Shown: positions 1 to 64,000 of the stretch, one piece after another
Layout of the letters: every line of letters begins with the position of its first letter
How positions within the stretch are numbered: the first letter of the stretch is position 1
Assembly: GCA_002269645.1 (NCBI GenBank)
Contig: NIVC01001776.1
Coordinates: 124,001-188,000 of the forward strand
Direction of reading: 5' to 3'
DNA from: Macrostomum lignano
Lineage: Eukaryota
DNA length: 64,000 nt
Notes under the pieces: generated by a model
Told to the model about the DNA's origin: nothing
Database searches by the model: none
Seen by the model: the letters and a program-made list of their open reading frames with translations, nothing else
Program-made: the position numbers and the translations under genes

Positions 1-8031
<8,031 letters not shown>

Positions 8032-9135
8032 GATGCTGACTATGCGTAGCTCTGGATATTGCCGACCGAGGAGCCCCCTTTCAAAACGAGCGCTTTTACC
8101 GCTCCATCACTGCGTTAGTTTATAAAAAGCGAGCGCAGAGTCTCAGCAGTGCCTCCCCCCTAAGCCACTGCGTCCCTCTGCCAGGAGAAAGTGGCTCCGG
8201 ACAGCCAATCAGAGCTCGGCGCATGGGCAAACAATCTGCAAGGGGATCCGCCTCGCAAAGGCTTGAGAGAGAGACACAGGGAGGGATAAGAACCCGGGGG
8301 GCAGGAGTATACATCATCATCATTGTCATGGTCTGCAGCGAAACAGCTTATGGTTGTTGTTTTTTAGTTTCTACCTCTGGACGCGGCCAAATCTCTCTAA
8401 ATCCTGTACTTTTTGACAGCGACTGTGAGGGGCACTTCAAGCGGGAAAGACTGTTGAGAGAGGCCTTGAACTGAAGGAATTCTGGGAAGAGAGGCGCGCA
8501 GAAAGCAGCTGTAGTAGGAATTTCTCCGTTTCGTCGGACTGCCCTGTCAAACTCACTGCATTCAGGCGCACCTCAGCTACACTGCGGTACTCATTACTGG
8601 CTGTACTGCCAATCCAGGTGTGGAAATTTGCCAAACTAATCGCTGCCGTACAGTTGCCAACTCAGTGGGAATCCGGAAGAGAAATATTTAAAAGTATGTG
8701 AACACAGCGGAATTGATTAAGTTGATGAAATTCCAAGTTGCATAAGAAAATTAGTCAAATATATTACTATTAGTAGAAGTGATTTCTGCTAAATGAAATA
8801 TCGAAGTGATCTAAAAATGAACTTAAACTCGTTCTTTTTCTTCTTATCTGTTCATCGGAAGACTATAAGCTTAGCAAATTTGTAAAAGTACAAACGAATA
8901 CACAATCGTAAACAAAAATCTGGTTATACCCAATATTCTTTAGGGCGAAGTTGGGCCATAGAAATAAATAAAAAACAGGGTTTCAACTGAACACAATCGT
9001 TTTGATAAATTACTCTGGCAAAGAGTGGTTTGTAATTGCTTGGAGACAGCTGTTTGCTTATTGAATATAACAAAAGTTCAACTATTCTTTCCTCCAGTCT
9101 TTGCTTAAATCAGAGGATTAAGAGAGAAAGTTCCA

Positions 9136-12100
9136 ATGCAGTCGTTTCTGACGCCGCTCGTTCTGCTTCTTCTGGTTGTTCATTTGGCAATTGGCCTGCA
9201 GGCGAAGCCCGGACAAGGTGACTTGGGCGATGCTCCAGGTAAGCCATGAGGAGCTCTTCTTAATTTGAATCTCTGCTTTTATAACGTAATAATTGTAAAA
9301 AGGAAAGATCCTTTCCACCCTGCAAGTCGGAGGCGAGGTACTGTCACCTGTGTCTGCGAGACCCAATTAGTTGTCAGAGGTATTGTCACCTGTGTCTGCG
9401 AGACCCAATTAATTGTCAGAGGTACTGTCACCTGTTCCTGAGTGACCCTAAAAGGCAGGAATGTTCCCACCTGTGTATTTAATGACCCTGATTGTCAAGG
9501 GCACTGTCACCTGTGTATTTAATGACCCGGATTGTCGGGGGTATTGTCATCTGTGTATTTAATAACCCTGATTGTCGGGGGTATTGTCACCTGTGTATTT
9601 AATGACCCTGATTGTCGGGGACATTGTCACTTGTGTATTTGATAACCCTGATAGTCAAGGGCACTGTCACCTGTGTATTTAATGACCCTGAATGTCAGGG
9701 GTATTGTCGCCTGTGTATTTATTGATCTTAAAAGTGGGGGTATTGTCACCTGTGTATTTTAGCTCGTATGACTCTGACTGCAAGTGGTTTTCTAAAACCC
9801 GCCCGCACCTCCTTTCCAGCAGGAGTCGCCGATCACAGAAAGCCCCCGCGCATCCTGGACTTCAAAGTCTACGGCCTGTACAAGTGGCTGAGCTGGTCGG
9901 CGCCGCTCAGGGAACTCACCGGGGAGCAGGTGGTGTCGGGGAATTTCTACCTCGAACTGTTGTACAACGGAGAGGATCTGGGTTCGAAGCCCGACCCGGC
10001 TGGAAACGGTGAGTTAATGAACTCTTGTTAAAACTTCATTGGGCTTTGCTTAAATTGTCACCGACTATAGTCACAGTGTCAATTGATTTCAGTGACAATT
10101 GACTGCCAGTGACAATTGACTGTCAGTGACAATTGACTGTCAGTGACAATTGACTGTCAGTGACTATTGACTGCCAGTGACAATTGACTGCCAGTGACAA
10201 TTGACTGTCAGTGACAATTGACTGTCAGTGACAATTGACTGCCAGTGACAATTGACTGCCAGTGACAATTGACTGTCAGTGACAATTGACTGTCAGTGAC
10301 AATTGAATGTCAGTAACATTCAAAGTTCATATTTTTGCTTTAAACTCGTCCTCACGCAGACCAGCTATCCATCAAACTGCCCGACCTCGGGTCCAACTTG
10401 CTGGATGTCACCGACGTGTTGATCCTGTTCAAAAGCGAACACCTCGGCAACAAGTCCCTGACTTGTTCGTTTCCGCTGGCTAGAATGGGAAAAAATCTGT
10501 GCAACTTCACCACTGTCAACAAGTACATTGCCTTGGTGGTTAGAGGTAAGATTCGAAAGTTTTATGCCGAAGATTTTAAAACAATACTTTTCAAGCCTTT
10601 TGCAGCGTTCAGAGTGCCTTCCTCTATCAGTAATATTGATATTCCTATTGAACTTCAAATTGTTGACCTTTTTTAAGTGCAATTTTTGCTCACTCTAAAG
10701 TGGCGCCAAGACGCCTTTATCTGCCTCGCTTATGATTTGGAATAAAGACTGAGGCTTGCATACCGAGCGGAATTTCGGGTGCTACTGTTAACGCACGTCA
10801 CCGCATGGTAATATTAGTGAACGCTTAAAGAGGATGTGAACTCAAGAGTCAAAATGTAGCCCGAAACATTGGGTCCCGATTTCTCTACGCCAAGTCTTTT
10901 CATTTGGAGCCAAACCCTCGTAGCTCCCGTTATGCCTAAAACCGACCACTTTAGTATTTGGGAATCTCTATGGGGAGAAATGGGATAAATGGGGTTTTCA
11001 TGTGAACTTAAAGCTCTATAGAACGGAGCCTGAAGCATTGGGTCTCGGTTTCTCTAAGCCAATCCCTTCATTTGGAGATTCAAATGCTTAAATGACGAGA
11101 TGACCATGATAAACGCTCTTCTTAATACTTTTTTATGTTATCCCCCCACCCCAGCTCTCATTGTGTTTCCCCACCTTGATGGAGACGTAAATAACGTCAA
11201 AGGGGTTTGTATCACACATTTTAGACAGACAATTTCTACCTCGACGAAGTGGACGTTAAGCCGACGTTTCGAGACGAAGGGTGGTAAACATCATTTTCGC
11301 ACATTTATATCGTGAAATCCCCATTTCTCCCCATAGAGATCCCCAAATTCTAAAGTGGTCGGTTTTAGGTACGGCGGGAGCTATTTAGCTCCAAATGAAT
11401 AGAGAAATCGGAACCAAATGTTTCGGGCTCCATTTTGACTCTTAAGTTCACATCCTCTTTCAATTTGCATCGCTTTGACTTTGCTTGGACAGAGGACAGA
11501 GGCTCGTCTGGTGGCCCGGAGAAACCGGATGAGCCGTGGGAAGTTCTCTGGCCGGCAAGCGTCGTCCAGGGGACGGGTCCAGGGGACGCGAGTCACTCCC
11601 GAAGTGGTGGAGCCGGTCTCGTTTGAACACCCGGCAGTGGCAGACGAAGTGCTTAACTTCCTCGTTCTCGAGGTTGCAAAAGGGGCAGAGTTTGCTCCGG
11701 CGGTCGCTTTGTGGAAATTGCCTGACAAAGCAACCGTGACCTGTGAAGGTCATAGTGAGAGCACGGGTATCCCTTCGATTTTTGGTTCAGAAGAATTTCC
11801 CGCAGCTTAGAAGAGGAGATTGGCGGCAGTTGGGGATTTCGTCCCGAATTTCATCACTATTTGATCCAACAATCAAGGCGCTGCATGCATTTTAACCAGA
11901 GCGAATCCGACTGCACAGCTGTCGCCAGTCCAGCAACCTGAGAGGTGCCGATGGTACATTCTCGTGCAGCCTGGCCTACGACGAAGAGTGCTCTGTATCA
12001 ACTAGCCCGAAGGTGTCCTTGAGCAGCTGCGCGATGACCAGTGCGAGTCATCGGCCCTGGTGGATGGCGCAGACTGACAGGAGCTTCCAGTTCGAGCGGA

Positions 12101-14447
12101 TCGAGCTGCACTCGGCTGCCGAGTTCAACCAGTGGACTAAAAACTTCCAACTGTCCGTTGAGAATTCTATCTGCGTCAATGGGAAAAACGGAAACTTGTT
12201 CGTCAGGAAGTCGTTCAACTGCGAAGCTACCGGCAGCTGGGTCATGGTGACGGCGCTGGACAGCGACGTCAGACTCACTATATGCCAACTGGTGGCTCAC
12301 GGATCTCCCGGAGGTGAGCAAAGTTTATGGTTATTGCTGAAATATGGCTCATGGGTGGGGTTTTGAGATGCCAATTGATGTCAGTGTCAATGTCTTTGAC
12401 TTACTTGCGAGACTTGACTTAGCTTCAGGGGATTCCAGGCATCCGGATACAGCGAGGAGGTGTCGCCACCCATTCTGCTAAGCCCTGGCAACCACGGGCA
12501 GCTGGTGCTGCGGTGTCGCACAGGGAGATCTAGGGTGCCGGTGTCCGCAGCTCGGTCCCCCTCCGGAGAGCCCGGTAGTCCACAGGTAGCGGACGAGCTG
12601 GTAGAGGGTGTCGGGTCTGAAAACGTTAGAGAGGTCCGGGTTTGGGCCGAGTTAGGTGAGCCTGTCCTGAGTACTCCAAACTCCATGGCACTGCAGGATG
12701 TGGCGAAATTTCGAAACCGCAAGCCGACAGCGACGACGACAAGGACGACTCAACTGCCGGCAGCAATGGCCAAGCGTGCCAGCGAACCCTGCGAAGCCAC
12801 CTTGGCCAGGGCAGGGCGGCCTACCCGGGCGGTCTGAACTGCCAGTGGACTCTGGCGCCGCCGCACCGGTCAGCCAAGCTGCTGCTCCAGTTCCCGGAGT
12901 TCAGCACGGCCGGGCCGCAGGACTATGTGGCCGTGTACGAGGGCGCGAGCGTTGGCGGCAAACTGCTGGGCAAATTCTACGGCAAGGCGGGCGGCAAAAC
13001 GGCGCCACCAAGCTACAGCGAGCCGAGCGTCTTCGGCGCCAAGAACTACCTGATGTCTGGCAGCACTAGCAACGCTGTGACGGTGCAGTTCGTCACAGCG
13101 CGAGTCGCCAACGGAAAGAAGCCGTTGCCTCGCAGTGCGGATAAGTACGGTGGATTTCTGATTAAGTTCACCATTGTTAAAGGTGAGTTGTTGTCTGCAA
13201 AAGACAGTTAAAAAATTGACTAAATTTGCCACACATCTGCTTTAAATTGTGTTACAGACGACGAATATCTCGACAATGGGAAGAGAAGCGACTTTAGTGT
13301 AAGACACGGTTTGAAACAAAATTAACAATTGTGTCAACTCGATTCGATGCAAATACTTTCGATGGAACGTCTCCTCCACTGTAGGATCCACTTCGAAAGT
13401 GCAACCTGCCGTCCTACGCTGAGAAGCTCTACACTCTGTGCTATAATCGAGGCAGAATCAACCCCATCTATCTCTATGGAAACGAAACTGGAGGTGAGAG
13501 AATGCAAAGTTGACTTCTGGGACAACATTGCCTCAATTTAGAAAAAAAACTCGTTTAGAATTAGGTGGAAACCTGCAAAGCAAGCTTAACTGATTCGAGA
13601 TTAATGCGACTCACTGAAAACAAACAAAAGTTACTTGTCATGGAATCGGGTGTCTTCTTAGGACAAAATTGATCAATTTAGATAACTGTACCTTCTTCCG
13701 ATTAATTGGTGACTCATTCATTTTAAAGGTGACTCATTCATTTTAAAGGTGACTCATTCATTTTAAAGGTGACTCATTCATTTTAAAGGTGACTCATTCA
13801 TTTTAAAGGTGACTCATTCATTTTAAAGGTGACTCATTCATTTTAAAGGTGACTCATTCATTTTAAAGGTGACTCATTCATTTTAAAGGTGACTCATTCA
13901 TTTTAAAGGTGACTCATTCATTTTAAAGGTGACTCATTCATTTTAAAGGTGACTCATTCATTTAAAGGTGACTCATTCATTTTAAAGGTGACTCATTCAT
14001 TTTAAAGATGACTCATTGAGATTAAAAGTGAATCATTGGAATCAAAGGTGACTCGTTGAGATAAAAGGTGACTCATTCAAATCAAGGTAAGCAAGGTTAC
14101 TAAGCAATGCTCTATCTCATGGTGCAGGTAAAATGCTGCAAGCCTACGTTTCAAGCAACGGTAAAATTCCGCTGCCACCAATCAACATTGAGCTGATGGG
14201 GGAGAAGCTGGGAGTCACTCTGTTCCGCGTCCCGGAGATCGAAGCGGACCTGACTGACGCAAAGGTGGGCAGCTGGTGCCGGGCCTACAAAAAGCCGGAG
14301 GTGCCGCCGAGGTACTTCAGCGAGTGTTGCTGCCGATACTGCTCTCTGAGGTACCTGTCCAGGTACTGCATGTGGGACTACAGCAGCACCAGCGATTGCG
14401 CGCTGACAACCAACAGGACTGGGCTGGTGTTTTCGCCACCGCACTGA
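9136..14447 (+). CDS. Secreted protein: signal peptide + unassigned region + F-type lectin/F5-8C-like domain + CUB + Cys-rich C-terminus
   Basis: Exons 9136-9238 (MQSFLTPLVLLLLVVHLAIG signal), 9820/9823-10008, 10360-10545, 11900-12313 (CAMTSASHRPWW...IELH...LTICQLVAHG), 12697-13182 (CG...YPGGLNCQWTL...DYVAVYEG...GFLIKF, CUB), possible 13258-~13298, last exon 14128-14447. Phase-1 junctions agree for the main exons; 12429-12655 and 13258-13298 are uncertain. Confidence 0.75.
9335..9765. repeat. 40-43 bp minisatellite in intron 1 of the lectin-CUB gene
   Basis: Unit gtcacctgtgtatttaatgaccctgattgtcgggggtatt; period 40 (9471 to 9511). Confidence 0.9.
10078..10318. repeat. 17-bp minisatellite, ~14 copies
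   Basis: Unit cagtgacaattgactg(c/t); period 17 (10090 to 10107). Confidence 0.93.
10829..11458. mobile_element. MITE with ~160-bp imperfect terminal inverted repeats; TTAA-type target (Kolobok-like, inferred)
   Basis: Left arm agaggatgtgaactcaagagtcaaaatg...ctatggggagaaatggg mirrors right arm ccccatttctccccatagag...cattttgactcttaagttcacatcctct. Flanks are TTAA (10825-10828) and TTCA (11459-11462). No ORF inside. Confidence 0.8.
11463..11830 (-). mobile_element. Degenerate 3' fragment of a non-LTR retrotransposon ORF2 (CCHC zinc knuckle)
   Basis: DTRALTMTFTGHGCFVRQF...LCPFCNLENEEVKHFVCHCRVF: TGHG motif plus C-x2-C...H-x4-C, typical of the post-RT region of R1/I-group LINEs. Frame is broken upstream. 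Confidence 0.72.
13708..14090. repeat. 20-bp minisatellite carrying TGACTCA in each unit (~17 sites)
   Basis: Unit ggtgactcattcattttaaa, nearly perfect, degenerating at the right end. Confidence 0.95.
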
Positions 14448-15178
14448 GCGAACCGAAGGACAAACTAAAAGTACAATCTAATTGATTTTGTAGCAACTAT
14501 ATATGCACCCTAAACAACGACAAAAAAATAACAAAAAATTCTTCAATGCGAAAAAATTCTCACAAAGCGCGCTTCTTACTACTTGCCTCGATGTATCGTT
14601 TAGAAAAATGCTTAAAATATGACAATATCTGCTGATTGCACCCTTTGATTCAGAATTCAATAGCTATAGAAATTGTACACAAATTTGCTACCAATCAATC
14701 ACATTGTTTGAAATCAAAACATTCTTGCTTTGTCCCGCAAAAACACTCAAAAGCCCAAATTGTCTGAACAGACAAATTTTTCGTATGCTCTACTATTAGT
14801 AGCATCAGCCAGACTTTTCTTTTATCTCGAACTTCATGCGTTTTAAGTCATAATCCAACACAAACACTATATAATTCATAAGCAGAATAAATATTAATAA
14901 ATCTTTAGTATTATTAAACTCTTCTTACTGGCGATTATTTCATCTATTTTATGGAAGTCCGGTCTGGGGTGGTCTGGGCTTGAAGACAGATTGGGCAGCC
15001 AGAGTCTGGGCTGGTCCAATCACAGGGCACACAGTGGGGAGAAGATTGGCTTACAAGGGGTCGTAAGCCAATCAGTGCGAGCGCGAGAGAGTAAGAGGGT
15101 CAGAGAGATGTCAGCTGATTAGTCCGAACGCTCCGGTTTGCCAGACCAGAAAGATTGCCGAGACGATGGCAGACACCC

Positions 15179-16733
15179 TGAAGTGAAACGAAGGCGCCGT
15201 TAGCAAGAGGATGGGAGAAATCAGCCGACACGCGCGTGATGCGTGAACAAGCATCCAGCCTTGGCAGCAACTCCCCAGATGCACAAGATCTGCATGCCTA
15301 AAAATAGTCCTGATGATCGGCGAGCAAGAAGCCCAGCCATGCGACCCTCGCGTGATGCATGCACAACCTCTGACCGACACTGCCTATTGGGCCTCGAAAT
15401 CCCACTCTCTCTCCCTACTGCTCCTATTCCTCGTTGCTCGCGTACAGTGTGCTAGCTTATAAAATATACTGATTGAAGAGGAAAGATCCTCGCCTGAAGT
15501 TTGAGAATGTGACTCTAGAGATCACAAAGAGAAAGTTACCATCGAGGTCCATTGTTCGTTGTCTTCCTGAACTGTTGGCAGAAGGAAACGATAATATGGG
15601 AAAACCCCATATAATTTTTCGTTTCAATTGGTTCCACTGACCGCGTGAGTCGCCGCTAGACAGAAGTCTCAGACACCATGCAGTTACCGCTCTGCTGCAT
15701 GTCTTCAACAGCCATTCGAATGAATCGAGAACTGAGACTTTCCTGCCTTCAGTAAAGGAAAACTTCGAACTAAACAAGACCAATGGACGAAGATCAAGAA
15801 GCGACGCAGTTTACCCTTCCAAGAAGAAACTTTCGTTGAGAGATCTACACAATCAATTTGGTCAAGACGGTATTTTTCCGACGTCCTATTTAACTGCAAT
15901 GTACCTTCAGCCAGCATCCCGATCTGACTGTCTACCAGACGCTGTTTCAATTTGTCGAGTCTCCGTGTCCAGTCCTATTTGCGTCACTGTTTAGGGCATC
16001 GAAAAGCCCATTCAATTTGTCGAGTTTCCGAGTTCACGTGAATCCCCCTCTCAGATCTGATTAAATAGTCAAGAGGATATGCTGGTACAATTCATCCACT
16101 GTTGTCACAAGTTCACTTTGCCCCTTGACCAAGTTTCGTGTTTCAACAACATCAACTCAACTGCAAGTTACCAAGTGGTACTGCGTATCGCAAGCAAATG
16201 CACAACTGTACGCCATGTCATCATTGCTCCAAGCTTATTTTCAACAGAGCTCGGAGGGCCTCGCTTCCCTGAAAAAAGAGCGACTGAAGTGAAACGAAGG
16301 CGCCGTTAGCAAGAGGATGGGAGAAATCAGCCGACACGCGCGTGATGCGTGAACAAGCATCCAGCCTTGGCAGCAACTCCCCAGATGCACAAGATCTGCA
16401 TGCCTAAAAATAGTCCTGATGATCGGCGAGCAAGAAGCCCAGCCATGCGACCCTCGCGTGATGCATGCACAACCTCTGACCGACACTGCCTATTGGGCCT
16501 CGAAATCCCACTCTCTCTCCCTACTGCTCCTATTCCTCGTTGCTCGCGTACAGTGTGCTAGCTTATAAAATATACTGATTGAAGAGGAAAGATCCTCGCC
16601 TGAAGTTTGAGAATGTGACTCTAGAGATCACACAGAGAAAGTTACCATCGAAGTCCATTGTTCGTTGTCTTCCTGAACTGTTGGCAGAAGGAAACGATAA
16701 TATGGGAAAAACCCATATAAATTTTTCGTTTCA
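15179..16733 (+). mobile_element. Complete non-autonomous LTR retrotransposon (TRIM-like), 1555 bp
   Basis: LTRs 15179-15626 and 16285-16733 (TG...CA, only a few differences); 4-bp TSD ACCC on both sides; PBS-like tggttccactgaccg at 15629; purine tract gaaaaaagag before the 3' LTR; TATA-like tataaaa in the LTR; no gag/pol ORF. Confidence 0.93.
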
Positions 16734-17596
16734 ACCCCACCTAGGGAAAATGGGGTGTCAATGTTGGCCGCACAGATACTAAATTAACTAGATGGGCCAC
16801 TCGCGCATATATACTTAGTAAAGCAGCTTTCTACTTTCATTTCAGTAGCAAAGAAGAATACATAAGCTAATTTATAAAAATAAAGGCAGCTGAAATGACT
16901 TCGATAAGTTTAGAAGCAGGCGTAAACAACTTGCTAATTGGTTCAGCAGTAATGTACATAGGCCAGTCCGCTCAAATGTACATGGCTGCTTTTGTCTGGA
17001 ATTCCGAGAGAGGCAATAAAAATTGGAGCGGGGCAAGCGTAGAAAGCCGTAGTGTGGAAAGGCGCGGTTGAAGGGTTTAAGCTGGGGGTAAGAGCCAATT
17101 AATGAGTCTTGGCTTTAAACATTTAAATTAAAATGCTTCTGTTAAACTTACTACTGAACTGAAGTAGCTTACACGCAAATGTGCTAAGTAGCCCATCTAG
17201 TTATTCTAGTATTTGTGCTGTTTTCTTCAACCGCAAATCTACAACAAACAAATTCATTTAAAAATACGATATTGCAGCTGACAGCCTTTGCGAGCATGCA
17301 GAACTAGCTGTGTATCCATGGAAACGCGTCATTGGGACGAGATTTAATACAGAGTGGTGGCACTGTTAATCTCCTGCGAATAGAGAATACGACTGCCTAC
17401 TGGTCATTGCAATCTGCAGTGTCGTAAGTTTTGTCGAGTTCAAAGGTGCCGCAGCCTCTAGCGGGACGTTATCTTATCTTACACTGTAGATGCATGTCTG
17501 TTGGTAAAGTTTGCTCATTATTAGCTGCAGCGCTAAACTCTTCAGCAGGGAGAACTGAAATCTTGCTAAAGATTCTTTGAAATTTTGTGCTGACGT

Positions 17597-18128
17597 TTGG
17601 ACCCTTTCCCATAGAATCCTGGACCATTTCCCATAGAATCTTGGACCCTTTTCCCATGGAATCCTGGACCCTTTCCCATAGAATCCTGGACCCTTTCCCA
17701 TGGAATCCTGGACCCTTTCACATAGAATCCTGGACCCTTTCCCATGGAATCCTGGACCCTTTTCCCATGGAATACTGGACCCTTTCCCATAGAATCCTGG
17801 ACCCTTTCCCATGGAATACTGGACCCTTTCCCATAGAATCCTGGACCCTTTCCCATGGAATCCTGGACCCTTTCACATAGAATCCTGGACCCTTTCCCAT
17901 GGAATCCTGGACCCTTTCACATAAAATCCTGGACCCTTTCCCATGGAATCCTGGACCCTTTTCCAATGGAATCCTGGACCCTTTTCCCATGGAATCCTGG
18001 ACCCTTTTCCAATGAAATCCTGGACCCTTTCCCGTAGAATCCTGGACCCTTTTCCCATGGAATCCTGGACCCTTTTCCCATAGAATCCTGGACCCTTTCC
18101 CATAGAATCCGAAACCCTTTCCCATAGA
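17597..18128. repeat. 21/22-bp minisatellite, ~24 copies
   Basis: Unit gaatcctggacccttt(t)cccat(g/a). Confidence 0.93.
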
Positions 18129-18395
18129 ATTCCCTTTCAAACAGAGCAACATTGATGGGGTGACCATTTTCCTTCAGGTCTCGGAAGAATTCACAAGCTG
18201 ACTTAGCAGCTCCCCAAAGCTGCTCATAGTCCAAGCTGGTATAGGGCGCTACGTACATAAGCGAGAACTCAGGCTGCACAGGGCATCGATACACCATGAC
18301 ATTCAGCAGCAGCAGCAGGAGCAGTTGAACTGGATGCAGTCGGCACAACTTGAGACATCTTCATGAAATTCTGTCTGGTAGGAACGAGGCGCACT

Positions 18396-18756
18396 TGAGG
18401 TGACGGTTGATTGGTTTGTGAGTTGGGTAACTGTGGAGGGCTTTGTTTGCTTAACTTCGCTTAGTCACTTTGTTTGCCACTGCGATCTGCGTGTACTCAC
18501 TAAATCATTGTGTACTCTATGCGTACTCTACTCTGTTCAATGTGCATCACTGCACTAGCCATTGCCCCGCCCGTTAAGTCTCTACCATTTTTACCCTCTC
18601 CACTTACAGTGCCAGTGCATAAGTTAAATTCAATATTTACAATATTTAAGCTATTTCACGCAGATCGCAAGTTGCAAACAAAGTGACCAAGCGAAGTTAA
18701 GCAAACAACCCCCCCCCACAGTTACCCAGCTCACAAACCAATCAACCGTCACCTCA
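18396..18756. mobile_element. MITE-like foldback element with ~100-bp inverted arms
   Basis: tgaggtgacggttgattggtttgtgag...gcgatctgcgtg (18396-18493) is the reverse complement of cacgcagatcgc...caatcaaccgtcacctca (18658-18756). No clear TSD. Confidence 0.72.
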
Positions 18757-19330
18757 CAACTGACGCCAATATGGCTGTCTAGCTAATGCTAAATGAGTGC
18801 TCACCGATTCATTCACTGACAAGCTGCACTGCTCTTCAGCCAGCCATTCGACGCTATGAGAAAATCCTATAAAATCCTATCAGAATTGATTAAATACGAG
18901 GTACAGTCGCAGTTTCAGTTTGCCAATCTGTCAGATTGGATGACAGAGACAGGAAGATGCAGTTCCAGAGATGACAGGTATTGATGCTGCCACGGTTTCG
19001 GTTTCGGATGCAGGTTTGCCAATACAGCGATTAGAAATGTCCACAATTAATTTGCCCCGCAGCAAGCCCAGTGTTTGAATTACACTAGACTCAGGTTGAA
19101 TTTGTCCAAGAGTAGCAACTGTCCGGAGCATACTTAGCTGTGCCCCCGGGTAAACGGAAATGCGACCGTCCATACCTGGCTCATATCAATGCAGGTAGAT
19201 TACAGGTAGGCTGAGAAAACACCCTCTTGTCAGTATTTAATCTAAGCTCAATCCGACTGGCTATCAAGTCGCAGAGCTTTTTCAGAATCGAATCGCAGCT
19301 CATACGGAACAGCGGATTACAGAACAGCAG

Positions 19331-21250
19331 ATGAAGCTAAAAAAACTGATTCCCCGGTGCGGCCCCGGTGCCGCTGATGGCGAGCAGAAACAATTGGAAG
19401 ATGCGCACGAGTCGGATTCAGCCCGCACCGCACGCAAAGCCATGGGGCTGCTCTACGCGGGGCAGTTCTCCCGTTTTGCCGACGCGCTGCAGCAAAATGC
19501 TGAGCTGCTCCGCCACAGTGGATGCAAGTTCTGTGACTACCTGGTCGCCGATGGCAACGCAAACGACTGTCCAAAGCTGTCGCCGTTCTGCCTCGTGCTG
19601 CTCAGTCGGGACGACGAGCTGGCCAGCCGAGCCGTCGAGCTGGTCGACAGCCTCGGTCTGTGGGACCGCGTCCGCTGCGCCCTGTTCCTCCTGGTGGACT
19701 TTTGCTGCTCGAGTCAGGCCTGCTCCGCTGACGAGGCGCAGCTCGCTCGGTTCTTCGTCAGACTGTCGCGCCGGCATCCGGACCCGTGCGCTCGGCTGCT
19801 GAGCGAGGAGCCGACGGCCGACTGCCTGACACCGCTGGAGTACGCGGCGGCCAGGGACTGCTTTCACCTGGCGACAGCGTTCGCCAATGCGCCCGGATAC
19901 CTGATCAGAGAGCGGGAGCATCCGACCGACCCGAGCCTGCTGGTCGAGGAGGTCGACCTCAGCCTCTACTCCAGCGACGGGGACCGCTTTCTCAAGTCAC
20001 CGTTCCTGCAGTTTCTGAAGTCTTCGCAGACTGCGGTTGGGGGAGTTATTCCAGCGAAGTTGATCTGTTTCTATCACAGCCCGGTTGCGCAGGCCTATTT
20101 TCTCAGCGTTGCCCACCTGAAACAGACCTTGCCGGTGGCCTTCATAAGTCTGTTCATCTACATTTTGATTTACTTTTCACTGTTGAGCACGATGACAGTT
20201 CGAATTTTCACGGCGGGCACATTCAACTCCAGCGTGCAGGTGTTCATTCCGAGCGGCGGGAACTCGAACCAGTCCTACCTGCAGGGCATCTCACCGTCTG
20301 TTGTCGCCGCTTTCAAATACGTGTTCTACGTGCGAGTCGCGTTCCAAATCTTCTTCTTGCTAATCTGGCTCTCTTGGATCGTAGCCCGCGTTGTTGATGC
20401 GCACTTTCAGCTCCAGGTAATGCGAACTCGGTCCAAGTTTCTAACCTGGCTTGCAGATGCCGTCTCGATGCGAGGTTGTCTGGTGATGGAATTCTTTGGG
20501 ATTCTGTTCAACATGCTGCAGGTTTGTATGATTTTCATGGAGCTTTACATCTTCAGCGATTCCGGCAGCTACTTTAAGCAAGATGGACGCCTGTTTGTCG
20601 AAGCGACTCGTCTTCAAGTCGCAGTAGCCTTGAACTACTACTTTACTTGCATGTTGGAACTTTTCTTTGTATCCAACATGGCCGGTCACTACCAAGTGTT
20701 CCTAAACTTACTTTTTTGCATGAGTGTGTCCATGAAGCTGGTGCTCTTAACTGTTGTGCCAGTAACTCTGGTTTGCTCAACGTTGCTTCTCAGCCAGCCT
20801 TTTATCGAGTGCTCCAACTACTCACTGGTCTGCGTCATAGAGTACCTTGGCCGGTCTTTCCGCTACGCATTCAGCTTTGCTAGCTTTCCCGGCATCGGCG
20901 ACTACGTTGCGCTGTGGCCGCAGGTCATAGTGTTCCTGCTCGTGGCCGTGTTCATCCTGAACTTCGGCATCGCCCTACTGACCCAGCAGATCAGCGTGCT
21001 GCACGAGAACTTCGAACTCCGCCGAGACATAGTGGGAACTGTGTGGTCGCAGCAGTACGCCACGCTGGGCTTTCTGCTGCGCAGACGCTTTCGGACTAGG
21101 AGGCAGAAGCCTGTGCTGCTGAGCAGAGCGCTGCCCCGGTTCGGGACCGAGTGCGGCAAAACCGATGGTCACTGTGGTGCCACCACCTGTTGCATACAGA
21201 ACTGTTTGAGGCACGCGTTTAAAAAAGTTGCTACCAACTGTGAACTTTGA
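19331..21250 (+). CDS. Divergent TRP channel (TRPV-like), 639 aa, single exon
   Basis: Ankyrin-like LTPLEYAAARDCFHLA, EVDLSLY linker, multiple hydrophobic segments, pore-like FASFPGIGDY (cf. TRPV GMGD), S6 FILNFGIALL (cf. LNMLIA), TRP-box-like VWSQQYAT. Confidence 0.78.
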   Translation: MKLKKLIPRCGPGAADGEQKQLEDAHESDSARTARKAMGLLYAGQFSRFADALQQNAELLRHSGCKFCDYLVADGNANDCPKLSPFCLVLLSRDDELASRAVELVDSLGLWDRVRCALFLLVDFCCSSQACSADEAQLARFFVRLSRRHPDPCARLLSEEPTADCLTPLEYAAARDCFHLATAFANAPGYLIREREHPTDPSLLVEEVDLSLYSSDGDRFLKSPFLQFLKSSQTAVGGVIPAKLICFYHSPVAQAYFLSVAHLKQTLPVAFISLFIYILIYFSLLSTMTVRIFTAGTFNSSVQVFIPSGGNSNQSYLQGISPSVVAAFKYVFYVRVAFQIFFLLIWLSWIVARVVDAHFQLQVMRTRSKFLTWLADAVSMRGCLVMEFFGILFNMLQVCMIFMELYIFSDSGSYFKQDGRLFVEATRLQVAVALNYYFTCMLELFFVSNMAGHYQVFLNLLFCMSVSMKLVLLTVVPVTLVCSTLLLSQPFIECSNYSLVCVIEYLGRSFRYAFSFASFPGIGDYVALWPQVIVFLLVAVFILNFGIALLTQQISVLHENFELRRDIVGTVWSQQYATLGFLLRRRFRTRRQKPVLLSRALPRFGTECGKTDGHCGATTCCIQNCLRHAFKKVATNCEL

Positions 21251-22097
21251 GCTAGACTTTTGACTAGAACCATCGGGATATTCCAGCATGAGAATATGTA
21301 CTCCCACTCCCGTTGGGTCCTAGAGTAAACGCCGTGGTAAAATTCACACAAGGCGACGCCAAAGATGGTTCCCGTTGACGAGGTCGTCGTAGGCACGAAA
21401 GTTGTTTTGGGTGGTTGTCGTTGCTGGTGAACTTGTCGGCTTGATTGTTTGTTTGATTGCTGGTTGTTGGTTGTTGGCGCAGTCGTTGTTACGTCATTGA
21501 AACCAGTCTTTGCTTGATCTAGCAACACGCAAATAGTACAAGTTATCAATACTTTGTAATTTATTTTACATCAGTCGCATGATTCGATGGCTCAATCGAT
21601 AGCGGTACATAAAATTAAATTGTATATAAAATTTAATGAGCCCACACATTTGATTTTAATCTCATGATCTATTTACAAATTTACTGTTTAAAACTTCGGT
21701 AACATCTTGAGTAAACCACTAATTAGAGCCGTGTTTGGGCAATTTAAAATAAATAAATATTGAAGTGTTTATACTTTATTTAAATTTTTCCGACGATTTC
21801 ACCTGCTACATAGTATCAATAACAGACCGTTTAAGGAAGCATAAATTAATTTGAAAAGTATCGGGCTGTACAAACGGTTCACTCTGTCCTCATGATGCTG
21901 AACAACAAATAAAAAACATAATGAGCAATGGGGCAAGTCCCTCAATTAAGGCAGCATCTCTTCATCAAATTGTCCACCAAGGCAAGACACGCACTGAAGT
22001 TAAATGAAATTTTAAAAAATGATATAAATTTGGACAGTTTATCGCAAAATATACCATGTTACATGTTGATACATGTTTGAAAAAACGAAGCAACGCT

Positions 22098-25000
22098 TTA
22101 TGAAAAACAAGCTGCTAGGAGTACAGTGAGTGAAGGCAACAGCAGGGACAGCGCTAGGCTACATCTGCATTGGGAAGCTTCTCGAGGCCAGATGACGTTG
22201 TTCGTTGTTGTTGTCAGAGTTGTTGGCGTCGTTATCGTCGGAGTGGTTGTTGTTGAAGTGGTTGTTGTGGGGTTGGTTGTTGTTGGACTGGTTGTTGTTG
22301 AAGTGGTCGTTGTTGGAGTGGTTTTTGTCGGAGCGAGCGTTGTTGGAGTGGTTGTTGTTGGAGTGGTTGTTGTTGGCGTGGTTGTTGTTGGCGTGGTTGT
22401 TGTTGGCGTGGTTGGTGTTGGAGTGGTTGTTGTTGGCGTGGTTGTTGTTGGCGTGGTTGTTGTTGGCGTGGTTGTTATTGGCGTGGTTGTTGTTGGCGTG
22501 GTTGTTGTTGGAGCGAGAGTTGTTGGAGTGGTTGTTGTTGGAGCGAGAGTTGTTGGAGTGGTTGTTGTTGGAGCGAGAGTTGTTGGAGTGGTTGTTGTTG
22601 GAGTGGATGTTGTTGGAGCGAGCGATGTTGGAGTGGTTGTTGTTTGCGAGGTTGTTGTTGGTGTGGTTGTTGTTGGCGTGGTTGTTATTGGCGTGGTTGT
22701 TGTTGGAGTGGTTGTTGTTGGAGCGAGAGTTGTTGGAGTGGTTGTTGTTGGAGTGGATGTTGTTGGAGCGAGCGATGTTGGAGTGGTTGTTGTTTGCAAG
22801 GTTGTTGTTGGTGTGGTTGTTATTGGCGTGGCTGTTGTTGGCGTGGTTGTTGTTGGAGCGAGAGTTGTTGGAGTGGTTGTTGTTGGAGTGGTTGGTGTTG
22901 GAGTGGTTGGTGTTGGAGCGAGAGTTGTTGGAGTGGTTGTTGTTGGAGCGAGCGATGTTGGAGTGGTTGTTGTTGGCGTGGATGTTGTTGGCGTGGATGT
23001 TGTCGGAGCGAGCGTTGTTGGAGTGGTTGTTGTTGGCGTGGTTGTTGTCGGAGCGAGAGTTGTTGGCGTGGTTGTTGTCGGAGCGAGCGTTGTTGGCGTG
23101 GTTGTTGTCGGAGCGAGAGTTGTTGGCGTGGTTGTTGTTGGAGTTGTTGTTGTTGGCGTGGTTGTTGTTGATGTCGAAGTCGCAGGAACTGCAATTAAAA
23201 CAATGTTATAATCCGCTGTTGAGTAAACTCGCGGCAGAGAACAAATACTCAGTCAATAGAATTACACTAGCAGTTAAAAAAACTCACAAGGCGGATGGTT
23301 GGTCATTGAGCCGCCCGTTCCAGCCTGCAGGCAGTTCGGCGGAGCGAAGCCGGGACTGCAGAAGCACTGGCCGCTCTGCGTGCACCAGCCGTTGCCATTG
23401 CAGTTCGGGCAGCGCGTGGTGTTGATGGCCACGCACTGGGAGTCGACGCACATCTGGAAAATAGTTGCGAGTTGGGAATTGAAATATCAGAACTCAGTCA
23501 AGCCCTTCCCGCTGACCCCCCCCCCCGAGAAAGGGCACGAAAATCGGTACTGGGGCTCATGTGATTCACGCCTGAAATATTTCAGCCCCGAAGCAACCCG
23601 GCTAAGTGCGAAAAATTTAATAAGTGCACTCTATTAAATACCGGAGCACCCACCCGTCCGGTTCCGCATTCGGCGCCATTGGGAACGAGCCCAGGGTCCC
23701 GGTAGCCGGAGCTGCGCAAGTCCAGCTGCATAAAAGCGGCGATCACGTTAGTGGAGTTCACGCTGCCCTCGAACACCTTGGCGTCGGCGAGGTTGGCGCC
23801 TTGCCACACCGGAATTGGGTCGCCTGAGGCGATATTTGACGTGCAATACAGCAATCCGCAGCGTTGGTTTCTGGGGGGACGGAGCAGTTTGAGTTGGTCA
23901 TTTCACGGAGAAGTTGAATTAAGGATTAATAAAATGGGATTTAGGATAGACGAATAGGATTAATAAAAATAATATACCAATTGGGATTGATGATTCTGGG
24001 TTTCAGATTGATGATTCTGGGGTTTGGGATGGATGATTCTGGGGTTTGGGATGGATGATTCTGGGGTTTGGGATTGATGATTCTGGGGTTTGGGATTGAT
24101 GATTCTGGGGTTTGGGATTGATGATTCTGGGGTTTGGGATTGATGATTCTGGGGTTTGGGATTGATGATTCTGGGGTTTGGGATTGATGATTCTGGGGTT
24201 TGGGATTGATGACTCTGTGGTTTAGGATGGATGATTCTGGGGTTTGGGATTGATGATTCTGTGGTTTAGGATAGATGATTCTGGGGTTTGGGATTGATGA
24301 TTCTGTGGTTTAGGATGGATGATTCTGGGGTTTGGGATTGATGATTCTGGGGTTTGGGATTGATGATTCTGTGGTTTAGGATGGATGATTCTGGGGTTTG
24401 GGATTGATGATTCTGTGGTTTAGGATGGATGATTCTGGGGTTTGGGATTGATGATTCTGGGGTTTGGGATTGATGATTTTGGGGTTTGGGATTGATGATT
24501 CTGGGGTTTGGGATTGATGATTCTGTGGTTTAGGATGGATGATTCTGGGGTTTGGGATTGATGATTCTGGGGTTTGGGATTGATGATTTTGGGGTTTGGG
24601 ATTGATGATTCCGGGGTTTGGGATTGATGATTTTGGGATTTTGAGTTGATGAATTTGGGATTTGCCACCTCCCCATCTCGATCCCTAGCTCACTCGGGAC
24701 TGCAGCCGGTGTAGTTGTACGCGAGCGGGCTGATTCCGGTCATGCTGTAGTCGCAGTAGCCCAGCTGCGATGCCTGGGTGGTGGCCTCGGAATAAAAGGC
24801 GGGGGCGGCCCAAAAATCCGAGGCGTTGAACATCACGGAGCAGCGGGTGTTGCGGTCCGAGCACCGGCCGTTGAAGCAGTAGGCCTTGAGGGTCAGTGGG
24901 TCAACTGCGGTTCTTGAGTCAAAGGCCCATGATTCAGAGGGTCACAGATTTGTTTACTGATTAACCATAGGGTTACGGAATTATTGAGTCAATGGGTCAT

Positions 25001-28000
25001 TGGATCAACAGGCCAATGAGTCAATGGGTCAATGGGTCAATAGGTCATTGGGTCAATGGTTTATTGGGTCAATAAGTCATTGGTTCAGTAAGTCATTGGG
25101 TCATTGGGTCAATAAGTCATTGGTTCAGTAAGTCATTGGGTCATTGGGTCAATAAGTAATTGGGTCAATAAGTCATTGGTTCATTTGGTCAATGTTTCAT
25201 TGGGTCATTGGATCATTGGGTCAATGGGTCAATGGGTCAGTGGGTCATTGGGTCAATGTTTCATTGGGTCATTGGATCATTGGGTCAATGGGTCAATGGG
25301 TCAGTGGGTCATTGGGTCAATGTTTCATTGGGTCATTGGATCATTGGGTCAATGGGTCAATGGGTCAGTGGGTCATTGGGTCATTGGGTCATTGGGTCAT
25401 TGGTCAATGGGTCATTGGTCAATGGGTCAATGGGTCAATGGGTCATTGGATCATTGGATCAGTGGGTCATTGGGTCAATAAGTCATTGGGTCAATGGGTC
25501 ATTGGTTCAATAAGTCATTGGGTCATTGGGTCAATAAGTCTTTGGGTCATTGGGTCAATGGGTCAGTGGGTCATTGGGTCATTGGGTCATTGGGTCAATA
25601 GGTCAGTGGGTCATTGAGTCATTTGGTCATTGGTCCCAATATCTCCTCACCTGTCCGCTGAGGCACTCTGATCCGTCAATCATGAAGTCATCAAATTCCG
25701 GGCACCATTCGCTGGTCCCGTTACAGTACTCCTCAAGGTCGCAGGCTCGCTTCCTTGGCCGACATACGACGCCCTGCGACTTCAGGCTGCAGGTGGTGAG
25801 GTTGCAGCACTGGCCTGAGGCGCAGGCGGCCCCGCTGGCCAATTTGCAGGTGCTTGGGTTGCAACAGGTGTTGTTGCACCACTGCGGAGCGTGAGATGAG
25901 CTATGAAATTTCATCATACACATACAATATCCTTATCCTACGATATCCCATTCGTATTATATCCCTATCCTACGATATCCCATTCCTGTAATATCCCTAC
26001 CCTACAATATCCCTACCCTACAATATCCCTATCCTACAATATCCCTATCCTACGATATCCCATTCCTATAATATCCCTATCCTACAATATCCCTATCCTA
26101 TAATATCCCTATCCTACAATATCCCTATCCTACAATATCCCTATCCTACAATATCCCAATCCTACAATATCCCTATCCTACAATATCCCTATCCTACAAT
26201 ATCCCTATCCTACAATTCCCTATCCTACAATATCTCTATCCTACAATATCCCTATCCTACAATTCCCTATCCTACAATATCCCTATCCTACAATATCCCT
26301 ATCCTACAATTCCCTATCCTACAATATCTCTATCCTACAATATCCCTATCCTACAATATCCCTATCCTACAATTCCCTATCCTACAATATCTCTATCCTA
26401 CAATATCCCTATCCTACAATATCCCTATCCTACAATTCCCTATCCTACAATATCTCTATCCTACAATATCCCTATCCTACAATTCCCTATCCTACAATAT
26501 CTCTATCCTACAATATCCCTATCCTACAATATCCCTATCCTACAACATCCCTATCCTACAGCATACCTCCCTACAATATCCTTATACACCCTGATTCCCA
26601 CCCGCTGCACCTGAGGCGGTCCGCAGTCGCAGTCCTCCCCGGGCTCGACAATCCGGTTGCCGCACGAGCTCCTGGTGGCGGCCAGGTTCGCCACCGAAGG
26701 CGGGTCGGACATGCAGTATCCGAGCCCGTTGTCCACGCTGAAGTCCTGGTAGCGGAACACGGAGCAGTTGGAGAATCGCATCGGGTTAATCCTGGGATTT
26801 GATTGGACAGGCGACACGCGAGTTAAATCTGCGTTCGTGTACTGAAAATCACGTGCTGGGTCAAGGGGTGCTGAGTCAATGGGTGCTGGGTCAAGAGTTG
26901 CTGGGTCAAGGGGTGCTGGGTCAAGGAGTGCTGGGTCAAGGAGTGCTGGGTCAAGGGTCGCTGTGTCAAGGGCTGCTGGGTCAAGGGGTGCTGGATCAAG
27001 GGGTGCTGGGTCAAGGGGTGCTGGATCAAGGGGTGCTGGGTCAAGGTGTGCTGGATCAAGGGGTGCTGGGTCAAGGGGTCGCTAGGTCAATAATCAAAGA
27101 TAAAAATGTTGGGTCAAGGGGTCGCTGGGTCAATAATCCTAGATAAAGGTGCTGGTTCAATAATCCTAGATGAAGATGCTGGGTCAAGGGGTCGCTGGAT
27201 CAATAATCCTAGATGAAGATGCTGGGTCAAGGGGTCGCTAGGTCAAGGGGTCGCTGGATCAATAATCCTAGATGAAGATGCTGGGTCAAGGGGCTGCTGG
27301 GTCAATAATCCTAGATGAAGATGCTGGGTCAAGGGGCTGCTGGGTCAATAATCCTAGATGAAGATGCTGGGTCAAGGGGCTGCTGGGTTAATAATCCTAG
27401 ATGAAGATGCTGGGTCAGGATGTTGAATCGCAGGGCTACTCATGACTGCGGCTCACTCGGTGCCCACAGCGGCCATGATGCAGCCCTGTCTGTCCGGGCA
27501 GTGGCAGCCTCTTTCGTCCTCGTCGTGGTTCATGCCGAGGTTGTGCCCGAGTTCGTGGGCCACCGTGATGGCCACCCCGATTGCGTTGGCGTCCCGGTCC
27601 TGCGAGGAGGGAGTTTGGCCGTTTTGATTTCGGTTTTCAAAATATTTAACAGTTTCATGAGATATCTATGGGATTTGTCTTATATCTATGAGACTTGCCT
27701 ATATGCATTGAGACTCGGGAAGCTATGAGATTCGCCTAAAAACGAGAATGTCTCACCGAATTGACTCCGCCACCGAAAGCGGAGCTGCACAGCTTGCCCA
27801 GGTGCGCCAAGCCGACATCCGAGCCGGTCATTTTCAGTCCGCTAAAAAAGTTTTTTTGCGTTTAAACAAACTTTCTTGATGAAGGCTGGGTGTCATCTTT
27901 AGGATACAATTGACAGAATGGGACAGTATTGAGCATTTTCTTTTTAGGGCGCCTTGTATTTAAATGAAGGGCGCCGTTTCTACTGTAAGGATGGCGCTAA

Positions 28001-31000
28001 AGCTACTGTAAGGATGGCGCCAAAGCTACTGCAAGGATGGCGCCAAAGCTACTGTAAGGGTGGCGCTAAAGCTACTGTAAGGGTGGCGCCAAAGCTACTG
28101 TAAGGATGGCGCCAAAGCTACTGCAAGGTGGCGCCAAAGCTACTGTAAGGGTGGCGCCAAAGCTACTGTAAGGGTGGCGCCAAAGCTACTGTAAGGATGG
28201 CGCTAAAGCTACTGTAAGGATGGCGCCAAAGCTACTGCAAGGTGGCGCCAAAGCTACTGTATGGGTGGCGCCAAAGCTACTGTAAGGGTGGCGCCAAAGC
28301 TACTGTAAGGATGGCGCTAAAGCTACTGTAAGGGTGGCGCTAAAGCTACTGTAAGGATGGCGCCAAAGCTACTGCAAGGTGGCGCCAAAGCTACTGTAAG
28401 GGTGGCGCCAAAGCTACTGTAAGGATGGCGCTAAAGCTACTGTAAGGGTGGCGCCAAAGCTACTGTAAGGATGGCGCCAAAGCTACTGTAAGGGTGGCGC
28501 CAAAGCTACTGTAAGGATGGCGCCAAAGCTACTGTAAGGGTGGTGCTAAAGCTACTGTAAGGATGGCGCCAAAGATACTGTAAGGGTGGCGCCAAAGCTA
28601 CTGTAAGGATGGCGCCAAAGCTACTGTAAGGGTGGCGCCAAAGCTACTGTAAGGATGGCGCCAAAGCTACTGTAAGGGTGGTGCTAAAGCTACTGTAAGG
28701 ATGGCGCCAAAGATACTGTAAGGATGGCGCCAAAGCTACTGTAAGGATGGCGCCAAAGCTACTGTACGGTGGCGCAAAAGCTACTGTAAGGATGGCGCCA
28801 AAGCTACTGTAAGGATGGCGCCAAAGCTACTGTAAGGTGGCGCTAAAGCTACTGTAGGGATGGCGCCAAAGCTACTGTAAGGATGGCGCCAAAGATACTG
28901 TAAGGATGGCGCCAAAGCTAGTGTAAGGATGGCGCCAAAGCTACTGTAAGGATGGCGCCAAAGCTACTGTAAGGTGGCGCTAAAGCTACTGTAAGGATGG
29001 CGCCAAAGCTACTGTAAGGATGGCGCCAAAGCTACTGTAAGGTGGCGCTAAAGCTACTGTAAGGATGGCGCCAAAGCTACTGTAAGGATGGCGCCAAAGC
29101 TACTGTAAGGTGGCGCTAAAGCTACTGTAAGGATGGCGCCAAAGCTACTGTAAGGATGGCGCCAAAGATACTGTAAGGATGGCGCCAAAGCTACTGTAAG
29201 GATGGCGCCAAAGCTACTGTAAGGTGGCGCTAAAGCTACTGTAAGGATGGCGCCAAAGCTACTGTAAGGATGGCGCCAAAGATACTGTAAGGATGGCGCC
29301 AAAGCTAGTGTAAGGATGGCGCCAAAGCTACTGTAAGGATGGCGCCAAAGCTACTGTAAGGTGGCGCTAAAGCTACTGTAAGGATGGCGCCAAAGCTACT
29401 GTAAGGATGGCGCCAAAGCTACTGTAAGGTGGCGCTAAAGCTACTGTAAGGATGGCGCTAAAGCTACTGTAAGGATGGCGCTAAAGTTACTGTAAGGATG
29501 GCGCTAAAGTTACTGCCTTTCTACCTGACAAGATGAGCGGCGCTGTGCGGCCGCGAGTTCAGATGGTGCATCTTGTAGTTCATGAAGTTGTCCAGCATCT
29601 CGGTGGAGTTCACCCCGGCAGGACTGCTGGCCGTGCTGGTGACATACGGGTCCGTCCGCCACACCTCAGTGTACACCGTGACGACGTTCACGCCGATTTG
29701 CTTGTAGAACTGCGCGAGTGGTGCGAGGGTTTGGGTAAGATTTTTTGGGGAAGACAGAGGGGGAGACAGAGGGGGAGACAGAGCGGGAGACAGAGAGGGA
29801 GACAGAGGGGGAGACAGAGAGGGAGACAGAGGGGGAGACAGAGAGGAGACAGAGGGGAGACAGAGGGGGAGACAGAGCGGGAGACAGAGGGGGAGACAGA
29901 GGGGGAGACAGAGCGGGAGACAGAGAGGGAGACAGAGGGGGAGACAAAGGGGGAGACGGAGGGGGAGACGGAGGGGGAGACAAAGGGGGAGACAGAGGGG
30001 AGACAGAGGGGGAGACAAAGGGGGAGACAGAGGGGGAGACAGAGGGGGAGACAGAGGGGGAGACAGAGGGGAAGACAGAGGGGAAGACAGAGGGGAAGAC
30101 AGAGCGGGAGACAGAGGGGAGACAGAGGGGGAGACAGAGCGGGAGACAGAGAGGGAGACAGAGGGGGAGACAAAGGGGGAGACGGAGGGGGAGACAGAGG
30201 GGAGACAAAGGGGGAGACAAAGGGGGAGACAGAGCGGGAGACAGAGGGGAGACAGAGGGGGAGACAGAGGGGGAGACAGAGGGGAGACAGAGGGGGAGAC
30301 AAAGGGGGAGACAGAGGGGGAGACAGAGGGGGAGACAGAGGGGGAGACAGAGGGGGAGACAGAGGGGGAGACAAGGGGGAGAGAGAGGGGAGACAGAGGG
30401 GAGACAGAGGGGGAGACCGAGGGGAGACAGAGGGGAGACAGAGGGGAGACAGAGGGGGAGACAGAGGGGGGACAGAGGGGGAGACAGAGGGGGAGACAGA
30501 GAGGGAGACAGAGGGAAGACAGAGGGGAGACAGAGGGAGAGACAGAGGGGGAGACAGAGGTAGGCAAAAGAGAGGAAGCCAGAAGAAGGGATTAGAAGCA
30601 AAAGCCGTAAATCAAAGGCTCACGCGGATGCTTACGCAGACACACACACACACACACTTGCAAGGGTGTACAGCGGCATTGACTTTCACATCGATAAGCA
30701 GTGGGCGCACTCTGAACTCCAAGAATCCAGGGAAAGACAATTTGCTCACAGCATTGACATAGTTGCCGATCTCCCACAGCCGGCTCACAGCGGCGGCCGA
30801 ATCGTTGCCCTGCTGCGAGTACTGAAATCGGCAGGTTGATTTCATAACTACCCCCTTGCCAACTAAAACTCAAAAAATGAAAAAGTGCAAGTACTCATAA
30901 ATGCATCGATCCGCTTACAAAGTACTGATCTCCAACCAGGATAAGTCTGATGTACTTTCGATCCGTCTCCGCGGCGCCGGAGTTCGTGTCCAGCAGCACC

Positions 31001-32919
31001 GCCCGCCGCAGTCTGGATTGCGGCGACGGCCACAGCGGCGAGGAGGCGACGTCCGGGTGTCCAGAGCCGGAGGCGAGGCCGCACTTCCGAGGCTGCGACG
31101 GGATGACGGAGGCTGAGAACAGACTCGAGCTGGTTGGCTGGGGCTGCATCTCGTACATCCGGCTGCCGTACTGGAAGCTGCCGCTGAAATTCACATCCCG
31201 ATTGGAGTTTGGCTTCAGTTTTGAATCCCAGAGTGACATCTGCATAGCAACAACGCCTCGCTTACCTGAGTGAGTTGCCCCTCTGCACTGCCGCTGCCAT
31301 CTGCGACTCGTCAGTGCTGAGGCTGCCCTGGTAGAAGCAGATCTCAGTGTCCGGCTTCGCGTCTTCGTGCAGAAACTCTCTGAAAATTTTTGAGACAGTC
31401 AGTCAGTCAGTCAGTCAGTCAGTCAGTCAGTCAGTCAGTCAGTCAGTCAGTCAGTCAGTCAGTCAGTCAGTCAGTCAGTCAGTCAGTCAGTCAGTCAGTC
31501 AGTCAGTCAGTCAGTCAGTCAGTCAGTCAGTCAGTCAGTCAGTCAGTCAGTCAGTCAGTCAGTCAGTCAGTCAGTCAGTCAGTCAGTCAGTCAGTCAGTC
31601 AGTCAGTCAGTCAGTCAGTCAGTCAGTCAGTCAGTCAGTCAGTCAGTCAGTCAGTCAGTCAGTCAGTCAGTCAGTCAGTCAGTCAGTCAGTCAGTCAGTC
31701 AGTCAGTCAGTCAGTCAGTCAGTCAGTCAGTCAGTCAGTCAGTCAGTCAGTCAGTCAGTCAGTCAGTCAGTCAGTCAGTCAGTCAGTCAGTCAGTCAGTC
31801 AGTCAGTCAGTCAGTCAGTCAGTCAGTCAGTCAGTCAGTCAGTCAGTCAGTCAGTCAGTCAGTCAGTCAGTCAGTCAGTCAGTCAGTCAGTCAGTCAGTC
31901 AGTCAGTCAGTCAGTCAGTCAGTCAGTCAGTCAGTCAGTCAGTCAGTCAGTCAGTCAGTCAGTCAGCCAGTTAGTCAGTCAGTCAGTCAGTCAGTCAGTC
32001 AGTCAGTCAGTCAGTCAGTCAGTCAGTCAGTCAGTCAGTCAGTCAGTCAGTCAGTCAGTCAGTCAGTCAGTCAGTCAGTCAGTCAGTCAGTCAGTCAGTC
32101 AGTCAGTCAGTCAGTCAGTCAGTCAGTCAGTCAGTCAGCCAGTAGTCAGTCAGTCAGTCAGTCAGTCAGTCAGTCAGTCAGTCAGTCAGTCAGTCAGTCA
32201 GTCAGTCAGTCAGTCAGTCAGTCAGTCAGTCAGTCAGTCAGTCAGTCAGTCAGTCAGTCAGTCAGTCAGTCAGCCAGTTAGTCAGTCAGTCAGTCAGTCA
32301 GTCAGTCAGTCAGTCAGTCAGTCAGTCAGTCAGTCAGTCAGTCAGTCAGTCAGTCAGTCAGTCAGTCAGTCAGTCAGTCAGTCAGTCAGTCAGTCAGTCA
32401 GTCAGTCAGTCAGTCAGTCAGTCAGTCAGCCAGCCAGTTAGTCAGTCAGTCAGTCAGTCAGTCAGTCAGTCAGTCAGTCAGTCAGTCAGTCAGTCAGTCA
32501 GTCAGTCAGTCAGTCAGTCAGTCAGTCAGTCAGTCAGTCAGTCAGTCAGCCAGTCAGTCAGTCAGTCAGTCAGTCAGCCAGTCAGTCAGTCAGTCAGTCA
32601 GTCAGTCACCTGGATGACTCAGTCAGAGTCAGCTCCACAGGCGACTCCTCCCCAGCAACTGAGACGCGCAGCTGTCGCCGCTCCGGACACGGGGCTCTTA
32701 GCTGACTGGGTTGGAATTTCAACGAGTCTAAAAATTGCGATGCAGTTTAACAGTGGAAAATTCCGTACAAAACAAATTGCTTGAGTCTGACAAAATTCAA
32801 AAATAGTTTTCATCACTCTTACAGTCAGCTGTCGGCCTGGATGCAGCTTGAAGATGTTGCTGGGACAGCAGCACCAGCAGCTGAAGCAGAAACAGTCGCC
32901 AACAGTTCCTGTGGCGCAT
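22098..32919 (-). CDS. ADAM: ADAM metalloprotease-disintegrin (~1051 aa) with Thr/Pro mucin stalk and hydrophobic GPI-signal-like C-terminus
   Basis: 14 phase-consistent exons: 32823-32919, 32610-32727, 31266-31379, 30919-31183, 30750-30821, 29525-29709, 27757-27841, 27457-27599, 26611-26791, 25651-25881, 24694-24884, 23654-23870, 23288-23453, 22098-23188. Signal peptide, prodomain (CFYQG, RKCG switch, RLRR furin site), [12 protein letters not shown] + CIM Met-turn, disintegrin ([22 protein letters not shown]), Cys-rich, [13 protein letters not shown] repeats. Confidence 0.93.
23985..24660. repeat. 22-bp G-rich minisatellite, ~30 copies (ADAM intron 11)
   Basis: Unit gggattgatgattctggggttt. 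Confidence 0.95.
24985..25635. repeat. Degenerate 8-bp GGGTCA-containing array (ADAM intron 10)
   Basis: gggtcatt / gggtcaat units. Confidence 0.92.
25925..26585. repeat. 16-bp minisatellite (ADAM intron 9)
   Basis: Unit tatccctatcctacaa. Confidence 0.95.
26855..27420. repeat. 15-bp minisatellite grading into a longer composite unit (ADAM intron 8)
   Basis: gggtgctgggtcaag, then aataatcctagatgaagatgctgggtcaagggg composites. Confidence 0.9.
27985..29515. repeat. 23-bp minisatellite, ~66 copies (ADAM intron 6)
   Basis: Unit aaagctactgtaaggatggcgcc. Confidence 0.96.
29750..30562. repeat. Purine-rich ~10-12 bp degenerate repeat (ADAM intron 5)
   Basis: gggggagacaga variants. Confidence 0.95.
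31396..32608. repeat. (CAGT)n microsatellite, ~300 units (ADAM intron 2)
   Basis: Near-perfect run abutting the splice donor at 32609. Confidence 0.99.
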
Positions 32920-33342
32920 TTCTTCGACTTTGCTTTGCAGAGTGCAGGTGAGAAAAAAGTAGACACTGAACGCTCTCTGCAGTTTTCCTACCCGTCTAGC
33001 TCGTAAGTTTGTTTTTCTATCTTATTTTTATATTCTATTTAGCATTTCGAAAGCGCTTCATGAAAAAAACCTGTTCTGCTTAGCTGAGGCAGCAGCTTCG
33101 CCATTGTTCGCAATTAATCCATCGCGTTCCGCCCGACCCTCTCTCTCCTTTCTTCTTACTAGTCCGAAGCGAGTTCCGGTTGTAGCTGGTGATGGCGCAG
33201 GCCAAGGAGTCCCTGAACAGAATCTGGGATTGCCAAAATCCTAGTCTCTTCTCAGCTCTCCTCTCTCTAATCTCCCTAGCTTCTCTCTTATCTGTTCTTT
33301 CCTTTAATCTCTTATCTAATATCTATTCTCCCCGGCTCTCTA

Positions 33343-33590
33343 AAGGTCGGGGGCTCGATTCTCGAGCCAATCGGAACAATTTGTGTCCTTGAGCAAGACA
33401 TTTAACTCAGCATTGCTTCAGTTCACCCAGCTGTAAATTGAGGATGCGTGGCGACCCCCCCCCAGTCCTTGGTACTGAATAGCTGTACGCAGCCTTCAGA
33501 TTCGCCGCGTACATGCAATAGCTGCGGCTGAGCTGTCGGTTGCACATCAGGCTGGTGCAATCAATTATTATCAAAATGATAATTATTAAT
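33343..33590 (+). mobile_element. CORE-type SINE copy 2 (5'-truncated/diverged)
   Basis: gggctcgattctcgag...ttgtgtccttgagcaagacatttaactcagcattgcttcagttcacccagctgtaaa...gctgagctgtcggttgcacatc...aattatta matches copy 1. Confidence 0.85.
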
Positions 33591-34196
33591 CTCAACACTC
33601 TCGCCTCTCCATACCTCCTTTTCAGTTTGGCAACCCGGTCACAGTCATTAAATGACTGACACGCTGAACCAAGTCCGAGTTTATGATAACTTCAAAAATC
33701 CAGATTCCGGTTCCGGTCTCCATGTGCTATACGCATTATGCAGAATAAGGTACAGAGTTGGCCCCTTGCCGACGCACGCAATCTGCACTTTGCGAAAGGC
33801 AGCCACCCAGCGAGCAAATTGCTTTCTCTCTGCTCTTCTCTCCAGCACATCAAGCAGAGCCGAAAGATGAGCTTGAAAGTTCTCCAAACACTTTTAACTG
33901 TGTGTAGGGTGCGGCTGGCTCTGAGCACAGGCTCTATTTATAAACCAGTCTGTTGGCAAAGCAGCCAGTATACTTTTCTGCAAACAAAAACACAATACCT
34001 AGTTTAATAGCTCCACTGAGCAGTGGCTTTGTTTCAAGTAACAAACCTCACATCAGTATTGATAAGTGTAAATGCATGCCTCTACTGAAGGTCCATTCCT
34101 TTGAATTAATGCATTCTGCAGCATTCGAGCATTTTAAATTGAATTTAAATTTAAACATTGCATTGGCCTCCGTTCTAACCAGATTCTTGTAAGTCA

Positions 34197-35625
34197 CGAC
34201 TCACTGATGCAGTGGGTGGGGAGACAGGGGTCACTGATGCATCTGGGGATGGGAAGGCATGGGTCACTGATGCATCTGGGGATGGGAAGGCAGGGGTCAC
34301 TGATGCAACTGGGGAGGGGAAGGCAGGGTTCACTGATGCATCTGAGGATGGGGAGACAGGGGTCACTGGTGCATCTGGGAAGGGGGAGACAGGGGTCACT
34401 GATGCAACTGGGGAAGGGAAGGCAGGGGTCACTGATGCATCTGGGGAAGGGAAGGCAGGGGTCACTGGTGCAACTGGGAAGGGAAGGCAGGGGTCACTGA
34501 TGCATGTGGGGATGGGGAGGCAGGGGTCACTGGTGCAACTGGGAAGGGGGAGGCAGGGGTCACTGATGCATGTGGGGATGGGGAGGCAGGGGTCACTGGT
34601 GCAACTGGGAAGGGCAGGCAGGGGTCACAGTGAAGTATCTGGGGAGGGGAAGGCAGGGGTCACTAGTGCAACTGAGAAGGGGGAGACAGGGGTCTCTGGT
34701 GCATCTGGGAAGGGGGAGGCAGGGGTCACTGATGCATCTGGGGATGGGGAGACAGGGGTCACAGTGAAGTATCTGGGGAGGGGAAGGCAGGGGTCACTGG
34801 TGCAACTGAGAAGGGGGAGACAGGGGTCTCTGGTGCATCTGGGAAGGGGGAGACAGGGGTCACTGGTGCAACTGGGAAGGGGGAGGCAGGGGTCACAGTG
34901 AAGTAACTGGGGAGGGGAAGGCAGGGGTAGGGGTCACTGGTGCAACTGGGAAGGGGGAGACAGGGGTCACTGGTGCAACTGGGAAGGGGGAGACAGGGGT
35001 CACTGGTGCAACTGGGAAGGGGGAGGCAGGGGTCACTGATGCATCTGGGAAGGGGGAGGCAGGGATCACTGATGCATGTGGGGATGGGGAGGCAGGGGTC
35101 ACAGTGAAGTATCTGGGGAGGGGAAGGCAGGGGTCACTGGTGCAACTGAGAAGGGGGAGACAGGGGTCTCTGGTGCATCTGGGAAGGGGGAGACAGGGGT
35201 CACTGGTGCAACTGGGAAGGGGGAGGCAGGGGTCACAGTGAAGTAACTGGGGAGGGGAAGGCAGGGGTAGGGGTCACTGGTGCAACTGGGAAGGGGGAGA
35301 CAGGGGTCACTGGTGCAACTGGGAAGGGGGAGACAGGGGTCACTGGTGCAACTGGGAAGGGGGAGGCAGGGGTCACTGATGCATCTGGGAAGGGGGAGGC
35401 AGGGATCACTGATGCATGTGGGGATGGGGAGGCAGGGGTCACTGGTGCAACTGGGAAGGGGGAGGCAGGGGTCACAGTGAAGGATCTGGGGAGGGGAAGG
35501 CAGGGGTCACTGGTGCAACTGGGAAGGGGGAGACAGGGGTCACTGGTGCAACTGGGAAGGGGGAGGCAGGGGTCACTGATGCATCTGGGGATGGGGAGGC
35601 AGGGGTCACAGTGAAGTATCTGGAT
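34197..35625. repeat. 33-bp G-rich minisatellite with an internal 340-bp duplication
   Basis: Unit like caggggtcactggtgcaactgggaagggggagg; 34761-35100 is repeated at 35101-35440. Confidence 0.93.
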
Positions 35626-35807
35626 ACCGCCGGTGTAAAAAATAAAAAAATGTACAAATATCAATGCATTTTTGTTGTAATATAAAAGCTTCAAAATCGA
35701 TTGCGATAAATTGGAAACAAAATTATTTATGTTTTTAATCGAATTAGTATTGAGCACGATTGATAATGAGAGTTCTAAAAATAGTCTACATGCATCTTAA
35801 GATGATT

Positions 35808-36425
35808 TCAATCAGTGACGATGTCATCAAGCGGCTGGTCAGAGTCGCCGGTGGGCACGGAGTCGACCAGCTGGTCGCTGAAGGCGATGGCCACGGCGGC
35901 GCAGGCGGGGTTGGCGGCGCGGGCCCTGGCCAGGTAGCGGTCATAGTAGCCCATGCCCCGGCCCAGCCGCGCCCCGTCAGCTTGGCAGAATGCCAGGCCT
36001 GGTACTATAATGAGATCCAGCCCGCCGTTCTCCAGGCCCTCCTCCCTGGCGGGCGACCCGGGTTCGAGTCCCGGCTGCCGGATGCCCCACTTGGTGACTG
36101 GCAGCGAGGCCAGGTCCTCTCGGCCGGACACAGCCAGCATCTCCATGCCGCCGCCGCGGCTGTACCTCGGCACGAACAGCCGGCGGCCGCTATTGAAAAT
36201 GTCGGCCACAATGCCGGCCGTGTCGACCTCCTCCGGCATGCTCAGGTAGACGCTGATCCGCTTAGCCGAGCGGTACCGATCGCTGGCCAGCAGCTTCTGG
36301 ACAATGATGCCGGATTTTGAGCTGCGCTGCTCAGCTGATAGGGCGGCCAGGCGCGACTTGATGAGGCTGCGAAGCTGCGATTTGGCAGCTTTCACTGCGG
36401 CGGCAGCTGTTGGGCTGGAGGACAT
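35808..36425 (-). CDS. MTHFS: 5-formyltetrahydrofolate cyclo-ligase (methenyltetrahydrofolate synthetase), 205 aa
   Basis: KSQLR, ISVYLSMPEEVDT, LFVPRY, TKWGIRQP, LDLIIVPGLAF, RLGRGMGYYDRYL, DQPLDDIV family motifs. Confidence 0.96.
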   Translation of the reverse strand: MSSSPTAAAAVKAAKSQLRSLIKSRLAALSAEQRSSKSGIIVQKLLASDRYRSAKRISVYLSMPEEVDTAGIVADIFNSGRRLFVPRYSRGGGMEMLAVSGREDLASLPVTKWGIRQPGLEPGSPAREEGLENGGLDLIIVPGLAFCQADGARLGRGMGYYDRYLARARAANPACAAVAIAFSDQLVDSVPTGDSDQPLDDIVTD

Positions 36426-36529
36426 TGGTTGGCTGCGGAGGGGTTGCGCAACTCTAGTGGAAATTCCGTGGGCTGCCCGGAAGATTTTGAAGGGTGAGAA
36501 TTCAAAAATCCTGCAGTTTCCTAAATACC

Positions 36530-37595
36530 TGCCTCTGAGAAGGCGCCACTGTCTCTTAAGTGAGCACCCCTTGTTTCTTAGGCGAGCACCCCCTGTCTCT
36601 TAGGCGAGCACCCCCTGTCTCTTAAGTGAGCCTCAACTGTCTCTTAGGTGAGCACCACTTGTCTCTTAGGTGAGCCTCTCAACTGTCTCTTAGGTGAGCA
36701 CCACTTGTCTTTTAGGTGAGCCTCAACTGTCTCTTAGGTGAGCACCACTTGTCTTTTAGGTGAGCCTCAACTGTCTCTTAGGTGAGCACCACTTGTCTTT
36801 TAGGTGAGCCTCAACTGTCTCTTAGGTGAGCACCACTTGTCTTTTAGGTGAGCCTCAACTGTTTCTTAGGTGAGCACCCCTGTCTCATAGGTGAGCTTCA
36901 ACTGTCTCTTAAGTGAGCACCACTTGTCTTTTAGGTGAGCACCACTTGTCTTTTAGGTGAGCACCACTTGTCTTTTAGGTGAGCACCACTTGTCTTTTAG
37001 GTGAGCCTCAACTGTTTCTTAGGTGAGCACCCCTGTCTCTTAGGCGAGCACCCCTTGTTTCTTAGGTGAGCACCCCTTGTTTCTTAGGTTAGCACCCCTT
37101 GTTTCTTAGGCGAGCACCCCTTGTTTCTTAGGTGAGCACCCCTTGTTTCTTAGGTGAGCACCCCTTGTTTCTTAGGTGAGCACCCCTTGTTTCTTAGGTG
37201 AGCACCCCTTGTTTCTTAGGTGAGCACCTCTTGTTTCTTAGTTGAGCACCCCTTGTTTCTTAGGCGAGCACCCCTTGTTTCTTAGGTGAGCACCCCTGTC
37301 TCATAGGTGAGCCTCAACTGTCTCTTAGGTGAGCCCCCTGTCTCTTTGGCGAGCCCCACTTGTCTCTTAGGTGAGCCCCCTGTCTCTTAGGCGAGCCCCA
37401 CTTGTCTCTTAGGTGAGCCTCAACTGTCTCTTAGGTGAGCCCCCCTGTCTCTTAGGCGAGCTCCACTTGTCTCTTAGGTGAGCCTCAACTGTCTCTTAGG
37501 TGAGCCTCAACTGTCTCTTAGGTGAGCCTCAACTGTCTCTTAGGCGAGCCCCACTTGTCTCTTAGGTGAGCCTCAACTGTCTCTTAGGTGAGCAC
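36530..37595. repeat. 23-24 bp minisatellite upstream of MTHFS
   Basis: tgtctcttaggtgagcacccct / ...gagcctcaac variants. Confidence 0.94.
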
Positions 37596-38324
37596 CCCCG
37601 GTCCCTCGGTATGCATCGGGTGATGCAGAATCCCGCATGAAAAAACCAGGTCTCTTCCTGTTGTTCTGGCAGGGTACGAGAAGTATCGAATCAGCCGATT
37701 TGAAGACTGCTTCGAGATTCGCTCTCTACCGTCTCTTCAAACTAGATGGCATTAAGCGTAAAATACTACTTTGAGTGTACCAGTAATATCAAGCGTGTAT
37801 AGCTTGAACAAAAGAATTATTACATAAACAGGTACACCCTCGGGATACTTTCAATTTCTGAAGTAACCTAATCGCAAAGGAACCTATGCACAAAATAATG
37901 CTACTAATTTGTAAGTAGTTCAATAACAATTGTATTAAATAATTTAAACTTTTATCAATTTAGTTCAATTATTAGTCCTCCAGGAAACAAAGAAAATTAA
38001 AATTTGCAGAATTTCTGTATTAGATTATTTAGTACATTAATCATTAATTCCAATTCCAACATCAATTTTCTTTATTTACATTTTACTAAAATCAAATTTC
38101 TGAAGTGCGCGCATTTAAATGCAAACAAACAAGACTCGCATTAAAAAAACCTTTAACTTGAATTTGCCTGTTCTCATTGGGTTAATGGATGCAGACACAG
38201 GCACTACAGGCGCGTCTTGACAATCAGCGGAATCGAACTTGGTACCCCTCGGAGACGGGAGTTGAACGCGTGCCAACTCCCGTTGCTGCATTCTGATTTT
38301 TTCTATAATTTTATAAGAGGTGCT

Positions 38325-39675
38325 GCTGCTGCTGACGGTGCAGGAGATGCTGACAGTGCAGGAGGTGATGCTGACGGTGCAGGAGATGCTGACAGTGCAG
38401 GAGGTGATGCTGACGGTGCAGGTGATGCTGACGGTGCAGGAGGTGATGCTGACAGTGCAGGTGATGCTGACGGTGCAGGTGATGCTGACGGTGCAGGAGG
38501 TGATGCTGACGGTGCAGGAGGTGATGCTGACGGTGCAGGAGGTGATGCTGACGGTGCAGGTGATGCTGACGGTGCAGGTGATGCTGACGGTGCAGGAGAT
38601 GCTGACAGTGCAGGAGGTGATGCTGACGGTGCAGGAGGTGATGCTGACAGTGCAGGTGATGCTGACGGTGCAGGAGGTGATGCTGACAGTGCAGGAGGTG
38701 ATGCTGACGGTGCAGGTGATGCTGACGGTGCAGGAGGTGATGCTGACAGTGCAGGTGATGCTGACGGTGCAGGAGGTGATGCTGACGGTGCAGGAGGTGA
38801 TGCCGACAGTGCAGGTGATGCTGACAGTGCAGGTGATGCTGACGGTGCAGGTGATGCTGACGGTGCAGGTGATGCTGACGGTGCAGGTGATGCTGACGGT
38901 GCAGGAGGTGATGCTGACGGTGCAGGTGATGCTGACGGTGCAGGTGATGCTGACAGTGCAGGTGATGCTGACGGTGCAGGTGATGCTGACAGTGCAGGTG
39001 ATGCTGACGGTGCAGGAGGTGATGCTGACAGTGCAGGTGATGCTGACGGTGCAGGTGATGCTGACGGTGCAGGAGGTGATGCTGACGGTGCAGGTGATGC
39101 TGACGGTGCAGGTGATGCTGACAGTGCAGGTGATGCTGACGGTGCAGGTGATGCTGACAGTGCAGGTGATGCTGACGGTGCAGGAGGTGATGCTGACAGT
39201 GCAGGTGATGCCGACGGTGCAGGAGGTGATGCTGACGGTGCAGGAGGTGACGCCGACGGTGCAGGAGGTGATGCTGACGGTGCAGGAGGTGATGCTGACA
39301 GTGCAGATGATGCTGACAGTGCAGGAGGTGATGCTGACGGTGCAGGTGATGCCGACGGTGCAGGAGGTGATGCTGACGGTGCAGGAGGTGATGCTGACGG
39401 TGCAGGAGGTGATGCCGACGGTGCAGGAGGTGATGCTGACGGTGCAGGTGATGCCGACGGTGCAGGAGGTGATGCTGACGGTGCAGGAGGTGATGCTGAC
39501 GGTGCAGGTGATGCCGACGGTGCAGGAGGTGATGCTGACGGTGCAGGAGGTGATGCCGACGGTGCAGGAGGTGATGCCGACGGTGCAGGAGGTGATGCTG
39601 ACGGTGCAGGAGGTGATGCCGACGGTGCAGGAGGTGATGCTGACGGTGCAGGAGGTGATGCTGACGGTGCAGGAA
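38325..39675. repeat. 18/21-bp triplet-phased minisatellite just downstream of ARMC5
   Basis: gctgacggtgcaggtgat and gctgacggtgcaggaggtgat; produces ~500-codon ORFs in four frames. Confidence 0.94.
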
Positions 39676-39877
39676 CCCTGCCAGCAAGGACAGGCGCACA
39701 CTCGGCATTTCGACTGCCTGCTGGCTTTTATAAGGCCTAACAGCAGCAGTCCAGTGTCTTTCTTGCTTCCTTTCATTTCTTTCTGCGAACTGTTTTATCG
39801 GTGTGTCGATTAACAAAAGACTTCCTCACAGAACCTCTTTCCGATGGTCTGAATCTACTGAGACTGATAGAAGTCGC

Positions 39878-42800
39878 TCACAGAGCCGCCAGTGCGGCAT
39901 CGCAGAAGCTGTACAGGAAGTCGTGCAGCCAGCGGCCCCGATCCTCGCACATGCCGGCCAGCCGGCTGTCAGGCGTCAGAACGTCGGCCAGTTCAACGCC
40001 GAGGCGGCCGCTGGCCAGCAGGCGGGCCAGACAGAGCCTGGCTAGCTCGGAGTCCCTGAACACGCTGGCAGCGGTTAGCAGGCGACTCAACGGCGACTCA
40101 ACAGTGGATGAAGAAGACGCCGGAGATGCTGAGAAATAAACAAACGATGCCCGCATCAGCACCGCCTCGGCAGCCGACGGCAAGTCCAGCAGGAACCGGC
40201 GCCTGCAGGCGACAAGTCGCAGATAGTCGGCGAGCCGACGGAACGGCCCCGACTGGAGGTGCAGACAGGCGGAGCCGGAGTCCGCGCAGCCGTAGGCCAG
40301 GTGCAGCACGGACTCAACAGTAGGCGGGTCAACATCGTGCAGCTGGATCCTGGTCGAGCCGGACTCGGCGAAGCTGCCAGCCAGGAGGGCTCGGAAATAA
40401 TCCGACCGGGCGGTGAGGGCGGCCCGGTGACAGGACAGGCCGCTGGGCAGCGGTGAGTCCGCATCACCGTCCAGCGATGACGGAAAAGTCAGCAACAGGT
40501 CGGCTGGCTCGGAGGCGATTCGAGCGCCGAACTGGCAGGTCGGGGAGCTCAGCTTGTCCTGTTGAATCTGGCGCTGCAAGCTGCCCCGCTGGAGTAGAAG
40601 AGTCCAGGCAATGTCGGCGGCGGAGCAACTGGTGCTGCTGCTCAGGCGCAGGCTGGAGCTGACCACATCGGACAGTCGCTGGCCGGGGGGACCCAGCCGG
40701 CTCAGGCACAGGTGCAGCAGGCGCCTCAGGCCCAGCCCAGCCAGTTCAGCGTCTGGCGACTCGGCATTGTCAGCAGCGGCGTCTTCGGGTTCGTCGGATC
40801 GCCGCAGCAGACGGAATAGCCGGGCTACGAAGCCTGTGGCCCGGTGAGCTCGGCAGATTGTCGATGACTCAACCGTTGCTATGGTGACGGTGGAGTCAGT
40901 CCGATGGTCGCTCGGCCGGCCCGGCCTGAGCAGTAGACAGGGCAGGCTGAGGGCGCACAGGCGGGCGAGCCCGGGCCGCCGGCCAGAGGAGGCGAACCTG
41001 GACAGCGAGCGCAGGGTCTCCAGACCGAAGTGACTGCCAGCAGTGATGGCCGCTCTGTCCAGCACCTGCGGTTTTATTGCCAAATATCATATTATCTGTG
41101 CCATTTTTATCTAATCTCTGGCTTTCCAATCTAATCTCTGGCCTTCCAATCCAATTTCTGACGTTGTTATCTAATCTCTAGCTGTCTCAAACAATCTATG
41201 CCATTCTTATTTAATCTCTGGCCGACTCATCCTGTGTCTGGCCGTCCCATCCAATCTCTGGCCGTCTCATCTAATCTCTGGCTGTCTTATCCAATCTCTG
41301 GCTGGCTCATCTGCCCTTCTTATCTAATCTCTGGCCGTATGATCCAATCTCTGGCCGTCTAATCTAATCTCTGGCTTGCTAATCCAATCTCTAGCTCTCT
41401 CATTCAATCTCTGCTCTTCTTATCTAATATATGGCCATCCGATCCAATCTCTGGCCGTCCCGTCTCATCCAATCTCTAGCAGTCTCATTCAATCTCTGCC
41501 CTTCTTATCTTATTTCTGGCCGTCTCATCCAATCTCTGGCTGCCTCATCCAATCTCTGGCTGTCTCATCCAATATCTGGCCGTCTCATTAATATATGGCT
41601 GTCTCATCCAATATCTGGCCGTCTCATTAATATATGGCTGTCTCATCCAATATCTGGCCGTCTCATTAATATATGGCTGTCTCATCCAATATCTGGCCGT
41701 CTCATTAATATATGGCTGTCTCATCCAATATCTGGCCGTCTCATTAATATATGGCTGTCTCATCCAATATCTGGCCGTCTCATTAATATATGGCTGTCTC
41801 ATCCAATCTCGACTGCCCTTCTCATTCAATCTCTGCCCTTCTTATCTCTAATTTCTCTTCTGTCCTTCTCTCTTGACCTTGACCTCCAATTCTACAAGTA
41901 ACCGAACTTGCAAACCCTCACCTGATCGAGCTCGTAGCAGCTGCCCGAGCACCTTGCGGACGCTGTCTCCGCCCTGAGGCTACCGCTAGTAGCGCCAGCA
42001 GCCCTGCAGTCGGGGTCGAACCGCCTGGCCAAGGCCAGCACGCATCCGCCAGAGATGAGCGGCTCCAGCGCGAATTGGCAGCCGGCCAGCTGCCTCATGA
42101 GCAGCCAGCAGCGCAGGTGAGGCCTGGCAATCAGGTAGTCAACAAGCAGGCGCAGCGTGGCCGCGGGTTCCAGCAATGCCGGCCGCAGGCGAGAGTCGCT
42201 GGCCAACTGGGTCAGGCAATGCAGAGCCGCGCCTTCCACATCGCCGAGAGTCACCGGCTCGCCGTCGGGCTCAGCTGCTTCATCGGCCTCATCAACGCCA
42301 AGCGCCTCCTCTTCGGGCACCACCTCTGAGAATAGCGAGGCAGCGTCGTCGTCATAAAAGTCGTCGTCGTTATTGTCGTCCCTGACGACGCCGTGGAAGT
42401 CTTCAGGATAGTCAGCAAAATCATCGTCGCAGTCTGAGGAGGCTGACGAAGCCGCTGAAGAAGAATCGCCGGACGAAGCGGCCGAGGAGGAGCCGGAAGA
42501 CGCAGACGAGGCAGTGGGCGAATACGGCGGAGTCGGGTAGATGGGACTGGCACAGGTAGAGATTGCTGTTGTTGCTTTCGGCGCTGCTGCAGATTTTGTT
42601 GCAGATTTTTCAGCGGCAGTTTTTGAGCTGGCCAAGTTCGACGCCGAGGACAGACTCTCGGCCTCGGCTTGTGAGCTCGCTGCAGATGTCGAAGCAGCAG
42701 CTTCGTCGGTGAGGGTGTCGACCAGGGCTGAGGCGAGGCCCCAGCGGGCCAGCTCGGCCAGGCCCCGCCTGTCGTAGGCAAAGCAGGCGATGCACCGCAT

Positions 42801-44691
42801 GGCCGTCAGGCGGACCGCCTGCCAGCTGAAGCGACAGCGCAGCGCTACGATCAGCACTCGATGACAGTCGGACTCGGCCGGGAGACGAACTCGCGACCAC
42901 GGATCGGCGCACAGCCGGTAATAGGCGGCCAGAGATCGGCGAACAAGTCGACGCCGCCCGCGACGCTGCTGGCTGGCGGGCTGGTCGGCCTGGAGTTGCA
43001 GCAGCAGCAGGCGGGCCAGGCAGGCGGGGAAGCCGGCCCGAAGGCAGGCCTGGCGACCCGGGGCGGAGCAGCGGCACAGCGCGGCCAGGCAGTTGAAGGC
43101 CAGGCGGCTGTCATCGCCGCCCAGCAGGCCGGCAGAAGCGACGGTCACCAGCGGGCTGCAGTCGAGATCGTCGGCCGTCAGGTGCTCAGGTGAGCAGGCT
43201 GGCAGCAGGTGGCCGAGCAGCCGGATAATAGCGGTGGTGATCACCGAGGCCGAGGACTTGGCGGGCTTTGACGCCTGCGCTGCTGACTGTTGCTGCCGCT
43301 TCGGAGGCTGGGACTGCGGCTGCTGGCCTGGAGATCTGCAGGGTGGGGAATCGTAAATGCATGGTTTGCATGAGGATCTGGGAGGCTGGCCCAGCAACTG
43401 AGGATCTGGGAGCCTGGCCCAGCAACTGAGGATCTGGGAGCCTGGCCCAGCAACTGGGGATCTGGGAGGCTGGCCCAGCAACTGGGGATCTGGGAGGCTG
43501 GCCCAGCAACTGAGGATCTGGGAGGCTGGCCCAGCAACTGGAGATCTGGGAGGCTGGCCCAGAGACTGAGGATCTGGGAGGCTGGCCCAGCAACTGAGGA
43601 TTTGGGAGGCTGGCCCAGCAACTGAGGATCTGGGAGGCTGGCCCAGAGACTGAGGATCTGGGAGGCTGGCCCAGCAACTGGGGATCTGGGAGGCTGGCCC
43701 AGCAACTGGGGATCTGGGAGGCTGGCCCAGAGACTGAGGATCTGGGAGGCTGGCCCAGCAACTGAGGATTTGGGAGGCTGGCCCAGCAACTGAGGATCTG
43801 GGAGGCTGGCCCAGCAACTGGGGATCTGGGAGGCTGGCCTAGCAACTGAGGATCTGGGAGGCTGGCCCAGCAACTGAGGATTTGGGAGGCTGGCCCAGCA
43901 ACTGAGGATCTGGGAGGCTGGCCCAGCAACTGGGGATCTGGGAGGCTGGCCCAGCAACTGAGGATTTGGGAGGCTGGCCCAGCAACTGACACTCTGGGAG
44001 TCTGGCCCAGCAACTGACACTCTGGGAGGCTGGCCCAGCAACTGAGGATCTGGGAGGCTGGCCCAGCAACTGAGGATTTGGGAGGCTGGCCCAGCAACTG
44101 AGGATCTGGGAGGCTGGCCCAGCAACTGGGGATCTGGGAGGCTGGCCCAGCAACTGAGGATCTGGGAGGCTGGCCCAGCAACTGAGGATCTGGGAGGCTG
44201 GCTCAGCAACTGAGGATCTGGGAGGCTGGCTCAGCAACTGAGGATCTTGGAGGCTGGCCCAGCAACTGAGGATCTGGGAGGCTGGCCCAGCAACTGAGGA
44301 TCTGGAAGGCTGGCCCAGCAACTGAGGATCTGGAAGGCTGGCCCAGCAACTGAGGATCTGTGTCCGGGAGGCCTCACCTGGAGAGTCTGGCAGCCAGTTT
44401 ATTCAGCAGGTGCGGACAGGCGCCAGCCGCCGCCAGCCGCTGCGGCCCGCCAGGCAGGCGAGTCACCAGGCGCAGACATCGAACCGACAGATAGACTTCA
44501 ACATCGTCGGTGTCTTCCGCATCAGCATTCGCCATGGCAACCAATTGTTCGCTGGCCTCCATAGCAACGAGCGGAGCGGCCGATCGCAGCAGGTCGTGAA
44601 TGCGTCGCTTAGCAACCAGAGAAGCGCCGGGGCCGCCGGAGGATTTGAGCAGGGAGTAGCTGGACAGCAGCGAGTCCAGCTGGCCGGCCAT
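39878..44691 (-). CDS. ARMC5: Armadillo repeat-containing protein 5-like (ARM + BTB), ~971 aa
   Basis: Exons 44378-44691, 41922-43335, 39878-41065 (phases 2,0 consistent). ARM region (RLCADPWSRVRL, CFAYDRRGLAELARWGL), Ser-rich linker, BTB (HRAALTARSDYFRALLAGSFAES...VLHLAYGC). Confidence 0.85.
41105..41860. repeat. Degenerate ~20-bp repeat with a perfect 39-bp higher-order block (ARMC5 intron 2)
   Basis: tctcatccaatctctggccg variants; atccaatatctggccgtctcattaatatatggctgtctc about 5 times. Confidence 0.88.
43370..44362. repeat. 28-bp minisatellite, ~35 copies (ARMC5 intron 1)
   Basis: Unit gaggatctgggaggctggcccagcaact. Confidence 0.96.
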
Positions 44692-45454
44692 GGCATCTCA
44701 GTGGCGAGGCTGCAAATCAAATTTTCGTCTAACCGGATGAAGAGCAAGCCGCTAGTCTTTGTATACTAAGAAGGCAATAAAAGAACAAAGAGGAAACGCT
44801 GAAAAAGTGTTCTGTTTATAATTCATAACTGCTTGCATAGTTTAATGGAAGGTTTAAATACGAAGTAGGTTTATTTGTGTTTGTAATAATACGAGCGTAT
44901 AGTATATAACAATATACAGTATACGAGATGAGAGCTTCGATATTAGTACAGAAGTATAAGTACCATAGTGTGAGTCTTGTACGGGAAAGTAGTGTAATGC
45001 GAGCATATTGGGTAGGGCCAGAGTAACTCTACCGAATCCCAACTCAGGGTGAAATTCTCTCTAACACGGGGTAGCCAGATTCAAACAAAACAAAACAATT
45101 GGCAATAATATAAAAAACGATTTGAAAGATTTCTGGGCTACCCCGCTATATCTCCGGTTTCTTAAATTTGGTAAAACAATATGCAAAACAGCTACTTACC
45201 AAAGTAAGTAGTATTGGGGCGTGGTGAGTCAGAGAGTCGGCGGAGCAGCAGGCAGGGCAAAAATAAGCTTTGTACAAATAAGATAAAGAAAAATACATCT
45301 CCGTAAAACAATGGTAAGCGACAGATGAATAAAACACTTTATTTAACAGAAGCCATTATTGATTGGTGAAATTCCAGGTACAGGTTTTCTATAAAATCAT
45401 CCTAAGGTTGCACTTGACCTGAGGATCAGACCAGTTCAAGGCGATTCTCACGGT

Positions 45455-46700
45455 AATTTATGGGGCGATTCTCATTGTGGACTATGGGGCGATTCTCAGC
45501 GTGGATTATAAGGCGATTCTCAGGGTGGATTATGAGGCGATTCTCAGGGTGGATTTTGGGGCGATTTTCATGGTGGATTATGGGGCGATTCTCATGGTGG
45601 ATTATGGGGCGATTCTCATGGTGGATTATGGGGCGATTCTCATGGTGGATTATGGGGCGATTCTCATGGTCGATTATGGGGCGATTCTCAGGGTGGATTA
45701 TAGGGCGATTCTCAGAGTGGATTATGGGGCGATTCTCATGGTGGATTATGGGGCGATTCTCAGGGTGGATTATGGGGCGATTCTCAGGGTGGATTATGGG
45801 GCGATTCTCAGGGTGGACTATGGGGCGATTCTCAGGGTGGACTATAGGGCGATTCCCAGGGTGGATTATGGGGCGATTCCCAAGGTGGATTATGAGGCGA
45901 TTCTCATGGTGGATTATGGGGCGATTCTCAGGGTGGATTATAGGGCGATTCTCAGCGTGGATTATGGGGCGATTCTCAGCGTGGATTATGAGGCGATTCT
46001 CAGCGTGGATTATGGGGCGATTCCCAGGGTGGATTATGGGGCGATTCCCAAGATGGATTATGGGGCGATTCTCATGGTGGATTATGGGGCGATTCTCAGG
46101 GTGGATTATGGGGCGATTCTCAGCGTGGATTATGAGGCGATTCTCAGCGTGGATTATGGGGCGATTCTCATGGTGGATTATGGGGCGATTCTCATGGTGG
46201 ATTATGGGGCGATTCTCAGCGTGGATTATGAGGCGATTCTCAGCGTGGATTATGGGGCGATTCCCAGGGTGGATTATGGGGCGATTCCCAGGGTGGATTA
46301 TGGGGCGATTCCCAAGGTGGATTATGGGGCGATTCTCATGATGGATTATGGGGCGATTCTCAGGGTGGACTATGGGGCGATTCTCATGGTGGATTATGGG
46401 GCGATTCTCATGGTGGATTATGGGGCGATTCTCAGGGTGGATTATGGGGCGATTCTCAGGGTGGATTATGGGGCGATTCTCAGGGTGGATTATGGGGCGA
46501 TTCTCATGGTGGATTATGGGGCGATTCTCAGGGTGGATTATGAGGCAATTCTCAGGGTGGATTGTGGGGCGATTCTCATGGTGGATTACGATACGAATTT
46601 TCATAGTGGATTATGAGGCGATTCTCATGGTGGATTATGCTGCGATTCTCATGGTAGATTATGGGGCGAATGTAAGGGGCGATTCTCAGAGTGGTTTATG
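45455..46700. repeat. 24-bp minisatellite, ~50 copies, between JADE-like and ARMC5
   Basis: Unit ggattatggggcgattctcagggt. Confidence 0.96.
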
Positions 46701-46933
46701 GGGCGAATTTTATATCGTTTACTACGGGGGCTGGACAATTCTGGGAAAGAAATCTAAAAATATCAGATATCGCAAGGCCATTTTCAGAACGTGTTCGAAA
46801 ACCCCAAGCCGCAAAATCCCGTAGACAACTTGGCATAATTTGAATTACTTATCATTTATAACAAACAAAACTAACGCAGTCGCTTTTTCCCAACACCTGC
46901 AGATCCGTCTTGCTGCCTTGGCCAGCGCCTCAG

Positions 46934-49900
46934 CTACCGCGGTCTGGGCCTCTGTCGCCGAGGCGTCGTCAGCTTCTGCTGCCGCTTACTTGCTGCCGGC
47001 ACCGCGGCATGAGTGGCAGAGTTTGCACGCGGTTGCCCATTCCGCCTGACTGATTTAACAGCGGAAGCTCTGCAGCTGTGACCCCGCCGCTTGTCTGAGT
47101 TGTTGTTGCCGTCAACCTGCGGCGGCCGACTACCAGCTGGCATCGGCGGAGTCGACGGCGAGCTGGAGGCCGCGGCGGCTCCTTTCTGCTTGCCGAACTG
47201 GCAGCCCAGCTGGCACTCGCCAATCCGCTGGCAGGTGTGCAGCAGGCTGCGCTTGGTTTTCTCCCGCCTCAGCACCAGGTAGCAGAGATTGCGGACTCGC
47301 TCCAGGTCCAGCCTGAGGCGGACCAGGGTGCGGCCCTGCTGCACCAGCTTCGCGTCCTCGGCGCCGCCGCCGCCGCCCGGGCCTTCGATGCTGACAGCCG
47401 GCGACGAGCTCTGATAGCCGCAGTCTGCGGCTGATGTCGCTGAAGCAGCCGCAGAAGCCACGGCCTGCTGCGCCAATGGCAGGTGCAACTGCTGGCAGAG
47501 GTGGCCAGAAGGGTCGGAGCAGTCGGCCACGGAGGTGGTCAGCATTGGGCGACAGCCGCCTGCCTGCGAGAGGGAAATGCAGATTGCCATGTGAGGAGCG
47601 GAGAGGCTCATGCAAGGAGCGGATGTGAGGAGGAGCGGCTCATGAAGGGAGCGGATGTGAGGAGGAGCGGCTCATGAAGGGAGCGGATGTGAGGAGGAGC
47701 GGCTCATGAAGGGAGCGGATGTGAGGAGGAGCGGCTCATGAAGGGAGCGGATGTGAGGAGGAGCGGCTCATGAAGGTAGCGGATGTGAGGAGGAGCGGCT
47801 CATGAAGGGAGCGGATGTGAGGAGGAGCGGCTCATGAAGGGAGCGGATGTGAGGAGGAGCGGCTCATGAAGGGAGCGGATGTGAGGAGGAGCGGCTCATG
47901 AAGGGAGCGGATGTGAGGAGGAGCGGCTCATGAAGGGAGCGGATGTGAGGGAGAGGCGCAGGTGCCTGTGGTAAAACTCACAGTTCTCTTCAGCTTCCAG
48001 TAATCCAGAACGAGCGACACAGTTTTGGCGTCGATCTTTCGCGAGCCAAGGCTGCGCTGCAGGTCGCCGGGACTGACGGCCGTGTGGAAGTTTGCCTCCA
48101 ACTCTTTTAGCCTGCGGGTTTTTTAGTAACTTACAAGTAGTATATTAAGGATATTTTTGGGATTAAAGCATCTAGAAGGGTCGAGATTGAGATCTGGGGT
48201 CGGAATCTGGGATGAAGTGGGTATGAAAGCCATGGAATTGTAACGCTGAAGGGGAAAGGGAAACTTTAGGGGATCTGTAATAATGGGAATACTGGGATCA
48301 GGAATGGAAAACTTGATTAAAAGGGGATTTTGAATGGGAAAACTAGGATAAAAGGTTATTTTGAATGGGAAAACTAGGATAAAAGGTTATTTTGAATGGG
48401 AAAACTAGGATCAAAGGTTATTTTGAATGGGAAAACTAGGATAAAAGGTTATTTTGAATGGGAAAACTAGGATAAAAGGTTATTTTGAATGGGAAAACTA
48501 GGATAAAAGGGAATTTTGAATGGGAAAACTAGGATAAAAGGGAATTTTGAATGGGAAAACTAGGATAAAAGCGGATTTGGAATGGGAAAACGACGATAAA
48601 AGCGGATTTTAAATGGGAAAACTCGGATAAAAGGGGATTTGGAATGGGAAAACTAGGATAAAAGGGGATTTTGAATGGGAAAACGAGGATAAAAGGGGAT
48701 TTTGAATGGGAAAACTTGTACTTAGACATCGGAGAATATCAGGGGAAGTGAAAGACAGCAAATGGGATCCACCAGAAAGCAAAACCTACTTCATGTTTCT
48801 CTTATTAAGAAGGCCATTGTCAGGTCCGGTACGATTTCTTCCCAGTGTCTCCCGCTGCAGTGCCAAAGCCAGCTGAACAGGTGGCTTCCCCTTGAGCTGT
48901 TTCAGCTTCCGCTTGAGCTTCATCAGCTGCTCTCGCCTACGGCGCCACTGCCGCTCGCGTCCCATGGCTTTGGCCGCTTCAGCCGTGTCGGCGTGTCGAT
49001 CACAGTACACCAGGTACTTTCGTCGACCGTCCCGACCTTCTACTGAGGCCAGCCGGCCTCCGCTGCCGGCTACGCCGACGCTGCCGCAGCTGGTTGCTAG
49101 GCAACCGACGTGGAATGCGGCGTTGCAGCGCCGGACGCCGCACTGGACGCAGGCGCCGACGCCGCGCTGTCGACAGATCCGACAGAGCAGGGCGCGTCGC
49201 CACGGCGGCACCTCGGCTTCGAAGTCCTGAGAAGTGAAAGATAAACAGAAGTTGATTCGTTTTTCAAAATTGGCCTCTTCAAACGTTGCGAGCATTGACC
49301 ACAAATTCATTTCGAGCGGTTTCCTCACACTATCTGGTTGTCTATGTAAACAATAGTAATAACAATAATTGATTACACCTGCCCCGATTGGGCCAGATGT
49401 GCAACCGACAGCTTAGCCGCAGCTATTGCGCGGCGCATCTGAAGGCTGCGTACGGCTGTTCAGTCCAAGGACTGGGGGGTCGCCACACACCCTCAATTAC
49501 CCCAGCTAATGCTGGCACCCATTTTACAGCTGGGGTGAACTGAAGCAATGCAGAGGTTGAAAGTGTCTTTCTCAATAACACAAATTGTTCCAGTGAGATC
49601 GGGAATCGAACCCCCGACCTTCCAAGTCGTGAGTCCGACGCTCTAAACTACTAGGCTACAGCCCCTGTCCACCACTAATGTAAACAAATGCATAAAAAGA
49701 CAACTACTAATATCCTCTCAGCTCGCAGGCACCCCCCCCCCCCCTTGGACTCAAAGATCGGCCAATCACAATCAGCACCGTCACCCCCTCACCTGAAGGG
49801 GCTCAGTGACGGCGTCAACATCGCCGAAGGTGACCTCGGGCAGCCAGAGCGCGCAGGCCAGGTGGCACCAGGAGTCGGGGTCGCAGCCAGCCGATTTCAT

Positions 49901-50285
49901 GGCTATGACGTGGCCAAACGAAGCCGCCGACGAAGAGGACGAGGCGTCGTTGGCCGGGCAGAGCAGGCAGTCCGGGCGGCGGCGGAGGCCCCGGCTGCAG
50001 GGCTGGCACAGCCAGGTGCCCTCGGGCACGTCGGTCAGGCCGTAGCAGGCCTGGTGCACCGCGGCGTCGCAGCCGTCGCAGAAGACGATCTCGTTGTCTG
50101 GGCCGGCCTCCGGGCAGAGGCAGGCGCTGCAGGCTACGCTGGAGTCGAACTCGATGCCCAGGCCGGCGGTGCCCCGGAGACTGGCCTGGGAGGGGGGGGT
50201 TCAGTGTGCAGGCCGCTTAGCAAAATTCTTAGCCGCTTAGCAAAATTCTTAGCCGCTTAGCAAAGACAGACAGACAGACAGACAC

Positions 50286-50344
<59 letters not shown>

Positions 50345-51609
50345 CACAGACAGACAGACGGTCAGACAGACAGAAAGAAAGCCGTACCTGAAGCCGGGCA
50401 TGCGTGGCCACCTCGGCGGCGGTGATGACGGCTTCCAGATGGTCAGGTGACACGCCAGTCAGTCGCATCCACCTGGCGTCCAGTTCGTCGGAGCAATAGC
50501 CAACGGTGGAGCCGTCGCGGATAGCCGCGGGCAGGTCCTCGGAGGCCGGCTCGGTGCGGAGCAGCTGACGGGCGGGCAGGCGCCAGCTGGCGGGCTTTCC
50601 GGCTGGCGCGGTGGCCGCCTCGCTGCTCAGCGGATTGTCGCCGGGTGACAGCAGGCGAACGGTCGGCTCCAGCCGGTCCGAGTCGATTGGCACCTGAGGA
50701 ATGCGGGGTGAGATTGGGGCAGTCCAATCTGGTCAAGTCTGCTATTATGCTGGAAACTTTACTCGTGTCAATACAAAAAGTGACGATTTACTGAAAAACA
50801 TCACGCTTACTCGTAAAAGAGCCATTTCTAGGAAATACTGATTTGGCAGAAGCTTCCACTTTGCAATGGACAGTTCTTTAAAAGCGTAGTTAGACAGACC
50901 TGAGAAGACAAACAGACAGACAAACACACAAACAAGGCAAGCAGACAGTCAGACACACAAACAAGGCAAGCAGACAGTCAGACACACAAACAAGGCAAGC
51001 AGTCAGACACACAAACAAGGCAAGCAGACAGTCAGACACACAAACAAGACAAGCACACAGACAGACACACAAACAAGACAAGCAGACAGACACAAACAAG
51101 ACAAGCAGACAGACACAAACAAGACAAGCAGACAGAAACAAACAAGACAAGCACACAGACAGACACAAAAAAGACAAACAGACAGACAGACACACAAACA
51201 GACAGTCAGACACACAAACATGACAAACAGACAGACAGACAAACAGGCCAGAACAGACAGGCGATAATTTTATCTACTTCATAATCACCTGAACGCCTCG
51301 CTGCCACTCGTGTCGCCAGGGATCCGTGACCCGCAGCGGCCGCTTACTGGGCAGGCCGGGCTCAGCATCGGGGACGGTCATGCGGCTCACGTAGGCCGCG
51401 TCGAAGCACTCGGCTAGGGTGGACTGGCTGTCCGCATCGAATTGGCGCCATCGGCGAAGCCGCCTGTGCCAGTCGGAGACCAGACTGTGCTGCTGCTCCC
51501 GATGATGCTTCTTGACTTGATGCGGCTGAGCAGGATGCTGCTGCCGCTGATGCTGATGATTGTTATGCCTGCCAGCAGCCGAGGCGGATGCTCGCAATAC
51601 TGAAGGCAT
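46934..51609 (-). CDS. JADE: JADE/PHF17 (rhinoceros)-like EPC-N + PHD-ZnK-PHD chromatin protein, ~738 aa
   Basis: Exons 51289-51609, 50388-50693, 49793-50185, 48790-49226, 47982-48111, 46934-47563 with consistent phases. DPWRHEWQRGVQVP, GLGIEFD..C..C, IVFCDGCDAAVHQACYG..VPEGTWLCQPC, HLACALWLPEV, GACVQC, DYWKLKR, LRLDLERVRNLCYLVLRREK. Start codon and extreme 3' end are less certain (possible extra intron ~46990-46903). Confidence 0.9.
47590..47950. repeat. 32-bp minisatellite, ~11 copies (JADE intron 5)
   Basis: Unit ggatgtgaggaggagcggctcatgaagggagc. Confidence 0.95.
48315..48718. repeat. ~30-bp minisatellite, ~13 copies (JADE intron 4)
   Basis: Unit like gaatgggaaaactaggataaaaggttattt. Confidence 0.93.
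49350..49665 (-). mobile_element. CORE-type SINE copy 3 (full length, JADE intron 3)
   Basis: Reverse complement matches copy 1 from the tRNA-like head to the (att)n tail. Confidence 0.88.
50263..50380. repeat. (GACA)n microsatellite (JADE intron 2)
   Basis: Direct observation. Confidence 0.95.
50895..51260. repeat. Degenerate GACA/CAAA simple repeat (JADE intron 1)
   Basis: Direct observation. Confidence 0.9.
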
Positions 51610-54600
51610 TGAGCAGGGGACTTCCCGCACCAGATTTTATTCAACAGTGTGTGTTTAGGAAGCAGTAGTCAATGCTGAGTTGTAGCATTGAGTGACTATT
51701 ACTGATTGGAGAGTTGCATCAATGCAATTCAGATTAAGCGATTGATTAAATTTATCCTAATAATTCTAACTATTGGGGGTTTTGTTTTATAGACATTTGT
51801 CAGATCAATGTGTGTGCTATAGGAAGTCCTCATGTCCCAACTGTGGCCAATTTGTTTTTTTGGCTCACTGGGAGAATGCATTAAATTTTCTTGGATCATA
51901 AAGAAAGCTGGCTTTCTTGGATCATAAAGTTTACCCCAGTGGTGACTTGATTTCTACTAAAGTTTATTGCAAACCAAACTATATTGACCTTGAACAATAA
52001 TGCTCTTTGTTCAAGGCAGTGAAAACTTGGTCTGATTAAATGCATGCTTCATTGGACTTTGGATTTTTATCATGAAGTTGAAATGCTCAGTCAAAAAAAT
52101 TCTTTAATCCCTCTTTAATTGTGTAAACTTATGTTAATGCTCGCATCCAATTAACTTAATATTTCAAATGTGTAAAGAATTTTTATATTCTGTATCTATG
52201 GGTTAATAACTGCATTAAACTATTTAAAGTGTACATGGGTGGGTGCCTTGTGATGTGTATACCACACAATTGTTGGATGTTATTGGAATATGCATTTTAT
52301 TAGGATAATTATAAGCATAACAGTGTCTTATAACTTAAGCATACATATTAGGAAACTTTAGTAACTACTATGCAATGTGCAAGAGGAACAGTGAAAACTT
52401 ATTCTAATATGTTTTACCAATTAGTTTGTCTGCAAAGCAGATCTTTGGTTCTATGCTTCCCTTCTTATTTTGCAACCTTAATATCAAAGTCAATAGTTGA
52501 GTCATTTTATTTGATGATACACTTACAACAGCAACAAGGAGGCCAGACAAATGATACCCTGCAGCTATGGACCAAGCTGGCTTAGACCATGGCCCCCATT
52601 GGCAGCAAAGCTAGCAAGTTATTTCTTGACTAGGCTGCATGTAGATGTATCATTCTAGCAGTAATAATTGTGGTCTACACTTGCATAGGGTGCCATTTTT
52701 TATTCCCAGTCTAAGGCAATAGCACATGCCACTAGTAAGGTGATGGACAAGAAGAAAAATGCTGCAGGCAGCTACTCCTTGATTGGTGATATGGTGATAC
52801 AAATAAGTAGAACTAGTAAAGACTATAATACTTGTATATAGTATACAAGTTGGCATATAAGCAACTTTATTCTTAGCATAATTTTTTATTAATATCAGCA
52901 TAGAATAAAAAACTAGAATTTTCATTCCATTGTATGCCTACCATGGTCTAGACTAGGGTTTGCACTGCAGTGCTGATAAATCCCTCTTCTCTTAACCAGC
53001 TTAGTAAATTAACTGCACTTATAAACTAGATTAACCTTTTTAATCATTGATCAATAAGCCTGCCTAGCATTAGCTTGAGTAATTTGCCAGGCAACTAATG
53101 ACATAAAAATACCAAATTTCTTGATTCCAAATAAGCTCTGAGAAATATCAGTCTATAATACATTAATTATAGTGGTAGTAGCACTATTATAATTATAGTA
53201 GGAATCAAAGTATATACATATATATTGATTTGTGTTTAGACCAGAATGAACTATGTCAAACTTATAATTACTTGATTATGACTTGAACTACCTTCTCCCT
53301 GGAATTGAAGACCTGGCAAATAGAATAACCCAATGGAATTAATGAGTTCTACACAAAAAATTAACTTGAATTGTGCAAACTCACATGTAGGCACTAGGTA
53401 ACAATTCAAAAGTCTAAACTACCCCAATTTAGAATTTTGTCTCAAACTGCCCCCATCTTAGAGAGACCACTCCCTGCTAGTTTTCTATTAAAAAGGTCAC
53501 CATTGAAACTAATATAGTAATTACTTTATATTTTAATATTAGAATAGAATCATGTACACATTTTTGAACAAAAAAAGTTCACTTAAAATGACCTATAGGA
53601 AGTTATCTACACCCAATGTGCAAGCATTCTTAGCAGTTATGCACTCTTTTATAAAAAATGAATCTCCTAAACCCAATATTTTCAAGCAAATTTGGCACAG
53701 TTTTGAAAATGTACAAAAATGTACATTGTACACCCATAGTGCAGAAGGATTTCTGTATACGACGGAAGGTAAATTTTCATTTCGGCCTGTTGTACGACAG
53801 TACGACAGGGATTGGAAAATGGTACTAGTGTTGTACGACAGAGTTAGAGTTTAAGGAAGTGCTGTACGACAAAAATAGTGGCACTTACATATGTGGGTAG
53901 GTGCAGGAAATTCTTGATATTGCGTTTTTTTCAATATGCAAAGTAAAACAACAGATATATTGTACTTTTCTGCTTGCAATGTAAGGTATAGTTTTGCGCC
54001 AATAAAATTGAATTTAAGAGTTTGTACGAATTTCTTCTAATATACTAAAAATGAAATGCTTGGTTGCTTGCTTGTAATTGATTTTCTCCCGAACGGCTCA
54101 ACCGATTTTCTTCAAACTTGAACCATTCGATCAGAAATTTTCCCGGGACGGTACATGCATATTGGCTAAGAAATTGCTCAATGTTAAAGGGATTAAATAT
54201 TCGAAAAACATGATTTTTTGCAAAGGTCAAGCAGCTCTTTCGACCTGAAATGCATTGTAAGAATGCTAGAGAAAAATCTGACTGGTTGAATTCTGATTCT
54301 GAAATAGATTGCATCACAATACACTTTATTTATCGTCTGTGTACTGGCTGAATTTGACACTCAATTGAATTGCGTCACAGCTTTGAGGGTGAAAGTATAG
54401 TGCAGTACTGAATTTATATTACGTAACCATATTGTTAACTTTCATAGACACTGGTACTGACTTGCCTAAGAAATTGATTATGTCATAACTGCTTCGCGTG
54501 ACTTTTTACTCTACCTGACTTGGTGTGAGTGTTGAATTAATTATATAAGTGGTACAAATTCACTGATAACTTCGATGAGAGCTAGCCTAGAGCTGAGCAG

Positions 54601-54705
54601 ACCAGACTGCTAATGCAGCGACCTGGGTTCGAATCTAAGTAGTTTAAAAGTAGTAGTGTAAAATTTTTTATTAAAAGCTTTTATTAAAGGACTAAATAAA
54701 AACAC

Positions 54706-57050
54706 TTAGATTACTGCACTCGATAAGCTAAGGATTATTGCTCTTGGCAAACCAAGGAATACTGCACTCGATAAGCCAAGGATTATTGCTCTTGGCAAAC
54801 CAAGGATTACTGCACTCGATAAGCCATGGATTATTGCTATTAATAAACCAAGGATTACTGCACTCGATAAGCCAAGGATTATTGCTATTAATAAACCATG
54901 AATTACTGCACTCGATAAGCCAAGGATTATTGCTATTAATAAACCAAGGATTACTGCACTCATAAGCCATGGATTATTGCTATTAATAAACCAAGGATTA
55001 CTGCACTCGATAAGCCAAGGATTATTGCTATTAATAAACCAAGGATTACTGCACTCGATAAACCAAGGATTATTGCTATTAATAAACCAAGGATTACTGC
55101 ACTCGATAAGCCAAGGACTATTGCTATTAATAAACCAAGGATTACTGCACTCAATAAACCAAGGACTATTGCTCTTGGCAAACCAAGGATTACTGCACTC
55201 GATAAGCCAAGGACTATTGCTCTTGGCAAACCAAGGATTACTGCACTCGATAAGCCATGGATTATTGCTATTAATAAACCAAGGATTACTGCACTCGATA
55301 AGCCAAGGATTATTGCTATTAATAAACTAAGGATTACTGCACTCGATAAACCAAGGATTATTGCTATTAATAAACCAAGGATTATGCACTTGGCAAACTA
55401 AGGATTACTGCAATCGATAAGCCAAGGATTATTGCTATTAATAAACCAAGCATTACTGCACTCAATAAACCAAGGACTATTGCTATTAATAAACCAAGGA
55501 TTACTGCACTCAAAAACCAAGGACTATTGCTCTTGGCAAACCAAGGATTACTGCACTCGATAAGCCAAGGATTATTGCTATTAATAAACCAAGGATTACT
55601 GCACTCGATAAGCCAAGGATTATTGCTATTAATAAACCAAGGATTAATGCACTCGATAAACCAAGGATTATTGCTATTAATAAACCAAGGATTACTGCAC
55701 TCGATAAGCCAAGGATTATTGCTATTAATAAACCAAGGATTATGCACTTGGCAAACCAAGGATTACTGCACTCGATAAGCCAAGGATTATTGCTATTAAT
55801 AAACCAAGGATTACTGCACTCAATAAACCAAGGACTATTGCTATTAATAAACCAAGGATTACTGCACTCAATAAACCAAGGACTATTGCTCTTGGCAAAC
55901 CAAGGATTACTGCACTCGATAAGCCAAGGACTATTGCTCTTGGCAAACCAAGGATTACTGCACTCGATAAGCCATGGATTATTGCTATTAATAAACCAAG
56001 GATTACTGCACTCGATAAGCCAAGGATTATTGCTATTAATAAACCAAGGATTACTGCACTCAAAAAACCAAGGACTATTGCTCTTGGCAAACCAAGGATT
56101 ACTGCACTCGATAAGCCATGGATTATTGCTATTAATAAACCAAGGATTACTGCACTCGATAAGGCATGGATTATTGCTATTAATAAACCAAGGATTACTG
56201 CACTCGATAAGCCAAGGATTATTGCTATTAATAAACCAAGGATTACTGCACTCGATAAGGCATGGATTATTGCTATTAATAAACCAAGGATTACTGCACT
56301 CGATAAGCCAAGGATTATTGCTATTAATAAACCATGAATTACTGCACTCAATAAACCAAGGACTATTGCTATTAATAAACCAAGGATTACTGCACTCAAT
56401 AAACCAAGGACTATTGCTCTTGGCAAACCAAGGATTACTGCACTCGATAAGCCAAGGACTATTGCTCTTGGCAAACCAAGGATTACTGCACTCGATAAGC
56501 CATGGATTATTGCTATTAATAAACCAAGGATTACTGCACTCGATAAGCCAAGGATTATTGCTATTAATAAACCAAGGATTACTGCACTCAATAAACCAAG
56601 GACTATTGCTCTTGGCAAACCAAGGATTACTGCACTCGATAAGCCAAGGACTATTGCTCTTGGCAAACCAAGGATTACTGCACTCGATAAGCCATGGATT
56701 ATTGCTATTAATAAACCAAGGATTACTGCACTCGATAAGGCATGGATTATTGCTATTAATAAACCAAGGATTACTGCACTCGATAAGCCAAGGATTATTG
56801 CTATTAATAAACCAAGGATTACTGCACTCGATAAGGCATGGATTATTGCTATTAATAAACCAAGGATTACTGCACTCGATAAGCCAAGGATTATTGCTAT
56901 TAATAAACCATGAATTACTGCACTCGATAAGCCAAGGATTATTGCTATTAATAAACCAAGGATTACTGCACTCGATAAGCCATGGATTATTGCTATTAAT
57001 AAACCAAGGATTACTGCACTCGATAGCCAAGGATTACTGCGCTTGATAAG
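54706..57050. repeat. 24-bp satellite (~97 monomers) mostly arranged as a 48-bp A/B dimer
   Basis: A aggattactgcactcgataagcca alternates with B aggattattgctattaataaacca (variant ...ttgctcttggcaaacca). Confidence 0.96.
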
Positions 57051-57444
57051 CTTGGCTACATGTATAGGATTATTTCTATCCAGGGATGCTTGCTATTTAG
57101 GGATTCTTGCTATGTGCAGGATGCTTGCTATCTGGAAGGATGCTTCTACATTATTTGGGGTATGCTTGCTATCTGCAAGATGCTTGCTATCTGCAAGATG
57201 CTTGCTATCTGCAGATGCTTGCTATCTGGGTGGATGCTTGCTAGGAGTATTAGGGGATGCTTGCTACTGGGGGGATGCTTGCTGTCTTGGGAATATTTTC
57301 TATTTAGGGGTAATGACTAAAATTCATGAGAGCTAGCCTAGAGGTAAACAGACTAAACTGCTAAATGCAGGGACGATGGTTCGAATTTTTAGAGAGTAGA
57401 GTTTTTTTAATTAAAGCCTTTTAACGCCAAGACAAAAAAAATTA

Positions 57445-58400
57445 TGGAAGCGTCATGTAAACAATCATACAAGCGTCATGTAAACAATCATAGAAGCGTC
57501 ATGTAAACAATCATAGAAGCGTCATGTAAAAATCATAGAAGCGTAATGTAAAAATCATAGAAGCGTAATGTAAACAATCATAGAAGCGTCATGTTAAAAT
57601 CATAAAAGCGTCATGTAAACAATCATACAAGCGTCATGTAAAAATCATAGAAGCGTCATGTAAAAATCATAGAAGCGTCATGTTAAAATCATAAAAGCGT
57701 CATAAAAAATCATAGAAGCGTCATGCAAGCAATCATAGAAGCGTAATGTAAACAATCATAGAAGCGTCATGTTAAAATCATACAAGCGTCATGTAAACAA
57801 TCATACAAGCGTCATGTAAACAATCATAGAAGCGTCATGTAAAAAAATCATAGAAGCGTCATGTTAAAATCATAGAAGCGTCATGTAAACAATCATAGAA
57901 GCGTCATGTAAACAATCATAGAAGCGTCATGTAAAAATCATAGAAGCGTCATGTAAAAATCATAGAAGCGTCATGTAAACAATCATAAAAGCGTCATGTA
58001 AACAATCATAGAAGCGTCATGTATACAATCATAGAAGCGTCATGTAAACAATCATAGAAGCGTCATGTAAAAAATCATAGAAGCGTCATGTAAAAATCAT
58101 AGAAGCGTCATGTAAAAATCATAGAAGCGTCATGTAAAAATCATAGAAGCGTCATGTAAAAATCAAAGAAGCGTCATGTAAAAAATCATAGAAGCGTCAT
58201 GTAAAAATCATAAAAGCGTCATGTAAAAAATCATAGAAGCGTCATGTAAACAATCATACAAGCGTCATGTAAACAATCATAGAAGCGTCATGTAAAAATC
58301 ATACAAGCGTCATGTAAACAAGCATAGAAGCGTCATGAAAAAATTATAGAAGCCTCATATAAAAACTAATGAAAGTGTGTCATTTAAAAAATTAAGAAGC
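57445..58400. repeat. 22-23 bp satellite, ~42 copies
   Basis: Unit aatcatagaagcgtcatgtaaa(c). Confidence 0.95.
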
Positions 58401-59304
58401 ATCATGGAAGAATAAAAGAAGCGTAACGTAAAAATCAAAAGAAGCGTCATGTCAGACATGAAAGAAATGTCATATAAAAATTAAATGAAGCTATAGTACA
58501 GTGCTGTGCTGGGGAGAATTACTGAGACGTCAAGGCTCACAGAGAATAACTGAGATTACAGGGGGGTTTCTGAGATGTTAAAGCAAAAGTCAGAAGCTAC
58601 TTCAAAGTACATGTACTTTACTTAAGTTTTTTATTGCATTCTTTGTTGGCTTGCCACGGTGGGGGGGGCGCTGATAGAAGAAGAGTCATGTAAAAATAAA
58701 AGGAGCACTATGTATACATAAAATAAAAGTCATGTCAAAGTTAAAAGATTCATTTGGGAATTGCTACGATGTCAAAGCTTGGAGGGAATCGTTATAGTGC
58801 TGTGATTCTTAAAGAAGGAATCACTTAAATGCCAAGGCTTAGGGAAGAAGAATTGCTGTGATTTCAAGGCTTTAGGTTGGGTGAAAGTTAGGTTTACGTC
58901 AGGTTTGGGTTGAGGGTTAGATTTTAGCGCGTTTCAAGGTTAACAGGGGATTTTTTAGATTTCAAGGTTTATGGGGGCATCGCTGACATGTCAAGGCTTA
59001 CGAGGGGAATCTATCTATCTATCTATAGCTGAGATGTCAAGGCTCACGGGGGAATAAATGAGATGTCAAGGCTAATGTCAGAAGCTACATGTAGTTTATT
59101 GGAAAAAAGTTATTACATTATTTGTTGGCTCCTCACGGGAGGGATCGCTGATAGAAAAAGCGTAATGTAAAAAAAAAAGAAGCTTCATGTCAAAGTTAAG
59201 AGATTCATTTGGGAATCCCTACGATGTCGAGGCTTGCAGGGAATCGCTATAATGCTGTAGTAGTGCTATAGACTCTTAGAGAGAATTACTGAAATTTCAA
59301 TGCT

Positions 59305-59338
59305 TTAGGGTTAGGGTTAGGGTTAGGGTTAGGGTTAG
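59305..59338 (+). repeat. Interstitial telomeric-type repeat (TTAGGG)5-TTAG
   Basis: Direct observation. Confidence 0.85.
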
Positions 59339-59919
59339 AAAATAGACAGATTTTTTAAGATTTCAAGGCTTGTGGGAGCATTGCTGAGATGTCAAGGGGG
59401 GAGTTGATATGTTAAGGCTTGTGGGGGGGGATTTCTGACATGTCAAGGCTTACAAGGGTACTGGTAGCGTACTGAAGCATACTGGTAGAAGTAGCTCTGA
59501 AAGAAGGCAAGTATGGTTGAATTTCAATGTCTGTTATAAAATTCTGCACAAACATGTTTTATTGGTACATAAGCCTGGAATTAAAATGAGAATTCGATTC
59601 CTAGCCCCCCTCCCTAAGAATTTTTTTTCATTTAAAAGGATTCGTCCCTTGCTTATTGGCCACCCCGAAGGCCATTTTTTATCAAAATGATAAAAATAAT
59701 TTTTATCAAACACGTTGACATATACAGGGCTCTAAACTAAAAACTGTAAAAAGTTGATAGTTTTGTTTTACCTAAAATGCGTTATTAACGATCTCCAAAA
59801 ATTCCTATTTTAAGCTTAAGCTTAAGAAAAACACTTAAAGTACTCCTGCTAAAAGGTATATTATATTAGACGAATATTAATTATTTCTGCTCCCCGAAGG
59901 GGGGCAAAACTTTAGCTAG

Positions 59920-62900
59920 TCTTCTTAATATAATATACTAAAAATGAAATGCTTGGTTGCTTGCTTGTAATTGATTTTCTCCCGAACGGCTCAACCGATT
60001 TTCTTCAAACTTGCACCATTGGGACGGTACATGCATATTGGCTAAGAAATTGCTCAATGTTAAAGGGATTAAATATTCGAAAAACATGATTTTTTGCAAA
60101 GGTCAAGCAGCTCTTTCGACCTGAAATGCATTGTAAGAATGCTAGAGAAAAAACTGACTGACTGAATTCCGATTGTGATAAAGATTGCATCACAACAAGT
60201 TGAAAACAGTGCCGAACAAATGCACACAAAACTTGAATGAAATTGCGTAACCATATTGCCAACTTAAATTGAGACTGAATCTGGCTGACTGAGAAATTGA
60301 TTATGTCATAATTTTTTACTCCAATTGACTTGCTGTAAGAATTGAATTATAAGGGCCACAATTCATGTTCTCCAATTGAAAAGAGATAGCCCTGATGCGA
60401 ACAGACTGGAATGCTAAAGTAGCGACCTGGGTTCGAATCTTAGTAGTGCAAAGAGATTTTTTTATTAAAACACCTTAAAAACACAACAAAACTGCTAAAC
60501 ATCAAAGAAGCGCAATTTCAAACATAGAAGAGCCAACATATCGAACATAAGAGTTACCATGTCAAACATAGAAGAGCCACCATGTCGAACATTAAAGAGC
60601 CACCATGTCGAACATAAAAGAGCCACCATGTCAAACATTAAAGAGCCACCATTTCGAACATTAAAGAGCCGCCATGTCAAACATTTAAGAGCCACCATGT
60701 CGAACATAAAAGAGCCACCATTTCGAACATTAAAGAGCCACCATTTCGAACATTAAAGGGCCACTATGTCAAACATTTAAGAGCCACCATGTCAAACATT
60801 AAAGAGCCACTTTGTCGAACATTAAAGAGCCACCATGTCAAACATAAAAGACCCACCATGTAAAACATAAAAGACCCACTATGTCAAACATAAAAGAGCC
60901 ACCATTTCCAACATTAAAGAGCCACCATTTCGAACATTAAAGAGCCACCATTTTGAACATTAAAGAGCCACTATGTTAAAAAATTAGGAGCCAACATGTC
61001 AAACATTAAAGAGCCACCATTTTGAACATTAAAGAGCCACCATGTCGAACATTAAAGAGCCACCATGTCGAACATTAAAGAGCCAACATGTCAGACATTA
61101 AAGAGCCACATTGTCAAACATTAAAGAGCCACTATGTCTACCATAAAAGAGCTATACCATGAAGAACATTAAAGAGCCACCATGTCAAACATAAAAGAGC
61201 CACCATGTAGAATATTAAAGAGCCACCATGTGAAACATTAAAGAGCCACCATGTCGAACATTAAAGAGCCACCATGTCAAAAATTTAAGAGCCACCATGT
61301 CAAACATTTAAGAGCCACCATGTCAAACATTTAAGAGCTACCATGTCAAACATTTAGGAGCCACCATGTCAAACATATATGTGACTTTATGTCAAACATT
61401 AAAGAGCCACCATGTCAAACATTAAAGAGCCACATTGTCAAACATTAAAGAGCCACTATGTCTACCATAAAAGAGCTATGCCATGAAGAACATTAAAAAG
61501 CCACCATGTCAAACATAAAAGAGCCACCATGTAGAATATTAAAGAGCCACCATGTGAAACATTAAAGAGCCACCATGTCGAACATAAAAGAGCCACCATG
61601 TCAAACATTTAAGAGCCACCATGTCAAACATTTAAGAGCCACCATGTCAAACATTTAAGCGCCACCATGTCAAACATATATGTGACTTTATGTCAAACCT
61701 TAAAGAGCCACCATGTCGAACGTTAAAGTGCCACTATGTGTAACATAAAAGAGCTACATCATGAAGAACATTAAAGAGCCACCATGTTAAACATTAAAGA
61801 GCCACCATGTGAAACATTAAAGAGCCACCATGTGAAACATTAAAGAGCCACCATGTCAAACATTTAAGAGCTACCATGTCAAACCTAAAAGAGCCACCAT
61901 GTCGAACATTAAAGAGCCACCATGTCGAACATTAAAGAGCCACCATGTCGAACATTAAAGAGCCAACATGTCAGACATAAAAAAGCCACCGTATCAAACA
62001 TAAGAGTTACCATGTAGAACAAAAAAGATCCACCATGTTGAACATTCAAGAGGCACCATGTCAAACATATATGTGACTTTATGTCAAACATTAAAGAGCC
62101 ACCATTTCGAACATTTAAGAGCCACCATGTCGAACATAAAAGAGCCACCATGTCAAACATTTAAGAGCCACCATGTAAAACATTTAAGAGCCACCATGTC
62201 AAACATTTAAGAGCCACCATGTCAAACATATATGTGACTTTATGTCAAACATTAAAGAGCAACCATGTCGAACGTTTAAGTGCCACTATGTGTAACATAA
62301 AAGAGCTACATCATGAAGAACATTAAAGAGCCACCATGTTAAACATTAAAGAGCCACCACGTGAAACATTAAAGAGCCACCATGTCAAACATTTAAGAGC
62401 TACCATGTCAAACCTAAAAGAGCCACCATGTCGAACATAAAAGAGCCACCATTTCAAACATTGAAGAGCCACCATTTCGAACATTAAAGAGCCACCATGT
62501 CAAACAATTAAGAGCCACCATGTTAAACATTAAAGAGCCACTATGTCGAACATTAAAGAGCCACCATGTCAAACATAAAAGAGCCAACATGTCAGACATT
62601 AAAAAGCCACCGTATCAAACATAAAAGACTTACCATGTAGAACAAAAAAGAGCCACCATGTCGAACAAAAAAGAGCCACCATGAAGAACATTAAGGAGCT
62701 ACCATTTCGAACATTAAAGAGCCACCATGTCGAACATTAAAGAGCCACCATGTAGAATATTAAAGAGCCACCATGACAAACATTAAAGAGCCACCATGTC
62801 AAACATTTAGAAGCCACCATGTGAAACATTAAAGAGCCACCATGTTAAACATTAAAGAGCCACCATTTCAAACATAGATGAGCCACCATGTTAGATATTA

Positions 62901-64000
62901 AAAAGAGCCACCATGTCGAACATAAAAGAGCCACCATGTCAAACATTTAAGAGCCACCATGTCAAAAATATATGTGACTTTATGTCAAACATTAAAGAGC
63001 CACCATGTCGAACATTAAAGATCCACCATGTAAAACATTAAAGAGCCACATTGTCAAACATAAAAGAGCCATTATGTCGTACATTTAAGAGCCACCATGT
63101 AAAACATTAAAGAGCCACATTGTCAAACATAAAAGAGCCATTATGTCGTACATTAAAGAGCCACCATGTAAAACATTAAAGAGCCACCATGTCAAAACAT
63201 AAAAGTGCCATCAAGTCAAACCTAAAAGAGCCACCATGTCAAACATAAAAGAGCCACCATATCGATCATTAAAGAGCCACCATGTCAAACATTAAAGAGC
63301 CATTATGTCAAATCTAAAGGAGCCATCATGTCGAACATTAAAGAGCCACCATGTCAAACATAAATCTGGCATGATGTCAAACATTAAAGTGCCACCATAT
63401 CGAACATTAAAGAGCCACCATGTCTAACAGTAAAGAGCCACCATGTCGAACATAAAAGAGCCACCATATCGAACATTAAAGAGCCACCATGTCAAACATT
63501 AAAGAGCCATTATGTCAAATCTAAAGGAGCCACCATGTCGAACATTAAAGAGCCACCATGTCAAACATAAATCTGGCATGATGTCAAACATTAAAGTGCC
63601 ACCATATCGAACATTAAAGAGCCACCATGTCTAACAGTAAAGAGCCACCATGTCGAACATTAAAGGGCCACCATGTAGAACATTAAAGAGCCACCATGTC
63701 GAACATAAAAGAGCCACCATGTCAAACATTAAATAACCACCATGTCGAACATTAAAGAACCACCATGTCAAACATTAAAGAGCCACCATGTAAAACATTA
63801 AAGAGCCACCATGTCAAACATGTATGTGACTTTATGTCAAACATTAAAGAGCCACCATGTCAAACATGTATGTGACTTTATGTCAAACATTAAAGAGCCA
63901 CCATGTAAAACATTAAAGAGCCACCATGTCAAACATGTATGTGACTTTATGTCAAACAATAAAGAGCCACCATTTCGAACATTAAAGAGCCACCATGTCA
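59920..64000 (+). mobile_element. Non-autonomous Helitron-like element, copy 2 (continues beyond the window)
   Basis: Starts TC immediately after the CTAG of copy 1; first ~560 bp homologous to 54033-54690. Confidence 0.7.
60510..64000. repeat. 23-bp satellite, ~150 copies, runs off the window
   Basis: Unit cattaaagagccaccatgtcgaa; period 23 (61025 to 61048). Confidence 0.96.

Follow-up and report, generated by a model that had tools for sequence, protein, structure and literature searches.

A meltrin-type ADAM gene of Macrostomum lignano with a mucin-like stalk and a putative GPI-attachment signal in place of a transmembrane helix and cytoplasmic tail

ADAMs are textbook type-I membrane proteases that cut their substrates near the membrane, and control over their trafficking, their activation and the choice of substrate is generally attributed to the transmembrane (TM) helix and the cytoplasmic tail. 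Other metzincins are held by a GPI anchor, including MT4-MMP/MMP17, MT6-MMP/MMP25, C. elegans ZMP-1 and Leishmania GP63. Stalks that carry a head domain are also familiar, as in CD55/DAF, which combines a Ser/Thr stalk with a GPI anchor, and fractalkine/CX3CL1, which is a chemokine on a mucin stalk. In canonical ADAMs a short linker leads to a TM helix and a cytoplasmic tail of 40-250 aa (PMC4885070), and the variants that have been described include the soluble splice forms ADAM9-S, ADAM12-S and ADAM28s as well as the mucin domain found in ADAMTS7/12 (PMC4885070). MMP-25 has been mentioned as potentially GPI-anchored (PMC5187769). No natural GPI-anchored ADAM is described in the literature that was found, apart from one loose review sentence given with no example (PMC5187769), and the phrase matches to GPI-anchored ADAMs were papers on GP63, ZMP-1 and RECK.

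What, then, are the TM helix and the cytoplasmic tail of an ADAM for? A natural ADAM with neither, carried on a long mucin stalk, would test this, and would have a counterpart in the MT-MMPs, which divide into TM-anchored and GPI-anchored members. A gene of M. lignano appears to encode such a protein, and as this flatworm offers transgenesis and RNAi the prediction is testable there. The stakes are moderate, since a single uncharacterised gene family of a non-mainstream model is concerned, with GPI anchoring as the predicted element.

The window, which is the whole stretch of DNA analysed, covers 64,000 nucleotides (64 kb) of contig NIVC01001776.1. The ADAM gene within it has 14 exons on the minus strand, with introns that are all GT-AG and consistent in phase. 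In window coordinates its parts are:

32823..32919, minus strand: exon 1, ATG and signal peptide; donor GTAAGA, phase 1; annotated CDS start of PAA64179.1
32610..32727, minus strand: exon 2, prodomain; phase-consistent, model equal to the GenBank protein
31266..31379, minus strand: exon 3, prodomain (…ICFYQGS…)
30919..31183, minus strand: exon 4, Cys-switch PRKC144GL, furin-like RLRR|AV and start of the catalytic domain
30750..30821, minus strand: exon 5, catalytic domain
29525..29709, minus strand: exon 6, catalytic domain
27757..27841, minus strand: exon 7, catalytic domain
27457..27599, minus strand: exon 8, zinc site and Met-turn (CIM); Pfam Reprolysin E=2.4e-47
26611..26791, minus strand: exon 9, end of the catalytic domain and start of the disintegrin domain
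25651..25881, minus strand: exon 10, disintegrin domain; Pfam Disintegrin E=6e-21
24694..24884, minus strand: exon 11, cysteine-rich domain; Pfam ADAM_CR E=1e-12
23654..23870, minus strand: exon 12, cysteine-rich domain
23288..23453, minus strand: exon 13, EGF-like domain; donor GTGAGT, phase 1
23189..23287, minus strand: intron 13, 99 nt, GT…TTTTAATTGCAG; junction recurs in two other genomic copies and in P0001, P0121 and P0284
22098..23188, minus strand: exon 14, the last exon, 1091 nt; stalk, C-terminal tail and stop
22098..22100, minus strand: stop codon TAA, annotated CDS end

The resulting 1051-aa model agrees with no mismatch with PAA64179.1 (BOX15_Mlig011654g2, Macrostomum lignano, "hypothetical protein"), the CDS of which lies at window positions 32919..22098 (-) of NIVC01001776.1. 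The GenBank models of this M. lignano assembly were built on genome-guided RNA-seq assembly together with poly(A)-site evidence (PMC5730564). The gene is thus real and transcribed in M. lignano, given that its annotation is RNA-seq-derived, and its sequence is not itself new, having been deposited earlier under this accession. The identifiers Mlig011654 and Mlig012082 occur in none of the papers found, and PMC5816591, PMC12732829 and PMC12896417 hold no expression data for them.

By its predicted protein the gene encodes a meltrin-type ADAM metalloprotease (MEROPS M12B, adamalysin/reprolysin) in which the catalytic residues are complete. The ectodomain runs without a gap from a signal peptide (a motif-level call, with a basic n-region and an 11-residue Leu-rich h-region) through the Cys switch, the RLRR site, the zinc motif and the Met-turn to the disintegrin, Cys-rich and EGF-like domains. 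The zinc motif, of the HEXGHXXGXXHD type, and the CIM Met-turn had both been described from the bare sequence as intact, and so they are: the two lie together in exon 8, PF01421 matches over its full profile (E=2.4e-47), and H327, E328, H331, H337, D338 and M354 fall in columns that are invariant in an alignment of 103 ADAMs. In the same 103-sequence alignment C144 of the Cys switch and R167 of the RLRR site occupy columns that are at least 90% conserved, and the Pfam scan returned PF00200 (6e-21) and PF08516 (1e-12), with the conserved cysteines all kept through C674 and placed, like the catalytic residues, in invariant columns of the alignment. The propeptide model PF01562 is missing from the precomputed domains listed for Macrostomum proteins and gave no match in the Pfam scan, for which the query ran without exons 1-2, so that the prodomain assignment rests on the motifs PRKC144GL and RLRR|AV.

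The best matches outside Macrostomum are the meltrin-type ADAMs (vertebrate ADAM9/12/19/15/8, nematode ADM-2 and an ADAM9/12-like protein of the brachiopod Lingula), with which the protein shares 30-38% identity, the same order of ectodomain modules and the motif HEXGHNLGXXHD. Where these proteins have a linker, a TM helix and a tail, however, the gene in the window encodes a Thr/Pro stalk of 328 aa that leads to a hydrophobic peptide at the very end. Among 257 homologues that reach the end of the EGF domain, 209 possess a TM helix with 40 aa or more of tail beyond it. The expected TM helix with a 40-250-aa tail is absent here, the protein ending 0-1 residues past a marginally hydrophobic 19-20-mer, and tblastn of the 64-kb window with the C-terminal TM/cytoplasmic parts of P0003, P0004, Lingula P0134 and P0139 found no TM/cytoplasmic exon, yielding only noise (E >= 0.88) with a positive control that behaved as it should. 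It is thus the ectodomain, and not the anchoring module, that makes the gene an ADAM, and the preliminary description of a non-canonical ADAM without a cytoplasmic tail, ending in a stalk and a hydrophobic peptide, is borne out. Downstream, a convergent 639-aa gene ends at 21250, some 850 bp from the ADAM gene, and a minus-strand open reading frame at 21169..21549 (…TTTAPTTNN…) was rejected as an extra exon on account of its overlap with the 3' end of this convergent gene and its lack of similarity to ADAM tails.

The change of architecture is thus concentrated in exon 14, whose features are:

22203..23186, minus strand: stalk, 328 aa, residues 690-1017
22194..22202, minus strand: N1018-N1019-V1020, candidate omega, omega+1 and omega+2, at the same C-terminal distance as the SNASAS of a paralogue
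22161..22193, minus strand: polar/charged spacer of 11 residues between N-N-V and the hydrophobic segment
22101..22160, minus strand: hydrophobic C-terminal segment of 20 residues, marginal in hydrophobicity and reaching the last residue

The proposal that a phase-correct last exon follows the EGF exon across a 23288/23188 junction holds, on the minus strand and with the phase 1 donor GTGAGT; exon 14 begins at 23188 directly after TTTTAATTGCAG, and T+TT across the junction gives Phe689. Of the 328 aa of the stalk that it encodes, 212 are Thr, 63 are Pro and 13 are Ser (65% Thr, 19% Pro), and the stalk is built of 63 Pro-initiated units that include 26 PTTTT and 11 PTTLA. Its length had been put at about 340 residues and is corrected here to 328. 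Tandem Repeats Finder resolves the underlying DNA at 22219..23170 into 63.5 copies of a 15-bp unit with 78% matches, 0% indels and a score of 1085, in agreement with the earlier view of the pentapeptides as a coding 15-bp minisatellite. Such a Ser/Thr/Pro-rich tandem repeat is what is expected of a mucin-domain protein, and from its composition the stalk is probably O-glycosylated. With four of the six frames free of stops across the repeat, the length of the open reading frame is worthless as coding evidence. That the stalk is coding follows instead from the splice phase, tail and frame that are kept in three genomic copies, and from the 1051-aa identity to PAA64179.1.

These three copies lie on independent contigs and share their acceptor, tail and stop, whereas their stalks, all in frame, measure 328, 219 and 139 aa; at one position in the tail two copies have QRRC where the other has QCRC. 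The next gene is convergent and some 850 bp off at all three loci. The 2.4-fold spread among near-identical copies means that stalk length is not tightly constrained, and hence that distance above the membrane, which the preliminary description had treated as a fixed trait of a protease held far from the bilayer, is not a fixed property. In one sister copy, P0001, the annotated product of 790 aa is shorter than the copy's own genomic uninterrupted ORF, in which the last exon encodes 254 aa, so repeats have been mishandled in this annotation.

The tail that follows the stalk comprises 34 aa, namely N-N-V, the 11-residue polar spacer and 20 marginally hydrophobic residues up to the stop. It was judged by rule-based scoring against published spacing rules for GPI signals, which ask for a small omega residue, a spacer of 8-12 residues and a stretch of 15-20 hydrophobic residues, and its spacing fits. 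The protein ends as a GPI-anchored protein should, with a hydrophobic stretch of 15-20 residues and no cytoplasmic residues beyond it. Marginal hydrophobicity is given as a requirement of GPI signals in the work of Galian 2012, which is listed among the references of PMC10491789. Here the hydrophobic 19-20-mer has a mean KD of 2.14, with no Lys/Arg after it and basic residues on its luminal side only, and its insertion energy, summed from Hessa 2005 scale values without position weighting, is +0.44 kcal/mol; in P0003 and P0004, two canonical paralogues, the TM helices give -2.3 and -4.5. N1018-N-V is the sole omega candidate at the correct distance, with a Val at omega+2 that is sub-optimal and an implied propeptide that, at 33 residues, comes near the upper limit of the range; A1026 and S1027, which are nearer to the hydrophobic stretch, are followed by unfavourable omega+2 residues and would leave a spacer that is too short. 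Overall, GPI anchoring of this ADAM is plausible and, on balance, favoured.

Paralogues with the same kind of tail had been proposed as a check, and one was found. Paralogue B (P0124/P0123; BOX15_Mlig000885g2/g3, Mlig000688g2; PAA88086.1) is 54% identical and has an intron at the same position after the EGF domain. In its last exon a Thr-rich linker leads straight to a hydrophobic C-terminus, and a cytoplasmic tail is absent. It differs in that the linker is only ~17 aa and is without a minisatellite, in that the omega region is a textbook SNASAS, placed as far from the end as N-N-V, and in that the hydrophobic stretch is weaker and is broken by KQQ. Paralogue B is flagged as germline/testis-enriched in supplements to PMC7336406. 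Other M. lignano paralogues carry a TM helix and 40 aa or more of tail, and no orthologue from another Macrostomum species is among the best matches listed.

How else might such a C-terminus be read? The terminal 20 residues could be a permanent type-I TM helix with virtually no cytoplasmic tail, giving a TM-anchored ADAM on a mucin stalk. Twenty residues with this mean hydrophobicity are enough to span the bilayer and the omega site is non-canonical, with V at omega+2 and QRRC for QCRC in two copies, yet we regard this as unlikely. No basic stop-transfer residues come after the segment, the luminal Arg contradict the positive-inside rule, the segment has a central Pro and several Ser/Thr and inserts far less favourably than the paralogue TM helices, and the closest paralogue displays its textbook omega region equally far from the end. 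Less probable again is a protein that is in effect secreted, a soluble protease of mucin-like character that contributes to mucus or matrix, the hydrophobic end being poorly processed, cleaved or a transient anchor. Long mucin domains are typical of secreted mucus components, and the weak omega site might reduce the efficiency of anchoring, while soluble ADAM9, 12 and 28 splice variants do exist (PMC4885070). Against this, three copies share one and the same hydrophobic tail, of which the 54%-identical paralogue keeps a function-like form, so that a dispensable tail would be unexpected. Moreover, unprocessed GPI-type signals usually lead to retention in the ER and degradation rather than to secretion.

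It is very improbable, by comparison, that the gene end is an artefact of annotation or assembly, with transcripts that run on to a TM/cytoplasmic exon or a repeat that is misassembled in length. Tandem repeats are hard to assemble, and the shortfall of P0001 relative to its genomic ORF illustrates the problem, but the junction, tail and stop are common to three independent contigs and three annotated models, so that an assembly error is conceivable only for the exact copy number of the repeat. Onward splicing, which would have undone the proposed architecture, was not seen, the transcript-derived annotation stopping at the same codon and no TM/cytoplasmic homologue being detectable in the 64 kb. 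The layout of paralogue B is the same, and the convergent gene leaves some 850 bp at each of the three loci.

We therefore consider it reasonably probable that this is a meltrin-type ADAM whose linker, TM helix and tail have been replaced by a single exon that encodes a mucin-like stalk and a GPI-attachment-type signal. On this model the protein would enter the ER by means of its signal peptide, a furin-like convertase would cut at RLRR with release of the Cys-switch prodomain, and the stalk, if densely O-glycosylated, would for that reason be extended, at ~0.25 nm per residue reaching up to ~80 nm for 328 aa. GPI transamidase would cleave near N1018 and add the lipid anchor, which would place an active protease in the outer leaflet with no cytoplasmic regulation. 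Juxtamembrane shedding in cis is typical of ADAM10/17. The protease described here would be too distant from the bilayer for this mode of action, and its likelier substrates would be proteins of the matrix, of mucus or of neighbouring cells, with release possible through cleavage of the anchor or the stalk.

Such an arrangement invites comparison with the known systems. Like the GPI-anchored metzincins, the protein would be a zinc protease held by lipid on the outer leaflet beside TM-anchored paralogues in its family, but those enzymes belong to M10/M8 and not M12B, lack disintegrin/Cys-rich/EGF modules and have short stalks rather than a mucin repeat of 139-328 aa. With CD55 and CX3CL1 it would share a head domain that an O-glycosylated Ser/Thr/Pro-rich stalk raises above the membrane, to which CD55 adds the GPI anchor, although the heads of these proteins are not proteases and sit on far shorter stalks, and the sequences are unrelated. 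The soluble ADAM forms and ADAMTS7/12 resemble it in the absence of a TM helix and cytoplasmic tail or in the possession of a mucin/proteoglycan module; the former, however, are products of alternative splicing that have no hydrophobic signal at their end, whereas the ADAMTS proteins are secreted and have an internal mucin module. Closer in layout are tail-less ADAM predictions from other invertebrates, namely P0221 (ENA), Owenia fusiformis CAH1796798.1, Helobdella robusta XP_009009316.1 and a transcript of the glass sponge Vazella pourtalesii, in which an ADAM ectodomain is followed by a Ser/Thr-rich linker, short or long, and a hydrophobic end with no tail. The stalk of P0221, for instance, is S/T/A-rich and ~95 aa in length. 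None of these proteins, at 31-35% identity, is an orthologue or carries a tandem-repeat stalk this long, the Owenia protein has a Ly6/uPAR-like Cys domain ahead of the signal, and some of the predictions may be mispredicted. An ADAM in which a mucin stalk and a GPI-type signal replace the TM helix and tail is, save for these few unstudied predictions, a layout undescribed for ADAMs.

A wider and more tentative possibility is that tail-less lipid-anchored ADAMs form an overlooked class that recurs among invertebrates (flatworm, annelids, sponge), of which the Macrostomum gene would be the extreme. Its protease, tens of nm up on a length-polymorphic stalk, might cleave targets in trans, in mucus, in the matrix or on partner cells, rather than by shedding in cis, possibly in reproduction as suggested by the testis-enriched paralogue. 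Were this so, a sheddase-type protease would work in trans and not on neighbouring membrane proteins in cis.

With regard to its origin, the stalk may have grown from a short Thr-rich linker by slippage of the 15-bp minisatellite, a process that would be reflected in the length that still varies among copies. The locus would then be an example of a coding minisatellite that turns a 17-aa linker into a stalk of 139-328 aa with the frame intact. The expansion could be neutral; minisatellites are also present in every intron of the ADAM gene.

The ADAM gene of the window, BOX15_Mlig011654g2, comprises 14 exons on the minus strand from 32919 to 22098, in a window of 48% GC, with GT-AG boundaries at all introns and the frame kept at each junction. 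Exon 13 ends at 23288 on a GTGAGT donor and carries one base across the 99-nt intron 13, whose 3' end is TTTTAATTGCAG, into exon 14 (23188..22098), which adds TT to complete Phe689. The assembled product of 1051 amino acids matches, residue for residue, GenBank PAA64179.1 ("hypothetical protein BOX15_Mlig011654g2", from the free-living flatworm Macrostomum lignano), whose annotated CDS on NIVC01001776.1 (assembly Mlig_3_7), a contig that contains the window verbatim, covers exactly 32919..22098. The GenBank models of Mlig_3_7 come from a genome-guided RNA-seq assembly (StringTie, TACO) and a de novo transcriptome, with trans-splicing and poly(A) reads defining the gene ends and TransDecoder the ORFs (PMC5730564), so the exon 13/14 junction and the stop are already those of a transcript-derived model. 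The last exon proposed in the preliminary description is therefore borne out by splice phase, the GT-AG intron and identity to PAA64179.1, and its 23288/23188 junction and 3' end recur in the deposited model. The sequence is already on public record under the name of a hypothetical protein; its architecture has not been described before.

The ectodomain is that of a complete meltrin-type ADAM, apparently active as a protease. Pfam profiles recognise Reprolysin (2.4e-47, whole profile), Disintegrin (6e-21) and ADAM_CR (1e-12), and the best matches outside Macrostomum are vertebrate ADAM9/12/15/19/8, nematode ADM-2 and Lingula ADAM9/12-like, at 30-38% identity. On alignment with 102 homologues, H327, E328, H331, H337, D338 and the Met-turn M354 occupy invariant columns, as do the disintegrin, Cys-rich and EGF cysteines; column conservation is 90% or higher at the Cys-switch C144 and at R167, which belongs to the RLRR site. 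The invariant columns and the whole-profile match uphold the zinc motif and Met-turn that had been read as intact.

Beyond the ectodomain, what is there to hold the protein in a membrane? The C-terminus is a 20-residue stretch with zero residues after it, and a tblastn search of the 64 kb, queried with the TM and cytoplasmic regions of four ADAMs (two canonical Macrostomum paralogues and two outgroup members), gives no match (best E 0.88), while the ectodomain positive control recovers exons at E-values of 1e-8 to 4e-29. AATAAA signals are present at positions 21780 and 21565, and a convergent ORF (19331..21250, plus strand, 639 aa) reaches to within about 850 bp of the ADAM stop, so the space 3' of that stop fits only a 3' UTR. 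The lack of a cytoplasmic tail claimed earlier agrees with the protein end, the tblastn result and the nearby convergent gene; onward splicing to a TM and cytoplasmic exon is seen neither in the transcript-derived model nor in the 64-kb search, and the non-canonical architecture of mucin stalk and tail-less hydrophobic end stands for the predicted protein. The convergent ORF, which is apparently intronless, rich in hydrophobic segments and unmatched by Pfam, is annotated as a gene at all three loci that carry this ADAM.

The stalk encoded by exon 14 has 328 residues (65% Thr, 19% Pro) and arises from a 15-bp unit that Tandem Repeats Finder places at 22219..23170 in 63.5 copies, with 78% matches, no indels and a score of 1085. 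It contains 63 Pro-initiated protein units (26 PTTTT, 11 PTTLA) and, at the DNA level, a 150-bp exact higher-order duplication inside the array. Four of the six frames across the array are stop-free, so an open frame on its own is no proof of coding for the stalk. Minisatellites also occupy 7 of the 13 introns, all long introns included.

Intronic minisatellites of the ADAM gene (window positions)
23981-24664: 22 bp x31
25020-25633: 8 bp x77
25923-26585: 16 bp x42
26853-27417: 15 and 43 bp
27980-29515: 23 bp x67
29747-30560: 12 bp x69
31396-32608: (CAGT)x303, 1.2 kb

The lengths of these intronic arrays vary among the three genomic copies. Given such arrays, and tandem repeats amounting to 15% of the M. 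lignano genome (PMC5730564), there is nothing remarkable in how mutation gave rise to the stalk; the notable point is the in-frame position of its minisatellite within a coding exon.

A GPI signal consists of a polar flexible stretch, a small omega residue (where the anchor is attached), a non-Pro omega+1 and a small omega+2, followed by an 8-12-residue hydrophilic spacer and 15-20 hydrophobic residues (NetGPI preprint; PMC10491789), a pattern called "remarkably vague" in the GPI-transamidase structure paper (PMC10491789). With N1018 as omega, the tail reads N-N-V, an 11-residue spacer and 20 hydrophobic residues after the Thr-rich stalk, the sole departure being Val at omega+2, off the G/A/S optimum; A1026 or S1027 as omega would leave a spacer of 1-2 residues and a poor residue at omega+2. 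This rule-based reading makes GPI anchoring the rather likely outcome. The hydrophobic end might instead span the membrane as a TM anchor without a tail, but it is weak for that role: its mean Kyte-Doolittle value is 2.14 against 2.74 and 3.13 for paralogue TM helices, its energy on the biological scale sums to about +0.4 kcal/mol where those helices reach -2.3 and -4.5 (Hessa 2005 values, summed without weighting), and it has a central Pro, while Arg residues occur on its luminal side but not beyond its end. A tail-less TM anchor thus appears unlikely, and secretion or another fate would be less likely still. Efficient GPI signals reportedly need marginal hydrophobicity of this kind (Galian 2012, cited in PMC10491789).

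In the M. lignano genome, duplicated blocks with an identity of 95% or more add up to 180 Mb (PMC5730564), and Mlig_3_7 contains three near-identical copies of the locus. All three have the same acceptor, stop and tail, except for one Cys/Arg difference, and 98.8-99.9% identical 3' flanks with the same convergent gene next. The stalk is in frame in each and spans 328, 219 and 139 aa; of the suggestion that the protease is held far above the membrane, the long stalk stands for the window copy, but the distance depends on the copy. The sister-copy product P0001 (PAA65530.1, 790 aa) is annotated with a stalk of ~66 aa against the uninterrupted 219-aa stalk at its own locus (L001, 19285-20048, NIVC01001641.1); being shorter than the uninterrupted ORF of its contig, the deposited CDS probably has a collapsed repeat, the minisatellite being interrupted by spurious gaps or introns.

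In the closest paralogue, the cluster P0002/P0124 (54% identity), the EGF exon splices at the position used in the window gene, and the last exon that it joins encodes DNTTAPTSPVATTTTVATRSNASASRVANWLTTALPLFLLSLLLKQQSALVWQL-stop, which is the layout of the window gene with a 17-aa Thr-rich linker; a paralogue sharing the tail-less hydrophobic end thus exists, as had been envisaged. It offers four acceptable omega positions (SNASAS), likewise 32-35 residues from the C-terminus. The paralogues P0003 (51%) and P0004 (45%) have classical TM helices, then RRCR/RR and tails of 79-126 aa. The common layout indicates, from these gene models, a tail-less end older than the split of the window gene and P0002/P0124, and a long stalk that is a later expansion of the short linker. 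In the PMC7336406 supplement, Mlig000885.g3/Mlig000688.g2, belonging to this paralogue, is listed as enriched in the germline/testis region (flag 'germline_FACS', with one copy 'Testis' in positional RNA-seq), which is reminiscent of mammalian testis-specific ADAMs. The literature and supplements searched yielded no expression data on the window gene itself.

How rare is this arrangement? ADAMs as a rule have a TM segment and a 40-250-aa tail, with soluble splice forms as exceptions (structural review PMC4885070). A pool of 274 homologues was assembled (120 top matches at 90% clustering, 150 top representatives at 50% clustering out of a 1.84-billion-protein library, plus cluster members), and 257 of them extend as far as the EGF end. 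Of these, 209 go on to a TM segment and a tail of 40 aa or more, 13 have a tail 13-39 aa long, 28 are without a strong hydrophobic segment (fragments, soluble forms, the P0002/P0124 paralogue) and in 7 such a segment closes the protein. Among the 257, a stalk of 80 aa or longer that includes a 40-residue stretch with at least 70% Ser/Thr, combined with a terminal hydrophobic segment, occurs only in the window gene and its copies. Some uncharacterised predictions resemble it: an ENA protein (P0221) with a ~95-aa S/T/A-rich stalk and hydrophobic end, Helobdella robusta XP_009009316.1, a Vazella pourtalesii (glass sponge) transcript and the annelid Owenia fusiformis CAH1796798.1 (P0264). The last 190 aa of the Owenia prediction place a Ly6/uPAR-like Cys domain and GPI-type end after the EGF-like domain, which reflects either a genuine fusion or the merging of gene models. 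The full-text literature searched describes no natural GPI-anchored ADAM, apart from one loose phrase in a review (PMC5187769); the closest functional analogy is with the GPI-anchored MT-MMPs beside their TM-anchored relatives.

What is shown for the predicted protein is that its catalytic ectodomain is intact and is followed by a stalk and a tail lacking any cytoplasmic portion; from established knowledge of such modules the rest can be sketched. The protein would enter the ER, lose its prodomain at RLRR to a furin-like convertase and undergo transamidation near N1018; dense O-GalNAc glycosylation would stiffen the stalk, which at ~0.25 nm per residue would extend roughly 35-80 nm for 139-328 aa. 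Regulation via a cytoplasmic tail would be impossible for such an enzyme, and it would hardly be able to cut its own cell's proteins at their juxtamembrane stalks, which would make matrix, mucus or apposed cells more likely targets. Release by phospholipase or stalk cleavage may also occur.

Other features of the window
35811-36599, minus: 5-formyltetrahydrofolate cyclo-ligase gene, upstream neighbour (Pfam PF01812, 1e-42)
34218-35609: 33-bp/340-bp intergenic tandem array, after the cyclo-ligase gene
17598-18130: 22-bp/111-bp tandem array downstream of the convergent gene, several minus-strand frames open (KGPGFHGKGSRIPWERVQDSMG…)
about 15224-15451 and 16330-16557, minus: two identical 76-aa ORFs, ~1.1 kb apart (HTVREQRGIGAVGRESG…)

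The paired identical ORFs point to local tandem duplication or a repeated element. An older model named 'DNA-directed DNA polymerase' (P0132; UniRef A0A1I8JAK4, M. lignano, 1338 aa) holds the C-terminal half of the window ADAM, at 83% identity over residues 400-689, and is probably a chimeric prediction.

Follow-up and report, generated by a model that had tools for sequence, protein, structure and literature searches.

The locus lies in a window of 64,000 nucleotides on contig NIVC01001776.1 of Macrostomum lignano, and contig NIVC01001641.1, found via the MTHFS and PHD proteins, is its duplicate with an identity of about 95-99%. Both the redundancy and the difficulty of the M. lignano assembly have been reported (PMC5730564). 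Positions 52132-54031 of the window are 98.7% identical to the duplicate contig, the alignment ends at 54031, 1-2 bp ahead of a TC dinucleotide, and past this break the next 400 nt of the duplicate have no 20-mer in common with the window. Therefore, the pair of repeat elements that begins here is an insertion of at least 10 kb that is absent from the duplicate contig. There, an intact MITE-like element of about 663 bp spans the break; its 23-nt arms (4669-4691 and 5309-5331 of the duplicate segment) are 91% complementary. In the window, the left half of this element is directly followed by the pair. The coordinates of all features are compiled in Table 1.

Table 1. Features of the element pair and its left flank (window positions).
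Feature	Position	Strand	Basis or remarks
MITE-like inverted-repeat element, left half, host of the pair	53727..54031	+	alignment to duplicate up to 54031
Left TIR of MITE-like element, TGTACACCCATAGTGCAGAAGGA, then GTACGAC subrepeats	within 53727..54031	+	
Element copy 1, 5,887 bp, TC to CTAG, probably non-autonomous, no credible ORF	54033..59919	+	
5' terminus and putative 5' subTIR of copy 1, TCTTCTAATATACTA	54033..54047	+	13/15 positions complementary to 59859-59873
Recently shared 5' arm, about 99% identical to copy 2 except for a 17-bp indel	54038..54319	+	BLAST, MAFFT
Degenerate 4-nt microsatellite (GCTT/GGTT)x4, left arm	54058..54075	+	read from sequence
Old diverged stretch of left arm, about 36-78% identical to copy 2	54320..54567	+	MAFFT
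Conserved block 1	54568..54708	+	82% identical to blocks 2 and 3
24/48-bp (2x24) minisatellite, 48.7 copies of the 48-mer	54709..57040	+	TRF
17-18-bp minisatellite GGATGCTTGCTATCTGCA, absent from the earlier note's list	57076..57290	+	TRF
Conserved block 2, T7 at 57402-57408, array 27 nt later	57300..57435	+	
23-bp minisatellite of copy 1, AAACAATCATAGAAGCGTCATGT, about 45 copies	57436..58481	+	TRF (TRF call to 58452)
Degenerate tail, unit of about 480 bp twice (58522-59006 / 59029-59458)	58482..59460	+	TRF, BLAST
Two adjoining internal palindromes, right arm, TGGCC..GGCCA and TTTTTTATC..GATAAAAA	59657..59696	+	
Putative 3' subTIR GTATATTATATTAGACGA, 46-63 bp from 3' end, upstream of hairpin	59856..59873	+	
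3' hairpin TGCTCCCC-GAA-GGGGGGCA, 19 nt, ends 13 nt before 3' end	59888..59906	+	
3' terminus CTAG (CTRR) of copy 1	59916..59919	+	read from sequence
Element copy 2, runs off window end, 3' end outside window	59920..64000	+	
Putative 5' subTIR of copy 2, TAATATAATATAC	59926..59938	+	copy-2 nt 7-19
Conserved block 3, T7 at 60457-60463, array about 33 nt later	60350..60496	+	
23-bp minisatellite of copy 2, AAACATTAAAGAGCCACCATGTC, at least 152 copies, runs off window	60497..64000	+	TRF

Both copies start with TCTTCT (54033 and 59920), and copy 2 directly abuts the CTAG of copy 1. The 5' end of copy 1 was set by the break relative to the duplicate contig together with the start of homology to copy 2, and its 3' end by the start of copy 2. 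BLAST aligned 54038-54319 with 59931-60195 at 91.5% identity over 282 columns (E 1e-104), followed by the weaker blocks 54418-54488/60242-60311 and 54578-54643/60382-60447. With MAFFT, the identity was 98-100% per 50-bp block up to about 54290/60165, except for a 17-bp indel, and beyond that point it fell sharply to about 36-78% (roughly 75% for this part). An earlier note on this DNA had described 54033 to about 54690 and 59920 to about 60480 as homologous with a near-identical first part, which agrees with these alignments (about 99% over about 250 bp). It had also proposed two head-to-tail members of one non-autonomous family of the rolling-circle type, a view supported by the precise CTAG/TC junction and by the alignment break 1-2 bp before TC. 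However, its suggestion that the tandem copies arose via rolling-circle transposition was not borne out. Because the identity is mosaic (99%, then about 75%), the copies are not two units of one concatemer, and this origin was ruled out.

The same data bear on two explanations that dispense with a pair of insertions. One of them assumes no transposon at all, but a piece of about 5.9 kb of a satellite-rich region that was duplicated in tandem and then diverged. Only two copies were seen, they adjoin, and the M. lignano genome is very rich in tandem repeats of every scale (PMC5730564). We nevertheless consider a local duplication improbable, as copy 1 starts within 1-2 bp of the break relative to the duplicate contig, the unit boundary bears a hairpin, CTAG, TC and a subterminal inverted repeat (subTIR), and the mosaic identity misfits a single duplication. 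The other holds that the CTAG/TC junction or the 54031/54032 join is an artefact of a repeat-rich PacBio assembly, which is indeed difficult and redundant (PMC5730564). Misjoins, however, fall inside shared repeats and not at structurally defined element ends, and both junctions agree, each with a TCTTCT start, so that an artefact is very improbable.

At the 3' end of copy 1, the earlier note had reported a 7-bp GC stem with a GAA loop, followed by CTAG and TC; this layout was confirmed, but the stem holds one T:G mismatch. The hairpin is followed by 9 nt (AAACTTTAG), CTAG (59916-59919) and TC (59920). No other GC-rich 7-bp hairpin occurs in the AT-rich 12.35 kb of the window, where CTAG is present 22 times. 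Upstream in the right arm, the region of the two adjoining palindromes has a predicted DNA fold of -9.8 kcal/mol (z -3.26), reached by 0/200 shuffles, and the palindrome TGGCC..GGCCA has CCCCGAAGG in common with the terminal hairpin. A third CCCCGAAGG site at 2625 forms no hairpin and was attributed to chance.

In addition, the ends of the elements carry inverted repeats. Nucleotides 7-19 of copy 2 (TAATATAATATAC) are the perfect 13-bp reverse complement of 59856-59868 in copy 1, a match reached by 0/2000 shuffles and 0/140 real windows. The complementarity score of the copy 1 5' arm was reached in 15/2000 shuffles and in 0/140 real AT-rich windows. The perfect 13-bp core begins 6 nt from the 5' end and reaches the end with mismatches, whereas 46 bp separate the 3' arm from the 3' terminus, with the hairpin beginning 14 nt past the arm. 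For the earlier note, terminal inverted repeats would have spoken against its reading; an inverted repeat was found, but it is asymmetric and subterminal, as in the non-autonomous Helentrons called HINEs. A classical TIR transposon or MITE was rejected for the pair because the 3' arm lies 46 bp inside the end, and these 46 bp, which do not resemble the right flank of the empty site, are no part of the target.

Helentrons and HINEs, as well as Helitron2, are defined by a subTIR, and canonical Helitrons lack it (PMC4067079). HINEs have subTIRs of 11-15 bp, the 5' one located a few nt and the 3' one 38-60 bp inside the respective terminus, and a palindrome 8-35 bp from the 3' end (PMC4067079); the distances of 46 bp (subTIR) and 13 nt (hairpin) in copy 1 fall inside these ranges. 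The subTIRs, the palindrome downstream of the 3' subTIR and the central tandem repeats in fixed orientation all agree with HINEs. This does not extend to the short inverted repeat expected within 1-22 bp of the 5' subTIR: none complementary to the 5' subTIR was found in 54033-54080 or 59920-59970 beyond trivial AT self-complementarity, and the fold of the 5' end was no better than those of shuffles. The degenerate microsatellite in the left arm, with no more than 4 units, may correspond weakly to the microsatellite that HINEs have in the left flank.

The earlier note's view was that of canonical non-autonomous Helitrons, which would be served by a Rep/helicase without an endonuclease domain, unlike the Rep-helicase-AP endonuclease of autonomous Helentrons, and for which the inverted repeat would be incidental. 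Several features match the definition (PMC4067079), namely the 5' TC of both copies, the 3' CTAG (CTRR) of copy 1 and a palindrome of 19 nt located 13 nt from the 3' end, where 16-20 nt and about 11 bp are canonical, and the empty site can be read such that the target is A^T (GAA^TAT). In contrast, terminal inverted repeats should be absent, and the perfect 13-bp repeat (5' nt 7-19 / 59856-59868) is foreign to canonical Helitrons, lies at a HINE-typical distance and is far beyond chance. Central tandem repeats are a hallmark of HINEs, and with the TC start of copy 2 the flanking base is T. Canonical Helitrons are thus unlikely. The assignment to non-autonomous members of the Helitron superfamily stands, but the 13-bp subTIR upstream of the hairpin points to a Helentron/HINE architecture. 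Judged from the sequence, the layout combines the subTIR and 3' palindrome of HINEs with Helitron-like TC/CTAG ends. The apparent overall plan is HINE-like: a 5' TC with subTIR, a long left arm, central arrays, a right arm with a complementary subTIR about 46 bp from the end, and a GC hairpin. We therefore regard the pair as probably two non-autonomous rolling-circle (Helitron-superfamily) transposons of one family with HINE architecture and a Helitron-like CTAG at the 3' terminus.

The insertion site was compared with the empty site of the duplicate, whereby target and TSD were judged from the left side, the right flank of the pair lying beyond the window end. The empty site reads GAAT/ATAATAC, without TT, and the occupied left flank GAATT/TC. 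An A^T target (GAA^TAT) is obtained only with TTTCTTCT as element start; otherwise one substitution is needed. Copy 1 is flanked by T (54032) on the left, as already recorded in the earlier note, which had pointed out T instead of A, and by the first T of copy 2 on the right. The flanking T would be compatible with the T-rich or TT target of HINEs, which, like canonical Helitrons, insert without a TSD.

Central arrays fill 71% of 54033-64000 (TRF). The first unit of the copy 2 array aligned to the 23-bp monomer of copy 1 with a local score of 31, which was reached by 1/2000 monomer shuffles and 0/2000 target shuffles. Both 23-bp arrays have equal position, period and orientation and the first unit in common, and they are homologous. 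The claim that the two copies carry different satellites thus applies to the 24/48-bp array of copy 1, which is unrelated to the 23-mers, but not to the 23-bp arrays. What is extra in copy 1 is this array and the 17-18-bp array, both located between two copies of a conserved block of about 110 bp. The similarity of the 17-18-bp monomer to the 24-mers was reached by 3/500 and 9/500 shuffles, and graded transition units were seen at 57060-57130; the 17-18-bp array is probably a derivative of the 24-mer. The degenerate tail contains 23-mer relics, GATGTCAAGGCT motifs and (TTAGGG)5.7 at 59305-59338. Apart from these relics, no alignment beat shuffles when the unique arms were considered as the source of the satellite monomers. 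Array lengths in the PacBio assembly of M. lignano are particularly unreliable.

In all three conserved blocks an array begins within 27-39 nt downstream. Block 1 contains an A-box-like TAGCCTAGAGC, 43 nt on a B-box-like GGTTCGAATCT, a T6 run (54664-54669) and ATTAAAA, and its array begins 39 nt past the T-run. Exact matches to GGTTCGAAT occur in the window at the three blocks only. The loop CTGCTAA of the block resembles the anticodon loop of tRNA-Ser(GCT). With A-box-like TAGCCTAGAGC and B-box-like GGTTCGAATCT 43 nt apart and a T6-7 run in all three blocks, the block could have come from a tRNA, as a SINE or a Pol III unit; SINE insertions with satellite tails would then make up the structure. 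However, ARAGORN predicted 0 tRNA genes in the block, Rfam yielded no tRNA at gathering score or E<=10, stretches of 111-116 bases included, and the block folds no better than shuffles (z about 0). A T-run right after the head would also halt Pol III ahead of the satellite tail, and the TC, subTIR, hairpin and CTAG ends would be left unexplained, making the SINE composite extremely improbable. After ARAGORN and four Rfam scans without a tRNA, and with folds like shuffles, the tRNA/SINE origin was rejected as a resemblance in sequence only. A U4atac match at 59791-59905 (21 bits versus a gathering score of 53, E 2.9) was ascribed to chance. It is distinctly unlikely that the block, with its A- and B-box-like motifs at tRNA spacing, is a tRNA-derived Pol III unit within the element that seeds satellites, and the family a 'satellite generator' with a defined initiation module, Helitron termini and Helentron subTIRs. 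If this were true, duplication of the block would have made the slot in which the unrelated 24/48-bp array arose, and slippage would recur because transcription ends or forks stall at the block.

Searches for coding capacity and for relatives were also performed. The ORFs of the element had no match in Pfam and none in a word-index protein search. The full HMMER search gave one match, P0011 (E 7e-6), which was discarded as a spurious ORF of an unrelated satellite with a score summed over 8 repeats. That the 5' arm, conserved at 99%, derives from a coding sequence or a captured gene was also rejected, as Pfam and word-index searches were blank and in copy 2 the 17-bp indel shifts the reading frame of the ORF. 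The remaining 54 kb of the window and about 36 kb of the duplicate contig contained no further copies, and none were retrieved by three exact-ORF look-ups and one metagenome scan; nor did the protein search and these look-ups recover an autonomous Rep/helicase partner. The description of the family thus applies to two copies, both at one locus, and to one 3' end.

The earlier note had called the arrangement unusual, which was not borne out, with precedents in oyster (PMC7492417), bat and maize (PMC4067079). Among the most similar systems known, the Cg_HINE elements of the oyster (2020, PMC7492417; related to pearl, DTC84 and MgE of bivalves) are likewise non-autonomous. They carry a subTIR at either end, the 3' one preceding a palindrome, and their central repeats have a fixed orientation. 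They form families with related flanks and related or unrelated arrays, some elements have two consecutive arrays, and they insert into other TEs and T-rich targets without a TSD (PMC7492417). They differ from the flatworm element in monomer size (140-180 bp versus 17-48 bp), in array size (mostly <=5 units, at most 29, versus 1-3.5+ kb with 45 to >152 units) and in their flanks (50-100 bp conserved versus a left arm of about 660 bp). Unlike in Cg_HINE, the flatworm 3' end is CTAG, and the arrays begin after an A/B-box-like block, not a microsatellite.

DINE-TR1 is a DINE variant carrying tandem repeats. The DINE-1/HINE elements of Drosophila, mites and mosquitoes have subTIRs of 12-15 bp, of which the 3' one lies 38-60 bp inside the terminus, and a palindrome at 8-35 bp; their micro- or tandem-repeat cores can fill about 50% of the element, and their boundaries are T-rich (Thomas et al. 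2014, PMC4067079). The flatworm element ends with CTAG, which is atypical for described Helentrons, and a short inverted repeat by the 5' subTIR is not evident. With the canonical Helitrons of bat, silkworm and maize it has in common the 5' TC, the 3' CTRR and a hairpin near the end (at about 11 nt in canonical Helitrons), and tandem or adjacent copies have been reported for them, the adjacent Helitrons of bat and maize being distantly related (PMC4067079); however, canonical Helitrons have no inverted repeats and a strict A^T target, whereas the flatworm element has a subTIR and an ambiguous target. Mixed features, as in the flatworm element, are also found in the proto-Helentron of Phytophthora infestans (3' CTAG, A^T target, Helentron-type Rep) and in Helitron2 of Chlamydomonas (asymmetric terminal inverted repeats and palindromes) (PMC4067079). 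Those elements of an oomycete and an alga are autonomous and protein-coding, whereas the flatworm element is known from non-coding copies alone. Every organisational feature has a published precedent, and the arrangement as such is known from oysters and fruit flies. The pair represents an expected sort of repeat, not a new mechanism.

Based on the anatomy, the insertion status and the array homology described above, a scenario can be proposed for the mode of transposition, the order of insertion and the growth of the arrays. The elements would have been moved in trans by a Rep/helicase encoded elsewhere, with a nick at the 5' end and a stop at the 3' subTIR/hairpin signal. They would have landed inside the MITE-like element, upstream of a JADE-like PHD gene, either once the sequenced line had undergone its chromosomal duplication or on one duplicate only. 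Because the copies are mosaic (99%, then about 75%), two separate insertions are most likely, one of them hitting the very end of the other; copy 1, for instance, may have entered a T^T that consisted of the flanking T and the initial T of copy 2. As an alternative, one copy may have recombined with the other. Past the last element (>188000 of NIVC01001776.1), ATAATACTGATAATTTAAATTACCC and the right half of the MITE would resume.

The native central repeat of the family would be the 23-bp unit that begins about 30 nt past the conserved block, and this unit would afterwards have changed and multiplied separately in the two copies, through slippage or unequal exchange. Copy 1 would have gained a duplicated block and, between the blocks, the unrelated 24/48-bp array together with the 17-18-bp array, its probable derivative. 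In the adjoining 51.6 kb, which are rich in genes, minisatellites account for 37%; a tendency to expand arrays may therefore belong to the M. lignano genome at large and not to the element in particular.

The searchable literature yielded no account of Helentrons from Platyhelminthes. The combination of Helitron-type TC/CTAG ends and Helentron-type subTIRs in one element bears on the relation of the two lineages, and because the pair is present in one of the duplicated contigs and absent from the other, the insertion is cleanly dated and can readily serve as a PCR marker. About 15% of the M. lignano genome consists of tandem repeats, which hamper its assembly (PMC5730564). Should the family prove abundant, rolling-circle elements may be among the carriers by which minisatellites spread and diversify in M. 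lignano, as is the case with HINEs in oysters and Drosophila.

Window 25808-46425 matches locus L002 at 100% identity, which places the window at positions 124001-188000 of NIVC01001776.1. The duplicate contig NIVC01001641.1 is 93-98% identical to the window and has its minisatellites in common with it, with differing copy numbers. The NIVC contigs belong to the Mlig_3_7 assembly (PMC5730564), and the duplicated chromosomes of the sequenced DV1 line lead to duplicate blocks of at least 95% identity (PMC5730564); NIVC01001641.1 is a duplicate block of this kind. Its part upstream of the PHD gene (L003) was reached via the cluster of the duplicate's PHD protein. In window orientation, L003 aligns to 52132-54031 at 98.7% identity, and then the alignment ends. 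Across the break, the window reads ...GTTTGTACGAAT/TTCTTCTAATATACT and the duplicate ...GTTTGTATGAAT/ATAATACTGATAATTTAAATTACCC, and the 400 nt that follow in the duplicate have no 20-mer in common with the window. The break lies within a MITE-like element with terminal inverted repeats (TGTAYAMCCATAGTG.GGAAGGA) and several GTACGAC subterminal repeats, of which the window keeps only the left half. The sequence from 54032/54033 to beyond 64000 therefore constitutes an insertion, 9.97 kb long or longer, in the MITE-like element. Its start coincides with the start of the homology between the two copies, which argues strongly for discrete mobile units and against a local duplication.

Features of the two elements, the insertion site and the neighbouring genes (window positions unless L003 is named)
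Feature	Coordinates	Strand	Remarks
MTHFS ORF	35808-36425	minus	single exon; exactly the same protein on two contigs of GCA_002269645.1
JADE-like PHD protein gene	46934-51609		NCBI name Macrostomum lignano BOX15_Mlig019500g1
MITE-like element, left half only	53727-54031		split by the element pair
MITE-like element, intact	L003 4669-5331		~663 bp; 23-nt arms 4669-4691 / 5309-5331, 91% complementary
Sequence predicted to follow the last copy, ahead of the MITE right half			(A)TAATACTGATAATTTAAATTACCC
Copy 1	54033-59919
Copy 2	59920 to beyond 64000		3' end and right flank beyond the window
Element ends			TCTTCTTAATATAATATAC ... GTATATTATATTA-hairpin-CTAG
Conserved block 1	54568-54708
Conserved block 2	57300-57435
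Conserved block 3	60350-60496
Decayed tail of copy 1	58482-59460		follows the 23-bp array; ~480-bp unit repeated twice, 23-mer relics
3' hairpin	59888-59906		TGCTCCCC-GAA-GGGGGGCA; one T:G mismatch in stem
CTAG	59916-59919		spacer AAACTTTAG between hairpin and CTAG; copy 2 directly after

Both copies start with TCTTCT. In BLAST, 54038-54319 and 59931-60195 align at 91.5% identity (E 1e-104; 282 columns, a 17-bp indel among them), and weaker blocks follow. Calculated per block, the identity is 98-100% up to ~54290/60165 and then falls abruptly to ~36-78%. The homologous 5' segments and the junction of hairpin-CTAG and TC, which had been noticed earlier from the sequence, are thus present, albeit with an imperfect stem. 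The AT-rich 12.35 kb (51650-64000) contain 22 CTAG sites and no other GC-rich 7-bp hairpin. Because this sole hairpin stands 13 nt before the terminus and the CTAG falls precisely where the second homology block begins, the arrangement is not due to chance. A 90-aa ORF on the minus strand (54045-54317) covers the 99%-conserved 5' arm nearly exactly and is frame-shifted in copy 2; it matched nothing in the databases but P0011, a spurious ORF from an unrelated satellite of ~174 bp, and is probably meaningless.

Nucleotides 7-19 of copy 2 (TAATATAATATAC) are the perfect reverse complement of 59856-59868 (GTATATTATATTA), with a pairing score that was reached by 0 of 2000 shuffles and 0 of 140 real AT-rich windows of 100 nt. 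In copy 1, 13 of 15 positions at the 5' end are complementary to 59859-59873. The 3' arm of this subterminal inverted repeat (subTIR), a feature absent from the earlier note, is found shortly before the hairpin, at a distance of 46-63 bp from the 3' terminus; the hairpin itself ends 13 nt from that terminus. Helentron-associated non-autonomous elements (HINEs), including DINE-1, have subTIRs of ~12-15 bp, the 3' one being 38-60 bp from the end (Thomas et al. 2014, PMC4067079). They also have a palindrome 8-35 bp from the end, frequently contain microsatellites or tandem repeats, and target T-rich or TT sites without TSD (PMC4067079). The distances of subTIR and hairpin agree with this published definition, and the architecture is therefore that of a HINE with Helitron-like TC and CTAG ends. 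Judged from the structure of two adjacent copies and one empty site, the family probably represents a non-autonomous rolling-circle element of HINE-like form. It is unlikely that it is instead a canonical Helitron: these do have TC and CTRR ends and a palindrome ~11 bp from the end, but they use A^T targets and are devoid of inverted repeats (PMC4067079). Intermediates have been described: a proto-Helentron of Phytophthora combines CTAG with A^T, and Helitron2 shows asymmetric TIRs (PMC4067079). The feature proposed to be Helitron-like is real and well described, but the subTIR makes HINE-like the better class. The T preceding copy 1, which had been raised as a caveat, is present and would be compatible with a T-rich target, but the empty site of the duplicate has no TT. 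Because the boundary Ts of Helentrons are described as variable, another possible parsing of the junction is GAA^T, in which case the element starts TTTCTTCT.

The earlier note had pointed out that Helitrons form tandem copies by rolling-circle transposition. In the present pair, 99% identity for ~250 bp followed by ~75% means that the two elements are not two units of one rolling-circle concatemer, nor the result of a simple end-bypass event. More likely, the pair comprises two related family members inserted side by side, and distantly related Helitrons directly adjoining each other are known from bat and maize (PMC4067079). Copy 1 may, for example, have inserted into a T^T composed of the T of the flank and the initial T of copy 2, and the near-identical 5' arm would then stem from either a recently exchanged module or gene conversion between the neighbours.

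In each copy, a left arm of ~660 bp has the conserved block at its end, and the three blocks share ~82% identity over the core. The block consists of TAGCCTAGAGC, 43 nt further on GGTTCGAATCT, and then a run of six to seven Ts and ATTAAAA. In a window-wide search, exact GGTTCGAAT was found only in the three blocks, and in each of them array onset lies 27-39 nt past the T-run. In sequence, the block resembles a pair of Pol III A and B boxes followed by a terminator. Neither ARAGORN nor Rfam found a tRNA in it, even with stretches of 111-116 bases at E<=10, and its folds are unremarkable; a tRNA-derived origin is a lead only.

TRF recovered the arrays reported before (48-bp, i.e. 2x24, and two of 23 bp) and an additional 17-18-bp array at 57076-57290. 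The arrays following blocks 2 and 3 are both built of 23-mers in a shared orientation. Their consensus monomers are weakly alike, with a score reached by 13 of 500 shuffles. The copy-2 array, however, begins with a unit (AAACATCAAAGAAGCGCAATTTC) that matches the copy-1 monomer (AAACAATCATAGAAGCGTCATGT) with a local score of 31, which was reached by 1 of 2000 monomer shuffles and 0 of 2000 target shuffles. This match indicates that both 23-bp satellites go back to a single central repeat from which they have diverged. The claim that the two members carry different satellites was therefore half right, as it holds for the 24/48-bp array of copy 1, which is unrelated to the 23-mers. The similarity of the 17-18-bp array to the 24-mer was reached by 3 of 500 and 9 of 500 shuffles, and with graded units at 57060-57130 it looks like a shortened derivative. 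The 24/48-bp and 17-18-bp arrays both lie between blocks 1 and 2, which makes copy 1 a double-array element in which the block is duplicated. No derivation of any monomer from the unique arms was found.

The right arm of copy 1 comprises 460 bp after the decayed tail and has two further palindromes. Within the tail, a perfect interstitial telomeric (TTAGGG)5.7 is located at 59305-59338, and a degenerate version, GGTTTGGGTTGAGGGTTAG, occupies the matching place of the other ~480-bp unit (~58870-58910). Short arrays resembling tail motifs also occur in reverse orientation in the right flank of the duplicate (L003 4269-4351 and 3055-3147), with a 29-bp unit containing TTCAAGGCTAATGGGGG and a 21-bp unit containing TACTGGTAGCGTATGTAC; these motifs are thus dispersed in the genome independently of the element.

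A sharp compositional boundary lies at 51620-52000: the gene-rich part has a GC content of ~50-65%, whereas the rest of the window, beginning just upstream of the PHD gene start (51609), has ~36%. Window 1-51650 contains 33 separate micro- or minisatellite arrays with periods of 4-43 bp, many of them within or between exons of annotated genes. They are also present in the duplicate contig with differing copy numbers, e.g. the 24-bp array at 45440-46669 and the 28-bp array at 43371-44360. The duplicate has a 2.5-kb GC-rich insertion at L003 6927-9424 (window 52132-52142) without counterpart in the window, so that each duplicate has private insertions. It resembles a 5'-truncated, non-LTR retrotransposon-like reverse-transcriptase ORF with a (GTT)n tail, and the direct repeat GTTAATGCTC is found on both sides. 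Sequences 1364-1461 and 49391-49488 (98 nt, 97% complementary, 48 kb apart) are presumably oppositely oriented copies of one short dispersed repeat. At 10827-10984 / 11320-11460 there is a large imperfect palindrome, possibly a further inverted-repeat element; its two pairs of arms measure 61-64 nt, are 91-93% complementary and lie 335-512 nt apart.

Common flanks with different satellites, considered unusual in the earlier note, have already been published for the oyster Crassostrea gigas, in which 11 Cg_HINE elements have satellite-like central repeats (PMC7492417). Group 1 elements have flanks in common and related repeats, group 2 elements have flanks in common and unrelated repeats, and some elements contain two consecutive arrays (PMC7492417). 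Recombination between elements or capture of filler DNA was proposed, and the elements are often nested in other TEs, with a preference for T-rich sites and no TSD (PMC7492417). In contrast to Cg_HINE, the present host belongs to a different phylum (flatworm), the monomers are minisatellite-sized, the arrays are multi-kb with up to more than 152 units (mostly at most 5 in oyster), the terminus is CTAG, and a conserved block precedes each array. No report of a Helentron in Platyhelminthes was found in the literature searched. The phenomenon is already known. Simple and tandem repeats constitute 15% of the M. lignano genome (PMC5730564). Minisatellites make up 37% of the adjacent gene-rich 51.6 kb, in which there is no trace of the element. 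Array expansion may therefore owe as much to a tendency of the whole genome as to the element itself.
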